Assembly (NCBI GenBank): GCA_964550635.1
Contig: CAZJZV010000002.1
Span: 48,502 to 112,501 of the forward strand
From: an uncultured Bacteroidaceae bacterium
GTDB taxonomy: Bacteria; Bacillota; Clostridia; Christensenellales; CAG-917
Direction: 5' to 3'
DNA: 64,000 nt
The translations under genes and the position numbers were made by a program. Each line of letters starts with the position of its first letter. Position 1 is the first letter of the stretch. The notes under the pieces are model-generated. The model was not told where the DNA came from. It saw nothing but the letters and a program-made list of their open reading frames with translations, and searched no databases. This document shows positions 1-64,000 of the stretch, piece by piece.

Positions 1-1245
1 ATGAACGAACAAATCGTTGCAAATATCTCAAAATACGCCGGAATGCTCTCCCGCGAAGGTTTCACCGAATGCGGTTACATCGCGGTCAAGGCAGAAGAAG
101 GCATCTATATCACCAACGCATACTCTGTGTTTGAAAACATCACCGCGGAAGATATCACCTACGTCACCGACAAGTCCGTCAACGAACTCGACGGCAACTT
201 CAAAGCGGCGGCATCCATTTTGATCGCTGCAATCCGCAACCAAAAAGACGTGGAAGCGGCGGCAATCGTGGATAGCAAGAGCATCGTTGAATTCTCGAAG
301 AAAGGCATCACCCTTCCTCCCGTGCTCGACGATATGGCTCAAATCGACGGTATCTCCGTGAAATGCGCGTCCAAATGCTCCGCGGCGGAAGTTTCTCTTG
401 CAATCGCGGGACTCAGAAACGCATGCTTTATCCCCGAAGCGGGCGCGGTCGTCACCGGTCGTACTCTCGACGAAGTCTACACCGCGGCACTCGTTCTCGA
501 CAAAGCGTCCAACTGCTACCTCCTCGCAGAGAAGAAGGGTGGAGTCAAACCCCATTCCTTGTTGAACGCAGTCCTCGAACACGTCGTATACAAACTCAAA
601 TACTCCAAGAAGAACCAAAAGGACCAACAAGCCGCCGAAAGCGGTAAGTCCGAGACCGAAGAGAAGAAACCCACCGCAATCGTGACCGACGAACAAAAAC
701 GTCTTGCACAAGCGGTCAAAGACGCAGGCGTCAGACTTCTCGACGAAAATCTCGTCCAAGGCACTTGGGGAAATATCGCGGTCCGTCTCAACGACAAAGA
801 AATCCTTGCGACTCCGTCGGGTATCGACTACGTGATGCTCGAACCCTCTCAAATGTCCATAGTCAATATGGAAACGGGTGAATGGCAAGGTTCCGACAAG
901 CCGACCAGCGAGAGAAAAATGCATTCCGCAATTCTCAGTGCGCACACCGACTCCAACGCGACCGTCCATACGCATCCGTTCTACGGTTGCATACTTGCGG
1001 CGATGGGCAAGGATCTTCCCGTTCCCGAAAAGTATCGCGACGTACTTGGCGACGTAGTACCTTGCGCGAAAGCGGCTCTCCCCGGCACAAAGAAACTCGT
1101 CAAAAACTCCACTTCCGCAATGGGTGACGGCAAAGCTTGCTTCCTTGGCAACCACGGCGTCATCGTCAGAGGAAAGGATCTTGACGACGCGTTCAACATT
1201 TGCAGAGCGCTCGAAGACGCTTGCAAAGAATACTTGCTCGGCTAA
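1..1245 (+). CDS. Tandem class II aldolase/adducin-domain protein (degenerate N-terminal copy plus catalytic-looking C-terminal copy)
   Basis: 414-aa ORF. The C-terminal half has class II aldolase-like His motifs (HSAILSAH, TVHTHPFYG, GNHGVIVRG). The N-terminal half has a similar layout but lacks the HxH. A Lys/Glu-rich linker joins the halves. The ORF starts at base 1, so the true start may lie upstream. Confidence 0.7.
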   Translation: MNEQIVANISKYAGMLSREGFTECGYIAVKAEEGIYITNAYSVFENITAEDITYVTDKSVNELDGNFKAAASILIAAIRNQKDVEAAAIVDSKSIVEFSKKGITLPPVLDDMAQIDGISVKCASKCSAAEVSLAIAGLRNACFIPEAGAVVTGRTLDEVYTAALVLDKASNCYLLAEKKGGVKPHSLLNAVLEHVVYKLKYSKKNQKDQQAAESGKSETEEKKPTAIVTDEQKRLAQAVKDAGVRLLDENLVQGTWGNIAVRLNDKEILATPSGIDYVMLEPSQMSIVNMETGEWQGSDKPTSERKMHSAILSAHTDSNATVHTHPFYGCILAAMGKDLPVPEKYRDVLGDVVPCAKAALPGTKKLVKNSTSAMGDGKACFLGNHGVIVRGKDLDDAFNICRALEDACKEYLLG

Positions 1246-1248
1246 ACG

Positions 1249-1279
1249 AAAAGCACTCCTTTCACGGAGTGCTTTTTTT
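1249..1279 (+). terminator. Intrinsic terminator after the aldolase-like gene
   Basis: GCACTCC-tttcac-GGAGTGC hairpin followed by TTTTTTT. Confidence 0.75.
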
Positions 1280-1360
1280 GAAAAACCGCAGGAAAAATCA
1301 AGGGCAAATCGGCAAGAAAAAAATATATTTAAGAATTTTGTCGAAACCCCGTCAATTCGT

Positions 1361-1389
1361 TTGACACGCCCATTTCTTTTCGTTATAAT
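1361..1389 (+). promoter_or_regulatory. Sigma-A type promoter for the xpt operon
   Basis: TTGACA (1361-1366), exact 17-nt spacer, TATAAT (1384-1389). Confidence 0.6.
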
Positions 1390-1484
1390 AAGGTCATCAA
1401 TTAAGTTGATGTATCAAGTAGACCAGCACAACCGATGGGGATTATGTTCCCCGCTTGCCACAAGCTGTAGTGGATAGGAATGCT

Positions 1485-2069
1485 ATGAAACTGTTAGAGC
1501 AACGCATCTTAAAAGACGGAAAAGTCTTTCCGGGAGAAGTCCTGAAAGTCGGCGGATTCCTCAATCATATGATTGACGATTCTTTGCTGGAAGAAATAGG
1601 CAAGGAAATTTGCGCGCTTTATCAAGCAGAAAACGTCAACAAACTTCTGACCATTGAAGCATCGGGTATTGCAATTGCTTGCTATGCGGCAAGACATTTG
1701 CACGCACCGGTGCTTTTTGCTAAAAAAAGTAAAACTTCAAACATCGACGGCAACAGCGTGTATAGCGCGGACGTCGTCAGCTATACCCACCACAATACCA
1801 ACACGATCGTCGTTGAGAAAGAGTACCTTTCCGCAGACGACCGCGTTTTAATTATCGACGACTTTCTCGCTCACGGCGAAGCGCTCCGCGGTCTTATCGA
1901 GATCGTCAAACAGTCGGGTGCTACGCTCGTCGGTTGCGCGGTCGCGATAGAGAAGGGCTTCCAAGGCGGCGGCGACTCCCTTCGTAGCGAGGGTGTTAGG
2001 GTGGAAAGTTTGGCAATCGTCGAGAGTATGTCCGACGAGTCCCTCACCTTCCGCGACCAAAACAGATAA
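1485..2069 (+). CDS. xpt: Xanthine phosphoribosyltransferase
   Basis: MKLLEQRILKDGKV... N-terminus and PRPP loop VLIIDDFLAHGEA are typical of Xpt. ATG 1485 is preferred over the upstream TTG at 1455 listed in the track. Confidence 0.9.
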   Translation: MKLLEQRILKDGKVFPGEVLKVGGFLNHMIDDSLLEEIGKEICALYQAENVNKLLTIEASGIAIACYAARHLHAPVLFAKKSKTSNIDGNSVYSADVVSYTHHNTNTIVVEKEYLSADDRVLIIDDFLAHGEALRGLIEIVKQSGATLVGCAVAIEKGFQGGGDSLRSEGVRVESLAIVESMSDESLTFRDQNR

Positions 2070-2115
2070 TCCAAAATAAAAATAAATGCCTTAGGCAATA
2101 AAATGGAGGAACAAA

Positions 2116-3345
2116 ATGAAAAAGAAACTTTTGGCACTTTTGCTCGTAGTAGCACTCGTGGCAGCACTCGCAGTCGGTCTCGTCGCCTGCAACGACGGTA
2201 ACAACGGTGAAAGTCTTCAAGCAATCGCAAAAGAAGACATCAAAATCGGTCTTATCTGCTTGCACGACGCAAACTCCACTTATGACGCAAACTTCATCAA
2301 CGCAATGTATGAAGCAGTTAATAACCTTGGTCTCAACAAAGACACTCAACTCGTCATCAAAACCGGTATCCCCGAATCCGAAGCATGCTACAACACCGCA
2401 GTCGAACTCGTCGAACAAGGCTGCAACATCATCTTTGCAGACTCCTTCGGTCATGAAGATCACATCATCAGAGCAGCAGAAGAATATCCCGCAGTGCGTT
2501 TCTTCCACGCAACCGGCACCAAAGCACACACCAAAAACCTCGCAAACTTCCACAATGCATTCGCATCCATCTACGAAGGCAGATATCTTGCAGGTGTTGC
2601 AGCAGGCATGAAGCTCGTCGCACTCTACGGTGACGAAAACGGTGCAGTCTCCAATGAAAATGCAAAAATCGGTTACGTCGGTGCATTCCCCTACGCAGAA
2701 GTTAAATCCGGTTACACCTCTTTCTTCCTCGGCGTCCGCTCCATCGTCGCAAACGCAACCATGGAAGTGAAATTCACCTCCAGCTGGTACGATGAACCCA
2801 CTGAAAAAGACGTTGCACTTCAACTCATCGAGAGAGGCGCAAAACTCATCAGCCAACACGCAGACTCCATGGGCGCACCTACTGCTTGCAAAGAAAAGAA
2901 CATCCCCAACGTCACTTACAACATCAGCACTGAAAGCCAATGCTCCGGCACCTACGTCATCGGTTCCAGAATCAACTGGGCACCTTACTATGAATACATC
3001 GTTAACTGCGCAATCGAAAACAAAGCAGTTGGCGCAGACTGGACCGGCACCCTTAAGACTGAATCTGTCGAAGTTCTCGAAATCGGCGCAGCAGCAGAAG
3101 AAGGCACTGCAACAAAACTCGCAGAAGTCAAAGCAAAACTCAACAACGGCGAAATCAAAGTGTTCGACACCAACAACTTCACCGTTAACGGCGCAAAACT
3201 CACGACTTATCTTGCAGACGTTGACGATGCAGGCGACTTCGTTCCTGAAACCGAAGCAATCGCAAACGGTGTCTTCATGGAATCCACCTATCGTTCCGCA
3301 CCTTACTTTGATATCGACATCGACGGTATCACCATTATCAAGTAA
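2116..3345 (+). CDS. BMP-family (PnrA/Med-like) ABC transporter substrate-binding lipoprotein, probably nucleoside-binding
   Basis: Signal peptide with lipobox LVAC. BMP-like sequence. GGAGG RBS. Followed by a double-NBD ATPase and two permeases. Confidence 0.85.
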   Translation: MKKKLLALLLVVALVAALAVGLVACNDGNNGESLQAIAKEDIKIGLICLHDANSTYDANFINAMYEAVNNLGLNKDTQLVIKTGIPESEACYNTAVELVEQGCNIIFADSFGHEDHIIRAAEEYPAVRFFHATGTKAHTKNLANFHNAFASIYEGRYLAGVAAGMKLVALYGDENGAVSNENAKIGYVGAFPYAEVKSGYTSFFLGVRSIVANATMEVKFTSSWYDEPTEKDVALQLIERGAKLISQHADSMGAPTACKEKNIPNVTYNISTESQCSGTYVIGSRINWAPYYEYIVNCAIENKAVGADWTGTLKTESVEVLEIGAAAEEGTATKLAEVKAKLNNGEIKVFDTNNFTVNGAKLTTYLADVDDAGDFVPETEAIANGVFMESTYRSAPYFDIDIDGITIIK

Positions 3346-3435
3346 TTAGATGCACGAATAACACAAACGGTTTGGCGGAGCGTTTGCTCCGCCAAATCAA
3401 ATTTTTTTCATTACAACGACTATAACGAGGACTTT

Positions 3436-5181
3436 ATGAACAAACCCGTTGTTTTGCAACTTAAAGGCATAACCAAGCGTTTCGGCGCAAAGGTTCTTGC
3501 GAATAATAACGTAGACCTCGACCTCAGAGAGGGCGAGATTTTGTCTATTCTCGGTGAAAACGGAAGTGGTAAAACCACTCTTATGAATATGATTATAGGC
3601 ATCTATCGTCCGGATGAAGGCAAGATTTTCATCAACGGCGAAGAAGTCAACATCCTTTCTCCGAGAGATGCGTACAATTACAAAATCGGCATGGTGCACC
3701 AACACTTCAAACTCGTCGACGTGTTCACCGCGGCGGACAACATTCTGCTTGGTGAAGAGGCACCCGAATATTCTATAGTCGATAATGCACGACTCATCAA
3801 AGAAGATGCAAAACAAAAGGTAGTCGTCGTTGACAACGACGATTTCCACGAACCCGTCAAAATGATTTGCACGGGTGAAACCAAAATCGGCAAGCTCAAA
3901 ACCAATCTCAAAATTGCAAGTTTGCCTTTCGTCAAAATTTGGCGCAAAATCAAATTCAACCATTTGTCGGCAAATAGAGCGGATAAAATCCAAGTCATTG
4001 CAGACAAATACGGTTTTGAAGTTGACCTGAAAAAGAAAATATACGACATGTCAGTCAGCGAAAAACAGACTGTCGAAATCATAAAAGTTTTGTATAGGGG
4101 AGCGGATATTCTCATTCTCGACGAACCTACCGCCGTTCTTACCCCTCAAGAAATCACTAAACTGTTTGACGTTCTTCGCAAAATGCGCGAAGACGGAAAG
4201 TCGATCATCATCATAACCCACAAACTCAACGAGGTTATGGAAATCAGTGATAGAGTAGCGGTCCTTCGCAAAGGCGAACATATCGCAACCGTCAATACCG
4301 CAGAAACCAACGAAAAAGAACTCACCGAAATGATGGTCGGTGCAAAAATTGATCTCAATATCGACAGAGGCACTCCTCACGACGTTGAGGACAGACTTGT
4401 TGTCGAAAACCTTACCGCACTCAATCACGACGGAGTCAAAGTGCTTGACAGCGTTTCATTCGTCGCGCACTCCGGTGAAATTCTCGGTATCGCAGGCATT
4501 GCCGGTAGCGGTCAAAAAGAACTTCTCGAATCTATCGCGGGACTTCAAAAACTCAACAAAGGCGATATCGTCTACTTCAATCCTGCAAAGGACAACGAAG
4601 CGGTCGATCTTCGCTCCAAGACTCCCGTCCAAATCCGCGAACTTGGCGTCAGACTTTCCTTCGTCCCCGAAGACAGACTCGGCATGGGGCTTGTCGGAAA
4701 TATGGATTTGACGGATAATATGATGCTCCGCTCATATAGCAAAGGACATTCCTTCTTCCTTGACAGAAAGTCTCCGAAAAACCTTGCGGAAACTATCGTC
4801 CACGATCTCGAAGTCGTGACTCCGTCCGTCAAAACTCCCGTCAGACGTCTTTCGGGCGGTAACGTTCAAAAGGTTCTCGTCGGCAGAGAAATCGCGGCAG
4901 CGCCCACCGTGCTTATGGCGGCATATCCTGTCAGAGGACTTGACATCAACTCGTCCTACACCATTTACAACCTGTTGAACGACCAAAAAGAAAAAGGCGT
5001 TGCGGTCATCTTCGTCGGAGAAGACCTTGACGTTCTCATCGAACTCTGCGACAGAATACTCGTACTTTGCGGTGGCAAAGTTAGCGGTATCGTCGATGCA
5101 AGAAATATTACAAAAGAAGAAATCGGTTTGCTTATGGTGAAACATTCTTCTGTTGAAACGGAGGGACAAGATGCTGAATAA
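3436..5181 (+). CDS. ABC transporter ATP-binding protein with two nucleotide-binding domains
   Basis: Walker A GENGSGKTT and GIAGSGQKE, signature LSGGNVQKV, Walker B ILILDEPT. About 55 extra residues lie in NBD1. Confidence 0.9.
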   Translation: MNKPVVLQLKGITKRFGAKVLANNNVDLDLREGEILSILGENGSGKTTLMNMIIGIYRPDEGKIFINGEEVNILSPRDAYNYKIGMVHQHFKLVDVFTAADNILLGEEAPEYSIVDNARLIKEDAKQKVVVVDNDDFHEPVKMICTGETKIGKLKTNLKIASLPFVKIWRKIKFNHLSANRADKIQVIADKYGFEVDLKKKIYDMSVSEKQTVEIIKVLYRGADILILDEPTAVLTPQEITKLFDVLRKMREDGKSIIIITHKLNEVMEISDRVAVLRKGEHIATVNTAETNEKELTEMMVGAKIDLNIDRGTPHDVEDRLVVENLTALNHDGVKVLDSVSFVAHSGEILGIAGIAGSGQKELLESIAGLQKLNKGDIVYFNPAKDNEAVDLRSKTPVQIRELGVRLSFVPEDRLGMGLVGNMDLTDNMMLRSYSKGHSFFLDRKSPKNLAETIVHDLEVVTPSVKTPVRRLSGGNVQKVLVGREIAAAPTVLMAAYPVRGLDINSSYTIYNLLNDQKEKGVAVIFVGEDLDVLIELCDRILVLCGGKVSGIVDARNITKEEIGLLMVKHSSVETEGQDAE

Positions 5182-6376
5182 ACTCACTCACAACTCCATT
5201 TTGCAAATTTCAAAACGCACTGACGCTCCTAAATGGCTTGCTTGGGTGGTTAGGCTTTGTGCAGTAGTGGTTGCGTTTATCGTTAGCGCTATTGTCAGTA
5301 GCATTTTGAAACCGGGCACTTTTGGTGATTTTTTCATGAAAGTGTTTGAAGGCAATTTCTTCAATGCAAGACGTCTTATCCTGTTGCTTGAAGAATCAGC
5401 AATTCTTCTTCTCATCACGCTTGCCGTAATTCCTGCATTCAGAATGAGATTTTGGAATATCGGCGCAGAAGGACAAGTTCTTATGGGCGCGCTTATGTCC
5501 GTTGTTATGGTCAAGTATCTCGGTGGAAAAGTAAGCGACTCAGCGCTTCTTCCGATAATGCTCCTCGTAGCGATTGTGGGTGGTGCTTGTTGGGCGGTTA
5601 TCCCTGCGATTTTCAAAGCAAAATGGAACACCAACGAAACGCTCTTCACCCTTATGATGAACTATATCGCAATGGGACTTGTGAATATTTGTATCGCAAT
5701 TTGGGCGCCTACGGGGTCTATGGTTCTCGGCACTCTCAAATACGGTCATCTTCCTAAAATCGGCGGTTACAACTATATAATCAATATAATTATAGTCGCC
5801 GTTATCACTATTCTCGTTGCTATTTATCTTAAATATAGCAAACACGGTTATGAACTTTCGGTCGTTGGTGAGAGCCAAAACACTGCGAAGTATATCGGTA
5901 TCAGCGTTCCCAAAGTCATCATCAGAACCATGCTCCTTTCGGGTGCTCTTGCGGGTATGGCCGGTTGGTTGTTGGTCGGATCTTCTTGGACTATCAATAC
6001 CGGTACGGCAGACGGAAGAGGATTTACGGCAATTCTCGTTGCGTGGCTTGCAGGACTCAATCCTGGTGCAGGCGTGTTCACGGCAATTCTCGTTGCATTC
6101 TTTAGCAACGGTTCAAGTTATGCCGGTAGTGCATTCGGTTTTGGCACCGCGTTTTCGGATATTATCACTGCAGTATTCTTCTTTGTTGTCATCGCAAGTG
6201 AGTTTATCGTGAACTATAAAGTCAAATTCGATTCCACTTTGCTTGCAAAATTCAAAAGAAAGAAACCCGTTGCAGTTTCTGCTGGTAGTGCAGAAATATC
6301 AACTGATGACGTCGCAACGGAAGACAACGAAATCAAAATTGATAACGAAAATAACGACGAGGAGGTAAATAAATAA
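5171..6376 (+). CDS. ABC transporter permease (BMP-type system)
   Basis: Multi-TM protein. ATG 5171 is preceded by GGAGGG, whereas the track start at 5153 is TTG. It overlaps the ATPase end. Confidence 0.85.
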   Translation: MLNKLTHNSILQISKRTDAPKWLAWVVRLCAVVVAFIVSAIVSSILKPGTFGDFFMKVFEGNFFNARRLILLLEESAILLLITLAVIPAFRMRFWNIGAEGQVLMGALMSVVMVKYLGGKVSDSALLPIMLLVAIVGGACWAVIPAIFKAKWNTNETLFTLMMNYIAMGLVNICIAIWAPTGSMVLGTLKYGHLPKIGGYNYIINIIIVAVITILVAIYLKYSKHGYELSVVGESQNTAKYIGISVPKVIIRTMLLSGALAGMAGWLLVGSSWTINTGTADGRGFTAILVAWLAGLNPGAGVFTAILVAFFSNGSSYAGSAFGFGTAFSDIITAVFFFVVIASEFIVNYKVKFDSTLLAKFKRKKPVAVSAGSAEISTDDVATEDNEIKIDNENNDEEVNK

Positions 6377-7374
6377 TGTTTCTGACCTTCTTGAGAGAAT
6401 CTATAAGATTTAGTACGATATTCCTCTTCGGCTCGACCGGTGAAATTATCACCCAAAAGAGCGGACACCTCAATCTCGGTACGCCGGGTGTTATGTGTAT
6501 CGGCGCAGTCGGTGGATGTCTTGGCGCGTCATGGTATCTCAAATCTCTTTCTGATTTGAGCCAAATGAACGGTTTCCTTGTCGTATTCCTTCCCATTTTA
6601 GCGGCACTTTTGTTCGGTGGCCTTGCGGGAGCGCTTTATAGTTTCTTCGCAGTTACTTTGAGATGCAACCAAAACGTTATCGGTCTTACGATTACCACTT
6701 TTGGTGTAGGATTGTGCAAGTACGTTTTTGAGAGTTTTGACAACACAGGCTTTTCTGATATGTCAAAAGATTACTTCCTCAAAACTTTCTCGTGCGCACA
6801 CGACAATTGGTTCACAGAGATATTCTTCTCCTACGGTTCCCTCGTTTATATTGCGATACTCATTGCAATCATAGCAACGATCGTCCTGAAAAAGACGAGA
6901 GTAGGCTTGAATCTTCGTTCTGTCGGTGAAAACCCCGCAACCGCAGATGCGGCGGGCATCAACGTCACGAAATATAGATACCTTTCAACCATTATCGGTT
7001 GTGCAATTTCGGGACTCGGCGGACTCTTCTACGTCATGGACTCCAACGGCGGAAGTACTGGTGATATCGGCGTAACAGTTGAAGGACTCGGCTGGCTCGC
7101 AGTGGCACTCGTCATCTTTACCGTGTGGAAACCGAACTTTGCAATTCTCGGCTCCATACTGTTCAGTTTGCTTTACAAAGTGCCCAATTACTATTCACTC
7201 ATTCCGGAGGGTTCAGACATAGCGGACAACGTTGTTACGGCATTGAGTTACTTCATGAAGTTGTTGCCTTATATTGCAACCATAATCGTTCTCGTTGTCA
7301 CGAGTATGATAAACAGGAGAGAAACTCAACCACCTGCGGCTCTTGGATTGTCGTACTTCAGGGAAGAGCGATAG
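6376..7374 (+). CDS. ABC transporter permease (second subunit)
   Basis: Multi-TM protein. Stop/start overlap (TAATG) with the upstream permease. GGAGG RBS. Confidence 0.85.
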   Translation: MFLTFLRESIRFSTIFLFGSTGEIITQKSGHLNLGTPGVMCIGAVGGCLGASWYLKSLSDLSQMNGFLVVFLPILAALLFGGLAGALYSFFAVTLRCNQNVIGLTITTFGVGLCKYVFESFDNTGFSDMSKDYFLKTFSCAHDNWFTEIFFSYGSLVYIAILIAIIATIVLKKTRVGLNLRSVGENPATADAAGINVTKYRYLSTIIGCAISGLGGLFYVMDSNGGSTGDIGVTVEGLGWLAVALVIFTVWKPNFAILGSILFSLLYKVPNYYSLIPEGSDIADNVVTALSYFMKLLPYIATIIVLVVTSMINRRETQPPAALGLSYFREER

Positions 7375-7397
7375 GGGATATAACACAAAAGAAAACG

Positions 7398-7423
7398 AAA
7401 CGCCGTCATTCGACGGCGTTTTC
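7398..7423. terminator. Bidirectional hairpin terminator
   Basis: AAACGCCGTC-attc-GACGGCGTTT with flanking A and T runs. Confidence 0.75.
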
Positions 7424-7553
7424 AATTTGTTTTGAGTGTGATTTTGTTTGATTGTATTTTGTTTAGTTTGATTGTGGTTGGTTTATTCTTATTATGGTTG
7501 TTTTTGTTCAGGTTTGATTGGTTATATTTTTTGTTAGCGGTTGGCTTTTCAAA
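7424..7553 (-). other. Strand-asymmetric T/G-rich spacer (C/A-rich, G-poor on the minus-strand transcript)
   Basis: Only 2 C in 7424-7537 on the + strand. TTTGATTG words lie at 7447, 7467 and 7513. The tract lies directly downstream of the minus-strand flavoprotein gene. Confidence 0.6.
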
Positions 7554-8744
7554 TCAGAAAGTCTGTTTGAGTGCATCTGCGACGACCTTTGCGCTAGTCC
7601 ACGCCCATTGCAAGTTGTATCCGCCTGAATCTCCGTCCACGTCCAACGCTTCGCCGATTGCGTAAGCGTTCTTGCATTTGGTGGACATAAGGTTATCGTC
7701 AAATTCTTTGACGTTCAGTCCGCCCGAAACCACTTGGCTCAGACTTATATCGCCAAGACCTTCGATGACGATAGGGTAGCGTTTGATTGCTTTTGAAATG
7801 GCGGTGATTTTGGGTTGCGCAAGTTCGGACGGGTTTGCCCTTGCTTGCCATAAAATGCGGTCCACCACTTTGGAATGGAAAGTGCCGGTCAGGAGTTCTT
7901 CGACTTTGACGTTACCGCGTTTGCGGAGCAGAGTTTCCACTTCCGCCTGACTGTATTCGGGCATAAAGTCGATGAAAATCGTATCCCCGACTTTTGCTGC
8001 ACCTCTTGCGATTTCGTTCGACATATTGAAAGTCGCGATACCGCTCAACCCGAAGTCCTTGAAGAGTATTTCGCCGATTTCGTAGCGGTAGCCAAGGCGT
8101 ATGCCCGCCTTCACTCGAACACCCGAAAGTCCCTTTATCGGCTCTTTCTCGGTCTTTATCGGCACCAAAGACGGCGATAAAGGCTTGATTGTGTGTCCAA
8201 GACTCTCATAGAGCGATAGACTGTTCCGCCCGAAAGTCGCGTTTGAACCCGTCGCAAGCACCACCGCATCCGCAGTCAAAGTGAACGAGCGTTTGTTCTC
8301 TCCGTCCTTGATCACGCCCTGCACCGTGAACGTGTCCGCATAGTTGTCGATAGCGTTCACGATATGCCCGGTCAGCACTTCGACTCCCGACCGCATAACC
8401 GCGTTTCTCAACACGTCAAGCACGTTCGAGGCGCATTCGGAGTAGGGGTAGACGCGCTTGTCTACAACCTTTGTGAGCAGTCCCATACGCTCGAAAGTGG
8501 CGATTGCGTCGTGCGCGTCGAAACGGTCGAGAAAACTCTCGACGTAGGACGGACGATTGTAGTGCACTATCGTCATATCGAGATTGGTGAGATTGCATTT
8601 GCCGTTGCCTGTCGCAAGCAGTTTTTTCCCGACTCTTTCGTTCCCTTCGACGAGCGCGATACGCTTGCCTGCAGGAAGCTCCGCCGCGAGAAATAATCCG
8701 CTTGCGCCACCGCCTATGATGATTACGTCGTATCTTGTTTCCAT
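7554..8744 (-). CDS. HI0933/BaiN-like FAD-dependent flavoprotein (aminoacetone oxidase family)
   Basis: YDVIIIGGGASGL dinucleotide fold and KLLATGNGKCNLTN motif. The METRYD start at 8744 is preferred over the track start at 8762. Confidence 0.8.
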   Translation of the reverse strand: METRYDVIIIGGGASGLFLAAELPAGKRIALVEGNERVGKKLLATGNGKCNLTNLDMTIVHYNRPSYVESFLDRFDAHDAIATFERMGLLTKVVDKRVYPYSECASNVLDVLRNAVMRSGVEVLTGHIVNAIDNYADTFTVQGVIKDGENKRSFTLTADAVVLATGSNATFGRNSLSLYESLGHTIKPLSPSLVPIKTEKEPIKGLSGVRVKAGIRLGYRYEIGEILFKDFGLSGIATFNMSNEIARGAAKVGDTIFIDFMPEYSQAEVETLLRKRGNVKVEELLTGTFHSKVVDRILWQARANPSELAQPKITAISKAIKRYPIVIEGLGDISLSQVVSGGLNVKEFDDNLMSTKCKNAYAIGEALDVDGDSGGYNLQWAWTSAKVVADALKQTF

Positions 8745-8882
8745 ACGAGAAGAATACCACATAATTTCAATTCTATCAAGAGATTTATAAATTCGTGGCG
8801 GAATTGTTCGTATGTCGTTGAATTTTTCGCGGTATATGTTATAATGTATCTATCAAACCGCGCAAACGCGCTCAGGTGTGCT

Positions 8883-10091
8883 ATGACAATTCTTGAATAT
8901 CTCAATCAATCCTATACCGCTTTTCACGCAGTCGCGAATGCAAAAACCATGCTAGACGAGAGCGGTTTCAAATCCCTTAATCTCGCGGACAAATGGCAAA
9001 TCGAAGTCGGCGGAAAATACTACGTCACGAAAAACGATAGCGCAATAATCGCCTTCTCGATAGGGGAAAAGAACGTGTATAAAATCGTCGGTTGCCACAC
9101 CGATTCCCCTTGTCTCAAAGTCAAGGGAAACAAACTCGTTCAGAGCGCGGAAGGTCTTCGCATAAACGTCGAAAAATACGGCGGTCTCATCCTTGGAAGC
9201 ATGCTCGACATACCCCTTGTCGTCGCGGGCAGACTCCTTGTGAAAGACGGAAACGAGATAAAAACCGAACTCGTCAAGAGCGATTTCAACGTCAATATCC
9301 CTAGCGTTTGCATACACCACAACCCGAAAGTCAACGACGGTATCACACTCAGTGTGCAACACGATATGTTGCCGCTCGTCATGGGCGAAAACGATGATTT
9401 ATACGACGTGCTTGCCCACGGCAAAGAAGTGCTTGACGCCGACTTATACGTCGTCCCCGCGGTCGCTCCGTATTATAGCGGACGAGATAACGATTTGCTT
9501 GTTTCTCCCAGAATCGACAATTTAACTAGCGTTTACGGTGCGATAAAAGCCGTAATCGGTTGCAAGCCCGACGGTATCGCTCTTGCTTGTTGCTTCGACA
9601 ACGAAGAGATTGGCAACGGCACGAAACAGGGCGCGGCATCCGCATTCTTGACCACCGTCCTTGGCAAAACAAATCGCGCACTCGGCGGTAGTGATGACGA
9701 TTTCACCTATGCCACCGAGAACGGTTTTATCTTGTCCGTGGACAACGGACACGCAGTGCATCCGTCCCATCCCGAACTCTGCGACGTCTGCGAAAAGGTG
9801 TATCTCAACGGCGGTATAGTCGTCAAGCATCATTCCAACTATTCGACGGACGGTTATTCTTCCGCAGTCGTCAAAAAACTCTTCGACAATAACGGCATAA
9901 AGTGGCAGGACTATTACAACAATTCTGACATCCGTTGCGGCGGTACGCTTGGACTCGTGACGAGCGTGCAACTCGGCATGAATGCCTGCGATATAGGACT
10001 TGCGCAACTCGCAATGCACTCCGCAATCGAAACCGTCGGCACCCACGACGTCCCGCTCATGGAAAAGGCACTGACCGCTTTTTTCGACTGA
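8883..10091 (+). CDS. M18 family aminopeptidase
   Basis: GCHTDSPCLKVK and other M18-like motifs. ATG 8883 (MTILEYLN...) is preferred over the track start at 8844. Confidence 0.85.
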   Translation: MTILEYLNQSYTAFHAVANAKTMLDESGFKSLNLADKWQIEVGGKYYVTKNDSAIIAFSIGEKNVYKIVGCHTDSPCLKVKGNKLVQSAEGLRINVEKYGGLILGSMLDIPLVVAGRLLVKDGNEIKTELVKSDFNVNIPSVCIHHNPKVNDGITLSVQHDMLPLVMGENDDLYDVLAHGKEVLDADLYVVPAVAPYYSGRDNDLLVSPRIDNLTSVYGAIKAVIGCKPDGIALACCFDNEEIGNGTKQGAASAFLTTVLGKTNRALGGSDDDFTYATENGFILSVDNGHAVHPSHPELCDVCEKVYLNGGIVVKHHSNYSTDGYSSAVVKKLFDNNGIKWQDYYNNSDIRCGGTLGLVTSVQLGMNACDIGLAQLAMHSAIETVGTHDVPLMEKALTAFFD

Positions 10092-10158
10092 CGGAATATA
10101 TACGCCGCGATTTCTCTTGCCAAAACAGATTTTTTGTTGTAAAATAACAAATCGTTAC

Positions 10159-10249
10159 GGATGAGTATCGAAGTGGTCATAACGGCCCGCACTCGAAATG
10201 CGGTAACGGGGTAACTCGTTCGTGGGTTCGAATCCCACCTCATCCGCCA
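10159..10249 (+). tRNA. tRNA-Ser (anticodon CGA), CCA encoded
   Basis: The cloverleaf folds by hand: acceptor GGATGAG/CTCATCC, 3-bp D stem, anticodon stem CCGCA/TGCGG with loop CTCGAAA, long variable arm, T arm GTGGG-TTCGAAT-CCCAC, discriminator G plus CCA. Confidence 0.95.
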
Positions 10250-10250
10250 A

Positions 10251-10700
10251 CAAACCCGATGAACTTCGGGTTTGTTTTTATTTGGTGGGATTCACGGTGT
10301 GTTTTTCACACCTGTTGTGCTACGCACAATAAACCCACGAGTTCGTGGCTAACGCTCCGCTTACGTGAGTAAACTCACCGCTCCGCTATTACGCGCGCTC
10401 CGCTTGCTACGAATCCCACTCATCCGTGGGCAAACCCGATGAATTTCGGGTTTGTTTTTATTTGGTGGGATTCACGGTGTGTTTTTCACACCTGTTGTGC
10501 TACGCACAATAAACCCACGAGTTCGTGGCTAACGCTCCGCTTACGTGAGTAAACTCACCGCTCCGCTATTACGCGCGCTCCGCTTGCTACGAATCCCACT
10601 CATCCGTGGGCAAACCCGATGAATTTCGGGCTTGTTTTATTTGGTGGGATTCCTGTACTACGCACAATACACGCATACGCATGTGAACCCACGAGTTCGT
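10251..10700 (+). repeat. 180-bp tandem repeat (two copies 179/180 identical plus a diverged partial third), each with a terminator hairpin and a pseudo tRNA-Ser 3' end
   Basis: Units span 10251-10430 and 10431-10610 and differ only at 10264/10444. Each starts with CAAACCCGAtgaaYttCGGGTTTGTTTTT and ends with GAATCCCACTCATCCG, matching the tRNA 3' end GAATCCCACCTCATCCG. Confidence 0.95.
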
Positions 10701-10766
10701 GGATAACCACAAGCGACAAGGGAAGAAAGCGCAAAGCATTTTCGTAGATTGTGCGCAGTGAACGTA

Positions 10767-10797
10767 TAAAAACAACGCACGGTTGTGCGTTGTTTTT
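10767..10797. terminator. Bidirectional terminator (serves the maa-like gene on the minus strand)
   Basis: AAAAACAACGCAC-ggtt-GTGCGTTGTTTTT. Confidence 0.75.
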
Positions 10798-10830
10798 GGT
10801 TATAGATTTTTTGGAAGGGTTGAAAAAGGA

Positions 10831-11415
10831 TTATTTTTTGGCGTCGAGGGGACGGATGATTTTGGCGGGGACGCCGGCAACGAGGGTTCTCGGGGGGACG
10901 TCTTTGTTGACTACCGCACCGGCGGCGACGACTGCACCGTCACCGATTGTTACGCCGGGGAGAATGGAGACGTTCGCACAGAGCCAAACGTCGTTGCCGA
11001 TTTTGACGTCCTTGTTGAATTGAAGTCCGCCCGCTCTTTCTTCGGGGATAGTGGGGTGGGATGCGGTGATGATTGTGACGTTCGGACCGAACATACAACC
11101 GTTGCCGATATAGATTTCGCCGTCGTCTACGAGAGTGAGATTGAAGTTGGCGTAGAAGTCGTTGCCGACGTGGACGTGTCTACCGCCGAAATTTGCGTGG
11201 AAGGGCGGTTCGACGTAGACGTTTTTGCCGCATTCCGCGAAAATTTTTTTGAGAAGGTGCATTCTATAAGACGGGAAAAAGCCCGAAGTGCGATTGTAGC
11301 GTTTGACGGTGGTTTTGTAAAGTTCCTGTTTTGCCATGATATGAATATCGCTCGCATCGTAGACCTCGCCTGCTTTCATACGTTGGAGATTGAGTTCGCG
11401 TTCTTGTTTGGTCAT
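10831..11415 (-). CDS. maa: Maltose/galactoside O-acetyltransferase (hexapeptide-repeat family)
   Basis: Maa/LacA-like N-terminal domain followed by left-handed beta-helix hexapeptide repeats ([31 protein letters not shown]). Confidence 0.85.
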
Positions 11416-11519
11416 GGTGCACCTCTATGATTAGATTGCGGATAACCGCGAGATTATTATAGCATAGTTCGGGCAAAAATCAATATTGAATTAAAACGCG
11501 CGGGCACGTGAGAATTATC

Positions 11520-11549
11520 TTGACATTTTTTGCATATATATGATATGCT
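11520..11549 (+). promoter_or_regulatory. Promoter of the P-type ATPase leader
   Basis: TTGACA (11520-11525), 18-nt spacer, extended -10 TGaTATGCT (11541-11549). Confidence 0.55.
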
Positions 11550-11554
11550 AACGA

Positions 11555-11682
11555 CATATTGAGGGAGTAATTCCGCTAGTTTTATGCGAGGCATACCCGT
11601 CAGTACGGCCGTATGGTCCGGGGTGCTTATAGAGAATGAGACTCATGTGCAATCAAAGGCGAAGCGCATGGGTTTTTATTTT
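11555..11682 (+). promoter_or_regulatory. Probable yybP-ykoY (Mn2+) riboswitch with terminator expression platform
   Basis: 5' TTGAGGGAGTAAT resembles the conserved GGGGAGUAG. 3' TTATAGAGAATGAGAC resembles the conserved AGAGAGAC side. P1 pairs CATATTGAG with CTCATGTG. The 3' P1 strand overlaps terminator CATGTGC-13nt-GCGCATG followed by GGTTTTTATTTT. It sits upstream of a P-type ATPase. Confidence 0.55.
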
Positions 11683-11721
11683 ATCCTTGCGATTTTGCCG
11701 AAGCCAAAAGGAGTAATTATT

Positions 11722-14421
11722 ATGGAACAAGCGTACAAACGTCCCTCGGAGGAAGTTTTGGAGTCTTTGTCTACCTCGTCTGACGGACTGTCCGACGAAG
11801 AGGCAAAAAAGCGGTTGGAGCAGTACGGTCCTAACAAACTGAAAGAAGCCAAAAAACCTAATATTTTTCAACGATTTTTAGCGCAACTCAAGGATCCTAT
11901 GCTCATCATTTTGCTTGTCGCGGCAGGCGTGAGTGCAATCACCGGCGTGGTGTCGGGCGAAAGCGAATGGGCGGAAGTCATCATCATACTTGCGGTTGTG
12001 CTTCTCAACGCGATTTTGGGCGTATTTCAAGAGAGCAAGGCGGAGGCGGCGATTGAGGCGTTGCAGACGATGACCGCCGCAACTTGCAAGGTTTTGAGAA
12101 ACGGAAAGTTGTCCGTGTTACACTCTGACGAGATAGTCCCCGGGGACGTGGTGGTGCTTGAAGCGGGCGATTCGGTGCCTGCGGACGGTCGTATCATCGA
12201 AAACGCATCCCTGAAGATAGAAGAAGCGGCACTCACAGGCGAATCCGTCCCTGTGAATAAGGTGCTTGACGCGTTGGGACTCGTGGACAGTGCGGAAGAT
12301 ATACCCCTTGGCGACAGAAAAAATATGTGCTATATGGGCTCGACCGTGGTGTACGGCAGGGGAAAGGCGGTCATTACCGGAACCGGAATGAACACCGAAA
12401 TGGGCAAAATCGCGGGTGCGTTGTCGGCGACTGCGGAAGAGCAAACGCCCTTGCAGAAGAAGTTGGACGAACTCGGCAAACTTCTCTCGAAAATCGTGCT
12501 CGGCATTTGCGTATTCATATTCCTTTTCAATCTTTTGATGGCAAGGAGCGAACTCACGGTTGAAGGACACGCGTTGTCCGTCGTGTTGAAGACCTTTATG
12601 GTTGCGGTATCTCTTGCGGTTGCGGCGATACCCGAAGGACTTGCGACAGTCGTCACCGTCGTGTTGTCTATAGGCGTGACGAAGATGTCGAAGCGAAACG
12701 CGGTCATACGCAGATTGACGGCGGTCGAAACGCTCGGTTGTACGCAGGTAATTTGCTCGGACAAAACAGGCACACTCACCCAAAACAAAATGACGGTCGT
12801 GGAGTGTAAGGGAGACGAAAAAGCGGTTGCGACCGCTATGGCTCTCTGCTCGGATGCAATTCTCAATGACGAAAATCAAGCGGAAGGGGAGCCTACGGAA
12901 TGTGCGCTCGTGAACTTCGCTTATTCGGTCGGACTGAAAAAGCAGGATATGGAAAGTGCGACTCCGCGTGTTGACGAAGCGCCGTTCGATTCGGGACGTA
13001 AGATGATGTCTACGGTGCACGCAAAGGACGGAGCGTACGTGCAATATACGAAGGGCGGACCCGACGTCGTGTTGTCGAGATGCGCATACTACGACGAGGA
13101 CGGCATAGTCAAACCCATGACCGACGAAAAGCGCGCGGAAATCATGGAATGGAACAAGGAAATGGCGGACAAAGCACTTCGCGTGCTTGCGGTAGCGCGT
13201 AGGGATTGGGCGGAAAAACCCGAAGACAACACCCCTGAATATCTCGAAAACGACTTGATATTCCTTGGCTTGACGGGCATGATAGACCCCATCCGTCCCG
13301 AAGTTAAGGCGGCAATCGAAGAGTGTCGAAACGCAGGCATTAGAGCGGTTATGATCACCGGTGACCACAAGGACACGGCGGTTGCGATAGCGAAAGAACT
13401 CGGAATCATCACGGACGAGAGCGAAGCGATCACAGGCGCGGAACTCGAAAGCATATCCGACGAAGATTTGCCCGAATACGTCAAGAAATACGGCGTGTAC
13501 GCAAGAGTGCAACCCGAACATAAAACCCGAATCGTCAATGCGTGGAAATCCCTTGGTGCAATCACTGCAATGACGGGGGACGGCGTGAACGACGCACCGT
13601 CCATAAAGTCCGCGGATATAGGCGTAGGCATGGGAATAACGGGCACGGACGTTACGAAAAACGTGGCGGATATGGTGCTTGCGGACGACAACTTCGCGAC
13701 TATCGTTTCGGCGGTAGGGGAAGGGCGACGCATATACGACAACATAAGAAAAGCGATACAATTCTTGCTTGCGTCGAATTTGAGCGAAGTGCTCGGCGTA
13801 TTCTGCGCAACGCTGATGGGATTCACCCTATTGAACCCCGTACACCTGTTGTTCATCAACTTGGTCACCGACTGTTTCCCCGCACTCGCGCTTGGCATGG
13901 AAGAGGCGGAACCCGACACGATGAACAGACCTCCGCGCAACTCGAAAGACGGCATATTTGCGGGCGGACTATTCGTGGATATAGCCTATCAAGGCATACT
14001 GGTCACGGCACTCACGATAATATCTTATATTATCGGCAACTCGTTCGAAGTGGGGCATTTCGCTCTTCCGCAAGGTGTGTCCGAGCACGGAATGACTATG
14101 GCGTTTTTGACGATGAGTATGTGCGAGATATTCCACTCGTTCAACCTGCGCTCCCAACGCAAATCCATATTCACGTTGAAATCGCAAAACAAAGTGTTGT
14201 GGATAGCGATGGCAGGCTCGTTGTTGTTGACGACTGCGATACTCGAAATACCTTTCATTGCAAACGCATTCGGATTTACCCCTGTGGGCATAAAGGAATA
14301 TGCGATAGCACTTGCGCTTGCGGTGGTGGTGATACCCGTGGTGGAAATTGTCAAAATTTGTCAAAGAGCGTACGCAAAAAGGCGGGTGAAAAAAACGGAG
14401 GAAATGCCACAAGAAAACTGA
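11722..14421 (+). CDS. P2-type cation-transporting ATPase (Ca2+/Mn2+ exporter class)
   Basis: CSDKTGTLTQN phosphorylation site, IPEGLATV (PEGL), TGDHKDTA and TGDGVNDAPSIK. ATG 11722 with AAAGGAG RBS is preferred over the track start at 11584. Confidence 0.9.
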   Translation: MEQAYKRPSEEVLESLSTSSDGLSDEEAKKRLEQYGPNKLKEAKKPNIFQRFLAQLKDPMLIILLVAAGVSAITGVVSGESEWAEVIIILAVVLLNAILGVFQESKAEAAIEALQTMTAATCKVLRNGKLSVLHSDEIVPGDVVVLEAGDSVPADGRIIENASLKIEEAALTGESVPVNKVLDALGLVDSAEDIPLGDRKNMCYMGSTVVYGRGKAVITGTGMNTEMGKIAGALSATAEEQTPLQKKLDELGKLLSKIVLGICVFIFLFNLLMARSELTVEGHALSVVLKTFMVAVSLAVAAIPEGLATVVTVVLSIGVTKMSKRNAVIRRLTAVETLGCTQVICSDKTGTLTQNKMTVVECKGDEKAVATAMALCSDAILNDENQAEGEPTECALVNFAYSVGLKKQDMESATPRVDEAPFDSGRKMMSTVHAKDGAYVQYTKGGPDVVLSRCAYYDEDGIVKPMTDEKRAEIMEWNKEMADKALRVLAVARRDWAEKPEDNTPEYLENDLIFLGLTGMIDPIRPEVKAAIEECRNAGIRAVMITGDHKDTAVAIAKELGIITDESEAITGAELESISDEDLPEYVKKYGVYARVQPEHKTRIVNAWKSLGAITAMTGDGVNDAPSIKSADIGVGMGITGTDVTKNVADMVLADDNFATIVSAVGEGRRIYDNIRKAIQFLLASNLSEVLGVFCATLMGFTLLNPVHLLFINLVTDCFPALALGMEEAEPDTMNRPPRNSKDGIFAGGLFVDIAYQGILVTALTIISYIIGNSFEVGHFALPQGVSEHGMTMAFLTMSMCEIFHSFNLRSQRKSIFTLKSQNKVLWIAMAGSLLLTTAILEIPFIANAFGFTPVGIKEYAIALALAVVVIPVVEIVKICQRAYAKRRVKKTEEMPQEN

Positions 14422-14440
14422 ACTTAAAAGAAAAAAAGAG

Positions 14441-14466
14441 AAGAGCGACTGCGGTCGCTCTTTTTT
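14441..14466 (+). terminator. Intrinsic terminator after the ATPase gene
   Basis: AGAGCGAC-tgcg-GTCGCTCT followed by TTTTT. Confidence 0.8.
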
Positions 14467-14480
14467 AGTAAAAGCGGTTA

Positions 14481-14752
14481 GAATGTCGAAAACAAGCGAA
14501 TAATGACGATAAAAGAAGAATGATGACGATAAAAGAATTATAATGATAAAAGAGCAAAAATAAAGTCGAAAAGACACTAACAATGACGAAATCACACCGA
14601 TAAAGTCAAAAATGCACTAACAATGGAAAAAGTGCAAGAATGACAGCGAAAAAACAAGGATAGTGTCGAAAGAATACGGATAAAGTCGATAATGCAAGAA
14701 TTATGACGAAAGCAGGCGGATAGTGTCGAAACGTGCGGATAGAATGTCGAAA
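14481..14752. repeat. Degenerate tandem array of 14 units with exact 20-bp period (conserved half AATGWCGAAA plus variable half)
   Basis: Conserved 10-mers start at 14481, 14501, 14521 and so on to 14741 (aatgtcgaaa, aatgacgata, gatgacgata, aatgataaaa, aaagtcgaaa, aatgacgaaa, ...). The A-tracts are phased every 20 bp. Confidence 0.9.
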
Positions 14753-14932
14753 AATCACGAACGGTGGCGGTTTGTGTCGGTGGGTTTGACGATAGGGTAG
14801 GCATTCGGACGGTCGGCGGTAATCTTGTTTAGGGCGCAGACTAGCGGTCGATTGATTTGTATATTGAAAGAATAGTGGACAAAATAAACTGTATATTTAT
14901 ATATAATTATTCTTGCGCTTGAAAAGGGTTGG

Positions 14933-14955
14933 TGCTATAATTGATTAAACAATCA
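14933..14955 (+). promoter_or_regulatory. Extended -10 promoter plus small palindrome (candidate TetR operator)
   Basis: TGcTATAAT at 14933-14941, immediately followed by TGATT-aaac-AATCA at 14942-14955. Confidence 0.4.
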
Positions 14956-14988
14956 TTTTAATACTATAGACTAAGGCGGAATAACTGA

Positions 14989-15564
14989 ATGATTAGTGAA
15001 CAAAAACGTCAAAAAAAGAAAGAAGAAATCATGGATAAGTGTTTCGATTGCTATGCGGAGCACGGTCTTGGCAACGTCGGAATTAAGGCACTCGGCAAGG
15101 CATGCGGAATAGCGTCGGGCAGTTTGTACACCTATTTCGACGACCTTGACGATCTTATCGTGCAATCCACTGCGTACGTCATGAGCAAAGTCGAGGACGA
15201 CTTCATGTCCATTGCGCCTAGGTCGGCGGACGAAGTCGCGAAGTTCATCGACGAAGTGCCATATTGGACGGCGCAAAAGCACGGAAAGAAGTATAGGCTT
15301 ATGTATCAAGTCTACACCAATCCCAAATACATAGAAGAAGGCAAGAAGTTTTTTGACGGAGTCAACGAGCGTTACACCGAATATGCGAAGGAACTCGAAC
15401 CCAAAATCGGGATTTCGCATACGATGATTACGCCGTTGATTTTCATTTTAATACGCGCGTGCGTGCACTACGCAATGTTCGATGACGAGTATTATCTCAA
15501 CTCGCAGATCGACGTATTGAAAAAGGCAATCGCACTGTTCGTGACGGACGGCGCAAACAAATAA
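14989..15564 (+). CDS. TetR/AcrR family transcriptional regulator
   Basis: N-terminal HTH (GLGNVGIKALGKACGIASGSLYTYFDD) and an all-helical C-terminal ligand domain. It ends 36 nt before the giant gene. Confidence 0.85.
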   Translation: MISEQKRQKKKEEIMDKCFDCYAEHGLGNVGIKALGKACGIASGSLYTYFDDLDDLIVQSTAYVMSKVEDDFMSIAPRSADEVAKFIDEVPYWTAQKHGKKYRLMYQVYTNPKYIEEGKKFFDGVNERYTEYAKELEPKIGISHTMITPLIFILIRACVHYAMFDDEYYLNSQIDVLKKAIALFVTDGANK

Positions 15565-15600
15565 GGTTTTTTAGAGGAGAAATATCCTCGGAGGTATAGT

Positions 15601-18600
15601 ATGGCAAAGATGAAAAACGCACCAATCGTAGCACTTGCAATTGCAATGATGATTTTGCTCTGCGCGGTCGTTCTGATAGGGGACGGAAACGTAGCGGTCG
15701 CATATGCGGAGGGTGCAAGCACGAACGAAGCACAAATCACGACGTCCGCGGGCGTGACGACGGAGTATGCAACGCTTGCCGAAGCGGTGAGCGCACTGCA
15801 AAATAACGACACGTTGACACTGCTCGGCAACGCGACTCTTGAGAGCGACGTCACCATAAACAAAACCATCACGTTTGATCTTGGCACGTTCTACTTAGGC
15901 GGAACGAGCAAATTGATCATCGGCAATATGGGAGTCGTAAAACTCAACAACGGCACCGTTTCTTGTCCAGTTAAAGTCAACGGCGGATTGAATGGCAACG
16001 CAGCATATGGAAATGACGTTGAAGACTATGGATCTATCAGCGGCGGCACTTTCAATGGAACGGTTAAAGTTTATCAGTTCGGTGAAACGGATAGCAATGC
16101 CATTAGTCTTTTAGGCGGGACATACCTCGGAACCGTAAACAATTACGGCATGATAGGTCATCCGAATCACAAAAATCTTACTCTCGAGTTGGCGGGGACG
16201 GTCAACAATTACGCTTCGATTTTACTCGGCACTTTCAGCGGAATTGTCAACAATAGTGCTTTTATTTCCGGCGGTGAATTTACTGCGATTTCAACGGTCA
16301 ACAATCAAAGACTTGCCGAGTCGAATAATACAAATATTTGCATTTATGGCGGTACGTTCAAAGGCGCGGTCAACAATACAGCTACGACGGTAGACGGCAA
16401 TACGATCACTCCGAAAATCAAAGAGTATACGTATTCCCCCGACGTTGTACCTGTGTTTACAGAAACTTCGACCGTGACCAACAACTCAATAATTGAAAAC
16501 GGTGATTTTAGTGGATCGGTTGCTAATAGCAACACAATCAGCGGCGGCACGTTCAAAGGCGCAGTCACCAATAATAGCGGAGCGACGATTTCGGGTGGTA
16601 CTTTCCAAAGCACCGTCACCAACAGCGGAACGATAGGCGGTGGTACTTCCACCAATGCTGCAACCATCACCAACAATAGCGACGGCACGATTTCGAGCGG
16701 CACTTTCAGCGGAACGGTTGCTAATAGCGGTACGATCAGTGGCGGTACGTTCAACGTGTCGTCTTTGCAAAACAACGGCGGTACGATAAGCGCAGGCACT
16801 TTCACGGTCGGTACTTCTTTTGTCAACGACGGCGGAAATATAAGTGGCGGCGACTTCACTCTGAATTGCAATCTTGAGAATAAAAATGGCGATGGCAATA
16901 ATAATAAAGGAATTTTTGGCGGTACGTTCGCCGAAAGCACCGACACCCAAAAGACTCTCGTGAACTACCCGAATGGAGTAATTAGAGGTGGTGAGTTCAC
17001 GTTTACGAAGTTTGAAAACAATACGTTTGCAAGCAACGGAACTTTTGAAGAATATGGTTTTATATACGGTGGCACTTTCAACGTTGGCGGGGAATTTGCT
17101 ATTATTTTAGGCGGCACCATCAGCACCGGCGAAAGTGATTATATCGTGTTCAACTTGAGAGGAAATGCAGAAAATTACGCTTCCCTTAAAAAATGTCGGT
17201 TCATAAGTTCTTCTTCCGTCACTCTCACAAACTACGGGGCGATAGAAAACGTTACCGTCTCAGTCGAAGTCGACAACGACTGTACGACGATAACATCTCA
17301 TAACTATTCGGGCAACTTGAAGAGCGGTACTTTCAACAAAGAAGTCGTCAACAAAAACAGTGCAACGATTTCAGGCGGTACTTTCTCCGAAAAGGTCACG
17401 AACAACGGCACCATTTCGGGCGGTACGTTCAGCGGAGAAGTAATCAACAATAGCGGAGCGACGATTTCGGGCGGTACTTGCGAAACGACTTCTTCCGTCA
17501 CCAACAACGGTACGGTGAGCGGCGGCACGTTCAAAGGTGTCTTCGTCAACGACGGTACGGTGAGCGGCACAACCGTCTCATTCAGCGGGGGAAGCGCAGA
17601 AGTTATCAACAACAGCATTATGCGCATAAGCAACAATATGGCGTTTTACGAGTGTAAGAGTGTTGTGAACTATGGCACGCTTGACAAGTCATCCGACGGC
17701 AGTGCTTTTTGCACTTTTGCGAAATGCCCTCTCACAATAGATTTAAAGACGGGAGTCACTCCCATGGTTAGCAATTGTTGGATTTATATTGGCGCGTCGG
17801 TGATTATAAAAACACCGAACTGCATCGGCGCAGGCAACCAATTCGACAATTTGGTCAAGGTCGAAGGGCTTGACAATCTTGGTCAAGCACTCAACGACAG
17901 TGCGTTCGTCAACTCTTCCGATGAGTATCTCAATCCATATACGGTAACCTCTTTTGCATCAAACGCCAAGACGGTCGCGCACACTCACGTTATTGATTCG
18001 TCCACGGGACTCTGCGAATGTCATTACGAATGCCCTCACAGCCCGAACGAAGGCGGTCTCTGCAGCGAATGCGGTTATCAATATACCGCAATGGTAGACA
18101 AAGGGGAGTCGGTCAAATATTTCAAAGACTTGCAATCCGCATTCGATTTCGTCAACAGCAGTGACGACGTCGTGACTTTGTTCAAATCGTCGTTCGCCGA
18201 GGACGTGACGATCTCTCACTCCTGCACGATCAAATTCTACAATTCTGAGTTCAATTCGCAACCGAAATCCACCGAGGAAAACGCACAGTATGCGTCCATT
18301 ACCATTGCAGAAGGCGTGGTCGTTTCTGCTAAAGCAACGCATTCTAATGCTCAAATCAATGCCAACATGACGATCAACGGCACTATCCGCAACGCGTCTG
18401 CAGGAGACCGCATACTTTTCAATATTGCGTCTGACGTTGCATATAGTATAACGATCGGCGAAAGCGGCACTTTGCACACTAATCCTACGAGCTACGTCTA
18501 TAACGCCACCAACTACGGCACTTTGGCAGGCGGTTGTTTGGTTAACGTCACCAACTACGGCACAATCGATTCTTTCGTTTTGGACGGCGTGACTTACCGC

Positions 18601-21600
18601 TCCGACATCAGACGAAACGTCGTGAACTACGGCACGATTGCCGATGCGTTGTGTTACAACTTTTACGTCACTGGTACCGTCTTGACGAACGGCGTCGATA
18701 ACACCGATCCCGACAATCCTATCGTGGGCGTCATTTCGGGCGGTACTTTCGCAATCAACGTTGTCAACAACGGATCCATTACCGGCGGCAAATTCACCAA
18801 AAAAGCAGATAGCGGTCACACTATAGAATCCGAACCCGGTCCTGTCGCTCTCACCAACAACGGCACCATTTCAAACGGCACGTTTGAGTGTAACGTAGTG
18901 AACAAGGGCACGATTTCGGGCGGTACGTTCCAAGAGTACACCGGGTACGACAATGATAGGTTTAGTGCGGCAACCGTGACAAGCCAAGGCACCGACACGG
19001 TTTCGGCAGTCATAAGTGGCGGTACGTTCGACCTACCCTTGGAATGCGAATATACGAATATCTCAAACGGTACGTTCAAAAAATCCGTCAAGGTTTCACA
19101 TAGCACGATTTCGGGCGGTACGTTCGAGGACTACGTCGAAAACACTAATTACAGTGAGATTACGAACGGCACTTTTACAGGCTCGGTCAAAAACATATCT
19201 TCCGCTGAAATTAACGGCGGTACGTTCAATCTGACTTCCTTGCATAACGAAGGATATGGCAATATAAAAGACGGCGCGGTCATCACAATCAGAAGCGGCG
19301 GTACTTTCAAAAACGCGACAATGGGAATGATCTATGGTGGACAATTCACTTTGAACGGTGATTTGGAAAATAATGGAAACATTCACGGCGGCACGTTCAC
19401 CAAAGGAGTGGGCAGTAACGTCACTGTCACCAATGGATCAGGCGGTCAAATCACCGACGGAACAGGCGTAACCACCAACGTTACGTTCTTCACCGTGTCT
19501 AAACTCGTCAATCAGGGAACAATCGGCGGCGGAACTTTCACAGTCGATGATCTTGCCATTTGCTCGGTCGATGAGAGTACCGGCTATATTCACGACTATG
19601 GTAGCATTTACGGTGGCACTTTCACTGTTACGAATGCATTTAAACTCGGCGGTAACATACTCGGAAACGTTAATAACTACATCGTGTTCAATATGTCCGC
19701 AAATGCAGATAACTACGTGAATCTCAAATATTGCAAGTTCTTGAAAGCAGGCACGGCAGAATCCGTCACTCTCATAAACTATGCGCGTTTGGAAGACGTA
19801 ATCGTCGCCGTCAACGTCATCAATACGTTGAAAAATTACGACGCATCCGGACTTAGCTCGGCAAATTCTTATGCAGGCGAAATCAGGAGCGGTACGTATA
19901 GTGGCTCCGTCACGAACGCAAGTAGTGTTGCAATTTTGGGCGGTGAGTTCAGTGGCTCCGTCACGAACAACGGCGCGATCACGGGCGGTACGTTCACCAA
20001 CACTTCCACCGTCGTGAACAACTTAGAGATAAGCGAAGGCACCTTCAACGGCGCACTCGTAAACAACGCCGACGGCAGAATTACGGACGGTACGTTCAAT
20101 CTCACGTCCCTTACCAACAAGGGCACGATTTCATCTAACACTTTCACAATCTCCGGGGCTCTCACGAATAGCGGTACGATTTCGGGTGGCACGTTCACCG
20201 CGGCAACCCTTCAAAATTATACGGAATCGGAGAGCGGCGTGACAACAAACGGCACCATTTCGGACGGTGAGTTCACCATTAGCGGTGCCGTCACTCTCAA
20301 GGGCAACGTCGCAAACGTAACCTTTACCTCGGGCGGAACCCTCACCAACTTCGCACAAATCGAAAACAGCGCTTTCGGCGCAACCACCGGCAGTAACGTT
20401 CTTTTCAAAAACTACGGAACAATCAAGAGCGGTACGTTCAAGTGCAACGTGCTCAACACAACTTCCGGTGCCGGCGAAAGCGTCATTCGTGGAAAAATCG
20501 AAGACGGCGTTTTCTACGGCACATTCGAAAACGCACTTTCCGCACAGATTGAAGGCGGCTATTTCATGGGCGCAGTCACGAATAGCGGTGAGATCAGCGG
20601 CGGTACGTTTGTGACCGCAGTCACGAATAACGGTACGATTAACGGCGGTAAGTTCGAGGGCACAAGCGTGGTCGAAAACAACGGCACGATTGCGAGTGTC
20701 ACTGTTGAAGGCACGACGCGCCAAGCCACTTTCAGCGGTGTGGTTTCCAACAACGCGAACGCTACGATTTCGGGCGGAACTTTCAACGGCGGTATTTCCA
20801 ATAGCGGCAATATTAGCGGTGGCACTTTCGCAGAAGGTTTCACCAACAGCGGTACGATTTCGGGCGGTACGTTCAAAGCCACTGCGACAATCATCAACCG
20901 CAGTACAATAAACGGCGGTACGTTCGGCGGTGCGGTCAACAACGAATTGTCGATCACGAACGGCACGTTCAACGGCGCCGTCGCCAACAACGTCGGTGCT
21001 ACCATTTCGGGCGGTACGTTCAGTATAACGTCCTCCGTCGCCAACAACGGCACGATTTCGAACGGCGATTTTGGCGGTGTGGTCAACAACGAAAACACCG
21101 TTTCTGGCGGTACGTTCAGAGGCACCGTAGTCAATAACAAAGTGATCAACGGCGGTATTTTCACGGGCACCGTCAACAACGAAAAAGCAACTAACGACGA
21201 TCCCGCCGTCATCAAAAACGGTGAGAATACGGCTGTTATTTTCAGTGAGTCGTCAGTCGTCAACAACAATAACGGCAGTATCGTAAGCGGCACGTTCGAA
21301 GGTGCGGTCACCAACAGTTGTTCAATCAGTGGCGGCACGTTTGGCGGCGCTGTCACCAACAACGCAAACGCCATGATTACGGGCGGTACGTTTAGCATTG
21401 AAAATCCCCTTACAAACCATGGAATTTTGACGGGAGTTACCGTTCAAGTGTCTCACGCGGCATTAGGCGCCGTTTACGTAGCAAACTACGGCAGAATTTC
21501 GGGCGGTACTTACTCGATCGAGGTCAAAAACTACGACGAAATCAACGGCGGTACGTTTGGCGGAAGGGTCTCGAATATCGCGACCGCGAGTGAGTCATCC

Positions 21601-24600
21601 GAAGAATACGGCATAATCTTGGAAGGTACGTTCAACGGCGCAGTCACCAACGACGGCATCATCGGCACCATCGATACCACCGACCCCGAGGCTATGAACG
21701 AAAGAATCGTATTCAACGGCACCGTCACCAACAACCACATAGTCTACTGCGGAACCTTCAAAGACGCCGTCACCAACAACAATTTGCTCTCCGGCGGTGT
21801 GTTCACGGAAACTTCCACCATCACCAACGCAACGACTTCTGCGGAAATCGATGGCGGTCAATTCAAAGGAGCGGTCTCTAACAAAGGTGAAATTTCCGCT
21901 GCTTTGTTCTATGGAACGATCACGAACGACGGCACTATTTCAGAAGGAACTTTCGAAAACGCGGTCACGAACAACGGTACGATTAGCGGCGGTAGGTTCA
22001 ACATAGATAGCGCAGTCATAAACTACGGAGAAATCAACGGTCGATTGGCACGTTTCATTGATACGGTCGAGAACAAAAACGTCGGTACGATTACAGCGGG
22101 CATTTTCAACTACGTCGTCACCAATTACGGTGTAATAAACGGAGCTAATGCGACATTCAACTATGCGGTCGTCAACAACGGAACAATAAGCAACGGCGAT
22201 TTCTGGTTTTCGGTTGTCAACAATAGCGGTGCAACCATTTCGGGCGGTACCTTCAACATATACGTAAACCCCTTGCAAAATAGTGGTACGATAAACGGCG
22301 GTACTTTCGAGGGCGCAGTCACCAACAACGCAAACGGCACGATTTCGGGCGGTACGTTCGAGGGCGCAGTCACCAACAACGGTATTATCACCAGCGATAC
22401 CATTAGTGCAATTTCCACCTATCCCAAATTCACCGCGGCGGTCACCAACTACGGCAAGATTACTTCGATCTCCGCGAGCGACGCTTTCAGCGGTGCGAAT
22501 TGCTCTCTCACAAACTACGGCTCTCTCGGAAAATACGTGGATGATTCTTCTTCGATCGGTCTCGGCGGCGGTAGCGTCACCTTCAATTGCCCGGTCACTT
22601 TCGAGAGTAGCGATTCCGTCACGGCTCTTGCAATCGGTTGTACGTTCAAGGGTAGCGTGAGCGTCAAAGTCGCAGAATCAATTGGATTTGATAACGTCTT
22701 TGATGCCACTGTCACCGCAGTCGGTTTCGACAATCTCGGCGCGGTGCTAAATAACAGTGCGTTCGTCAGAGATACGTCTTCGTCTACCGAGTTCGTCAGT
22801 CCCTACGCGGTCACGTCTTTGACCACAGTCAGAACGATCAGTCACACGCACACCTACGGCGATAGCACCACCGGGCTCTGCGAATGCGGTAAAGAATGCA
22901 ATCACGAAAGCGCAAACGAAAGCGGTATCTGCGCGACCTGCGGTTGCCAACTCCAAGCAAAAATCCAAAATACTTCGGGCGGAAGCAAAAACTACATGCG
23001 TTTGAAAGATGCGGTTGAGGCTCTCGTCGACAACGACGTACTCACCGTGTATTGCGACGTCACCTACGATGCGGATATAACCATCAACGCATCCTGCACA
23101 ATCAACTTGGTCGGGAAAAAGTTGATCGGCGACGATATTCCGTCTAAATTTGTAGTCATCGATCCCGTATATGCAAAACTCATAATCGCAAGCGGGAAGA
23201 CCGTCGTTATCAGCGGCACTTCCGCAAGCAAGGGCGAACTCAATTCGTCTATCACCGTTCAAAGCGGCGCAACTCTAATCTTGAACGAAATCAAGATGAC
23301 TCCCGACAATAGTTCGTTGTTAAGTGGTGATGAAGATAGATACGTCATCGAAAACCACGGCACGATCGACGTCGCGGAAGGTCAAGCGGTGACTTCATCC
23401 GCGTTGAAAGGCAAACTCGTCAACTACGGCACTATCAAGGGCGGTGAATTCTCCGCAGTCAACGCGAATAACGGTTCGGTCAACTACGGCACGATCGTGG
23501 ATGCGTTCGTGAGCGTTGCCTTCACCAACTACGGCACGATTAGCGGCGGCGCATACTCCGGAAACGTCAACAACTCTTCAACCGTCGTCGAAGAAGTCGC
23601 GATGAACGGCTCGATCACTCGAGGCAATTTCAACTGCACAGTCAACAACAACGCAAACTGCGTGATTTCGGGCGGTACGTTCAACGTTCGGTCTATCGTC
23701 AACAACATCGGTACGATTTCGGGCGGTACGTTCAACGGCACAGTCAACAACAACGGATTGACGAGCGGTGAAACCACAATTCCCGCAATCATCGACAAGA
23801 ACGAAAGCGGTGTGAAACCCGTGTTCAGCGACGTTTCCATCGTCAATAACTACGGTACGATCAAAGACGGCAAATTTTTCGGGGAAGTCAAGAACTATTC
23901 TTCGATCGAAAACGGCACTTTCACAGGAAAACTCGTCAACAACGCAAACGGCACGATTTCGGACGGTACGTTCGATCTCGCATCGGGATGTGATAACTAC
24001 GGAACTATCTCAGACGGCACGTTCAACCTTGAGAATAATCTCGTGAACTTCGGCACGATAACTAGCGGTACGTTTGCTCTTGCAAGCACTGCGAACGACA
24101 ACGTCATCATTGAAAACTTCGGTGTTATTGGCGGCGGCACGTACACTGTCAGAATAGTCAACAGCGCAAGCTACGACGACGTCGAAGAAGAGTGGACCGT
24201 CGGTGAAATCAAGGGCGGTACGTTCAGTAAATTGACTGAAAACTGCGGCGCTATCATCAGTGGCGGTACGTTCAGTGCAATCGTCAGCAACACTTGCGAA
24301 AACGTCGCGGGCGAAATCAAGAAGGGTATCATCAAAGGCGGTACGTTCAACGCGGTTAGCAACTCAGCTATCATTAGCAAAGTGGATAGCAGATTCCAAC
24401 CCACTTTCAACGGACAAGTCGACAACGCTGACACCATCGAGGGCGGTATCTTCAATCAGATCGTCTACAACGTGTCGAACGGCGTGATTAGCGACGGACA
24501 ATTCAGATTTGTTAGCGAAGAAGACGATGCAGTCGTGAACTACGGCATCATCAACGGCGGTGTGTTCATCGGCTCTGTCAAAAACTACGGCACTATCGAT

Positions 24601-26637
24601 AACGTTGCAGGTCGCCCCGTCTTCAACGGTCTTGTAACAAACGGCAATATCATCAAAGACGGCGTGTTCAACGGAGCAGTCGAAAACGCGCAAACCGCAT
24701 CCGGTTATAGCAAAATCGAAGGCGGCGTCTTCAACGGTCTCGTCACCAACAACGGCGAAATCTACAACGGCAGTTTCAGCAGCGTAGAAAACAAAGGTTA
24801 TATCTTCGGCGGTACGTTTAGCGGCACCGTCAACAACGAACGCAAAGTCCAATTCGTGAAGAACGACTTGCTCTTCAAAGGCGCGTTCAACAACCTGCCC
24901 ACAGGCTCGATCCAAGACGTCAAGGGCGAAAACGTGTTCACAAACTCGGTGACCAGTAGCGGTTCGATCAGAGATTGCGTATTCTACGTGCCCGTCGTCA
25001 TCAACGGAACGTCTACGGACGTAGTCACGTCAATCGAAAACACCACCTTCAAGAATATCGTAAGCATTGACGCAGTCGGCGTGATCGGCATCGGCACGAA
25101 GTTCGACAACGCAGTGTCTATCGCGACGGATAGCGAATATGCGACTAGCCTTAAAGATACTCTTTACGGTTCAATAGCATTCTTCAAGCTCGTGGACGAA
25201 AACGAAGTCTTGCAAAACGCGGACGTCAAGTCCCTTGCCGAAGTATTCGTCAAACGTCACGCACATAGCGTGTCCGCGGAGACAGGTTATTGCTCTTGCG
25301 GTTACGAATGCGCGCACGAAAACCATTCCGAAGCGGGTGTTTGCGACGATTGCGGATATCAACTTCAAGTCAAAATCACGGGCGAAAGAGGTGAGAAGTA
25401 CGTCAAAGACTTCGCAACCGCGGTGAGTATCTCCGAAATCAACGACGTTTTGACTCTGCTTTGCGACGTGACTATCGCCAAAGACGTCAAATTGGATCAT
25501 TTCGCGGTTATCGAACTCAACGGCAAGTCCATCGGTGGCAACGGCAGAATAATCACCGAAGGAGCGGATAGCGTCGTCGTCATCTTTAGCAATAGCGGTA
25601 CGAGCGGCAAAGTCAACGTAACCGTCAAAGTCGGCGCACAAGTCATCATCGGTAGCGGTGCGTATGCAAACTTCGAGGCAACGAGCGGCAGACTCGCCGT
25701 AAGCGGCGGCACGTACGACAATATCAAAGTCAACGGCGCAACGTTTGAAATCAGTGGCGGTACCGTCGGCACTCTCAGTGTTTGGAACGAAAATGCGAAC
25801 GACGTTTATATCTCGGGCGGTACGTTCACGTCAATCGAACTCTACGGCAACTTGAGTTATTCGGACGTCTTGGCGAATGAATATGCGTACAAACTCTCAT
25901 CCGACGGCACGTTCATCAAACTTGCGGATATGAATTCCGTGACTTCGGTCACCGTGTCCGCTTGCACTGAACACGCTTGGATGAACGGCGTTTGCGACTA
26001 CTGCGGAAAGGTCTGCGACCATATCGGCGGAACCGCAACTTGCACGGATAAAGCAACTTGCACGAATTGCGGTCACGAATACGGCGAAATCAACGCGCAT
26101 AACCATAGCGCACTCACCGAAGTCAAAGCGGTTGCCGCAACCGTGATTTCGATGGGTAATATCGCATACTATCACTGCTCGGCATGCGATAAGTATTACA
26201 CCGACGTGCTTGCGCTCCACGAAATCACCTTTGCCGAAACCATAGTCCAAAAACTCGCTCCGTCTATCATCGAAGGCAACGACGGCTTGTTCGTGAAGAA
26301 TAGCGAAAACGGCTTGACCTTCAAATCAAACGCACTCAAAGAAGATTTCATCGGTGTGTTTGTGGACGGAGAAAAAGTCGCACAAGACAACTATACGTTT
26401 GCGGAAGACGGCACCGAAATCACTCTCGGCGCAGAATATCTCGGCAACCTTGCAAGCGGTGCACATACTCTTGAAATCCGCTCGATAGGCGGTGGCGCAG
26501 TTAGCGCATTCACCATTCAAGACGCACCGAGTGAAGGACTTTCGGGCGGAGCATGGGCAGGCATCGGAATTGCAATCGCAGTGGCGGTGATAGGACTCAT
26601 GTTCGGTTTGATGTACGCATTCAAAAGACGTGCATAA
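15601..26637 (+). CDS. Giant (3,678 aa) secreted, C-terminally membrane-anchored beta-helix-repeat surface protein (Pmp/adhesin-like)
   Basis: GGAGG RBS. Signal peptide ending AVAYA|EG. About 41 exact GGTF plus many G-x-F variants at roughly 18-20-aa spacing. Three Cys/His knuckle motifs and a C-terminal Cys cluster. Terminal hydrophobic helix followed by KRRA. Confidence 0.9.
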   Translation: MAKMKNAPIVALAIAMMILLCAVVLIGDGNVAVAYAEGASTNEAQITTSAGVTTEYATLAEAVSALQNNDTLTLLGNATLESDVTINKTITFDLGTFYLGGTSKLIIGNMGVVKLNNGTVSCPVKVNGGLNGNAAYGNDVEDYGSISGGTFNGTVKVYQFGETDSNAISLLGGTYLGTVNNYGMIGHPNHKNLTLELAGTVNNYASILLGTFSGIVNNSAFISGGEFTAISTVNNQRLAESNNTNICIYGGTFKGAVNNTATTVDGNTITPKIKEYTYSPDVVPVFTETSTVTNNSIIENGDFSGSVANSNTISGGTFKGAVTNNSGATISGGTFQSTVTNSGTIGGGTSTNAATITNNSDGTISSGTFSGTVANSGTISGGTFNVSSLQNNGGTISAGTFTVGTSFVNDGGNISGGDFTLNCNLENKNGDGNNNKGIFGGTFAESTDTQKTLVNYPNGVIRGGEFTFTKFENNTFASNGTFEEYGFIYGGTFNVGGEFAIILGGTISTGESDYIVFNLRGNAENYASLKKCRFISSSSVTLTNYGAIENVTVSVEVDNDCTTITSHNYSGNLKSGTFNKEVVNKNSATISGGTFSEKVTNNGTISGGTFSGEVINNSGATISGGTCETTSSVTNNGTVSGGTFKGVFVNDGTVSGTTVSFSGGSAEVINNSIMRISNNMAFYECKSVVNYGTLDKSSDGSAFCTFAKCPLTIDLKTGVTPMVSNCWIYIGASVIIKTPNCIGAGNQFDNLVKVEGLDNLGQALNDSAFVNSSDEYLNPYTVTSFASNAKTVAHTHVIDSSTGLCECHYECPHSPNEGGLCSECGYQYTAMVDKGESVKYFKDLQSAFDFVNSSDDVVTLFKSSFAEDVTISHSCTIKFYNSEFNSQPKSTEENAQYASITIAEGVVVSAKATHSNAQINANMTINGTIRNASAGDRILFNIASDVAYSITIGESGTLHTNPTSYVYNATNYGTLAGGCLVNVTNYGTIDSFVLDGVTYRSDIRRNVVNYGTIADALCYNFYVTGTVLTNGVDNTDPDNPIVGVISGGTFAINVVNNGSITGGKFTKKADSGHTIESEPGPVALTNNGTISNGTFECNVVNKGTISGGTFQEYTGYDNDRFSAATVTSQGTDTVSAVISGGTFDLPLECEYTNISNGTFKKSVKVSHSTISGGTFEDYVENTNYSEITNGTFTGSVKNISSAEINGGTFNLTSLHNEGYGNIKDGAVITIRSGGTFKNATMGMIYGGQFTLNGDLENNGNIHGGTFTKGVGSNVTVTNGSGGQITDGTGVTTNVTFFTVSKLVNQGTIGGGTFTVDDLAICSVDESTGYIHDYGSIYGGTFTVTNAFKLGGNILGNVNNYIVFNMSANADNYVNLKYCKFLKAGTAESVTLINYARLEDVIVAVNVINTLKNYDASGLSSANSYAGEIRSGTYSGSVTNASSVAILGGEFSGSVTNNGAITGGTFTNTSTVVNNLEISEGTFNGALVNNADGRITDGTFNLTSLTNKGTISSNTFTISGALTNSGTISGGTFTAATLQNYTESESGVTTNGTISDGEFTISGAVTLKGNVANVTFTSGGTLTNFAQIENSAFGATTGSNVLFKNYGTIKSGTFKCNVLNTTSGAGESVIRGKIEDGVFYGTFENALSAQIEGGYFMGAVTNSGEISGGTFVTAVTNNGTINGGKFEGTSVVENNGTIASVTVEGTTRQATFSGVVSNNANATISGGTFNGGISNSGNISGGTFAEGFTNSGTISGGTFKATATIINRSTINGGTFGGAVNNELSITNGTFNGAVANNVGATISGGTFSITSSVANNGTISNGDFGGVVNNENTVSGGTFRGTVVNNKVINGGIFTGTVNNEKATNDDPAVIKNGENTAVIFSESSVVNNNNGSIVSGTFEGAVTNSCSISGGTFGGAVTNNANAMITGGTFSIENPLTNHGILTGVTVQVSHAALGAVYVANYGRISGGTYSIEVKNYDEINGGTFGGRVSNIATASESSEEYGIILEGTFNGAVTNDGIIGTIDTTDPEAMNERIVFNGTVTNNHIVYCGTFKDAVTNNNLLSGGVFTETSTITNATTSAEIDGGQFKGAVSNKGEISAALFYGTITNDGTISEGTFENAVTNNGTISGGRFNIDSAVINYGEINGRLARFIDTVENKNVGTITAGIFNYVVTNYGVINGANATFNYAVVNNGTISNGDFWFSVVNNSGATISGGTFNIYVNPLQNSGTINGGTFEGAVTNNANGTISGGTFEGAVTNNGIITSDTISAISTYPKFTAAVTNYGKITSISASDAFSGANCSLTNYGSLGKYVDDSSSIGLGGGSVTFNCPVTFESSDSVTALAIGCTFKGSVSVKVAESIGFDNVFDATVTAVGFDNLGAVLNNSAFVRDTSSSTEFVSPYAVTSLTTVRTISHTHTYGDSTTGLCECGKECNHESANESGICATCGCQLQAKIQNTSGGSKNYMRLKDAVEALVDNDVLTVYCDVTYDADITINASCTINLVGKKLIGDDIPSKFVVIDPVYAKLIIASGKTVVISGTSASKGELNSSITVQSGATLILNEIKMTPDNSSLLSGDEDRYVIENHGTIDVAEGQAVTSSALKGKLVNYGTIKGGEFSAVNANNGSVNYGTIVDAFVSVAFTNYGTISGGAYSGNVNNSSTVVEEVAMNGSITRGNFNCTVNNNANCVISGGTFNVRSIVNNIGTISGGTFNGTVNNNGLTSGETTIPAIIDKNESGVKPVFSDVSIVNNYGTIKDGKFFGEVKNYSSIENGTFTGKLVNNANGTISDGTFDLASGCDNYGTISDGTFNLENNLVNFGTITSGTFALASTANDNVIIENFGVIGGGTYTVRIVNSASYDDVEEEWTVGEIKGGTFSKLTENCGAIISGGTFSAIVSNTCENVAGEIKKGIIKGGTFNAVSNSAIISKVDSRFQPTFNGQVDNADTIEGGIFNQIVYNVSNGVISDGQFRFVSEEDDAVVNYGIINGGVFIGSVKNYGTIDNVAGRPVFNGLVTNGNIIKDGVFNGAVENAQTASGYSKIEGGVFNGLVTNNGEIYNGSFSSVENKGYIFGGTFSGTVNNERKVQFVKNDLLFKGAFNNLPTGSIQDVKGENVFTNSVTSSGSIRDCVFYVPVVINGTSTDVVTSIENTTFKNIVSIDAVGVIGIGTKFDNAVSIATDSEYATSLKDTLYGSIAFFKLVDENEVLQNADVKSLAEVFVKRHAHSVSAETGYCSCGYECAHENHSEAGVCDDCGYQLQVKITGERGEKYVKDFATAVSISEINDVLTLLCDVTIAKDVKLDHFAVIELNGKSIGGNGRIITEGADSVVVIFSNSGTSGKVNVTVKVGAQVIIGSGAYANFEATSGRLAVSGGTYDNIKVNGATFEISGGTVGTLSVWNENANDVYISGGTFTSIELYGNLSYSDVLANEYAYKLSSDGTFIKLADMNSVTSVTVSACTEHAWMNGVCDYCGKVCDHIGGTATCTDKATCTNCGHEYGEINAHNHSALTEVKAVAATVISMGNIAYYHCSACDKYYTDVLALHEITFAETIVQKLAPSIIEGNDGLFVKNSENGLTFKSNALKEDFIGVFVDGEKVAQDNYTFAEDGTEITLGAEYLGNLASGAHTLEIRSIGGGAVSAFTIQDAPSEGLSGGAWAGIGIAIAVAVIGLMFGLMYAFKRRA

Positions 26638-26653
26638 CCTGCGTTAACACAAC

Positions 26654-26686
26654 AAAAAAACGAGGCACTTTGCCTCGTTTTTTTTT
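26654..26686. terminator. Bidirectional terminator between the giant gene and rubrerythrin
   Basis: AAAAAAACGAGGCA-cttt-GCCTCGTTTTTTTTT. Confidence 0.85.
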
Positions 26687-26710
26687 GTTTCATAAGCACT
26701 GCGCTATGAG

Positions 26711-26764
26711 AGAAGTGATATTGCTATGCAGTGATATTTCTTCTGTCGGAGAAGTGATATTGCT
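26711..26764 (+). repeat. Two direct copies of AGAAGTGATATTGCT (dispersed GTGATATTGCT word family)
   Basis: Identical 15-mers at 26711-26725 and 26750-26764, with a third GTGATATT at 26731. The same word occurs at 32880 (+) and 34864-34877 (-). Confidence 0.9.
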
Positions 26765-26785
26765 TTCGCAGTTTTCAGTGCGGCA

Positions 26786-27325
26786 TCAATAATTCTCTTC
26801 GCGAATTTCAAAGTACGCTTGCGGGTGTGCGCAGACAGGGCAGATTTCGGGAGCGGAAGTGCCGACGACGATATGTCCGCAGTTTCGGCATTCCCAAACT
26901 TTGACTTCGCTCTTTGCGAAAACTTCTTGTGTTTCGACGTTGTTGAGAAGTGCGCGATAGCGTTCTTCGTGCGCCTTTTCAATTGCGCCTACCATACGGA
27001 ATTTTTTTGCAAGTTCAGGGAATCCTTCATCTTCCGCGGTCTTTGCAAAACCTTCGTACATATCCGTCCATTCGTAGTTTTCACCGTCTGCGGCGGCAGA
27101 AAGGTTTTCGGCGGTAGAGCCTATGCCGTTGAGTTCTTTGAACCACATTTTTGCGTGTTCTTTTTCGTTGTCCGCGGTTTTAAGGAAGAGAGCAGATATT
27201 TGTTCAAAACCGTCTTTCTTCGCCTTTGATGCAAAATACGTATACTTATTTCTTGCTTGGGACTCGCCTGCAAACGCTTCCATAAGATTTTTTTCGGTTT
27301 GGGTGCCTTGGTATTTGTTAGCCAT
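26786..27325 (-). CDS. rbr: Rubrerythrin
   Basis: Ferritin-like diiron domain plus C-terminal rubredoxin-like CRNCGH...CPVCAH. Confidence 0.9.
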
Positions 27326-27359
27326 AGTATCTCCTTTGTGTGTTGCTTTTGTATAGTCA

Positions 27360-27388
27360 ATTATACGCTATAAGTCTTGCAATTTCAA
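27360..27388 (-). promoter_or_regulatory. Promoter of rbr
   Basis: On the minus strand: TTGAAA, 17 nt, TATAAT. Confidence 0.55.
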
Positions 27389-27395
27389 GAGCGCG

Positions 27396-29918
27396 TTAGC
27401 CGATTGAAATCACTTCATATCCCGCGTCGGTGATTGCGTTTTTCAAAACGTCGTTTGCGATTTCGCCATTCATAGTTACGGTTGCGCTTTTGTTTTCAAG
27501 TGAAACGTCCACGGATTTCACTCCGTTCACGCTTTCCAACGCTTTCTTGACGTGAGCAACGCAGTGCATGCACATCATACCTTCGATTTTCAATGTTTTG
27601 GTCATAGTTGTATCTCCTTGTTGAGTTGTATTATTCGTTTCGGCGGATTTTTCGCCTAGTTGTTTTTTGATTTCGTCAAGGTCGAGAGGAACTCCCGTGC
27701 GCGCGGTATGCTTGTTGATATTGACGGCATTCAGGCGCAGAGCGTTTAGCACCACGCATACGCTCGACAAACTCATCGCCGCCGCTCCTATCATAGGATT
27801 GAGCGTTACGCCGATAGGGGAGAGTGCGCCCGCCGCTATGGGTATGCAAATGCAGTTGTAGATGAATGCCCAGAACAAGTTTTCTTTGACGTTGGCAAGG
27901 GTTTTGCGCGACAGGGTAATCGCTCTTGCAACGTCCGTCAAGTCGGAGTGCATAAGCACGACGTCCGCACTGTCAATCGCAACGTCAGTGCCTGCGCCTA
28001 TCGCAATACCTACGTCCGCAATAGTCAGGGCGGGAGCGTCGTTGATGCCGTCCCCGACCATAATGGTTTTGCCCTGTTTTTTGAGCGCGGTGATAACCGC
28101 CGCTTTGTCTTCGGGTAGCACGTCCGAGATGACGTCATCCACACCGCATTCGTCTGTGATTGCCTTTGCACTGACCGCATTATCCCCGGTCAACATAATT
28201 GCTTTGAGTCCTTGCGCGCGCAATAATTCAATTGCTTGGCGACTGCTTCCCTTGATTTCGTCACGCACCGCGACGAGTCCGATAATCTTTCCGTCAAGGG
28301 AGAGATATAGGGGAGTTTTGCCCTGCGAAGCAAGTCTATCCCCGATTGCGATTTCGTCCGCGTTATCTCCGTCAAGATAGGATGCGTTTGTGAGAGAATA
28401 CTCTTTTCCGCCTACGTTTCCTTTTATTCCGTGTCCCACAATCGACAAGAAGTTTTCCGCTTTTTCAGGGGTGAGAGAAAGGGCGGTCGCCTTTTGCAAA
28501 ATGGCGGAAGCGATAGGATGCTCGCTCCCTTCTTCAAGGCTTGCGGACATGGACAAAATCTCGTTTTCGCTCAAGTTTGAAAAGGATATGACGTCCGTGA
28601 CTTCGGGGGTGCCTTTCGTGATAGTGCCCGTCTTGTCAAGCACAACGATATTGGATTTTCCCGTTTCTTCAAGGGCGGTGGCACTCTTGAAAAGTATGCC
28701 GTTTTTCGCACCCTTTCCGTTGCCTACCATGATAGCGACTGGGGTTGCAAGACCGAGTGCGCAAGGGCAACTGATGACAAGCACGCTTATTGCGTGAGTG
28801 AGAGATTCGGGCAGGTTTTTGGTGACCGCTATCCAAACGATGAAAACCACCAAAGCAACCGAAATGACACTTGGCACGAATATTCCCGACACTTTATCTG
28901 CCGTTTTTGCGATTGGAGCCTTTGACGACGACGCTTCTTCGACGAGTTTCACGATCTTGCCGAGAGTTGCGTTTTCACCGACTTCGATCGCGTGGACGGT
29001 GAGAAATCCGTTCACGTTAGCGGTGCCCGACAACACCTTATCCCCGACCGTTTTGAAGACGGGTAGACTCTCACCCGTGACCGACGATTCGTTGACCGAC
29101 GACGAGCCGGACACGACTATTCCGTCTGCTGGGAAGTTTTCTCCGGGGCGCACCGCAAACACGTCGTACTTCTTGAGTTCGCCTATAGGGATTTCCTTTT
29201 CTTCACCGTCGACGACAACTCTGACCACGTCGGGCGCAAGGCTCATAAGTCCTTTGATTGCGGAAGTCGTTTTGCCTTTGCTATACGCTTCCAACGTCTT
29301 GCCTATCGTTATCAGGACGAGTATCATCGCCGCCGACTCAAAATAAAGTCCGTGAATGATTTCGTGTGCTTGTTCGGGGTGTACGCCGAGTTTTATCGTC
29401 AATGCAACGCTATACAAAAACGATATTCCGCTCCCCATTGAAACGAGCGTATCCATATTGGGCGCGCGGTGGAGTAGACTTTTCGTCCCGCTCACGAAGA
29501 AGTGGTTGTTCACGAGAATTATCGCAAGGGATAAGACCATTTCGTATATCGCAATCACGATTGGGGACTTCATGAAGTCGGGGACGGGGAAGTCGAACAT
29601 AACGTACCCCATCGAAACGTAGGACAGGGGAATTAGCAACAGTGCGGATACAATCAGACGGATGACCATTTTGAAAATGGGATTGATTTTTTCGCCGTCG
29701 ATTTTTTCGCTTGCGGGGGTTGCTTTGTATCCTGCGTCCGCAACCGCTTTCGAGATGATTTCACTGCTTGCGGGGGAGGAAAAAACTACGGTCATGGAGT
29801 TTGTCAACAGGCTCACCGCCACTTCACTGACTCCGTCCACACCGCTCACCGCTTTTTCCACTCTTGCGCTACACGCGGAGCAGGTCATACCTTGAACGTT
29901 GAATTTGAGTTTTTCCAT
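27396..29918 (-). CDS. copA: Copper-translocating P1B-type ATPase with N-terminal HMA and an in-frame C-terminal CopZ-like HMA domain
   Basis: GMTCSAC (N-terminal HMA), SCPCALG (CPC), [13 protein letters not shown], and a C-terminal [15 protein letters not shown]... HMA. Confidence 0.9.
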
Positions 29919-29919
29919 A

Positions 29920-30237
29920 CTACTTCAATTTTTTCACAAGGTCGATAGTTTCATCCATAATTTCGGCGTTACCGCTCAAAACGTTTTCGACCACGCAGGT
30001 TTTCAGGTGCTCTTCGAGAATGATATAGCCAAAACTCTGCAACGCTTTTTCGACGGCGGATATTTGTATCAAAATATCTCCGCAGTAGCGGTTGTCCGAA
30101 ATCATTCCTTTGATACCGCCCAGTTGACCGATAATTCTATTCAATCTATCGTTGAGAGATTTGAGTTGTTTTTCGTCGCGGGGTGTGTTTTTACGTCTGT
30201 CTGCGCAGTGGCAACAGGGTTGATTGTTTTCGTTCAT
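29920..30237 (-). CDS. csoR: CsoR-family copper-sensing repressor
   Basis: DUF156-like [16 protein letters not shown] with conserved Cys/His/Cys positions ([13 protein letters not shown]). Sits immediately upstream of copA. Confidence 0.9.
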
Positions 30238-30250
30238 AATTCTATCTCCG

Positions 30251-30269
30251 TATACCCTATGGGGGTATA
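30251..30269. promoter_or_regulatory. CsoR operator
   Basis: Palindrome TATACCC-tatgg-GGGTATA, like the known Bacillus-type CsoR box TACCC-N-GGGGTA. It lies just downstream of the csoR -10. Confidence 0.7.
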
Positions 30270-30272
30270 TAT

Positions 30273-30301
30273 AGCATATATCCTTTTCCCGCCGTTGTCA
30301 A
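30273..30301 (-). promoter_or_regulatory. csoR-copA promoter
   Basis: On the minus strand: TTGACA, 17 nt, TATGCT. Confidence 0.55.
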
Positions 30302-30378
30302 GGAAGAAAGACAAATGTATATTGATTTTCATGCGCGCGGGGTATATAATGTATTAAAACTAATTGTCAAGGTAACCT

Positions 30379-31980
30379 ATGAAAAACCTATTCGCAAAAA
30401 TTACGATAATCGCAGTTTGTGCGCTCTTTGCAGTAGCACTTGTTTTCGGCTCGACCGATAGCGGTGTAGCATTCGCCTACAACAATAGCACCGAAGGGTG
30501 GGAAGAAGGCGTTTTCAACAATCTCGACTACGGCATTTATTGGTATCAAAAGGGAAGGGAAGTCCCTGTCAAGTGGGATAATCCCAATGCAAATTTCGAT
30601 CCGTCCCGTCCGACCGTCATTTTCACACACGGTATGAAACAAAACGAAGGATTTTATTGCCGTGATATTCTTTCAACCTACGAAGATACCCGCGGTTATA
30701 TGAGCAGTGCGGGCGTCGATTACAACACGGAATACTACGAGAAATATATCGATATGGGTTACAACGTGGGGCATTTCTATTGGAATCAACTCTCCGAAGA
30801 ATCCATAACCGGCGACATGAAAATTTGGTCGTCGGATACCGATCTCGGCATGCGCTACTTTGTGTCGGACGAAAGCGGTAAACGGGTGCAGGGGGACGAG
30901 AGCAAAAACCCCACTAAATCGGTTTCCGTCTTGTATGCGGAAAACATAATCTCCGCACTCGGCGAGAATTATAACGGCACTCTTCACCTTATCGGGCATT
31001 CGATGGGCGGGGATTTGTCCCTTGCGGTTGCGGAAAATCTCTCTATGATGAACGACGACGGCAAGATTTCCGATAATCTCGTGCCCACTCGCGTAACCAT
31101 GCTCGATCCCTATCTCAGTGTGACTCGCGTTGACGGACATATCGACCATAGGGGCGGTGTGGACGCGGAAGGAAAGAGCATAGCGGAACTTTGCTCGGAA
31201 GCGGTCGTAACCCTTGCAAACAGGGGAGTCGCTATCGACGGATACGGCGCGGGTATGTTCATCTACACGCAATATTCGAGCCCTATGGGACAGTTGTCAT
31301 ACGGAGATGATTCGGGAACAATCGAACTTCTCACCGAAAGATTTTCGGACAACTGCGTATGGGTGCACCTTGACGGACTCGACAGTGTCTACGGCATGAC
31401 GAGAACTCACTGTGTGGTGCCCGACTACTTCTTCTTGTCCTTGTATCAAGAAAAAGGCGTTGACAATTTCGGGGACGAAGTGCCGTGCGCACTCTCCACT
31501 GCGGACGAGATTTACGCACTGCGCGGGCGCGCCTATTCGCAAACGATTTCGTCAAAGACGGAGAAGAAATCATATCTCATATCGGACAGCGATTTCACGA
31601 GAGTAGACCGCAACAAAAACAAAGTCAATCTCATTGTGAATTTCACCGTAAACGACGTTTATTGTGCGAAAGTGTTGAATGAAGTCGGCGAAGTGGTATA
31701 TTCGAGAAATTCCAACGCTCCCATAAACCGCTTGGAAATGGGACTTGAAGAAGGTGTTTATACGATTGAATACTACAATGTGGACGGTGTGACGGATAGC
31801 GCAAACAATCAAACGGTAACACTGTTGGAAGACGACTGCGAAACCCTTGAAATGAGCGTGAGCATAGCGCCGCAAAAAGCAGAGAAAAGCATGGTTTGGC
31901 TCTATGCGCTTCTCGGAGTGCTTGGCGGAATTACGATAGCGTTTGCCGTCACTTGCGCCGTCCTTATGACGAGAAAATAA
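30379..31980 (+). CDS. Secreted, C-terminally membrane-anchored alpha/beta hydrolase (lipase/esterase-like)
   Basis: N-terminal signal/TM segment. GHSMGG nucleophile elbow. Beta-sandwich-like C-terminal region. Terminal TM helix followed by MTRK. Confidence 0.6.
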   Translation: MKNLFAKITIIAVCALFAVALVFGSTDSGVAFAYNNSTEGWEEGVFNNLDYGIYWYQKGREVPVKWDNPNANFDPSRPTVIFTHGMKQNEGFYCRDILSTYEDTRGYMSSAGVDYNTEYYEKYIDMGYNVGHFYWNQLSEESITGDMKIWSSDTDLGMRYFVSDESGKRVQGDESKNPTKSVSVLYAENIISALGENYNGTLHLIGHSMGGDLSLAVAENLSMMNDDGKISDNLVPTRVTMLDPYLSVTRVDGHIDHRGGVDAEGKSIAELCSEAVVTLANRGVAIDGYGAGMFIYTQYSSPMGQLSYGDDSGTIELLTERFSDNCVWVHLDGLDSVYGMTRTHCVVPDYFFLSLYQEKGVDNFGDEVPCALSTADEIYALRGRAYSQTISSKTEKKSYLISDSDFTRVDRNKNKVNLIVNFTVNDVYCAKVLNEVGEVVYSRNSNAPINRLEMGLEEGVYTIEYYNVDGVTDSANNQTVTLLEDDCETLEMSVSIAPQKAEKSMVWLYALLGVLGGITIAFAVTCAVLMTRK

Positions 31981-32057
31981 CCCTACGACACTCAAATCTG
32001 CCGTGTTCACTCTGAATGCGGCGGTTTTTCTTTTTCGTCGGTTTCAAAAAATAATTA

Positions 32058-32086
32058 TTGCCATATCACAACTTGTCGTGTATAAT
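32058..32086 (+). promoter_or_regulatory. Promoter
   Basis: TTGCCA, 17 nt, TATAAT. Confidence 0.5.
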
Positions 32087-32117
32087 TTAATTATTAACTA
32101 AAATTAAGGCGGAAATT

Positions 32118-32831
32118 ATGAAAAATCTTACCAAAACCGAAAAAACCCTTTGGGGACTTATTGGCCTTTCTATCGTTATTATGATATTCGGCTTTTTGTT
32201 CCTTCTCAACGCAATGGGCATGTGCGACTTCTATCCGCACTACAGCGCAATCCCCAACGTTCTCGGCAAATATATCGTCGTCATCGCAACTATGGCATGC
32301 GGTATTATGCTCTTCTCGAACGTCGCAATGCGCTTCCCCGACAAGAAACTCCGCAACGGTCTCACCATTTTCATCACGGCTTTTGCGTTCATCTTGACGG
32401 TGCCCCTTACCTACGTATTCTTCTCCTTGCTCCCGTTCGCATCCAACTATTCCATGGCTGACGTGTTCGCATCCGCAGGCGCAAGCACCCTTTCGGATTT
32501 CACCCCCGAAGTCGTATCCGCATCCGCAGACGTTCTCGGCATCAATGCGATCGACAAAATCATGGGCGTGAACAACATCTATATGGGATTTGCGGACTTG
32601 TTCGGTGAAGGCGCGGGACTTTGGGTAGTGCTCGCAATCATGGCGGTCGTCGGCGTTGTCTTCTTGCTCGAACCGTTGATCGCAGGCATCTGCGTCACCA
32701 AAGGCAAAATGCTCCAACTCTTCGGCAAAAACGAGAAAGGCAAATTCGCACCTATCGCAATCGTCGAACTTCCCGTTGCCAAGGCACAACGTCTTGCGGA
32801 AGAAGAGAGAATCAGAGAAACGATTGTTTGA
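32118..32831 (+). CDS. Hypothetical polytopic membrane protein
   Basis: 237-aa ORF with RBS AAGGCGG and several hydrophobic helices. No family recognised. Confidence 0.6.
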   Translation: MKNLTKTEKTLWGLIGLSIVIMIFGFLFLLNAMGMCDFYPHYSAIPNVLGKYIVVIATMACGIMLFSNVAMRFPDKKLRNGLTIFITAFAFILTVPLTYVFFSLLPFASNYSMADVFASAGASTLSDFTPEVVSASADVLGINAIDKIMGVNNIYMGFADLFGEGAGLWVVLAIMAVVGVVFLLEPLIAGICVTKGKMLQLFGKNEKGKFAPIAIVELPVAKAQRLAEEERIRETIV

Positions 32832-32846
32832 TGAAAAATAAACTAT

Positions 32847-32877
32847 AAAAAAGCGTCTCAAGCGGACGCTTTTTTTA
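32847..32877 (+). terminator. Intrinsic terminator
   Basis: AGCGTC-7nt-GACGCT followed by TTTTTTT. Confidence 0.7.
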
Positions 32878-32900
32878 TAGTGATATTGCTACGCAGTGAT
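32878..32900 (+). repeat. Copy of the GTGATATTGCTAYGCAGTGAT word
   Basis: tagtgatattgctacgcagtgat directly abuts the terminator T-run and overlaps a possible -35 (TTGCTA) of the downstream rubrerythrin gene. Confidence 0.8.
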
Positions 32901-32953
32901 TGCATAGCGTATAATTTTCGCGCCTTCGGGGATAATAGTATCGGAGGTGCTTA

Positions 32954-33544
32954 ATGAAATTTCAAGATAGCAAAACTTATCACAATCTCGCTCGCGCTTA
33001 CGCAGGCGAATGTCAGGCTCGCACTCGTTACGAATTTATCGAGTACGGCGCAAGAATGCAAGGTTATTCCTGCCTTGCCGAAGTCGTGGATAAAGTCGTC
33101 TACAACGAGTTCAACCACGCAAGAATGTTCTACACTTATCTGCAACAGGACGTCAAAAAACAAATCGACAATATCGATATATCAGCAGGCTATCCTTTCA
33201 AGGAGAAGTGGGACTTGACGGATAATCTCCGCCTTGCCGCAGAGGACGAGAAAACCGAAGCGGAAGAAGTCTATCCCGAATTTGTGAAGATAGCAAAAGA
33301 GGAGGGCTACGACGACGTAGCAGACCTTTTCAAAATGGTCATCGAAGTGGAAAAGAGTCATCAAGCGTTGTTTGAAGAACTCCACAAGCAGATGAAAGAC
33401 GGCTCGTTATACAAGAAAAAAGTCAAGGTAACTTGGAAATGCTCGGGTTGCGGACACACCGAATCCGCCAAAGAAGCGTGGGAAGAATGCCCGCTCTGCA
33501 AAGAAAAACAAGGCGCGGTCATTCTCCACCTAGAAAACGCTTAA
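32954..33544 (+). CDS. Rubrerythrin-family protein
   Basis: Ferritin-like domain (ARAYAGECQARTRYEF) plus C-terminal CSGCGH...CPLCKE. Confidence 0.85.
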   Translation: MKFQDSKTYHNLARAYAGECQARTRYEFIEYGARMQGYSCLAEVVDKVVYNEFNHARMFYTYLQQDVKKQIDNIDISAGYPFKEKWDLTDNLRLAAEDEKTEAEEVYPEFVKIAKEEGYDDVADLFKMVIEVEKSHQALFEELHKQMKDGSLYKKKVKVTWKCSGCGHTESAKEAWEECPLCKEKQGAVILHLENA

Positions 33545-33584
33545 CCAAAAAACCGCTTTCAAACAAAAGCGGTTTTTTGATTGG
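33545..33584. terminator. Bidirectional terminator
   Basis: AAAAAACCGCTTT-caaac-AAAAGCGGTTTTTT. Its reverse complement recurs at 34793-34827. Confidence 0.8.
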
Positions 33585-33593
33585 TCGTTGCGA

Positions 33594-33899
33594 TTAATCT
33601 TCGTCGTTGTCTAGATTGTAAATCAGTTTTTCGAGAAGATTTTCGTCTTGTTGTTCTCTTACTTCGACAGGTACGAAATCTCCGAAAAGTTTTGTGAATT
33701 GCTCTTCGTTGATTCTCGGCGCACCGTTTGCGACGAGTTCTTTTTCAATCAACCAATCCACGTACACGCGCGCTTTTGTCCAAGACAATCCAAATTCGCG
33801 TTGCAAAAGAGACGCGGACGCTTTGCCTTCTTGGATGAACATTTTGAGCGCGGATATTGCAATGTCTTCCAGTTCGTTTTTCGGTTTGTAAATTTCCAT
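33594..33899 (-). CDS. Small standalone FtsK-gamma-like winged-helix protein with acidic tail
   Basis: 101 aa. GKASASLLQREFGLSWTKARVYVDWLIEKELV resembles the FtsK gamma domain core (GKAS.SLLQR...aR..d.me..g.V). Confidence 0.55.
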   Translation of the reverse strand: MEIYKPKNELEDIAISALKMFIQEGKASASLLQREFGLSWTKARVYVDWLIEKELVANGAPRINEEQFTKLFGDFVPVEVREQQDENLLEKLIYNLDNDED

Positions 33900-33984
33900 A
33901 AAATCCTCCTTGATTTTTCACTGACAATCCTACTCTGATTGTGGATACGATTATATAACAGATTTATTCTTTTATCAATAGCGA

Positions 33985-34031
33985 AAACAAAAAAACGCAA
34001 AAGAAAATCCGTCGCACGTGGCGACGGATTT
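33985..34031 (-). terminator. Terminator of the small Cys-rich peptide gene
   Basis: AAATCCGTCGC-acgtg-GCGACGGATTT with a T-run on the minus strand. Confidence 0.75.
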
Positions 34032-34038
34032 CTTTCGA

Positions 34039-34182
34039 TTACTTGCAGTCTTTGCAATCGCAATCCTTACTTGCTTGGCTCTTGGGAGAAGAGTTTTGTT
34101 TGGATTTGGACTTGCTTGCACTGTTTTCACAGTTCTTACCGCAATTTTGAGTGGATTTGCTACCGGATTTTCTGTTATCCAT
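34039..34182 (-). CDS. Untracked 47-aa Lys/Ser-rich, Cys-containing peptide
   Basis: Manual translation: MDNRKSGSKSTQNCGKNCENSASKSKSKQNSSPKSQASKDCDCKDCK. RBS AAAGGAGA lies 7 nt before the ATG. A strong terminator follows directly. Too short (<60 aa) to appear in the supplied track. Confidence 0.5.
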   Translation of the reverse strand: MDNRKSGSKSTQNCGKNCENSASKSKSKQNSSPKSQASKDCDCKDCK

Positions 34183-34329
34183 AAAATTCTCCTTTTTTTT
34201 CGGCTATGCCGTGGTATTGATAGTATTCGCAACGGTGCGCGGTTTTATACGGATTTGCGAAAATTCTATTTTCAATACGACCGCTAAAAAGAAAAATTTA
34301 ATATACCTGCGAAAAATGATGAAAATCGT

Positions 34330-34358
34330 TTGACAAAGTTTCCCGTCAATGCTATTAT
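34330..34358 (+). promoter_or_regulatory. Consensus promoter of the tRNA-Ala/tRNA-Ile pair
   Basis: TTGACA, exact 17 nt, TATTAT. Confidence 0.65.
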
Positions 34359-34374
34359 CTTAAAGCATTCACTT

Positions 34375-34450
34375 GGGGGTGTAGCTCAGTTGGTAGAGCG
34401 CTTGATTTGCATTCAAGAGGTCCTCGGTTCGAATCCGTGCATCTCCACCA
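34375..34450 (+). tRNA. tRNA-Ala (anticodon UGC), CCA encoded
   Basis: Anticodon loop TTTGCAT, G3:U70 pair in the acceptor stem, T loop TTCGAAT. One T-stem mismatch. Confidence 0.85.
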
Positions 34451-34459
34451 TAAACCCAA

Positions 34460-34536
34460 GGGGTTGTAGCTCAGTTGGTTAGAGCACGCGCCTGATAAGC
34501 GCGAGGTCGATAGTTCGAGTCTATTCAACCCCACCA
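34460..34536 (+). tRNA. tRNA-Ile (anticodon GAU), CCA encoded
   Basis: Anticodon stem CGCGC/GCGCG with loop CTGATAA, and typical Ile-GAU D and T arms. Confidence 0.9.
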
Positions 34537-34540
34537 AAAA

Positions 34541-34572
34541 AATAACACGGAAATCATCCGTGTTATTTTTTT
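34541..34572 (+). terminator. Terminator after the tRNA pair
   Basis: AATAACACGG-aaatcat-CCGTGTTATT followed by TTTTT. Confidence 0.8.
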
Positions 34573-34574
34573 AT

Positions 34575-34755
34575 CCATTGCGAAAGCAATGGTATGTAAT
34601 CACACCCACAGTGTGTATGTAATCAGCCGTAGGCTGCATAGCATCACGCTTTAGCGTGTATCAACTTTCGCAATGATTACATACAAAACTTCGTTTTGAT
34701 TACATTCAACGTTGCACGTTGATTACATACAATACTTTGTATTGATTGTGCTACG
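34575..34755. repeat. Mirror-oriented array of about 23-bp units: conserved linker TGATTACATA (or its complement) plus unit-specific mini-hairpins
   Basis: TATGTAATCA at 34593 and 34616, with degenerate copies near 34637 and 34658. TGATTACATA/T at 34674, 34697 and 34720, with a degenerate copy at 34743; all are 23 bp apart. Hairpins between them include CCATTGC/GCAATGG, CACAC/GTGTG, CAGCC/GGCTG, CACGC/GCGTG, CAAAAC/GTTTTG, CAACGT/ACGTTG and CAATAC/GTATTG. Confidence 0.85.
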
Positions 34756-34792
34756 CTCCCGCGAGATTCCCACGCTTCGCTCGGAATGACAG

Positions 34793-34827
34793 AAAAACCG
34801 CTTTTGTTTGAAAGCGGTTTTTGATTT
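34793..34827. terminator. Bidirectional terminator (inverted duplicate of 33545-33584)
   Basis: AAAAACCGCTTTT-gtttg-AAAGCGGTTTTT. Confidence 0.75.
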
Positions 34828-34849
34828 TATGGGCGGAAAATTTTTAGTA

Positions 34850-34878
34850 GACCAAAACTGCAAAGCAATATCACTTCG
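34850..34878 (-). repeat. Copy of the GAAGTGATATTGCTTTGCAGTTTT element
   Basis: The reverse complement of 34850-34878 matches 26751-26780 except for one indel. Confidence 0.85.
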
Positions 34879-34889
34879 GCGGAGCGGAT

Positions 34890-35573
34890 TTAGCGAAGGC
34901 GGTTGGTGATTTTGATGATGGCGGGGGAGATGACCGCGCAGACGATGAATTCTATCACAAAGTTCAGGGATAGGACGGATACAAGGACGTATTCGTAGAC
35001 GTTTGAGTCCGTGAGAGTTGCGTAGGCGTCTGTGAAGAAAGCGAATACGCCGAGAATGAATAGCCCTGTGTTCACGATAGGGACGACGGCGGAAGATAGG
35101 ATAGCACCGATAAGGGTGTGTTTTTTGAACGCTTTCGAGATGAATCCGCAGATAAGTCCCGCAAGTCCTGTTTTGAGCAGGCACAAAAACACGGTTGCGA
35201 CCGGATTGAATACGAAGAAAAAGCCGAGAGTGGCGGGAGCGGTCAGGGTGATTATGCCATTCAAAATTCCGAGCAACATACCGCAGACTGCTCCATACGC
35301 GCACGCGCCTACAATAATAGGAATAAGGGCGAGATTGAGATTGACCTGTCCTGTTTGAACGTAATTGGAGATGAAGGACAACACGATTTCAAGGGCAACG
35401 AAAATCGCAATACCGGTGATTTTTCGGGATTTGGATTTTTTGTTTGAAGTCGAAACGCTTTCTTCGCACGGAAAAAACTCCTCTGCATTTGCAGTGGTTG
35501 TTTCTTCGACGCCTATTGAATCGTTTTCGTCGCCGTTGTGTATTGTTTTTTCGTCGTAATCTCGTTCGTTCAT
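34890..35573 (-). CDS. Polytopic membrane protein, ECF-transporter S-component-like (substrate unknown)
   Basis: Cytoplasmic acidic N-terminus followed by about 5-6 TM helices with small-residue-rich packing. The start is ambiguous: ATG 35573 versus TTG 35609. Confidence 0.5.
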   Translation of the reverse strand: MNERDYDEKTIHNGDENDSIGVEETTTANAEEFFPCEESVSTSNKKSKSRKITGIAIFVALEIVLSFISNYVQTGQVNLNLALIPIIVGACAYGAVCGMLLGILNGIITLTAPATLGFFFVFNPVATVFLCLLKTGLAGLICGFISKAFKKHTLIGAILSSAVVPIVNTGLFILGVFAFFTDAYATLTDSNVYEYVLVSVLSLNFVIEFIVCAVISPAIIKITNRLR

Positions 35574-35756
35574 GGGTATGATTGTAGACGATAACCGCCT
35601 TTCCGTCAAACGCTCCGTGTAGGTTTTTGCGTTTTGCGGGGTATATTTTCGTCCTATCGTGCGTAAAATAAGTTTTTTGGAGATTTTTTTCGGAATTTTT
35701 TAGGACTTTAGGATTTTCGGAGAGTATAATAAGTGAAAAGACTTAAGGACGGTAGT

Positions 35757-37538
35757 ATGGCGTTCGATTCAAAAGACGGAATCAATCAAAGTTTTCTCGA
35801 AGAACTCAAAAGCAGAAACGACATAGTTAGCACGATTTCGCAGTACGTTCCCCTCACAAAAAAGGGCGGGAAGTATTTCGGCTGCTGTCCTTTTCACAAC
35901 GAGAAAACAGGCTCGTTCTGCGTGAACACGGACGGGCAATATTATCATTGTTTCGGTTGCGGAGAGTCGGGCAACGTCATATCCTTCGTCATGGCGATAG
36001 AGTCGTTGAGTTTTATGGACGCGGTCAAATTCCTTGCGGACAGGGCGAATATGGAAATGCCCGAATTTCACGCAGACCCCAAGCACGCGGAAAAAAAAGA
36101 AAAGAGAGAAATCCTTCTCGGTCTTATGAGGGACGCGGCGGTGTATTATCGCTCAAATCTCACCCGTGAAGTAGAAGGAAAAGAGGCTAGAGAATATCTC
36201 TCGTCAAGGGGGATAAGCGAAGACGTCGCAAGACAGTACGGCATGGGACTTTCTCTCGGACACGACCAACTCTACGGCTATATGCGCAGAAAAGGCTATT
36301 CCACCGAAAATTTGCGTGATTGCGGACTCATCGTGGGTGAGAACAATATCGACGCATTCGCAGGGCGCATTATCGTGCCTATCATCGACGCTATGGGCAA
36401 CGTGGTTGCTTTCGGCGGGCGCATTTATCACGGCGAACAGGACGTCGCGAAATACAAAAATTCCACGAACACTTTCATCTTCGACAAGAGTAGAACACTC
36501 TACGGCGTGAACTATATCAAAAAGGAAAAACGCGCGGGAAACAGTTTTAAGGAACTCATCTTGGTGGAAGGATATATGGACGTCATATCTCTCGGCGCGG
36601 CGGGCATACGCAACGCGGTCGCGGGTATGGGTACGGCACTGACCGTCGGACAGGCAAACGAGATAAAACGCCTTGTGCCTACGGTGTACGTGTGCTACGA
36701 CGGCGATGGCGCGGGCAGAAAGGCTACGATAAGAAATATCGACGTTTTGCGCTCGGTCGGACTTGACGTGAAAGTGGTTTCTTTGAGCGACGGAATGGAC
36801 CCCGACGACACGATAAAGAAAGAAGGCTACGAAGGCTTTATGGCAAAAGTCGGGGAAGCACTGTCCGTCATCGAATACAAACTCAAACTGTGTGCAGAGG
36901 CTTATAATCTCGACTCGGTCGAGGGCAGAGGAAAGTACGTTACCGCTTGTTTGAAAGTGTTGAAAGAAATCGAAAGTCCGTCAGAAAGAGAAGTTTATCT
37001 GTCGGTTGTGTCGGGATTAAGTCGTGTTTCAGTCGAAACGCTTTCTTCTGAAATCGCAAAGGGCGCGACCGAAAAAGTGCAAAAACGCAAGGAAGTCGTC
37101 TCTCAAGACAAGGACTCGAAAAACGTGAAAGCGTCGAGATTCGTGCTCAACAAAATTCTGAACAGAGCTTCGTATGCAAACGTCGACCTTGTGAAAAAAG
37201 AATGGCTACAACACCCCCTTCATCAAGAGATTTTCGATAGGTTTGTTGAAAGCGGCGGGACTCTTCAAATATCCACTCTTTTCGACGACGACAAGGAACA
37301 AAACGAGATAAGCAAGATTGTAGGGGACAAGGTCGCCGCAATCGAAGGTACGGATGAAAAAGCGTATTTTGCGGATTGCCTACTTGCCCTTGCAAACGAC
37401 TATCTCTCCACAAAACTCGAAAAACTCAAAACCGAATATACGACCTTGACGTCCGACGAGGACAAAAGGAACAATATATCCGAAATCGCAACACTGCAAA
37501 AGAAACTCAAATCAAAAAACATAGAAGACAAAACGTAA
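35757..37538 (+). CDS. dnaG: DNA primase
   Basis: CHC2 zinc finger CPFHNEKTGSFCV...HCFGCG. TOPRIM EGYMDV...YDGDGAG. ATG 35757 after AAGGA is preferred over GTG 35733. Confidence 0.9.
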   Translation: MAFDSKDGINQSFLEELKSRNDIVSTISQYVPLTKKGGKYFGCCPFHNEKTGSFCVNTDGQYYHCFGCGESGNVISFVMAIESLSFMDAVKFLADRANMEMPEFHADPKHAEKKEKREILLGLMRDAAVYYRSNLTREVEGKEAREYLSSRGISEDVARQYGMGLSLGHDQLYGYMRRKGYSTENLRDCGLIVGENNIDAFAGRIIVPIIDAMGNVVAFGGRIYHGEQDVAKYKNSTNTFIFDKSRTLYGVNYIKKEKRAGNSFKELILVEGYMDVISLGAAGIRNAVAGMGTALTVGQANEIKRLVPTVYVCYDGDGAGRKATIRNIDVLRSVGLDVKVVSLSDGMDPDDTIKKEGYEGFMAKVGEALSVIEYKLKLCAEAYNLDSVEGRGKYVTACLKVLKEIESPSEREVYLSVVSGLSRVSVETLSSEIAKGATEKVQKRKEVVSQDKDSKNVKASRFVLNKILNRASYANVDLVKKEWLQHPLHQEIFDRFVESGGTLQISTLFDDDKEQNEISKIVGDKVAAIEGTDEKAYFADCLLALANDYLSTKLEKLKTEYTTLTSDEDKRNNISEIATLQKKLKSKNIEDKT

Positions 37539-37577
37539 ACGGCATTGCCGTATTTCCCGATGGGGACGGAGGTAATA

Positions 37578-38615
37578 ATGGATAGAGAACAAATCATCAA
37601 GGCGGAGATTGAAAAACTCGTCGCCCTTGCAAAAACCAAAAACATCACCGAAGACGACGTGATGGCTAAACTCGAACGCCACAACGCGACCGCAGAAGAA
37701 ATGGAAGTCGTGTTCAACGCTCTCAAAGAAGCGGGCATCGAATTTACCGACGAGCCGACTCCCGACGAACTCGACAGTATGATCGAAGGCAGTTCGGACG
37801 ACGCAGTCAAAATGTATCTCAAGGATATCGGCAAAGTGCCTCTTTTGTCCGCCGAAGAAGAAGTCGAACTCGCAAGACGTATGGAAGAAGGGGACGAAGA
37901 AGCAAAGAAAAAACTCTCCGAAGCAAACCTTCGCTTGGTCGTGTCTATCGCAAAGAGATACGTCGGCAGAAATATGCACTTCCTCGACCTCATTCAAGAA
38001 GGCAATCTCGGACTTATGAAAGCGGTCGACAAATTCGACTACACAAAGGGATTCAAATTCTCGACTTATGCGACTTGGTGGATTCGTCAATCCATAACTC
38101 GTGCAATCGCGGATCAAGCGCGCACGATAAGAATCCCCGTACATATGGTCGAAACCATCAACAAGCAAGTGAGAGCGACTCGTACTCTCTTGCAAAGACT
38201 GGGCAGAGAGCCTTCCCCCGAAGAAATCGCGGAATATCTCGGTTGCCCCGTCGAAAAGGTGCGTGAAATCCAAAAAATCGCACAAGACCCCGTATCCCTT
38301 GAAACCCCTATCGGCGAAGAAGAAGACAGTCATCTCGGCGATTTCATCGAAGACGACAAAGCGTTGTCCCCTATGGAAGTCGCAGAGAGCAATATGCTCC
38401 GCGAACAACTCATCCAAGTGCTCAACACTCTCACCCCGCGTGAAGAAAAGGTGCTTCGACTCCGCTACGGTCTTGACGACAGTCACCCCCGCACGCTCGA
38501 AGAAGTGGGCAAGGAATTCAACGTGACGAGAGAGCGTATTCGCCAAATCGAAGCGAAAGCGCTCCGCAAACTCCGTCACCCCAACAGACTCAAAAAACTC
38601 AAGGACTTCGACTGA
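37578..38615 (+). CDS. sigA: Primary RNA polymerase sigma factor
   Basis: [30 protein letters not shown] (regions 2.3-2.4) and [30 protein letters not shown] (4.2). ATG 37578 follows GGAGG. Confidence 0.95.
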
Positions 38616-39295
38616 TGCCGATACGACTTGACGAAAGATTGACAGCCGTCGTCCAACGTATACCGTATGGTAGCGTGGCGGACGTCGGTTGCGACCACGG
38701 AAAACTCGGCTACTACTTGGTGTCCACCGACCGCGCAAGCAACGTTATCGCCACCGATATAAGCGTCCCAAGCTTGAATAAGGCGAAAGAACTTGCCAAA
38801 GAAAACGGCGTTTCCCACCTTATCGAAACAAGGGCGGGGGACGGACTTGCACCCGTTGCGAGCGGTGAAGTCGATACCGTCGTTATCGCGGGACTCGGCG
38901 GGGACGTGATAGCCGATATTCTTATGCGCGCGCGTGAGCAGGGCAAGGAATTTGCCCATTTCGTGCTATCTCCCAACACTCATCCCGAAAAGGTGCGGGA
39001 CGAATTATCTCGTTGTTGCCACGTAATTACGTCAGACGGCTTGACCGAATGCGCAAATAAGTATTATACTATTATTTCGTCTGATAATACGCGCGCTCTC
39101 GCTACGCCCGTATGCGAGGAATTGGATCCTTATCAACGAGCGTACGGAAAGTTTTACGAGAAGGACGAAGTTTTCAAAAAGCGCGGGGAAGAAGAACTTG
39201 CGTGCATGAAAAATATCTTGTCCGTTCATCACTCGGATGAACTCGAAAGAAAAATCATTTTCTTATCGGAAGCACTCGAAAGGGTGAAAGGGTGA
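38615..39295 (+). CDS. trmK: tRNA (adenine22-N1)-methyltransferase TrmK-like
   Basis: SAM motif DVGCDHGKLG and VIAGLGGD. Positioned after sigA, as with Bacillus yqfN. Confidence 0.8.
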   Translation: MPIRLDERLTAVVQRIPYGSVADVGCDHGKLGYYLVSTDRASNVIATDISVPSLNKAKELAKENGVSHLIETRAGDGLAPVASGEVDTVVIAGLGGDVIADILMRAREQGKEFAHFVLSPNTHPEKVRDELSRCCHVITSDGLTECANKYYTIISSDNTRALATPVCEELDPYQRAYGKFYEKDEVFKKRGEEELACMKNILSVHHSDELERKIIFLSEALERVKG

Positions 39296-39298
39296 TAT

Positions 39299-40063
39299 AT
39301 GACCAAAAAACAAATCGTTGACCTCATCGAAAACGTTGCGCCGATTTCTCTTGCCGAAGAAAACGACAGAGAAAAAATCGGACTTCAAGTCGGCACGCTC
39401 AAAGGGGAGTGTACCGGCGTTTTGACTTGTCTTGACGTGACGGTGGACGCGGTGAAAAAAGCGGTGCGCAATCATTGCAATCTCATCGTCTCTCATCATC
39501 CGATGATTTACAATCCTATCGGAAGTATACCGACGGACGAGCCTGAAGGCGAGAGCATTGCCCTTGCACTGAAAAACGATATAGCGGTCTACTCCGCACA
39601 CACCAATTTCGACTCTTGCGAAGTCGGCACAAACGCAACTCTCGTCAGACTTTTCGGCGGAAAGATTTTGAAAACGGACGGTTGCCTGTTTGTTGCCGAA
39701 ATCGATAAAACGACTGTCGGTGAGTTTGCGAAAAAGGTCGCAAAGGTTATCAACGACAACAGTGTGAAACTCGTCGGAAATCACAACAAAAAAATCAAAA
39801 AGATATGCGTATGCTCGGGCGGCGGTGCGTCCTACCACGCGGTCGATTACGCAATCGAAAACGCGGATATATTCGTGGTCGGCGACGTCAGTCATCACGT
39901 ATATTTGTACGCGGACGAAAGAGATTTTCCGATTGTTGAGTATTCGCACTACGCAAGCGAGATTATCGCGGAAGATATTTTCGCGTCTCTTCTCAAAGAA
40001 ACGGGCGTGAAAATCGTGAAAGCAAATCAACACCGTCCTTTCAGGACGCTGGAGGAAATATGA
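39299..40063 (+). CDS. Nif3-like dinuclear metal centre protein
   Basis: NIF3/YqfO-like sequence (LIVSHHPMIY, GDVSHH) and conserved synteny. Confidence 0.85.
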   Translation: MTKKQIVDLIENVAPISLAEENDREKIGLQVGTLKGECTGVLTCLDVTVDAVKKAVRNHCNLIVSHHPMIYNPIGSIPTDEPEGESIALALKNDIAVYSAHTNFDSCEVGTNATLVRLFGGKILKTDGCLFVAEIDKTTVGEFAKKVAKVINDNSVKLVGNHNKKIKKICVCSGGGASYHAVDYAIENADIFVVGDVSHHVYLYADERDFPIVEYSHYASEIIAEDIFASLLKETGVKIVKANQHRPFRTLEEI

Positions 40064-40770
40064 AATTCGACAAACGTATCCTTGACTATCAAAGAATAGA
40101 CAACGAACTTATCGCTCTCGAAGGCGAAGTCACGAAGAGCAAAGAAAGACAAGCACTCGTCGCATCCAAAACCAAACTCGATGACGCGACTTCTCAAATC
40201 AACAAACTTTCGAGCGAAGCGAACGAAATTCTTGCGCAATACGCCGACTATCAAAGCAAAATCAAAGCACTCCAAGCAAAACTTGCGGAGTTCGACGGTA
40301 TCGTAGACGGCATTGAAGACGTTGCGGAAGCGGAATATTATATCAAACAAATCGACGGCATACTCTCTGAAATTTCCGCCATTGAAAAGGAAATCGCAAA
40401 GAGCGGCGTCCACGCGGATTCAATCAATCAAGAATTTGCAAAAACGTGGAATGCGGGTATGCACGCAAGCGAAGTTTTCAAGAAAGCGACCAAGGAATAT
40501 AACGACTTCATGGCGAAGTTGCAACCTGACGCGCAGAGAATAAAAGGCGAACTTGCCGCTCTTCAAAAGGAAATTCCCGAAGAGTTTTTGAAGATGTATA
40601 TCAATCTTCGCAATATGAAGAAAACTCCCGCGTTCGTCGAGTACGACAGACAAAACGCAAGTTGCGGTCGCTGCCGTATGGACGTCCCTAACGATACCAA
40701 AGAAAAACTCCGTGAAAGCGGTGATTGGGCGGAATGCCCAAACTGCCGCAGAATACTTTACATTCTGTGA
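40060..40770 (+). CDS. Coiled-coil plus C4 zinc-ribbon protein (COG1579-like)
   Basis: Long coiled coil and C-terminal CGRC...CPNC. This is the typical neighbour of nif3. Confidence 0.75.
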   Translation: MKFDKRILDYQRIDNELIALEGEVTKSKERQALVASKTKLDDATSQINKLSSEANEILAQYADYQSKIKALQAKLAEFDGIVDGIEDVAEAEYYIKQIDGILSEISAIEKEIAKSGVHADSINQEFAKTWNAGMHASEVFKKATKEYNDFMAKLQPDAQRIKGELAALQKEIPEEFLKMYINLRNMKKTPAFVEYDRQNASCGRCRMDVPNDTKEKLRESGDWAECPNCRRILYIL

Positions 40771-40777
40771 GAGGTAA

Positions 40778-43798
<3,021 letters not shown>

Positions 43799-43853
43799 TA
43801 AGACACATCAATATAGTACGACCGTTCGTATGGTCGACTGCAAAGGAGAATAT

Positions 43854-45794
43854 ATGATAATCACTCTAAAAGACGGAAACAAAATCGCGATCGACGGTAG
43901 CGCTACCGCATATGAAATCGCGAAGCAAATCGGCGAAAGACTGGCAAAGGCTGCACTCGTATGCAAAGTTGACGGTGTTTTGACCTCTATGAACGAAGTT
44001 ATCGACCACGATTGCAACTTCGAAATCCTCACTTGGAACGATGAAGAAGGCAAAAAGGCGTATCGTCATACCGCGTCCCATATCCTTGCGCAAGCGGTCA
44101 AGAATATCTATCCGACCGTTCAACTCGCAATCGGACCCGCTATCGACGACGGCTTCTACTACGACTTCGATTTCAAGACTCCCATAACTCAAGCGGATTT
44201 TGAGAAAATCGAAGCGGAAATGCGCTCTATCATCAAAGCAAACTTCCCCATCGAAAGAAAAGTCGTTTCGAGAAAGGAAGCGGAAACCGCAATCAAAAAG
44301 TCGAAACAAATATATAAACTCGAACTCCTGTCCGACATTCCCGAAGGGGAAGAAATCAGTTTCTACACTCAAGGAGACTTCGTCGACCTTTGCGCAGGTC
44401 CGCACCTTGCAAGCACGGGCAGAGTCAAGGAATTCAAACTCACCGCTCTCACCGGCGCATACTGGCGCGGTAGCGAAAAGAATAAGATGCTCACCCGCAT
44501 CTACGGCACCGCATTCGAGAAGAAAGCGGAACTCGACGAATATCTCAAACGCCTCGAAGAAGCAAAACTCCGCGATCACAACCGTTTGGGACGCGATCTC
44601 GAACTCTTTATGACGGATGAAAACGTCGGTCAAGGTCTCCCGCTCATGATGCCCAAGGGCGCAAGAATACTCCAAATTCTCCAACGTTTCGTCGAAGACG
44701 AAGAACAGAGAAGGGGTTATCTGCTCACCAAGACTCCTATTATGACCAAAAATAATTTGTTCATAATCTCGGGACACTGGGACCACTACAAAGACAAAAT
44801 GTTCTGGATGGGCGACGAGGACGTCGACGACGAAATCCTGTGCTTGAGACCTATGACTTGCCCCTTGCAATTCACGATCTACAAGAACGGTTTGAAATCC
44901 TATCGCGACCTTCCCGTCAGATATGCAGAAACCGCTATCGAATTCAGAAAAGAGGCAAGCGGTGAAATGCACGGACTCACTCGTATCCGTCAATTCACTC
45001 TCGCCGACGGTCATATCGTCTGCACTCCCGACCAACTCGAAAAGGAATTTGAAGGTTGCGTGGATCTCATCAGATATATCGCAGGCGTATTCGGACTCAG
45101 CGACGACATTTGGTTCCGTTTCTCCCGTTGGGACCCCAACGACGCGGATAAATACGTCGGCTCGAAAGAGGACTGGGAAAGAGTGGAAGGCACCATGAAA
45201 CAAATCCTTGACGACCTTGGCATTCAATATGAAGAAGCGTGGGGCGAAGCGGCTTTCTACGGACCTAAACTCGACGTTCAAGGCAAGAACGTTCACGGCA
45301 AAGAAGACACTCTCTTCACCGTTCAAATCGACTTCTCGCTTGCAAAGCGTTTCGATATGATTTATATCGACGAAAACGGCGAGAAACAAAATCCGCTCAT
45401 CATCCACCGTTCTTCTATCGGTTGCTACGAGCGCACTCTCGGTATGCTCATCGAGAAGTATAACGGCGCATTCCCGCTCTGGATGTCCCCCGAACAAGTT
45501 CGCGTACTCTCCCTTACGGACAGAACGATCGAACAAGCGAAGGAAGTCAGAGAGAAGTTGTTCGCACTCGGTATCCGCGCGGAAGCGGACGTCAGAAGCG
45601 AAAAACTCGGAAAGAAAATCCGCGAAGCGCAACTCGACAAAGTCAACTATATCGTCATCATCGGCGACAAGGAAGCGGAACAAGGCACGATTTCAGTGCG
45701 TCATCGCTCCTTGGGCGACCTTGGCAGTATGACCGTCGAAGACTTTGAACAAAGAGTCCTTCTCGAAACCGCAAAGAAACTTTTGGACAGATAA
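43854..45794 (+). CDS. thrS: Threonine--tRNA ligase
   Basis: TGS domain, editing domain, class II core (HRSSIGCYERTLGMLIE) and anticodon-binding domain. ATG 43854 follows AAAGGAG. Confidence 0.95.
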   Translation: MIITLKDGNKIAIDGSATAYEIAKQIGERLAKAALVCKVDGVLTSMNEVIDHDCNFEILTWNDEEGKKAYRHTASHILAQAVKNIYPTVQLAIGPAIDDGFYYDFDFKTPITQADFEKIEAEMRSIIKANFPIERKVVSRKEAETAIKKSKQIYKLELLSDIPEGEEISFYTQGDFVDLCAGPHLASTGRVKEFKLTALTGAYWRGSEKNKMLTRIYGTAFEKKAELDEYLKRLEEAKLRDHNRLGRDLELFMTDENVGQGLPLMMPKGARILQILQRFVEDEEQRRGYLLTKTPIMTKNNLFIISGHWDHYKDKMFWMGDEDVDDEILCLRPMTCPLQFTIYKNGLKSYRDLPVRYAETAIEFRKEASGEMHGLTRIRQFTLADGHIVCTPDQLEKEFEGCVDLIRYIAGVFGLSDDIWFRFSRWDPNDADKYVGSKEDWERVEGTMKQILDDLGIQYEEAWGEAAFYGPKLDVQGKNVHGKEDTLFTVQIDFSLAKRFDMIYIDENGEKQNPLIIHRSSIGCYERTLGMLIEKYNGAFPLWMSPEQVRVLSLTDRTIEQAKEVREKLFALGIRAEADVRSEKLGKKIREAQLDKVNYIVIIGDKEAEQGTISVRHRSLGDLGSMTVEDFEQRVLLETAKKLLDR

Positions 45795-45802
45795 ACTAAA
45801 TA

Positions 45803-45836
45803 AATATTGCCCCGCCTTTTCGGCGAGGCAATATTT
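45803..45836 (+). terminator. Probable terminator after thrS
   Basis: 13-bp interrupted stem AATATTGCCCCGCC/GGCGAGGCAATATT with a weak T tract. Confidence 0.5.
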
Positions 45837-45899
45837 CCCTTGCAATTCACTATAACGCAAAATCTGATTACGCACGAAACTATTTTATTAGGGGATTAT

Positions 45900-46901
45900 A
45901 TGCCATTACATATTATATTAAAAGATATAACAACAATAGAATGTGACGCAATCGTCAACGCCGCAAACAGCAGTTTGCTCGGCGGTGGCGGGGTGGACGG
46001 CGCAATTCACGCCGCCGCAGGTCGCGAACTTTACGAAGAATGCAAAACGCTCGGCGGTTGCAGAGTCGGGGAAGCTAAAATCACGAAAGGATACAAACTC
46101 CCCGCAAAATACGTCATCCATACCGTTGGTCCCATATGGCGCGGCGGCTACGGCAGAGAAAAAGAATTGCTCTCCGCCTGCTATCGCAATTCGCTCATGC
46201 TTGCAAAGGAATACGGTTGCGAAAGCATAGCGTTTCCGCTCATCTCGTCGGGTATCTACGGCTACCCGGACGACAAGGCAATGGAAGTCGTAATCGACGA
46301 AATCAAGAAGTTTTTGGACTCTAACGAAATGGACGTCTACATCGCATTGTTAAGCAAAAGAAAACTCAAAATCAGTCGCGAATTGATAGAGGACGTTTCC
46401 GATTATATAGACGAAAACTACGAGGACGAGAACAAGCAGTTTAAGCTTATCAATCTCATCGCAAGCAACTACGAAGGGAGTAGCACGATAAAACATAGTA
46501 GGCGCGCAGGGTATGCGAGCATAGCCTCCAATTTGTCCCTTGTCGATATGCTTTCAAAACTCGACGATACGTTTGCGGTAACCCTTATGAAACTCATCGA
46601 CGCAAAGGGTATGACGGACGTCGAGTGCTACAAAAAAGCAAACGTCAGCAAACAGACTTGGTATAAGATTATGAACGAAAAGGACTATAAACCGAGCAAA
46701 AACACGGTTTTATCCTTCGCTATTGCGCTCGAACTCAATCTCAAGGAAACGAAACACCTGCTCCAAACGGTAGGGTTTACCCTGTCGAAAAGCAACAAAT
46801 TCGACGTCATCATCGAGTATTTCATCGTCAACGAGAAATACGATATTCATCTCATCAACGAAACGTTGTTTGAATTTGATCAATCTTGCCTCGGTTTATA
46901 G
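45900..46901 (+). CDS. Macro domain (ADP-ribose-binding/hydrolase-like) fused to a C-terminal XRE-type HTH domain
   Basis: [27 protein letters not shown] macro signature. The C-terminus ([35 protein letters not shown]) is HTH-like. ATG 45900 is preferred over the track start at 45807. Confidence 0.8.
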
Positions 46902-46995
46902 AGTAAACCGTCGATTGACCTCAAATTAAATCCCGCGTTATATAATGTGGTCGTAAGGAAATCTTGCGACTACATTTTTTTAAAGGAGAATAACT

Positions 46996-47655
46996 ATGGG
47001 AAACAACGTAACTGAACTCGTATTCATCTTGGACAAAAGCGGGTCCATGGCAGGCGCGGAAAGCGACACTATCGGCGGTTTCAACGCGATGATAGATAAA
47101 CAAAAATCGGCAGAAGGAAAAGTGTACGTGAACACTGTATTCTTCTCGAATTTTACCGAACTCGTGCACGACAGAAAGTGTATCGAAGAAATCGAACCCT
47201 TGACCGAAAAGGACTATCGCGTGGGCGGATGCACCGCACTTTACGACGCAATCGGTAGCACTATCGAGCATATAAGCAATATCCACAAATACGCTCGTCC
47301 CGAAGACGTCCCCGAACGCGTAATGTTCGTCATCACCACCGACGGCTACGAAAACTCAAGTCGTAACTATCGCGCGGCTGAGGTCAAACGTATGATAAGC
47401 GAAAAGGAAGAAAAAGGCTGGGAGTTTTTGTTCTTGGCGGCAAACATCGACGCAGTCGAAACCGCAGAAACTATCGGCATCAAGAAAAACCGCGCAGTCA
47501 ACTACGGCGTCAAAGAAGACACCAATGCTCTCTATGAAGAAATCGGCGAAACCATTTGCACGTACACCCTGAACGACGGAATCCCCGCCAATTGGGCAAG
47601 AACTACGGAAGAAAGGTTGAGAAACAGAAGAGTCGAAAAACCCAGCATACTGTAA
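46996..47655 (+). CDS. von Willebrand factor A domain protein
   Basis: MIDAS DKSGSM ... T ... D (ITTDG). Has its own TTGACC-18-TATATA promoter upstream. Confidence 0.75.
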   Translation: MGNNVTELVFILDKSGSMAGAESDTIGGFNAMIDKQKSAEGKVYVNTVFFSNFTELVHDRKCIEEIEPLTEKDYRVGGCTALYDAIGSTIEHISNIHKYARPEDVPERVMFVITTDGYENSSRNYRAAEVKRMISEKEEKGWEFLFLAANIDAVETAETIGIKKNRAVNYGVKEDTNALYEEIGETICTYTLNDGIPANWARTTEERLRNRRVEKPSIL

Positions 47656-47780
47656 TCGCCGTCAATTCAGGCAAAAAATTCCGCGGTCGAACGCTTTGTT
47701 GTGAAGGTTTTTTGCACTTGTAGTAGGGGAGCAAAAAGCACCGCGACTGTGGGATTTTTTGTATAAACAGGGGAAAGGGA

Positions 47781-47808
47781 AAAAGCACTGCAAGGGCAGT
47801 GCTTTTTC
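47781..47808. terminator. Bidirectional hairpin
   Basis: AAAAAGCACTGC-aagg-GCAGTGCTTTTT. Confidence 0.7.
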
Positions 47809-47921
47809 AGTGATATATGCGACTTTGTCGCATATGATATATTGCTTGCGCAATATGATATACTTGCTTTGCAAGCATGATATATGCAGACGACGGTCGC
47901 TAGTCGCGACACCGTCTGCAT
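47809..47921. repeat. Array of four ATAT-bounded hairpins with different stems, separated by the word (A)TGATATAT
   Basis: TGATATAT/C at 47811, 47835, 47856 and 47878. Hairpins are ATATGCGAC/GTCGCATAT, ATATTGC/GCAATAT, CTTGC/GCAAG and ATATGCAGACG.../...CGTCTGCATAT. Confidence 0.85.
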
Positions 47922-48064
47922 ATTGTGGATAAAGTGCGTATTTTTGCTCCGTCCCCAAGCCGCACTTTTTGCATAAAAGCGGGGGAGTTCCGGGGAAAAC
48001 GTGGTATAATCTCTATATAATTAAAGAAAAGTGAAAAAAATTTTATGCAATTATGCAAAAACGA

Positions 48065-48289
48065 TTGACAGAATTTAGGGGGTTTGTTATTATGTTCACG
48101 AAGAAAAGGTTCTCCTTTCACCGTGAGCAGAGCGAAACGGTTTCCGAATTTGACAAAATTCCTGCGTATGGCAGGGTTTGCTTTGAGGTGTTGGAGAATG
48201 TCGTAATGCTCTCCGACACTTTTATTTTTGTCGGAGTATAATGGATAAAGTTCACAAAGCGTTCCGTAAGAAAATCGGAAAGGGGGTAT
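48065..48289 (+). promoter_or_regulatory. infC operon promoter plus attenuator leader (probable L20 leader)
   Basis: TTGACA-17-TATTAT at 48065-48093. A roughly 190-nt leader has terminator GTGTTGGAGA-12nt-TCTCCGACAC followed by TTTTATTTTT (48188-48229), and a competing hairpin CTCCGACA/TGTCGGAG. Confidence 0.45.
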
Positions 48290-48805
48290 ATGAAAGAACT
48301 TATCATCAACGAAAAAATTCGTGACAAAGAGATCCGTCTTATCGACGAAGACGGAGCGCAACTCGGCACCGTCAGCATCGGCGAAGCACGTCGCATAGCG
48401 GAAGAGAAAGGTCTTGACCTTTGCAAGATGTCCGCAGACGGCGTAACTCCCGCGACCTGCAAACTCATGGACTACGGCAAATACCGTTACGACAGGTTGA
48501 AGAAGGAGAAAGAGGCGGACAAAAACCAAAAAACCGTCGAAGTCAAAGAAATCAGATTGTCGGCAACCATCGACGTCGGTGACGTAACTCGTCTTGCAAA
48601 GCAAACCGCAAAATTCCTTGCAGGCGGAAACAAAGTCAAAGCGTCGATAAGATTGAAAGGTCGCCAACAAGCGCGCCCCGAACTTGCGGTCGAAGTCATC
48701 AACGACTATATCGAACTCGTCGGAGAGTGCACAGTCGAAAAGAAACCCACTCAGGAAGGCAGAAATATCTATACGATACTCGCCCCTGTAAAAGTCAAGA
48801 AATAA
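48290..48805 (+). CDS. infC: Translation initiation factor IF-3
   Basis: [22 protein letters not shown] is a typical IF-3 N-terminus. Confidence 0.9.
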
Positions 48806-48818
48806 AAGGAGAACTACT

Positions 48819-49016
48819 ATGCCTAAGCAAAAAACACATAGCGGAGCAAAAAAACGCTTTAGAAAGAGCGCGAACGGTCACTACAAAGCGGATCACAGCG
48901 GTCACGATCATATCTTGACCAAGAAGACCACCAAGAGAAAGAGAGGTCTCCGTAAAGCCCAATATATGGATCACACCAAAGAAGCAGAACTCAAGAGACT
49001 TTTGCCCTACGACTAA
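48819..49016 (+). CDS. rpmI: 50S ribosomal protein L35
   Basis: [14 protein letters not shown]... Confidence 0.95.
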
Positions 49017-49028
49017 GGAGATTGAACT

Positions 49029-49385
49029 ATGAGAATTAAAAGAGCAGTTAACGCAGTAAAGAAACGCAGAAAAATAATGAAACAAGCCAAAGGCTACTAC
49101 GGTGGAAAGCATCGCCTTTATCGTATAGCCAAACAACAAGTTATCCGCAGCGGATACTATGCGTACGTCGGCAGAAAGAACAAAAAACGCGACTTCAGAC
49201 AACTCTGGATTGCACGTATCAACGCAGGCGCACGTCTCAACGGTTTGAGCTACTCCGTCCTTATGCACGGTCTTAAAGTCGCAGGCATCGACCTCAACCG
49301 CAAGGTTCTCTCCGAAATCGCAATCAGCGATCCTCAAGCGTTCACCGCACTTTGCAATCAAGCAAAAACGGCGCTCGGCAAATAA
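49029..49385 (+). CDS. rplT: 50S ribosomal protein L20
   Basis: [25 protein letters not shown]... Confidence 0.95.
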
Positions 49386-49395
49386 TGATAACACA

Positions 49396-49428
49396 GTGCG
49401 GTATTGACAAAATACCGCACTTTTTTTT
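49396..49428 (+). terminator. Intrinsic terminator after rplT
   Basis: GTGCGGTATT-gacaa-AATACCGCAC followed by TTTTTTTT. Confidence 0.85.
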
Positions 49429-49435
49429 GGAGTAG

Positions 49436-50185
49436 ATGCACGAAATCATCACCTCGTCCCAAAATCAGTACGTGAAGGAAGTACGTTCCTTGGCGACCAA
49501 AAAGTTCCGCGATAAGTCGGGACTTTTCGTCGTTGAAGGGGGGAATATCTTCAAGGACTTGCCGAAGGGTATCGAGGCGGAATATATCCTTGCAACCACT
49601 GAAAGACAAGTAGAGGTGGAAAATTTGCTTGTCTATACGCGCGCACGGGTGTATTATGTATCTGACGGAATTATGAAGTCTCTCTCGGACACGGTCACGC
49701 CTTACGGTATCATCGCGGTTTTGAGAAAGCCCGAAAACCAATTCCGTTTGCCTACGGGCAACGCCCTTCTTCTCGACGGCGTATCCGACCCCGGGAATAT
49801 CGGCACGATTATCCGCACCGCCGCGGCAAGAGGTTTTCAAGACATATACCTTTGCGACTCGGCGGACGTCTATTCCCCGAAAGTCGTGAGAGCCACTCTC
49901 GGTGGACTCTTCAAAGTCAACCTTTACGAAATCGACGAAGCGAAAGCGGAAATCCTGCTCGACTCCACCAATAGCGCGGTGCTCGATATGGACGGAGAAG
50001 ACTTGACGACGGCGAATATCTCGTCCCCCGTACTTTTCGTCGCGGGTAGCGAGGCGCACGGAGTCAGACAAAACTTTTCGGATAGGGCAAAGCGCGTGCT
50101 TTCCCTGCCCATGAAAAACAACATAGAATCACTTAACGTGGCGGTCGCTACGGCCGTTGCGATGTATCAAACCAAAGGAGAATAA
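49436..50185 (+). CDS. TrmH/SpoU-family RNA 2'-O-methyltransferase
   Basis: [24 protein letters not shown] and the SLNVAVA motif. Positioned like Bacillus ysgA. Confidence 0.85.
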
Positions 50186-50186
50186 T

Positions 50187-50918
50187 ATGAGCGGTCACAG
50201 CAAATGGCACAACATACAGCAAAAGAAAGGCAAAAGCGACGCGGCACGCGCCAACGTTTTTACCAAAATCGGTCGTGAAATCGCAGTCGCAGTCAAGGCG
50301 GGCGGTCCCGATCCCAATAGCAATAGCAAACTTCGCGACGCTATCGCAAAGGCAAAAGATAACAATATGCCCAACGACAACATCGCAAGAAGCATAAAGA
50401 AAGCAAGCGGAGAACTCGGCTCCATCAACTACGAAGAAAACAACTACGAAGGTTACGGCGTAGGCGGAACCGCTTTCATCGTCGAAACCCTCACCGACAA
50501 CAAGAACCGTACCGCAGGCGACGTTCGTCACCTTTTCGACAAATTTGGCGGAGCAATGGGCGTTACCGGTAGCGTTTCGTTCATGTTCAAGCGCAAAGGT
50601 ATCATCACGATCGCAAAGAGCGACGTCGAAGAAGACGACCTTATGATGCTCGCACTCGACGCAGGCGCAGAAGACATCAACTCCGAAGACGACGAAGTGT
50701 TCGAAGTCATCACCGCACCGAACGATCTCCAACCCGTCCGCGAAAACCTCGCAGGCAACGGCGTGAAGATCCTGTCCGCAGAAGTTGATATGATCCCCGA
50801 CACCGAAGTCACTCCCACCGAAGAGCAACAAGCGACTCTTCTCAAAATGATTGATAAACTCGAAGAACTCGACGACGTCCAAAACGTGTATCACAACGCC
50901 GTCATCACCATCGAATAA
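50187..50918 (+). CDS. YebC/PmpR-family regulator
   Basis: [30 protein letters not shown] 50187 follows AAAGGAG. Confidence 0.9.
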
Positions 50919-50973
50919 TCATAAAACTAAATATTAAAGTCGATACAAAATGTGAAATATTTTTCACATTTTG

Positions 50974-51002
50974 TTGACTTGCGCGATAAACGGGATTATA
51001 AT
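50974..51002 (+). promoter_or_regulatory. Consensus promoter immediately upstream of proA
   Basis: TTGACT, 17 nt, TATAAT. The -10 ends 11 nt before the proA ATG. Confidence 0.55.
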
Positions 51003-51013
51003 CATATCGAAAT

Positions 51014-52264
51014 ATGGTAGACGTAGCAGGAATTTGCAAATCAGCCAAAAAGGCGTCATATGAAATCGCAGGGTATAGCGGAGAGCAGAAAAATCAAATG
51101 CTCACCGCAATTTCCGCTTGTCTTGAAAAGGACGAAAACGTCGCGAAACTAAAAAGCGCGAATTCGATTGACGTGGAATTTGCTCGCGAAAACGGCAGAA
51201 ACCAAACTTTCATCGATCGCCTTACTCTCAACGATAAGCGCATTGCAACGATGATTGAAGGGCTGAAACAAATCATCGCACTTCCCGATCCCGTCGGCGA
51301 AGTCGTTGAAGACTACGTCGTCCCAAGCGGTATCGAAATCACGAAAGTCCGCGCACCTCTCGGAGTCATCGGCATAATTTACGAGGCTCGTCCCAACGTC
51401 ACGGTTGATGCGGCGGCACTTTGCCTGAAATCGGGCAACGGAGTCGTTTTGCGCGGTGGCAAGGACGCTATCAATTCCAATCGCGTGCTATATTCGATTA
51501 TGAAAGATGCAATAGAATCCGTCGGACTTGACGGTGACTGCGTGCAATTCATCGACGATATATCAAGAGATGCATCCGCCGTTATGCTCGAGCAGGAAGG
51601 TAGCGTAGACATCGTTATCCCAAGGGGCGGTGAAGGACTGAAAAAATTCGTGCTTGCCCACGCAAAGATGCCCGTCATCGCATCCGCAGGCGGAAATTGC
51701 CATATTTACGTTGAGAAGAATGCGGATATTGATACGGCGGTGAATATCATCGTCAACGCAAAGGTGCAACGTCCGTCGACTTGCAATGCGGTCGAGCATA
51801 TTCTCGTGGATAGGGAAATCGCAAACGTGCTTATCCCCGCCGCGTGCGAAGCATTGAAAGCGTTCAACGTGGAGATAATAGGGGACGAAACTTCTCGCAA
51901 AATCTACGATATGGGAGTCGCCACGGACGATGATTACAAGACCGAATTTCTCGACTACAAACTTTCTTTCAAGGTTGTGGACGGAATCGAAGAAGCGGTC
52001 GCAATCATCAACGCAAACGGCACTTCTCACTCCGAGGCAATCATCACCAAGGACGAGAAAAAACAAGAATATTTTGCAAAATACGTAGACGCGGCGGCGG
52101 TGTATTTCAACGCATCGACGCGCTTTACGGACGGATTTGAATTCGGACTCGGGGCGGAAATGGGTATTTCCACTCAAAAACTGCACGTCAGAGGTCCGAT
52201 TGCACTCAAAGAATTGACCTCCGTCAAGTACGTGGTCAAAGGACACGGCGAGGTCAGAAGGTAA
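51014..52264 (+). CDS. proA: Glutamate-5-semialdehyde dehydrogenase
   Basis: ProA-like throughout (IYEARPNVTVDAAALCLKSGNGVVLRGG, STCNAVE). Confidence 0.9.
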   Translation: MVDVAGICKSAKKASYEIAGYSGEQKNQMLTAISACLEKDENVAKLKSANSIDVEFARENGRNQTFIDRLTLNDKRIATMIEGLKQIIALPDPVGEVVEDYVVPSGIEITKVRAPLGVIGIIYEARPNVTVDAAALCLKSGNGVVLRGGKDAINSNRVLYSIMKDAIESVGLDGDCVQFIDDISRDASAVMLEQEGSVDIVIPRGGEGLKKFVLAHAKMPVIASAGGNCHIYVEKNADIDTAVNIIVNAKVQRPSTCNAVEHILVDREIANVLIPAACEALKAFNVEIIGDETSRKIYDMGVATDDDYKTEFLDYKLSFKVVDGIEEAVAIINANGTSHSEAIITKDEKKQEYFAKYVDAAAVYFNASTRFTDGFEFGLGAEMGISTQKLHVRGPIALKELTSVKYVVKGHGEVRR

Positions 52265-52265
52265 T

Positions 52266-53471
52266 ATGGAAAAGAGAATTTACTTCGATTACGCGGCAAC
52301 AACACCGCTCTCGGGCGAAGCGTTCGAGGCGATGCGTCCATATTTCACCGAAATTTTCGGAAACGCCAACAGCCAACACGCTTACGGTCGTGACGGCGCG
52401 GCGGCACTCTTGCAAGCAAGAGAAACGGTTGCATCTTGCATCGGCGCAAAACCCAGTGAAATTTACTTCACGTCCTGCGGCACCGAAGCGGACAACTGGG
52501 CAATCAAAGGCATAGCCTTTGCGCATAGAGATAAAGGCAACCATATCATTACCACCAAGATAGAACACTCCGCAATCTATACAAGTTGCAAACAACTCGA
52601 AGGTTACGGTTTCGAAGTCGCCTATCTTGACGTGGACGAAGAAGGTTTCGTATCTCCCGAAGCGCTTGAAAACGCTATCACGGACAAAACCATTCTCGTC
52701 AGCATTATGTTCGCAAACAACGAAGTCGGCACAATCGAGCCTATAAAAGAACTTGCGGAAGTCGCGCACAAGCACAAAGTGCTTTTCCATACGGATGCCG
52801 TTCAAGCAACCGGCGCAGTGCGCTACAACGTGAAAGATTTGGGAGTGGATATGTTGTCCTTTTCGGGACACAAATTTTACGGTCCCAAAGGTGTTGGCGG
52901 TCTTTACGTCCGCAACGGCGTGAAAATCGACAAGCATATGGCGGGCGGTGAGCAAGAAAGAGCGCACAGAGGAGGCACGTCCAACGTCCCCGCAATCGTC
53001 GGTATGGCTAAAGCGCTTGAAATCGCAATCCGCGACATTGACAAGAACAATGAATACGTGTCGTCCCTTCGCAATCGCTTTGTGGAAAAGGTGCTTGCGT
53101 CCGTCGATGAAATCTACTTCAACGGTCCCAAACAAGACAAATTCGACAAACGTTTGCCCAATAACGCAAGTTTCAGTTTCAGATACATCGAGGGCGAAAG
53201 CATTTTGTTCTCTCTCGACATAGCGGGCGTATGCGCATCTTCGGGTAGTGCTTGCTCGTCGGGTAGCCTCGAACCTAGCAGAACTTTGCTTGCAATAGGC
53301 GTCCCCGTCGGTATCGCACACGGCACCATTCGTTTCACTTTCGGCAAGCATAACACCGTCGAAGACGTTGACTACGCAGTCGAACAACTCGTCGCAATCG
53401 TGGGTAGACTCCGCGCGATGTCGCCCTTGTACAAGCCCGCGAAAAACGCCGAATTGAAAACCATAAAATAA
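52266..53471 (+). CDS. nifS: Cysteine desulfurase
   Basis: Class V aminotransferase. SFSGHKFYGPKG carries the PLP Lys. SSGSACSSG carries the active Cys. Confidence 0.9.
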   Translation: MEKRIYFDYAATTPLSGEAFEAMRPYFTEIFGNANSQHAYGRDGAAALLQARETVASCIGAKPSEIYFTSCGTEADNWAIKGIAFAHRDKGNHIITTKIEHSAIYTSCKQLEGYGFEVAYLDVDEEGFVSPEALENAITDKTILVSIMFANNEVGTIEPIKELAEVAHKHKVLFHTDAVQATGAVRYNVKDLGVDMLSFSGHKFYGPKGVGGLYVRNGVKIDKHMAGGEQERAHRGGTSNVPAIVGMAKALEIAIRDIDKNNEYVSSLRNRFVEKVLASVDEIYFNGPKQDKFDKRLPNNASFSFRYIEGESILFSLDIAGVCASSGSACSSGSLEPSRTLLAIGVPVGIAHGTIRFTFGKHNTVEDVDYAVEQLVAIVGRLRAMSPLYKPAKNAELKTIK

Positions 53472-53488
53472 ATTTCAGGAGCATATAT

Positions 53489-53872
53489 ATGTACAACGAA
53501 AAGGTAATAGAAGTCTTCAAAAATCCGCAAAACGTCGGCGAAGTCGAAAACTACAACGCAATCGGCACCGTCGGAAACGAAACCTGCGGTGATATTATGC
53601 AAATCACTCTCTTGATCGAGAACGATATAATCAAAGACGCCAAATTCAAGACTTTCGGTTGCGCCGCCGCAGTTGCATCTAGTTCAACCGCAACGAGCAT
53701 GATTATCGGCAAAACCATCGAAGAAGCACTTCAAATCAAAAATGAAGACGTCATCGAAGCACTTGAAGGTCTTCCCCCTCAAAAAATCCACTGTTCCGTG
53801 CTTGCGGAAGAAGCGATCAAACTTGCCGTGGAAGACTATCGCGCAAGACAAGCAAGAGGAGAAATTAAGTAG
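53489..53872 (+). CDS. nifU: Fe-S cluster scaffold (NifU N-terminal/IscU type)
   Basis: GNETCGD, FKTFGCAAAVASSS and IHCSVLA Cys ligands. Confidence 0.9.
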   Translation: MYNEKVIEVFKNPQNVGEVENYNAIGTVGNETCGDIMQITLLIENDIIKDAKFKTFGCAAAVASSSTATSMIIGKTIEEALQIKNEDVIEALEGLPPQKIHCSVLAEEAIKLAVEDYRARQARGEIK

Positions 53873-53931
53873 TCAAACTACTTGTATTTAACAGAGTAGA
53901 AACCGCACTTTCAAAAAATCTAATGACAAAG

Positions 53932-53961
53932 AAAAATCCACCGTGTTTCGGTGGATTTTTT
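53932..53961. terminator. Bidirectional terminator
   Basis: AAAAATCCACCG-tgttt-CGGTGGATTTTTT. Confidence 0.85.
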
Positions 53962-53979
53962 ATTGGGTTAGAATTGATT

Positions 53980-54396
53980 TTAGAAGTTGCGGGCGGTGGT
54001 GACTGATTCAAAATCTCCTGCAAGCACCATGTTTTCATAGCGGTAGACGGAATATTTTCTGTCCGCATTTTCCGCTTTTATTCCGTCGATTGCATTGTTC
54101 ATAACGGTTTCGACGGTGTCCGCGGAGTCGCTATCCTTGCAGTAGTAGACGTACACGAAGTAGTAGACGTCGTTTTCGGTCTTTTCACCGAGAAGGGAAC
54201 TTGATACGTTCACACCCTTGAGAGCGGGATCGGTGTAGGGCACGAGAGTTTCACCGGTCGCGACGCGGTAGCCGTTTTCGGACAGGCGGTCGGTCAGGTT
54301 GTGCTCGGTCATACCGTACTTCATGCAACCCACGAAAGTGAATAGCACTGCGACGAGTAGAACGATTGAAATTGTGATTAGCACGCGTTTTTTCAT
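53980..54396 (-). CDS. Small lipoprotein, function unknown
   Basis: MKKRVLITISIVLLVAVLFTFVGC lipobox. ATG 54396 is preferred over the longer track ORF. Confidence 0.6.
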   Translation of the reverse strand: MKKRVLITISIVLLVAVLFTFVGCMKYGMTEHNLTDRLSENGYRVATGETLVPYTDPALKGVNVSSSLLGEKTENDVYYFVYVYYCKDSDSADTVETVMNNAIDGIKAENADRKYSVYRYENMVLAGDFESVTTARNF

Positions 54397-54490
54397 ACTT
54401 ATATGATACGATTTTGCGCCCTTTATGTCAAGAGTTTTTAATTTTTGGATAATACGCGCGGGATTGCGCACGCTAACTGCGGAGGAAATT

Positions 54491-54622
54491 ATGAAAAGAA
54501 TACTCATCGGCGCGGTCGTCGGAATGATGACTGCGGTAGCATTGCAAGCCCCGAACGGTAAAAAGTGTTTCAGAAAGGCGAAGAAAGCCGTACTGAACAA
54601 AATCGAAGACGTGCTCGATTAG
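54491..54622 (+). CDS. 43-aa small protein with YtxH-like N-terminus
   Basis: GGAGGA RBS. MKRILIGAVVGMMTAVALQAPNGKK... A terminator follows. Confidence 0.4.
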   Translation: MKRILIGAVVGMMTAVALQAPNGKKCFRKAKKAVLNKIEDVLD

Positions 54623-54631
54623 CACGAAAGT

Positions 54632-54658
54632 GAAAAGCGGACAATGAGTCCGCTTTTC
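54632..54658. terminator. Bidirectional terminator
   Basis: GAAAAGCGGAC-aatga-GTCCGCTTTTC. Confidence 0.8.
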
Positions 54659-54688
54659 ACAAAATTAAGAGGGATTATTATGACTGGA

Positions 54689-55828
54689 TCAAATCATCGA
54701 ATATTCGACGTTCAATCCGTTTTCTTCGTTTGCCCATTTGATGAAGTCGATGAGAGAGGAGGATGAAACTCCGAATCCCATATTTTCGATGCCTTCCGCG
54801 ACGAGTTTCGACTCCACGACGCCAACGACTTTGCCGTAGCGGTTGATCATAGGACCGCCCGAATTGCCACTGTTGATTGCGGCGTCAGTCATGATGAATT
54901 TGCCTGCGCCCCAGTTGCTTATTGAGAAGTCGTTTTTGGACACGATGCCTGCGGACATACTGAGTCCGATACCTTGGGGATTGCCTACGATTGCGATTTC
55001 GTCACCGATTGTGACGTTTGCGGACGGTTCGATTGAGAGTCCCGCTTTTCCGCCGTCCTTGGTGAAGTCGGGCGCAGTGCCGACAAATTCGCAAATTGCA
55101 AGGTCGGGTTGATTGGTCGCATCGGTGGATACGACGACTTTTTCACTGGTTTGGTACCAACCTCCGCCACTGTAGACGGTGTAGGTTTCTTGATAGGTGC
55201 CGACCGCTACGACCTTCAAATTGTAGACGGTTTCATCCTCGCTTTCTTCAAAGTAGCAAGTGATAGACTCGTGTGCGTGCATACTTCTATCCGCAAGATT
55301 GCCGTTTTTGAGCCACGGAGTCATGACGACGTGGGCATTGGTGACGAGATAGATTTTCTCTTCGTTTCCGATGACAAACCCGGATGCAGTGCCAGCGGAC
55401 GCGTCGTGTTGAGAAGAAGACGAAGTCGAGCAGTTGACGACCGCTACGTATTGAATATAGTTGTCCGCAACGATTTCAGTGACGGCATCAGTCAGGAGGT
55501 CTGCCGCTTGTTCGCCTGCGATTTGGGTGACGTCTTTCAAAATATCGCTATCGTTGATTGAGTCTGATATAGCGTCGTAGTATTGACCTTTCATGGTGTC
55601 CGCGATAGATGCGGAGTACTCGGATGCTATTTCACTTTTTAGAGATGACAAAACGATCACGTTCACGATGACCACAAGACACATAAACACCGCCACGCAT
55701 ATGGTGATGATAGTCAGGCGGTTCATTTGCGAATGTTTGGGATCGCGCCCGTCGGGGGTGTGGTATAGTGGCGTTTTGCCGTTTCCGTTGCCCGAAGGCT
55801 CGTCGAAGAAATTATCAAATTCGTCCAT
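54689..55828 (-). CDS. Membrane-anchored trypsin-like (S1C/HtrA-type) serine protease without PDZ
   Basis: TNAHVV (His) and GNSGGPMIN (Ser), with an N-terminal TM anchor. Confidence 0.85.
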   Translation of the reverse strand: MDEFDNFFDEPSGNGNGKTPLYHTPDGRDPKHSQMNRLTIITICVAVFMCLVVIVNVIVLSSLKSEIASEYSASIADTMKGQYYDAISDSINDSDILKDVTQIAGEQAADLLTDAVTEIVADNYIQYVAVVNCSTSSSSQHDASAGTASGFVIGNEEKIYLVTNAHVVMTPWLKNGNLADRSMHAHESITCYFEESEDETVYNLKVVAVGTYQETYTVYSGGGWYQTSEKVVVSTDATNQPDLAICEFVGTAPDFTKDGGKAGLSIEPSANVTIGDEIAIVGNPQGIGLSMSAGIVSKNDFSISNWGAGKFIMTDAAINSGNSGGPMINRYGKVVGVVESKLVAEGIENMGFGVSSSSLIDFIKWANEENGLNVEYSMI

Positions 55829-56023
55829 TTGAATATGACCTCTTTATCGTATTGTCCCCATTATTTGACCGATTAGTTAAATTACCATTAAAACAGTTTA
55901 CATTTTATATATCTCGCGCTCGCGTGCGTTTTAATTAAATACCCGCGCCGTTACCCCATAAATATTGACAAAAAATAGTACATATATTAAAATAGTATCG
56001 TAATAAAGATTTAGAGGAGAACT

Positions 56024-56890
56024 ATGTCTGTTTACTTTTGCGACACCGACAGCGAACTTTGGTATACGACCGCACGCGCGCTTGATATAAAAGTCATCGG
56101 CATGCCGTATACGATTGATGGCGTTGAGAGAATGTACGACCTTGGTGAAAACACCGACTTCGTAAGTTTTTTCAATAGGATGAAGGAAGGTGCTACCGCC
56201 ATCACGTCGGGACTTAACGAAGATAATTACATCGAGATATTCGAGCCTTATTTCAAGGCGGGCGAAGATATATTATACGTGGCGTTTTCGTCGAAGATGT
56301 CGGGCACTTTCGCGCCCATGCAATCCGCAGTCGACAAACTCTCGGCAAAATACCCGACCGTGCGTTTCAGAAAATTCGATACGCTCAGCATCTGCATGGG
56401 GACGGGAATTCAAGTCTATCTCGGCGCGAAAAAATTCAAGGAAAACGGCGGAGATATCGACGCAACTTATTCCTATCTCGAATCAATCACGGGACACGCG
56501 GCAATCTACTTTGTCGTGGACGACCTAAAATATCTCGCAAGGGGCGGTCGTCTTTCACCCAATAAGGCGAAATTCGGCAACCTTATGCAAGTCAAACCCA
56601 TTCTCAACGTCGGCGATAGCGGTGAAATCGAAGTGTTTGCAAAACAACAAGGTTTCAAAAAAGCGGTCTCGTTTATGTTGCAGGAATTCAAGAAAAAATA
56701 CCGTGATATAGACGGTGCGCCTATCACGATTGTCGGTGCAAACAACGACGCAGCAGTCGCGGAAATCAAAAAGAGCGTGAGCGAATTTGCGCCCAATGCG
56801 GAAATTTGGGAGCAACCTATCGGTCCCGTCATCGGTGCGCACTGCGGTCCCGGCACTGTTGGTATAATCTTTACCGCAGTTTCAAGATAA
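56024..56890 (+). CDS. DegV-family fatty-acid-binding protein
   Basis: DegV-like throughout (TSGLNEDNY, SSKMSGTF, LKYLARGGRL). Confidence 0.9.
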   Translation: MSVYFCDTDSELWYTTARALDIKVIGMPYTIDGVERMYDLGENTDFVSFFNRMKEGATAITSGLNEDNYIEIFEPYFKAGEDILYVAFSSKMSGTFAPMQSAVDKLSAKYPTVRFRKFDTLSICMGTGIQVYLGAKKFKENGGDIDATYSYLESITGHAAIYFVVDDLKYLARGGRLSPNKAKFGNLMQVKPILNVGDSGEIEVFAKQQGFKKAVSFMLQEFKKKYRDIDGAPITIVGANNDAAVAEIKKSVSEFAPNAEIWEQPIGPVIGAHCGPGTVGIIFTAVSR

Positions 56891-57864
56891 TGAAAAAACT
56901 CCTTTTCGCCGTGGTGGCGGTTATATTATGTGTCGTTTCGTTTTGCGCTTGCAACGGGACGGCGCATTCTTTTGTTTTCGGCACCTTTCTCGAAATCGAC
57001 TACGAAGGACTGAAAAATCCGTCCGATAACGTGGAAAACTACTTCGATATGCTCGAGCAGTGGTTGTCCCCGACTGTCGCGGGCAGTTTCATCAATCAAA
57101 TTAACTCCGCAAAAGCAGGGGAGTCGATTTGGTGTAACGACGCGGTTATGGAAATCATGAAGACGGCGGAAAAGGTCTATCGTCTGTCGGGCGGAGCGTA
57201 CGACCCGTCAGTCTATCCGCTCGTGAGATTGTGGAATTTCAGCGGGGACTTGTATTCGACCGTCCTTGCAAAACAACCGCCTACGGATGAGACAATCCAA
57301 AACGCAAAACAACTCGTAGGACTTGACAAGGCTTTCACTATCGACTACGAAAATAATACGATAACCAAAAACGTAGGCTACGACGGCGCAATGCTCGACT
57401 TCGGCGGGGTTGCAAAAGGGTATGCGGTGGACAAGGCGGAAGACGGAATTGATTGCAAAGCGCTTGTCAATCTCGGCGGAAACATCGTCGCTTGCAACAA
57501 GTCGTATTCTATCGGCATAGGCAATCCGAGAGAGAGCAATACGTCGTATTTCGGGAGCCTTACCATTCAGAGCGGTGAGTGCATTTCGACAAGCGGAGAC
57601 TACGAAAGATACTACGAATATGAAGGTGTGAGATACCACCATATCATCAATCCGTTTAGCGGTCGTCCGTCGGATAGCGGAGTGATTTCGGTCAGTGTCA
57701 TCACCGCGGACGGTGCTCTCGGCGATGCGGTCGCAACGGCGGTTTTGGTGCTTGGTTTGGATGCGGGAATTGAACTTCTCGAAAGCCTGTCTCTTCGCGC
57801 GGTGGTCATATCTTCCGACTTGAGTTACCGTGTCGTCGGAAACGTTGATTTTGCAAAAAAATAA
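56890..57864 (+). CDS. apbE: FAD:protein FMN transferase (ApbE) lipoprotein
   Basis: Lipobox SFCAC. LDFGGVAKGYAVD and STSGDYERY...HHIINP motifs. The ATG overlaps the degV stop. Confidence 0.9.
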   Translation: MKKLLFAVVAVILCVVSFCACNGTAHSFVFGTFLEIDYEGLKNPSDNVENYFDMLEQWLSPTVAGSFINQINSAKAGESIWCNDAVMEIMKTAEKVYRLSGGAYDPSVYPLVRLWNFSGDLYSTVLAKQPPTDETIQNAKQLVGLDKAFTIDYENNTITKNVGYDGAMLDFGGVAKGYAVDKAEDGIDCKALVNLGGNIVACNKSYSIGIGNPRESNTSYFGSLTIQSGECISTSGDYERYYEYEGVRYHHIINPFSGRPSDSGVISVSVITADGALGDAVATAVLVLGLDAGIELLESLSLRAVVISSDLSYRVVGNVDFAKK

Positions 57865-57892
57865 CTTTATCATTGCATATACGTTGGTTAAA

Positions 57893-58267
57893 ATGCGGAA
57901 TGAGTTGAAATCCAACTTCAAAAAGATTTTCAAGAAAGGGGACTTGATACTCCTTGCCGTCTTTCTCGTTGCCGTGATTTTGACCATAGTTTTTGCCGTC
58001 GGTGGTGATGACGACGTCGTCCAAATCTTCGTCGACGGACAACTCAAATATGAAATCGGGCTTGACGCTAACACCGAAATTTCCTTGCTTGACGGTGAAA
58101 TGATAGTTGTCGTCAGGGACGGTAAAGCGTGGGTTGAATATAGTGACTGCGCAGAGCAACTATGCGTGAATAATGCGCCTGTGTCGTCGTCGGGCGGTAT
58201 GATTGTCTGCCTGCCTAATAAGGTAGTCGTCAAGGTCGTGGAAAAGGAGGTGGACGCAATAACGTGA
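57893..58267 (+). CDS. NusG domain II-containing membrane-anchored protein
   Basis: TM anchor and CAEQLCV...GGMIVCLPNKVVV, typical of NusG_II proteins that accompany Gx transporters. Confidence 0.7.
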   Translation: MRNELKSNFKKIFKKGDLILLAVFLVAVILTIVFAVGGDDDVVQIFVDGQLKYEIGLDANTEISLLDGEMIVVVRDGKAWVEYSDCAEQLCVNNAPVSSSGGMIVCLPNKVVVKVVEKEVDAIT

Positions 58268-58833
58268 AAACCTCAACGAAGAAAATCGCACTCTCGGGAA
58301 TTATGCTTGCGCTTGCGCTCATCCTGTCCATCGTCGAGAGTTATATCCCGCCTATCGTGCCAATGTTGCCGTATGCAAAAATCGGACTAACCAACGTAGT
58401 GCTACTTGCTTGTTTCCTGCTCGTCGGTGTGTTTGAAGGCTATGCGGTGTTGCTTTTGAAGTGCCTGCTTGCCGCGGTGTTTGCGGGCAACTTCTCAATG
58501 CTCATATGGTCTGTGCCGTCCTCCCTTGTCGCATACACCGTTATGGTGCTCCTATTCAAGACCAAAATTTTCTCGACGGTCGGACTGTCCGTTGCGGGGG
58601 GTATGCTCCACAACTTCACGCAAATTCTCGTTGCGACGATAGTCGTCGGAACGTCCGTGTTTTTCTATCTGCCGTATATGCTCCTTGCGGGCGGTATAGC
58701 AGGATTTGCGACGGGAATAATATGCCACTTCGCAGTTGAAGGTTTGAAACCGAAACTCACGAAACCCGAAACCGCCGACGACACGGATGACGAAACCGTC
58801 CCCGACGAAACCGATGAAAGCGACGAAAAATAA
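58264..58833 (+). CDS. Gx transporter family protein (heptaprenyl-diphosphate-synthase component I-like)
   Basis: KIALSGIMLALALILSIVESYIPP..., polytopic with an acidic tail. Its start overlaps the upstream stop. Confidence 0.75.
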   Translation: MKTSTKKIALSGIMLALALILSIVESYIPPIVPMLPYAKIGLTNVVLLACFLLVGVFEGYAVLLLKCLLAAVFAGNFSMLIWSVPSSLVAYTVMVLLFKTKIFSTVGLSVAGGMLHNFTQILVATIVVGTSVFFYLPYMLLAGGIAGFATGIICHFAVEGLKPKLTKPETADDTDDETVPDETDESDEK

Positions 58834-58874
58834 TAACTCCAAAGAAACCGAAATCCAAACCAAATTTTGAAATA

Positions 58875-58906
58875 AAAAACGGGAAGAGAACTCTTCCCGT
58901 TTTGTG
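58875..58906. terminator. Bidirectional terminator
   Basis: AAAAAACGGGAAGAG-aa-CTCTTCCCGTTTT. Confidence 0.85.
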
Positions 58907-58917
58907 TGTGGTGAAGT

Positions 58918-59448
58918 TTAGCCGAATAGGAATACGCCGAGAGATGAGAACAACCACATCACGAGTCCTGCGAAAAATCCGACTATCGCGAAGAAGAAGG
59001 AGAGTCTTGCAAGTCCTTTGTGGGTGTTTGCGCCGGCGACCGAGAGAATCACTCCGACAAACGAAGTCGAAAGCGCAACCGACGAGAATATCTTCGTGAG
59101 AGAAGCGGTGGTTTGATTTTCGGGGACCATGCCTTCCATATTGAAGAAGAGCATAAACACGGAGAGTGCCGCGAAAACGAATGCGACGGTGGTGAGTCCG
59201 AGTCCCACGAAAAGCACTATTGCGCGTGCTTTCATATTTGAATACACTTGATTTTGGTCTACCATTTTTTTATTCTTACGCTTCTTTTTGTCGTTCGACT
59301 TGTTTTGTGAATCCGCTTTTGGTGCGTCTTCAACAGGGAAAACGTCGCCGTACGAATCGTCTGCAAAGACGTCGTCGACGGTGGTTTCTTCCGTCGTGTT
59401 CACCGCGGTTTCGTTGATATTGTTTTCTTCGCTTAAGTTACTACTCAT
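58918..59448 (-). CDS. Hypothetical membrane protein (acidic/Lys-rich N-terminus, 3-4 TM helices)
   Basis: 176-aa ORF with an ATG start. No family recognised. Confidence 0.5.
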   Translation of the reverse strand: MSSNLSEENNINETAVNTTEETTVDDVFADDSYGDVFPVEDAPKADSQNKSNDKKKRKNKKMVDQNQVYSNMKARAIVLFVGLGLTTVAFVFAALSVFMLFFNMEGMVPENQTTASLTKIFSSVALSTSFVGVILSVAGANTHKGLARLSFFFAIVGFFAGLVMWLFSSLGVFLFG

Positions 59449-59506
59449 ATTCTTATTTTAATATGTAGCACGGCGATTGTCAACAAAGAATGTGAAAACC
59501 TTCGAT

Positions 59507-60805
59507 TTAGGTTTGGTAGGTGCAGGAGTAGACGTCGAAGCCCCCGAAAGACGCGCGAGTGATACCGCTTGACGACGATGACGAAAACAGGATTTTCACA
59601 CCGTTTTGGGCGGGCAAAATCAAGGGAGAAATCACGCTTTCGGGAAGGGTGGCAAGCACCCCGTTTTCTGTCGATAGCAAAGAGAAATTGTCACCGTTTT
59701 TCGCGATGAAAATCAATGAGTTTTTGCCACGAAGGAAGGCGGAAACATCGTCGAAAACAAAAGGAGTTTCGGCGATTGAAATCAGGTCGAGATGCTTGCA
59801 AAACGTGAGAGTTTTTCCGTTTGCGACAAGGTCGAAACTGTCTCCGTTGCCGATTATCACACCGCTTGAAACACCGTCTACCGCCTTTCTTTCTTGCAAT
59901 GAAAAGTCGTTTGACAGGGTGGAAAGGACAAGCCCTTTTTCACCTTTCAAGAGCAACGTGAGTTTCGAGTCGGTCAAACCGCCAACGCTTTCAATTTGCA
60001 GTAACGAAAGTTTATCAAGCGAAAATGCAGCGCTAAAACCCGAATTTAGTTCAAAACTATATCCATATACGTTTTCATCAGACGAGGTTATCACGAGATA
60101 TTTACCGCCCGAAAACACCACCTTGTCTATCGACGTGCCTTTCGTTTTCACAACGTAGGGTGAGCGTTGCTCTTTCACCGAGTTGAGATATTCAGCGAAG
60201 TGCAAATATCCGTCCGCAAGCGAAAAGGAAGTGAGTGTATTTCCATGAAGATAGAATGAAAAATCGTCTGCATACGGAAGCGTAGTTTTTGCACTCAATT
60301 CACCGCTCAAAGAAAAGACGGACAGGGTGAGATTTTCGCTCTCTTTCGTGGCAAGCGCAACACCCTTTTCGGAGAGTTTTGAGTCAAGGTATTCGCCGTC
60401 CGAAATCTTGTCAACGAATTGCAATTCATCGTCCTTGAAAAACGCAAGGTTCAGACCTTTTTCGCGTAGATCGTATTCGACGGAGTCGGAGTTGAAAAAC
60501 ACGAAATTCACGTTTCCGACCGCGACCGCACCTTTGAAAAAATCGTCGCTTTCACCGCCTACGTGAGATACCGTCGCGCCGTTGATTGTTTCCGCTTTTC
60601 TGGGTAGCGTCGTGTAAAAAGGTACGTGCGGTGGGGTGGGTTGCTGGACTTCGCTATCCGCGGTGGCATCGTCCGTTTTTTCGACTGCGTCCGCCGTGCC
60701 GTCCGCATTTTTGAATACCGCGTCGTAGAGAAGATAACTCCCGACCGCTACCGTCAGAAGTAGGACTATGGCAAGCCATTTTGCTACGGTTTTTTGTTTG
60801 AGCAT
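59507..60805 (-). CDS. Hypothetical N-terminally anchored extracytoplasmic protein
   Basis: 432 aa. TM segment KWLAIVLLLTVAVGSYLLY. RBS GAGGTG. Overlaps the murG 3' end by 22 nt. Confidence 0.6.
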   Translation of the reverse strand: MLKQKTVAKWLAIVLLLTVAVGSYLLYDAVFKNADGTADAVEKTDDATADSEVQQPTPPHVPFYTTLPRKAETINGATVSHVGGESDDFFKGAVAVGNVNFVFFNSDSVEYDLREKGLNLAFFKDDELQFVDKISDGEYLDSKLSEKGVALATKESENLTLSVFSLSGELSAKTTLPYADDFSFYLHGNTLTSFSLADGYLHFAEYLNSVKEQRSPYVVKTKGTSIDKVVFSGGKYLVITSSDENVYGYSFELNSGFSAAFSLDKLSLLQIESVGGLTDSKLTLLLKGEKGLVLSTLSNDFSLQERKAVDGVSSGVIIGNGDSFDLVANGKTLTFCKHLDLISIAETPFVFDDVSAFLRGKNSLIFIAKNGDNFSLLSTENGVLATLPESVISPLILPAQNGVKILFSSSSSSGITRASFGGFDVYSCTYQT

Positions 60806-61821
60806 AATTCACCTCGCCTTATGCTATCACGAATTATGCCGAGAATTTTTCCGTTGGTGTCGGTTGCGATACTTCGCATAGGCGGGGAGTGTAGGGCGGA
60901 TGATATTGCGCTTGGCAGGACGGATATATCTTCTTGCAACACCACAAACCCGCCGTATTCTATTGCGACGTCCGCATTCAAGAGTTGGTCGCCGCGGGAG
61001 GCGGTTTTGGGCAGGGGTACGAAAATCACGCGCTTTTTGAGAGCGGACAACTCGTATAGTGCGGTTGCGCCCGCCCTTGACACAACGACGTCCGCGGTTG
61101 CGTAGACGGACGGCATATCGTCGGAGTATTCGACCGTGTGGTAGTTTTCGCGGGTAGGGGGATTGTAGCCTTTCCCTGTGATATGGAAAACGAAATACTT
61201 TTCGGTGAGAGCGGTGAGATTTTCAAAGACGAAATCATTGAGTGCTTTTGCCCCTGACGATCCGCCTACGACGAGAAGTACGGGTTTGTCCGCGTGCAGT
61301 TGTTTTTTCATGCTCTTTCCCGAAAACAATTCTTTTCGTAGTGGCATACCCACGTATTCGCCGTCCGTAGATTTAGGGTTGGCGGTCAGGATTTTCGCAC
61401 CGAGCATTTTACCTATTTTGTTTGATAGTCCGAGAGTCAAATCGGATTCGTGGCACATGACGGGGATTTTCATCTCTCTTGCCGCTATGACGATCGGGAG
61501 TGCTACGTAACCGCCTTTTGAAAAGACGACGGACGGTTTCACTTCTTTGAGAATTTTTCTGCTTTCGGAAATCGCGGACGAAAGCACGAAAGGAATTGAC
61601 AGATTGTTCGCAATCGCTCCCATTGAAAAGGAGCGGGAGAGTTTCACGCTCTTGACCGCGTGATATTCGACTCCTAGGTCTTTGCATAGTCGCTTTTCAA
61701 GGGTGTCGCCCTTTCCGCCTGCGTACACGACCTTATATTCTTGTTGCAAATCGGGGATGAGTGCGACGTTCGGATAGACGTGTCCGCCCGTCCCGCCGCC
61801 TGTGAGAAGGATAGTTTTCAT
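60784..61821 (-). CDS. murG: Undecaprenyldiphospho-muramoylpentapeptide beta-N-acetylglucosaminyltransferase
   Basis: LLTGGGTGGHVYPNVAL and GGSSGA motifs. Confidence 0.9.
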   Translation of the reverse strand: MKTILLTGGGTGGHVYPNVALIPDLQQEYKVVYAGGKGDTLEKRLCKDLGVEYHAVKSVKLSRSFSMGAIANNLSIPFVLSSAISESRKILKEVKPSVVFSKGGYVALPIVIAAREMKIPVMCHESDLTLGLSNKIGKMLGAKILTANPKSTDGEYVGMPLRKELFSGKSMKKQLHADKPVLLVVGGSSGAKALNDFVFENLTALTEKYFVFHITGKGYNPPTRENYHTVEYSDDMPSVYATADVVVSRAGATALYELSALKKRVIFVPLPKTASRGDQLLNADVAIEYGGFVVLQEDISVLPSAISSALHSPPMRSIATDTNGKILGIIRDSIRRGELCSNKKP

Positions 61822-61972
61822 TCTTCATATTATGCCCAAAAGCGAGAGAAGTTTACTTATTCCGCATTAAAATTCGGCGGAAGAAAAGTTCGGTATTGAT
61901 TTTTGAAATCGGCTGTGATAAGATTATCAACAGTATGAATAAGGTGCGCACTCGCACGTTTAGGAGAATTAT

Positions 61973-62896
61973 ATGAAACCCGAAAAATTCAAAAGTTTTG
62001 ATGGAACAGTGCTTCAATGCTATCTTTGGAACGACGTGAAAAACCCCAAAGGCGTGGTTCAAATCTCTCACGGAATGGCGGAACACGCTCGCAGATACGA
62101 TAATTTCGCAACATATCTCAACAAGAACGGCTATATCGTTTTCGCAGACGACCACCGCGCTCACGGTCAAACGTCCACGAAGCAGAGCAGTAAAGGCGTG
62201 AAAGGCTATCACAAGGGCGATATTTATTTCGACACCGTCCAAGACGAAGTCGCAATCACCGCATATCTCAAAGAAAAGTACGGTCTTCCCGTGATTCTTC
62301 TCGGACACAGCTACGGCAGTTTCGTCGCACAACGCTATCTCGAACTCGACAACGAAGCGGACGGCGTAATTTTGTCGGGCTCGGCGCGTATGGACGCCGC
62401 TATCCTTGCGGGCGGTGCGGCAATCAGCAAATTGCAATACAAACTCCACGGCGGAGAAAAGACCGCAAACCTTCTCGATAAACTCAGTTTCGGCAATTAC
62501 AACAAGCCTTTCAAGGCGGATAAGACGGATTTCGCTTGGTTGTCCAGAGACAAAGAACAAGTCAAGAAGTACATATTCGACGAACAATGCGGATACGTTA
62601 TGTCAATCGCATTCTTCAACTTCTTCTTGAACGGACTCAAACAAGCGTACAAATCCGAAAACCTTGCAAAAGTCAACAAGGATAAACCTATCGGCATTTT
62701 CTCGGGCGACTGCGACCCCGTCGGCGGAAAGAAAGGCAAATTCGTCACCGCGCTTTACGAGCAATATAAAGGACTCGGCGTGAAAAACGTGACCGTGAAA
62801 CTCTATCCCGAAGCGCGCCACGAGATTTTGAACGAAATCAACAACGCAGAAGTCTACGCGGACTTCCTTGCAAGAATCAACGAAATGGTAAAATAA
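61973..62896 (+). CDS. Alpha/beta hydrolase (lysophospholipase/monoacylglycerol-lipase-like)
   Basis: ISHGMAEHARRYD and the GHSYGS nucleophile elbow. Confidence 0.8.
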   Translation: MKPEKFKSFDGTVLQCYLWNDVKNPKGVVQISHGMAEHARRYDNFATYLNKNGYIVFADDHRAHGQTSTKQSSKGVKGYHKGDIYFDTVQDEVAITAYLKEKYGLPVILLGHSYGSFVAQRYLELDNEADGVILSGSARMDAAILAGGAAISKLQYKLHGGEKTANLLDKLSFGNYNKPFKADKTDFAWLSRDKEQVKKYIFDEQCGYVMSIAFFNFFLNGLKQAYKSENLAKVNKDKPIGIFSGDCDPVGGKKGKFVTALYEQYKGLGVKNVTVKLYPEARHEILNEINNAEVYADFLARINEMVK

Positions 62897-62935
62897 TCGG
62901 TTAGAATATCAAAAAGTCAACAACTGAAAATCCAA

Positions 62936-62970
62936 TTAACGCTCTCGAAAACGGGAGCGTTAAATTTTTT
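62936..62970 (+). terminator. Intrinsic terminator
   Basis: TTAACGCTC-10nt-GAGCGTTAA followed by ATTTTTT. Confidence 0.75.
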
Positions 62971-62991
62971 CATTTTGTGCGTCGATGACGC

Positions 62992-63020
62992 TTGAAATCC
63001 ACAATATATTGTGATATAAT
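62992..63020 (+). promoter_or_regulatory. Promoter of the topoisomerase B-subunit gene
   Basis: TTGAAA, 17 nt, TGaTATAAT (extended -10). Confidence 0.6.
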
Positions 63021-63084
63021 AGTGTCATTATTGTATTTATTATATATCGCGCTCACGTAGCACGGTTTAAGAAAGGACGGAAAA

Positions 63085-64000
63085 ATGGCAATTCAAAAGT
63101 ACACTGCCGGCGACATCAAGATTTTGGAAGGACTTGACGCCGTAAGAAAACGCCCCGGAATGTATATAGGTACGACGGGCAACAAAGGTCTTCATCATAT
63201 TCTTTGGGAAATCATCGACAACAGCGTCGACGAAGTCGCAAACGGCTTTGGCGACACCGTCAAAATCGAACTCCTCGACAACTGCGTCGCAAGAGTAAGC
63301 GACAACGGCAGAGGTATGCCCGTAGACAAACATCCTAAACTCAAAATTAGCGGTGTTGAAGTCATATTCACCCAACTCCACGCAGGCGCGAAATTCGACA
63401 ACGACCAATATTCGTTTTCGGGCGGTCTGCACGGCGTGGGCGCAAGCGTAACCAACGCTCTTTCCGAATGGCTCAAAGTCGAAGTCATGCGGGACGGCAA
63501 TCTTTACCGCGCGGAATTTCATTCCCCTGAGGTGGGCAACGGCAAGATAAAAAGTGGTGCGGTGAAAACTCCGCTCACTCTCGTCGGAAAGACCAAAGGA
63601 CAAGGCTCCGTCGTCACTTTCAAACCCGACGAAAGAGTTTTTGGACAAGAGAAATTCAACTACTCTATCATTGCCGAAAGAATGCGCGACGTTGCCTATC
63701 TCAACAAGGGTATGACCATCATCATTCAGGACTTGCGCATACCCCTTGACGGCGGTACGGAGAAAACGGACGTCTTCTGTTTCAAGGGCGGTATTGCGGA
63801 CTACGTGCAATATCTCAACGAAGGCAAAAACGTGCTTTACGACAAACCCTTGTACGTCGAAGCGAAAGAGAAAAATTTTGAAGTTGCGGTCGCAATTCAA
63901 CATACGGACGGCTATTCGGAGAGTATTTATAGCTACGTCAACAGCATTCCTACCGCGGAGGGCGGTACTCACGAAGTCGGCTTCAAGAGCGCGGTCACGA
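63085..64000 (+). CDS. Type IIA topoisomerase subunit B (GyrB or ParE), 3'-truncated by the window end
   Basis: Manual translation: MAIQKYTAGDIKILEGLDAVRKRPGMYIGTTG...LHHILWEIIDNSVDE...GGLHGVGASV. The frame is open to base 64000, so it is absent from the ORF track. Confidence 0.9.
   Translation, partial: MAIQKYTAGDIKILEGLDAVRKRPGMYIGTTGNKGLHHILWEIIDNSVDEVANGFGDTVKIELLDNCVARVSDNGRGMPVDKHPKLKISGVEVIFTQLHAGAKFDNDQYSFSGGLHGVGASVTNALSEWLKVEVMRDGNLYRAEFHSPEVGNGKIKSGAVKTPLTLVGKTKGQGSVVTFKPDERVFGQEKFNYSIIAERMRDVAYLNKGMTIIIQDLRIPLDGGTEKTDVFCFKGGIADYVQYLNEGKNVLYDKPLYVEAKEKNFEVAVAIQHTDGYSESIYSYVNSIPTAEGGTHEVGFKSAVT

Follow-up and report, generated by a model that had tools for sequence, protein, structure and literature searches.

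The attachment of gut anaerobes to mucus, food particles, and one another is governed by large surface proteins, most of which are unannotated in uncultured Clostridia. The locus studied here raises the question of what a single gene for 3,678 amino acids (aa), carrying a recurring GGTF motif, provides to its host. The gene lies in a 64,000-nucleotide (nt) stretch of DNA, which was analyzed as a whole (the window). We conclude with moderate confidence that it encodes a membrane-anchored fibrillar cell-surface protein. This protein is built from a repeat family that is without prior description in Pfam, NCBIfam, the PDB, or the literature searched.

The giant gene is an intact reading frame

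The frame starts with ATG, and no second long frame is present in the region (Table 1). Both the position and the length given in a preliminary description were borne out. The product is identical to that of an NCBI record (P0269). Two independent assemblies contain variants (P0121 and P0270; 3,709 and 3,713 aa) that are 94.6-94.8% identical and share the same open frame, with just 37-41 gap positions. Within the gene, DNA self-similarity does not exceed 76% over at most 110 nt, and TRF returned almost nothing, finding no near-identical arrays. Collapse or expansion of repeats during assembly, a danger pointed out in the preliminary description, is not supported, since the DNA sequences of the repeats have drifted apart and the other assemblies agree.

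A TetR-family gene ends 36 nt upstream of the giant gene. A search of this gap for a terminator-like site found none, and the pairing of the two genes recurs in an independent contig (L082). The two genes are probably cotranscribed. In a Pfam scan, the genes around the giant gene were unrelated to it, with housekeeping and metal-homeostasis functions. The adjacent rubrerythrin gene was also used as a synteny probe; this probe was too conserved, and none of the 80 loci it gave, which came from many families, contained a related giant gene.

Table 1. Window coordinates of the giant gene, the parts of its product, and flanking elements
Feature	Position	Strand	Basis or remarks
TetR-family regulator gene	14989..15564	+	PF00440 TetR_N, E 2e-7
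Shine-Dalgarno GGAGG	15590..15594	+	read from sequence; 6 nt 5' of ATG
Giant gene	15601..26637	+	3,678 codons + stop
Signal peptide, aa 1-36	15601..15708	+	n-region rich in K; h-region of 19 aa; cleavage at AYA↓EG; lipobox absent
Macro-module 1, aa 37-793	15709..17979	+	cap-like lead-in (aa 54-100), GGTF rod, C-terminal cap block
Hinge 1, Cys/His motif HTH-x8-CxC-x3-CxH-x7-CxxC	17980..18072	+	regex
Macro-module 2, aa 836-2414	18106..22842	+	double-length: partial copy aa 836-1420, full copy aa 1421-2414
Hinge 2, Cys/His motif	22843..22941	+	regex
Macro-module 3, aa 2456-3219	22966..25257	+	AlphaFold2 model mc46658c98f62
Hinge 3, Cys/His motif	25258..25353	+	regex
Short module 4, aa 3257-3454	25369..25962	+	lead-in + few coils; model m94daf28935a4
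Cys/His-rich rod, aa 3455-3530	25963..26190	+	A2 profile matches 9qa6_A
Ig-like (I-set) domain, aa 3545-3644	26233..26532	+	pLDDT 82-96
Conserved GGAWAGIGIAIA... transmembrane helix + KRRA tail	26545..26634	+	hydropathy; AlphaFold2 helix, pLDDT <50
Bidirectional intrinsic-terminator-like hairpin, 14-bp stem	26654..26684	.	common to giant gene and convergent rubrerythrin gene

The repeat unit is 15 or 17 residues long

A recount gave 41 exact GGTF tetrapeptides, the number reported earlier. In 1,000 shuffles of the protein, the mean was 0.4 and the maximum 4. The variants SGTF (5), DGTF (4), EGTF (3), GGEF (5), GGQF (2), and GGTY (4) are also present, and motifs of the general G-G-x-F type number 95. 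The composition is rich in Gly, Thr, Asn, and Ser (together 44.5% of residues) and poor in charge (D+E+K+R, 13.6%), again as described. The period, however, had to be corrected: it was given as 18-20 aa, but the measured spacing is bimodal, with modes at 17 aa (21-22 cases) and 15 aa (16-18 cases). The consensus of the unit is N-x-G-T-I-S-G-G-T-F-x-G-x-V-x(-N-N). A Ca-binding role of the RTX type or an ice-binding role was considered and rejected; acidic residues are few, and taxonomic hints, which are weak and favor Clostridia or Oscillospiraceae, suggest a gut habitat.

Paralogous modules are linked by Cys/His motifs

The protein consists of three long paralogous modules and a short one, linked by HxH/CxC/CxxC motifs. 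Intraprotein alignments confirmed the paralogous macro-modules claimed previously. Module 1 (aa 49-827) and module 3 can be aligned over their full length (30% identity, E 5e-43). Parts of module 1 also align with aa 964-1417 (through aa 135-571; 35% identity) and with aa 1656-2455 (through aa 110-832; 33% identity, E 6e-68), and module 4 aligns with the corresponding module of the related proteins P0001 and P0002. The lead-ins and two long paralogous blocks (17137-17259 and 19672-19806) were found where they had been placed.

The lead-ins follow the pattern x-Y-x-T-L-x-x-A-V-x-A-L-x-x-g-D-T-L-T-L-L-x-D...T-I-D-L-N-G, and that of module 1 is supported by the lead-in alignment A3. They resemble a segment of P0016 that matches PF20585 (Pectate_lyase_5, "putative pectate lyase-like adhesive domain"); hhalign gave a probability of 77% (E 2e-5) over ~58 aligned columns. 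The PF20585 model itself matched none of the four lead-ins, even at E 10.

The hinge motif is present at all three module junctions. Elsewhere it was found in 6 of the other 267 proteins retrieved (P0001, P0002, P0153, P0180, P0204, and P0261), a count that leaves out the giant protein's own three-member cluster. Judging from the residue pattern, the hinges may be zinc knuckles.

The rods are predicted to be narrow beta-solenoids

Searches with family models gave no assignment. For the whole protein, neither Pfam nor NCBIfam returned any family at E≤1, and among the whole protein and 27 subsegments there was no hit above threshold. PF02415 (Chlam_PMP) and TIGR01376 matched neither the whole protein nor the repeat segments at E≤1. 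More generally, the models suggested in the preliminary description, including pectin-lyase and CASH/NosD, were run and gave no match: Pmp, POMP, autotransporter, pectin-lyase, and CASH models were negative for the whole protein (E≤1) and for segments (E≤10 or E≤1), as were PF13229, PF05048, PF12708, and related models for both. Beta_helix_3 was matched by 1 of 40 distant relatives. Family models do not support the likeness to the chlamydial Pmp repeat drawn earlier. The repeat profile found no PDB sequence at E≤10, and literature searches (GGTF, PF20585, and bactofilin-like extracellular proteins) yielded no relevant paper.

The nearest sequence signal is that of bactofilin (Pfam PF04519), and it is subthreshold: aa 1425-1560 and 3330-3420 scored 13 bits (E 0.11-0.12), below the Pfam gathering cutoff of 27.9 bits. 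When GGTF segments of 30 relatives were searched, 8 matched Bactofilin (best E 3e-5), which was the sole Pfam family matched recurrently.

In the AlphaFold2 model of aa 2415-3256 (mc46658c98f62), ~410 residues (aa ~2445-2855) reach a pLDDT of 80-94. Each 15- to 17-aa unit in this part contains three short strands, at xVxN, GTI, and GTF. Model confidence is lower at aa 2855-3075 (pLDDT 50-79) and in the cap at aa 3075-3220 (pLDDT ~30), and caps and hinges are poorly modeled (pLDDT 30-59). Module 4 is all-beta in m94daf28935a4 (pLDDT 60-86). As modeled, the repeats are all-beta and regularly arrayed like a solenoid, consistent with a narrow beta-solenoid. Foldseek with the rod model gave EspP as the best PDB match (E 0.11, TM 0.13; not significant) and a phage pectate lyase as the best BFVD match (E 1.5e-3, TM 0.13). 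The top neighbors, none of them significant, were all beta-helical: EspP, EspC, Ag43, Pet, HxuA, EtpA, Fap2, MpAFP, and phage pectate lyases. The beta-helix proposed in the preliminary description agrees with the predicted all-beta, solenoid-like repeats, but models of right-handed beta-helix families do not match.

We propose that the 15- or 17-residue GGTF units each make a single winding of a narrow beta-solenoid with three strands. Side chains of Ile, Phe, and Val would face the interior, the corners would be occupied by Gly, and Asn residues would stack as a ladder. We infer the triangular geometry and the handedness of the solenoid. The other ~3,400 residues, outside the signal peptide and the C-terminal stalk and anchor, would fold into four paralogous rods, three long and one short, that each open with a cap-like lead-in. 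The single HxH/CxC/CxxC knuckles between the rods would probably act as rigid or metal-dependent hinges. At ~0.48 nm per winding and ~130-165 windings, the extended fiber would measure ~60-80 nm.

The C-terminal cassette is related to IgA protease stalk domains

Module 4 is followed by a Cys/His-rich rod and an Ig-like domain. In hmmsearch, the A2 profile gave two significant stretches in the Thomasclavelia ramosa IgA protease (9qa6_A), residues 850-899 and 936-985, with a whole-sequence E of 1.5e-26, and in phmmer the Ig domain matched residues 982-1071 of the same protein (E 1.3e-11). The PDB match to 9qa6_A is limited to its residues 850-1071. Foldseek confirmed the Ig fold through matches to titin and Robo Ig domains (E 3e-4 to 2e-3, target-normalized TM ~0.5-0.6), and there were weak matches to Shr-like_HID and CBM_X2. 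Pfam found no M64 metzincin catalytic domain in the giant protein. These sequence matches show true homology of the Cys/His rod and the Ig domain with the protease stalk domains. The absence of any characterized family, as stated in the preliminary description, therefore holds for Pfam and NCBIfam coverage but not for the C-terminal cassette.

In the T. ramosa IgA protease, CTD2 and CTD4 are described as Zn-linked extended "periscope" domains, the C-terminal domains are extended stalks according to SAXS and modeling, and zinc binding by these domains is predicted (PMC12415215). In the giant protein, zinc may be bound by the hinges and the Cys/His rod, as the motif pattern and the homology to these domains suggest. 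The Ig-like domain and the Cys/His rod would form a membrane-proximal stalk, probably zinc-stabilized, which would most likely carry the remainder of the protein through and past the cell wall.

Export and anchoring

Only two hydrophobic segments are present, aa 2-18 and aa 3646-3673, the latter followed by KRRA. The signal peptide predicted earlier before EG was confirmed (AYA↓EG, with the hydropathy maximum at aa 2-18), and P0002 has an analogous N-terminal signal ending with ANA↓GD. Because an N-terminal signal peptide is present, the topology is that of a type I (N-out, C-in) single-pass protein. The preliminary description was thus right about the C-terminal helix and KRRA, but "tail-anchored" is the wrong term. 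It was also right about the lack of wall-binding signals: LPxTG, (S/P)PxTG, and NPxTG occur nowhere in the protein (regex), and no SLH or choline-binding module was matched by Pfam. A beta-barrel translocator domain was likewise not detected by Pfam; the C terminus is an Ig domain and a single helix. P0001, P0002, and P0268 share the conserved motif EGLS(G/A)GAWAGIGIAIA. Conservation of EGLSGGAWAG may mean that the C terminus is processed rather than retained.

We propose that the protein is exported by Sec via its cleavable signal peptide. It would then be held in the cytoplasmic membrane by its single C-terminal helix, leaving a short basic tail in the cytoplasm.

Relatives and length variation

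Homologue searches, among them one with the C-terminal 1,278 aa, found >1,400 homologues; one with the last 229 aa gave a single match, an effect of the word index and the very large database. The protein is not the isolated novelty it had seemed: the GGTF repeat is found in well over a thousand database proteins and is common in uncultured Firmicutes. GGTF-repeat relatives carry SLH, Flg_new (InlB B-repeat), choline-binding, Cna_B, or LRR_5 modules or sortase-type signals. These modules and signals mark them as extracellular wall-associated proteins. Since the relatives are Firmicutes surface proteins, the designation "surface fiber or adhesin candidate" is reasonable.

The dN/dS of the giant gene is 0.355, versus 0.05 for a neighboring ATPase. 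It is 0.8-1.1 over aa 1497-2216 and 0.15-0.5 over most of the protein. Strain variants have an indel of a single 15-aa repeat at each of two places, aa 1658 and 1834, and the syntenic homologue in a related genome has just 1,518 aa. Such rapid evolution and length variation are characteristic of surface-exposed proteins.

Function and alternative readings

A ligand-binding head or lectin domain was not recognizable with Pfam or NCBIfam, so adhesion is suggested by analogy only. The rod surfaces would carry little charge and a covering of Thr, Ser, and Asn. Most likely, they would engage glycans, particles, or other cells through multivalent contacts of low affinity, or only fix the spacing of these contacts. 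The membrane-anchored reading has a weak point in that a membrane anchor by itself does not explain the passage of so large a protein across the wall. More tentatively, and with rather low probability, the GGTF units could define a new structural class, an extracellular, covalently continuous, bactofilin-sized triangular beta-solenoid that gut Firmicutes would use as a modular rod with single zinc knuckles as joints, and the EGLSGGAWAG-helix-KRR C terminus could be a new sorting or anchoring signal. Monoderm bacteria would then have a hitherto overlooked route to surface fibers tens of nanometers long.

The same rods could do without binding. A lawn of inert rods might act as a barrier or distance-keeper (toward phage, antibodies, bile, or predators) or as a capsule scaffold. 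Such a nonadhesive spacer or coat would agree with the lack of a detected head or lectin domain, with the uniform charge-poor surface of Thr, Ser, and Asn, and with the homologous IgA protease C-terminal domains, which are read purely as projecting stalks. The near-neutral central part (dN/dS 0.8-1.1) and the tolerated whole-coil indels are expected if length alone matters. However, purifying selection over most of the protein (0.15-0.5) exceeds what length alone needs, and related GGTF proteins pair with the known binding modules LRR_5, Flg_new, and Cna_B. We therefore consider the spacer unlikely.

The second alternative concerns the anchor. If the C terminus were an undescribed sorting signal that is cleaved, the mature protein would be linked covalently to the wall or released. 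The three-part layout of motif, helix, and KRR is that of established sorting signals, IPSTGD or SPKTGE stands at the equivalent position in homologues (P0016 and P0035) that have this Ig domain, and EGLS(G/A)GAWAGIGIAIA is kept in four proteins that are otherwise just 42-52% identical to the giant protein in the aligned C-terminal region. This conservation could equally reflect helix-helix packing via small-xxx-small motifs. Moreover, a sortase motif is absent, none of the NCBIfam models for C-terminal sorting signals is matched (best, Rumino_NPXTG, E 2.4), and Pfam detected no sortase, rhomboid, or exosortase among the ~40 larger window ORFs scanned, which makes cleavage quite improbable. 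A GlyGly-CTERM or rhombosortase-like signal was dismissed as speculative, with no model match and no rhomboid among the scanned window ORFs.

That the protein is an enzyme or a toxin carrier, namely, a beta-helical polysaccharide lyase or hydrolase or a contact-dependent effector, is very improbable. Carbohydrate activity is common among beta-helix proteins, and pectate and alginate lyases and tailspikes are among the weak Foldseek neighbors. Pfam and NCBIfam detected no catalytic, toxin, or immunity domain, however; windings of 15-17 aa probably leave no room for a lyase-type groove and its loops, and the neighboring housekeeping and metal-homeostasis genes are unrelated. Finally, an assembly or annotation artifact through repeat collapse or expansion, which a repetitive protein and a very long gene might bring to mind, is hardly credible given the diverged DNA repeats, the same frame in two other assemblies, and a dN/dS of <1.

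Should electron microscopy show a long surface fibril on this organism, the giant protein would be the first to consider. Well over a thousand predicted proteins contain the GGTF repeat, and the searches gave no Pfam or NCBIfam model, solved structure, or paper on it; one family model and one experimental structure would therefore annotate a sizeable part of the "hypothetical" surface proteome. If confirmed, the kinship to the bactofilin helix and the single Cys/His knuckles would be of interest to structural biologists and protein engineers.

Comparison with known systems

Chlamydial Pmp proteins and the passengers of EspP, Ag43, Fap2, and EtpA have long Gly/Asn-rich repeats that form a projecting beta-helical rod, as is proposed for the giant protein. 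Passengers of autotransporters and two-partner secretion systems are the top fold neighbors of the rod, although not significantly so, and Fap2 is similar in size. In contrast to Pmp, the giant protein does not match PF02415, TIGR01376, or PATR, has no beta-barrel translocator, and belongs to a host that appears to be a Firmicute. The Pmp motif is GGA[ILV]/FxxN, and that of the giant protein is GGTF...VxNN. Windings of the Pmp/autotransporter type comprise ~20-25 aa; the giant-protein winding (15-17 aa) is shorter.

With the T. ramosa IgA protease (PDB 9qa6), the giant protein shares the position of the stalk beside the cell anchor and its inferred projecting role. The likeness to CTD2-CTD4 is given here as residue ranges of 9qa6_A. 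Unlike the protease, the giant protein has no M64 or other catalytic domain, its passenger would be a beta-solenoid fiber, and an InlB B-repeat domain (Flg_new) was not detected.

Gram-positive fibrillar adhesins and Periscope Proteins (SasG/Aap and Sgo_0707; PMC8201768, PMC8286594) also combine a signal peptide, a long repetitive stalk, and a C-terminal anchor, and as in these proteins, the length of the giant protein differs among strains and species. The SasG/Aap-type stalk consists of beads of Ig-like, G5, or SHIRT domains, whereas the giant protein is modeled as a continuous solenoid. Its repeats are old and have diverged in DNA sequence instead of staying nearly identical, and it has neither a sortase signal nor a recognized adhesive head. 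Near-identical tandem DNA repeats of the Periscope type are absent (self-identity ≤76%), and strains differ by two single-unit indels. According to Monzon et al., a fibrillar adhesin has a repeat stalk and a recognized adhesive domain (PMC8286594); in the giant protein, stalk-like repeats and an anchor are present, and Pfam and NCBIfam detect no known adhesive domain.

Bactofilin BacA has 6 windings in 103 residues, with three strands per winding and Gly at the corners (PMC4672760). Its ~17 residues and three strands per winding resemble the 15/17-aa spacing and the three strands per modeled unit of the giant protein. Bactofilins have a hydrophobic triangular core, and the likeness was judged by spacing and strand count. 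Bactofilins are small cytoplasmic proteins of ~6 windings that polymerize noncovalently, whereas the giant protein would be secreted and would string ~130-165 windings in one chain. In sequence signal, the narrow triangular helix of the bactofilin type, with ~17 aa per winding, is closer to the giant protein than is the 22- to 25-aa helix of the pectate-lyase type.

Repeat units and modules of the giant protein

The 3,678-aa product of the giant gene was recounted and compared with itself. As the preliminary description had claimed, it contains 41 exact GGTF tetrapeptides, with the listed variants in the proportions stated there (95 motifs fit the general pattern); when the sequence was shuffled 1,000 times, GGTF occurred 0.4 times on average and at most 4 times. 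The period, which had been put at 18-20 aa, was corrected: motif spacing peaks at 17 and 15 residues, and the consensus unit is N-x-G-T-I-S-G-G-T-F-x-G-x-V-x(-N-N). The Gly/Thr/Asn/Ser-rich, charge-poor composition was borne out (G+T+N+S 44.5%, charged residues 13.6%), and the signal peptide and the C-terminal helix followed by KRRA proved to be the only two hydrophobic segments, the second at aa 3646-3673.

Self-comparison revealed three long modules (M1, M2 and M3) and one short one. M1 (aa 49-827) and M3 (aa 2458-3254) align over their whole length with 30% identity. M1 also matches the latter half of M2 (aa 1656-2455; 33%), and its first part matches aa 964-1417 (35%). Every module starts with the lead-in Y-x-x-L-x-x-A-V-x-A-L-x-x-x-D-x-L-T-L-L...T-I-D-L-x-G; both these lead-ins and the pair of paralogous blocks lie where they had been described. 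Module ends show a conserved cap block running into the hinge motif HxH-x(7-8)-CxC-x3-CxH-x(6-8)-CxxC, at aa 794, 2415 and 3220. Among 270 fetched database proteins (P-numbers), the full motif was present only in the giant-protein cluster and in P0001, P0002, P0153, P0180, P0204 and P0261. Judged from its sequence, the hinge probably represents one unit of the Cys/His repeats that precede the C-terminal immunoglobulin-like (Ig) domain.

Predicted fold of the GGTF repeat

Pfam and NCBIfam searches returned no family at E<=1 for the whole giant protein and nothing significant for its segments, and searching PDB sequences with a repeat-region profile gave no match, even at a limit of E<=10. AlphaFold2 modelled aa 2415-3256 from an alignment of 30 rows. 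Mean pLDDT was 67, with values of 80-94 in ~410 consecutive residues comprising the lead-in and the first ~20 units. In this stretch the model has three short strands in every unit, at xVxN, GTI and GTF, and the unit looks like one winding of a three-sided beta-solenoid. Later units reached pLDDT 50-79; the cap and hinges (30-59) were uninformative. Foldseek found no significant neighbour of the rod model. In both Foldseek lists the top places went almost solely to beta-helical rods, none significant: passengers of autotransporters and two-partner-secretion systems, Fap2, phage pectate lyases and an antifreeze beta-helix.

When 30 repeat segments were scanned singly, just one Pfam family came up repeatedly, Bactofilin (8 of 30, best E 3e-5); the giant protein's own segments scored no more than 13 bits. 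The core of the bactofilin BacA is a right-handed helix of 103 residues in six windings; each winding has three strands, the core is triangular, and Gly occupies the corners (PMC4672760). Its ~17 residues per winding equal those of the GGTF repeat, and bactofilin is taken here as the closest structural analogue rather than as a family to which the repeat belongs.

C-terminal cassette and anchor

Searched against PDB sequences, the whole giant protein had a single match, the T. ramosa IgA protease (9qa6_A, E 1.3e-11), and a profile of the C-terminal region matched residues 850-899 and 936-1071 of this enzyme at E 1.5e-26. The earlier statement that no characterised family is recognisable therefore stood for the repeat, which has no Pfam or NCBIfam model, and failed for the homologous C-terminal cassette. 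In the protease, four C-terminal stalk domains (CTD1-CTD4) project the catalytic domain off the cell; CTD2 and CTD4 are extended beta-sheet rods, whose sheets are thought to be linked by Cys/His sites predicted to bind zinc, and CTD3 is an I-type Ig domain (PMC12415215). In an AlphaFold2 model of aa 3220-3678 the Ig domain had pLDDT 82-96, and Foldseek grouped it with I-set domains of titin and Robo (E 3e-4 to 2e-3).

The giant protein ends in APSEGLSGGAWAGIGIAIAVAVIGLMFGLMYAFKRRA. The motif EGLS(G/A)GAWAGIGIAIA...K(K/R)R is kept in the closest relatives P0001, P0002 and P0268, which share just 42-52% identity with the giant protein in the C-terminal part that aligns; the motif may be a sorting signal of an undescribed type or may serve helix packing. 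More distant relatives with the same Ig domain instead carry IPSTGD or SPKTGE, a sortase-type signal, before the helix. P0268 (350 aa, Logan) is a miniature relative, with a signal peptide and a few coils followed by the Cys/His, Ig and anchor cassette, showing that the stalk cassette exists almost alone. It is 52% identical to the giant protein across the last 229 aa.

Locus, gene integrity and strain variation

Coordinates and features of the giant gene and its surroundings
Feature	Position	Strand	Remarks
tRNA	10159-10246
~5.3-kb segment	10292-15600		between tRNA and giant gene; 215-aa ORF (no Pfam match), 945-aa cation P-type ATPase, TetR gene
Ribosome-binding site GGAGG	6 nt upstream of giant ORF	+	sequence
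Giant-protein ORF	15601-26637	+	sole long frame in region; 3,678 aa
C-terminal EGLS motif	26545-26634
Bidirectional hairpin terminator	26654-26684		strong; downstream of giant gene
Rubrerythrin	26786-27325	-
Copper-type P1B ATPase and CsoR-family repressor	27396-30237	-	adjacent genes; ATPase with two HMA domains
533-aa ORF	30379-31980	+	no Pfam match; position conserved in L001
237-aa ORF	32118-32831	+	no Pfam match
Rubrerythrin	32954-33544	+
432-aa ORF	59507-60805	-	no Pfam match

The TetR gene lies 36 nt upstream of the giant gene and no terminator was found between them, which suggests regulated co-transcription. The surroundings are ordinary chromosomal genes (dnaG, rpoD, thrS, murG, metal ATPases, rubrerythrins), and GC content is unremarkable. 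The ~5.3-kb segment is missing from the syntenic place in a related genome (L001), and L082, an independent contig carrying the strain variant P0121, has the ATPase, TetR and giant genes in the same order as the window; thus, the tRNA-adjacent locus looks rearrangement-prone. The P1B ATPase and CsoR genes form a standard copper-efflux pair, syntenic in L001. Two rubrerythrin genes lie <7 kb apart. The first shares 84-93% protein identity with homologues in numerous unrelated MAGs from gut and rumen, among them bins labelled Bacteroidaceae and Fibrobacter, and is therefore worthless as a taxonomic or synteny probe.

The preliminary description had asked whether the frame could be an assembly collapse or expansion of repeats. 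Tandem Repeats Finder detected almost nothing in the giant gene, and its best DNA self-matches were 76% over ~100 nt, showing that the GGTF repeats are old and that collapse is no concern. An identical protein (P0269) is on record from an NCBI assembly, on a 177-kb contig, and two Logan assemblies contain variants of 3,709 and 3,713 aa (94.6-94.8% identity). These differ by a few indels of 1-4 residues and two 15-residue insertions. In P0121, whose gene has the cation ATPase and TetR genes upstream, and in P0270, the insertions (VTNNGVISNGLFDSL, SGGTFSGNVKNDSTI) each correspond to exactly one repeat unit. They map to window positions 20575 and 21103 (aa 1658 and 1834), both where dN/dS is ~1. 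Between the window and L082, dN/dS was 0.355 for the giant gene, compared with 0.05 (ATPase) and 0.12 (TetR) for the two upstream genes; aa 1497-2216 of the giant protein were near neutral (0.8-1.1). In the more distant genome GCA_964563025.1, whose flanking genes have ~77-84% DNA identity to the window, the same slot, between M18 aminopeptidase/tRNA and rubrerythrin/copper-ATPase genes, is occupied by a much shorter homologue (1,518 aa), with one GGTF rod versus three.

Distribution of the repeat family

Of the candidates scored in a search with the C-terminal 1,278 aa, 1,443 proteins had E<=1e-3, and HMMER with the first 1,200 aa, exhaustive over 1.84 billion cluster representatives, yielded 293. 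At least five exact GGTF occurred in 179 of the 270 fetched proteins. Modules found in 40 diverse members were Flg_new_2 (9), Flg_new (5), SLH (4) and BspA-type LRR (2), as well as MBG, choline-binding, Cna_B and GLUG. This variety indicates, at the level of sequence, that the GGTF repeat is a building block common to Firmicutes wall-associated proteins with swappable anchors. The largest examples seen were the giant protein, its two near-identical strain variants and one 4,937-aa protein. A large set of proteins of 1,200-1,900 aa (P0005, P0006, P0010 and the like), all beginning MKKRILSLILALSMVLSV, looks like a multigene family in one clade. Here GGTF rods alternate with a repeated ~150-aa module, followed by a Pro/Glu-rich linker; P0005, the one member scanned, had a weak Flg_new_2-type match near the C-terminus.

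Proposed mechanism and comparison with known systems

We propose that the giant protein would be exported by Sec and stay attached through a type I anchor, with a stalk made of the membrane-proximal Ig domain and a zinc rod. Beyond the stalk, four solenoid rods would be linked by Cys/His knuckles. Fully extended, the rods might span ~60-80 nm, assuming ~2,700 residues in the solenoids, 16-20 per winding and a 0.48-nm rise for each winding. No head domain was found in the giant protein. Most likely it makes multivalent contacts at the surface or acts as a spacer; adhesion may be suggested by analogy only.

The defining features of Pmp proteins, autotransporters, SLH and choline-binding proteins, IgA proteases and canonical Periscope Proteins were each looked for in the giant protein and were lacking, as were matches to the family models of pectin-lyase-type helices. 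The likeness to Pmp and other right-handed beta-helix adhesins, raised earlier, was not upheld by family models. Nor is the protein a sortase substrate: no LPxTG-like motif occurs anywhere in it, in agreement with the preliminary description. None of the Pfam/NCBIfam models, PDB sequences or papers searched contained the repeat, the hinge or the C-terminal motif. A large, structurally distinctive family without any model or structure places the finding above routine. With the T. ramosa IgA protease the giant protein has the homologous stalk cassette in common, and its mode of action would resemble that of the fibrillar, beta-helical proteins found on the surface of other bacteria. Such objects are familiar in kind, and GGTF repeats abound in databases.
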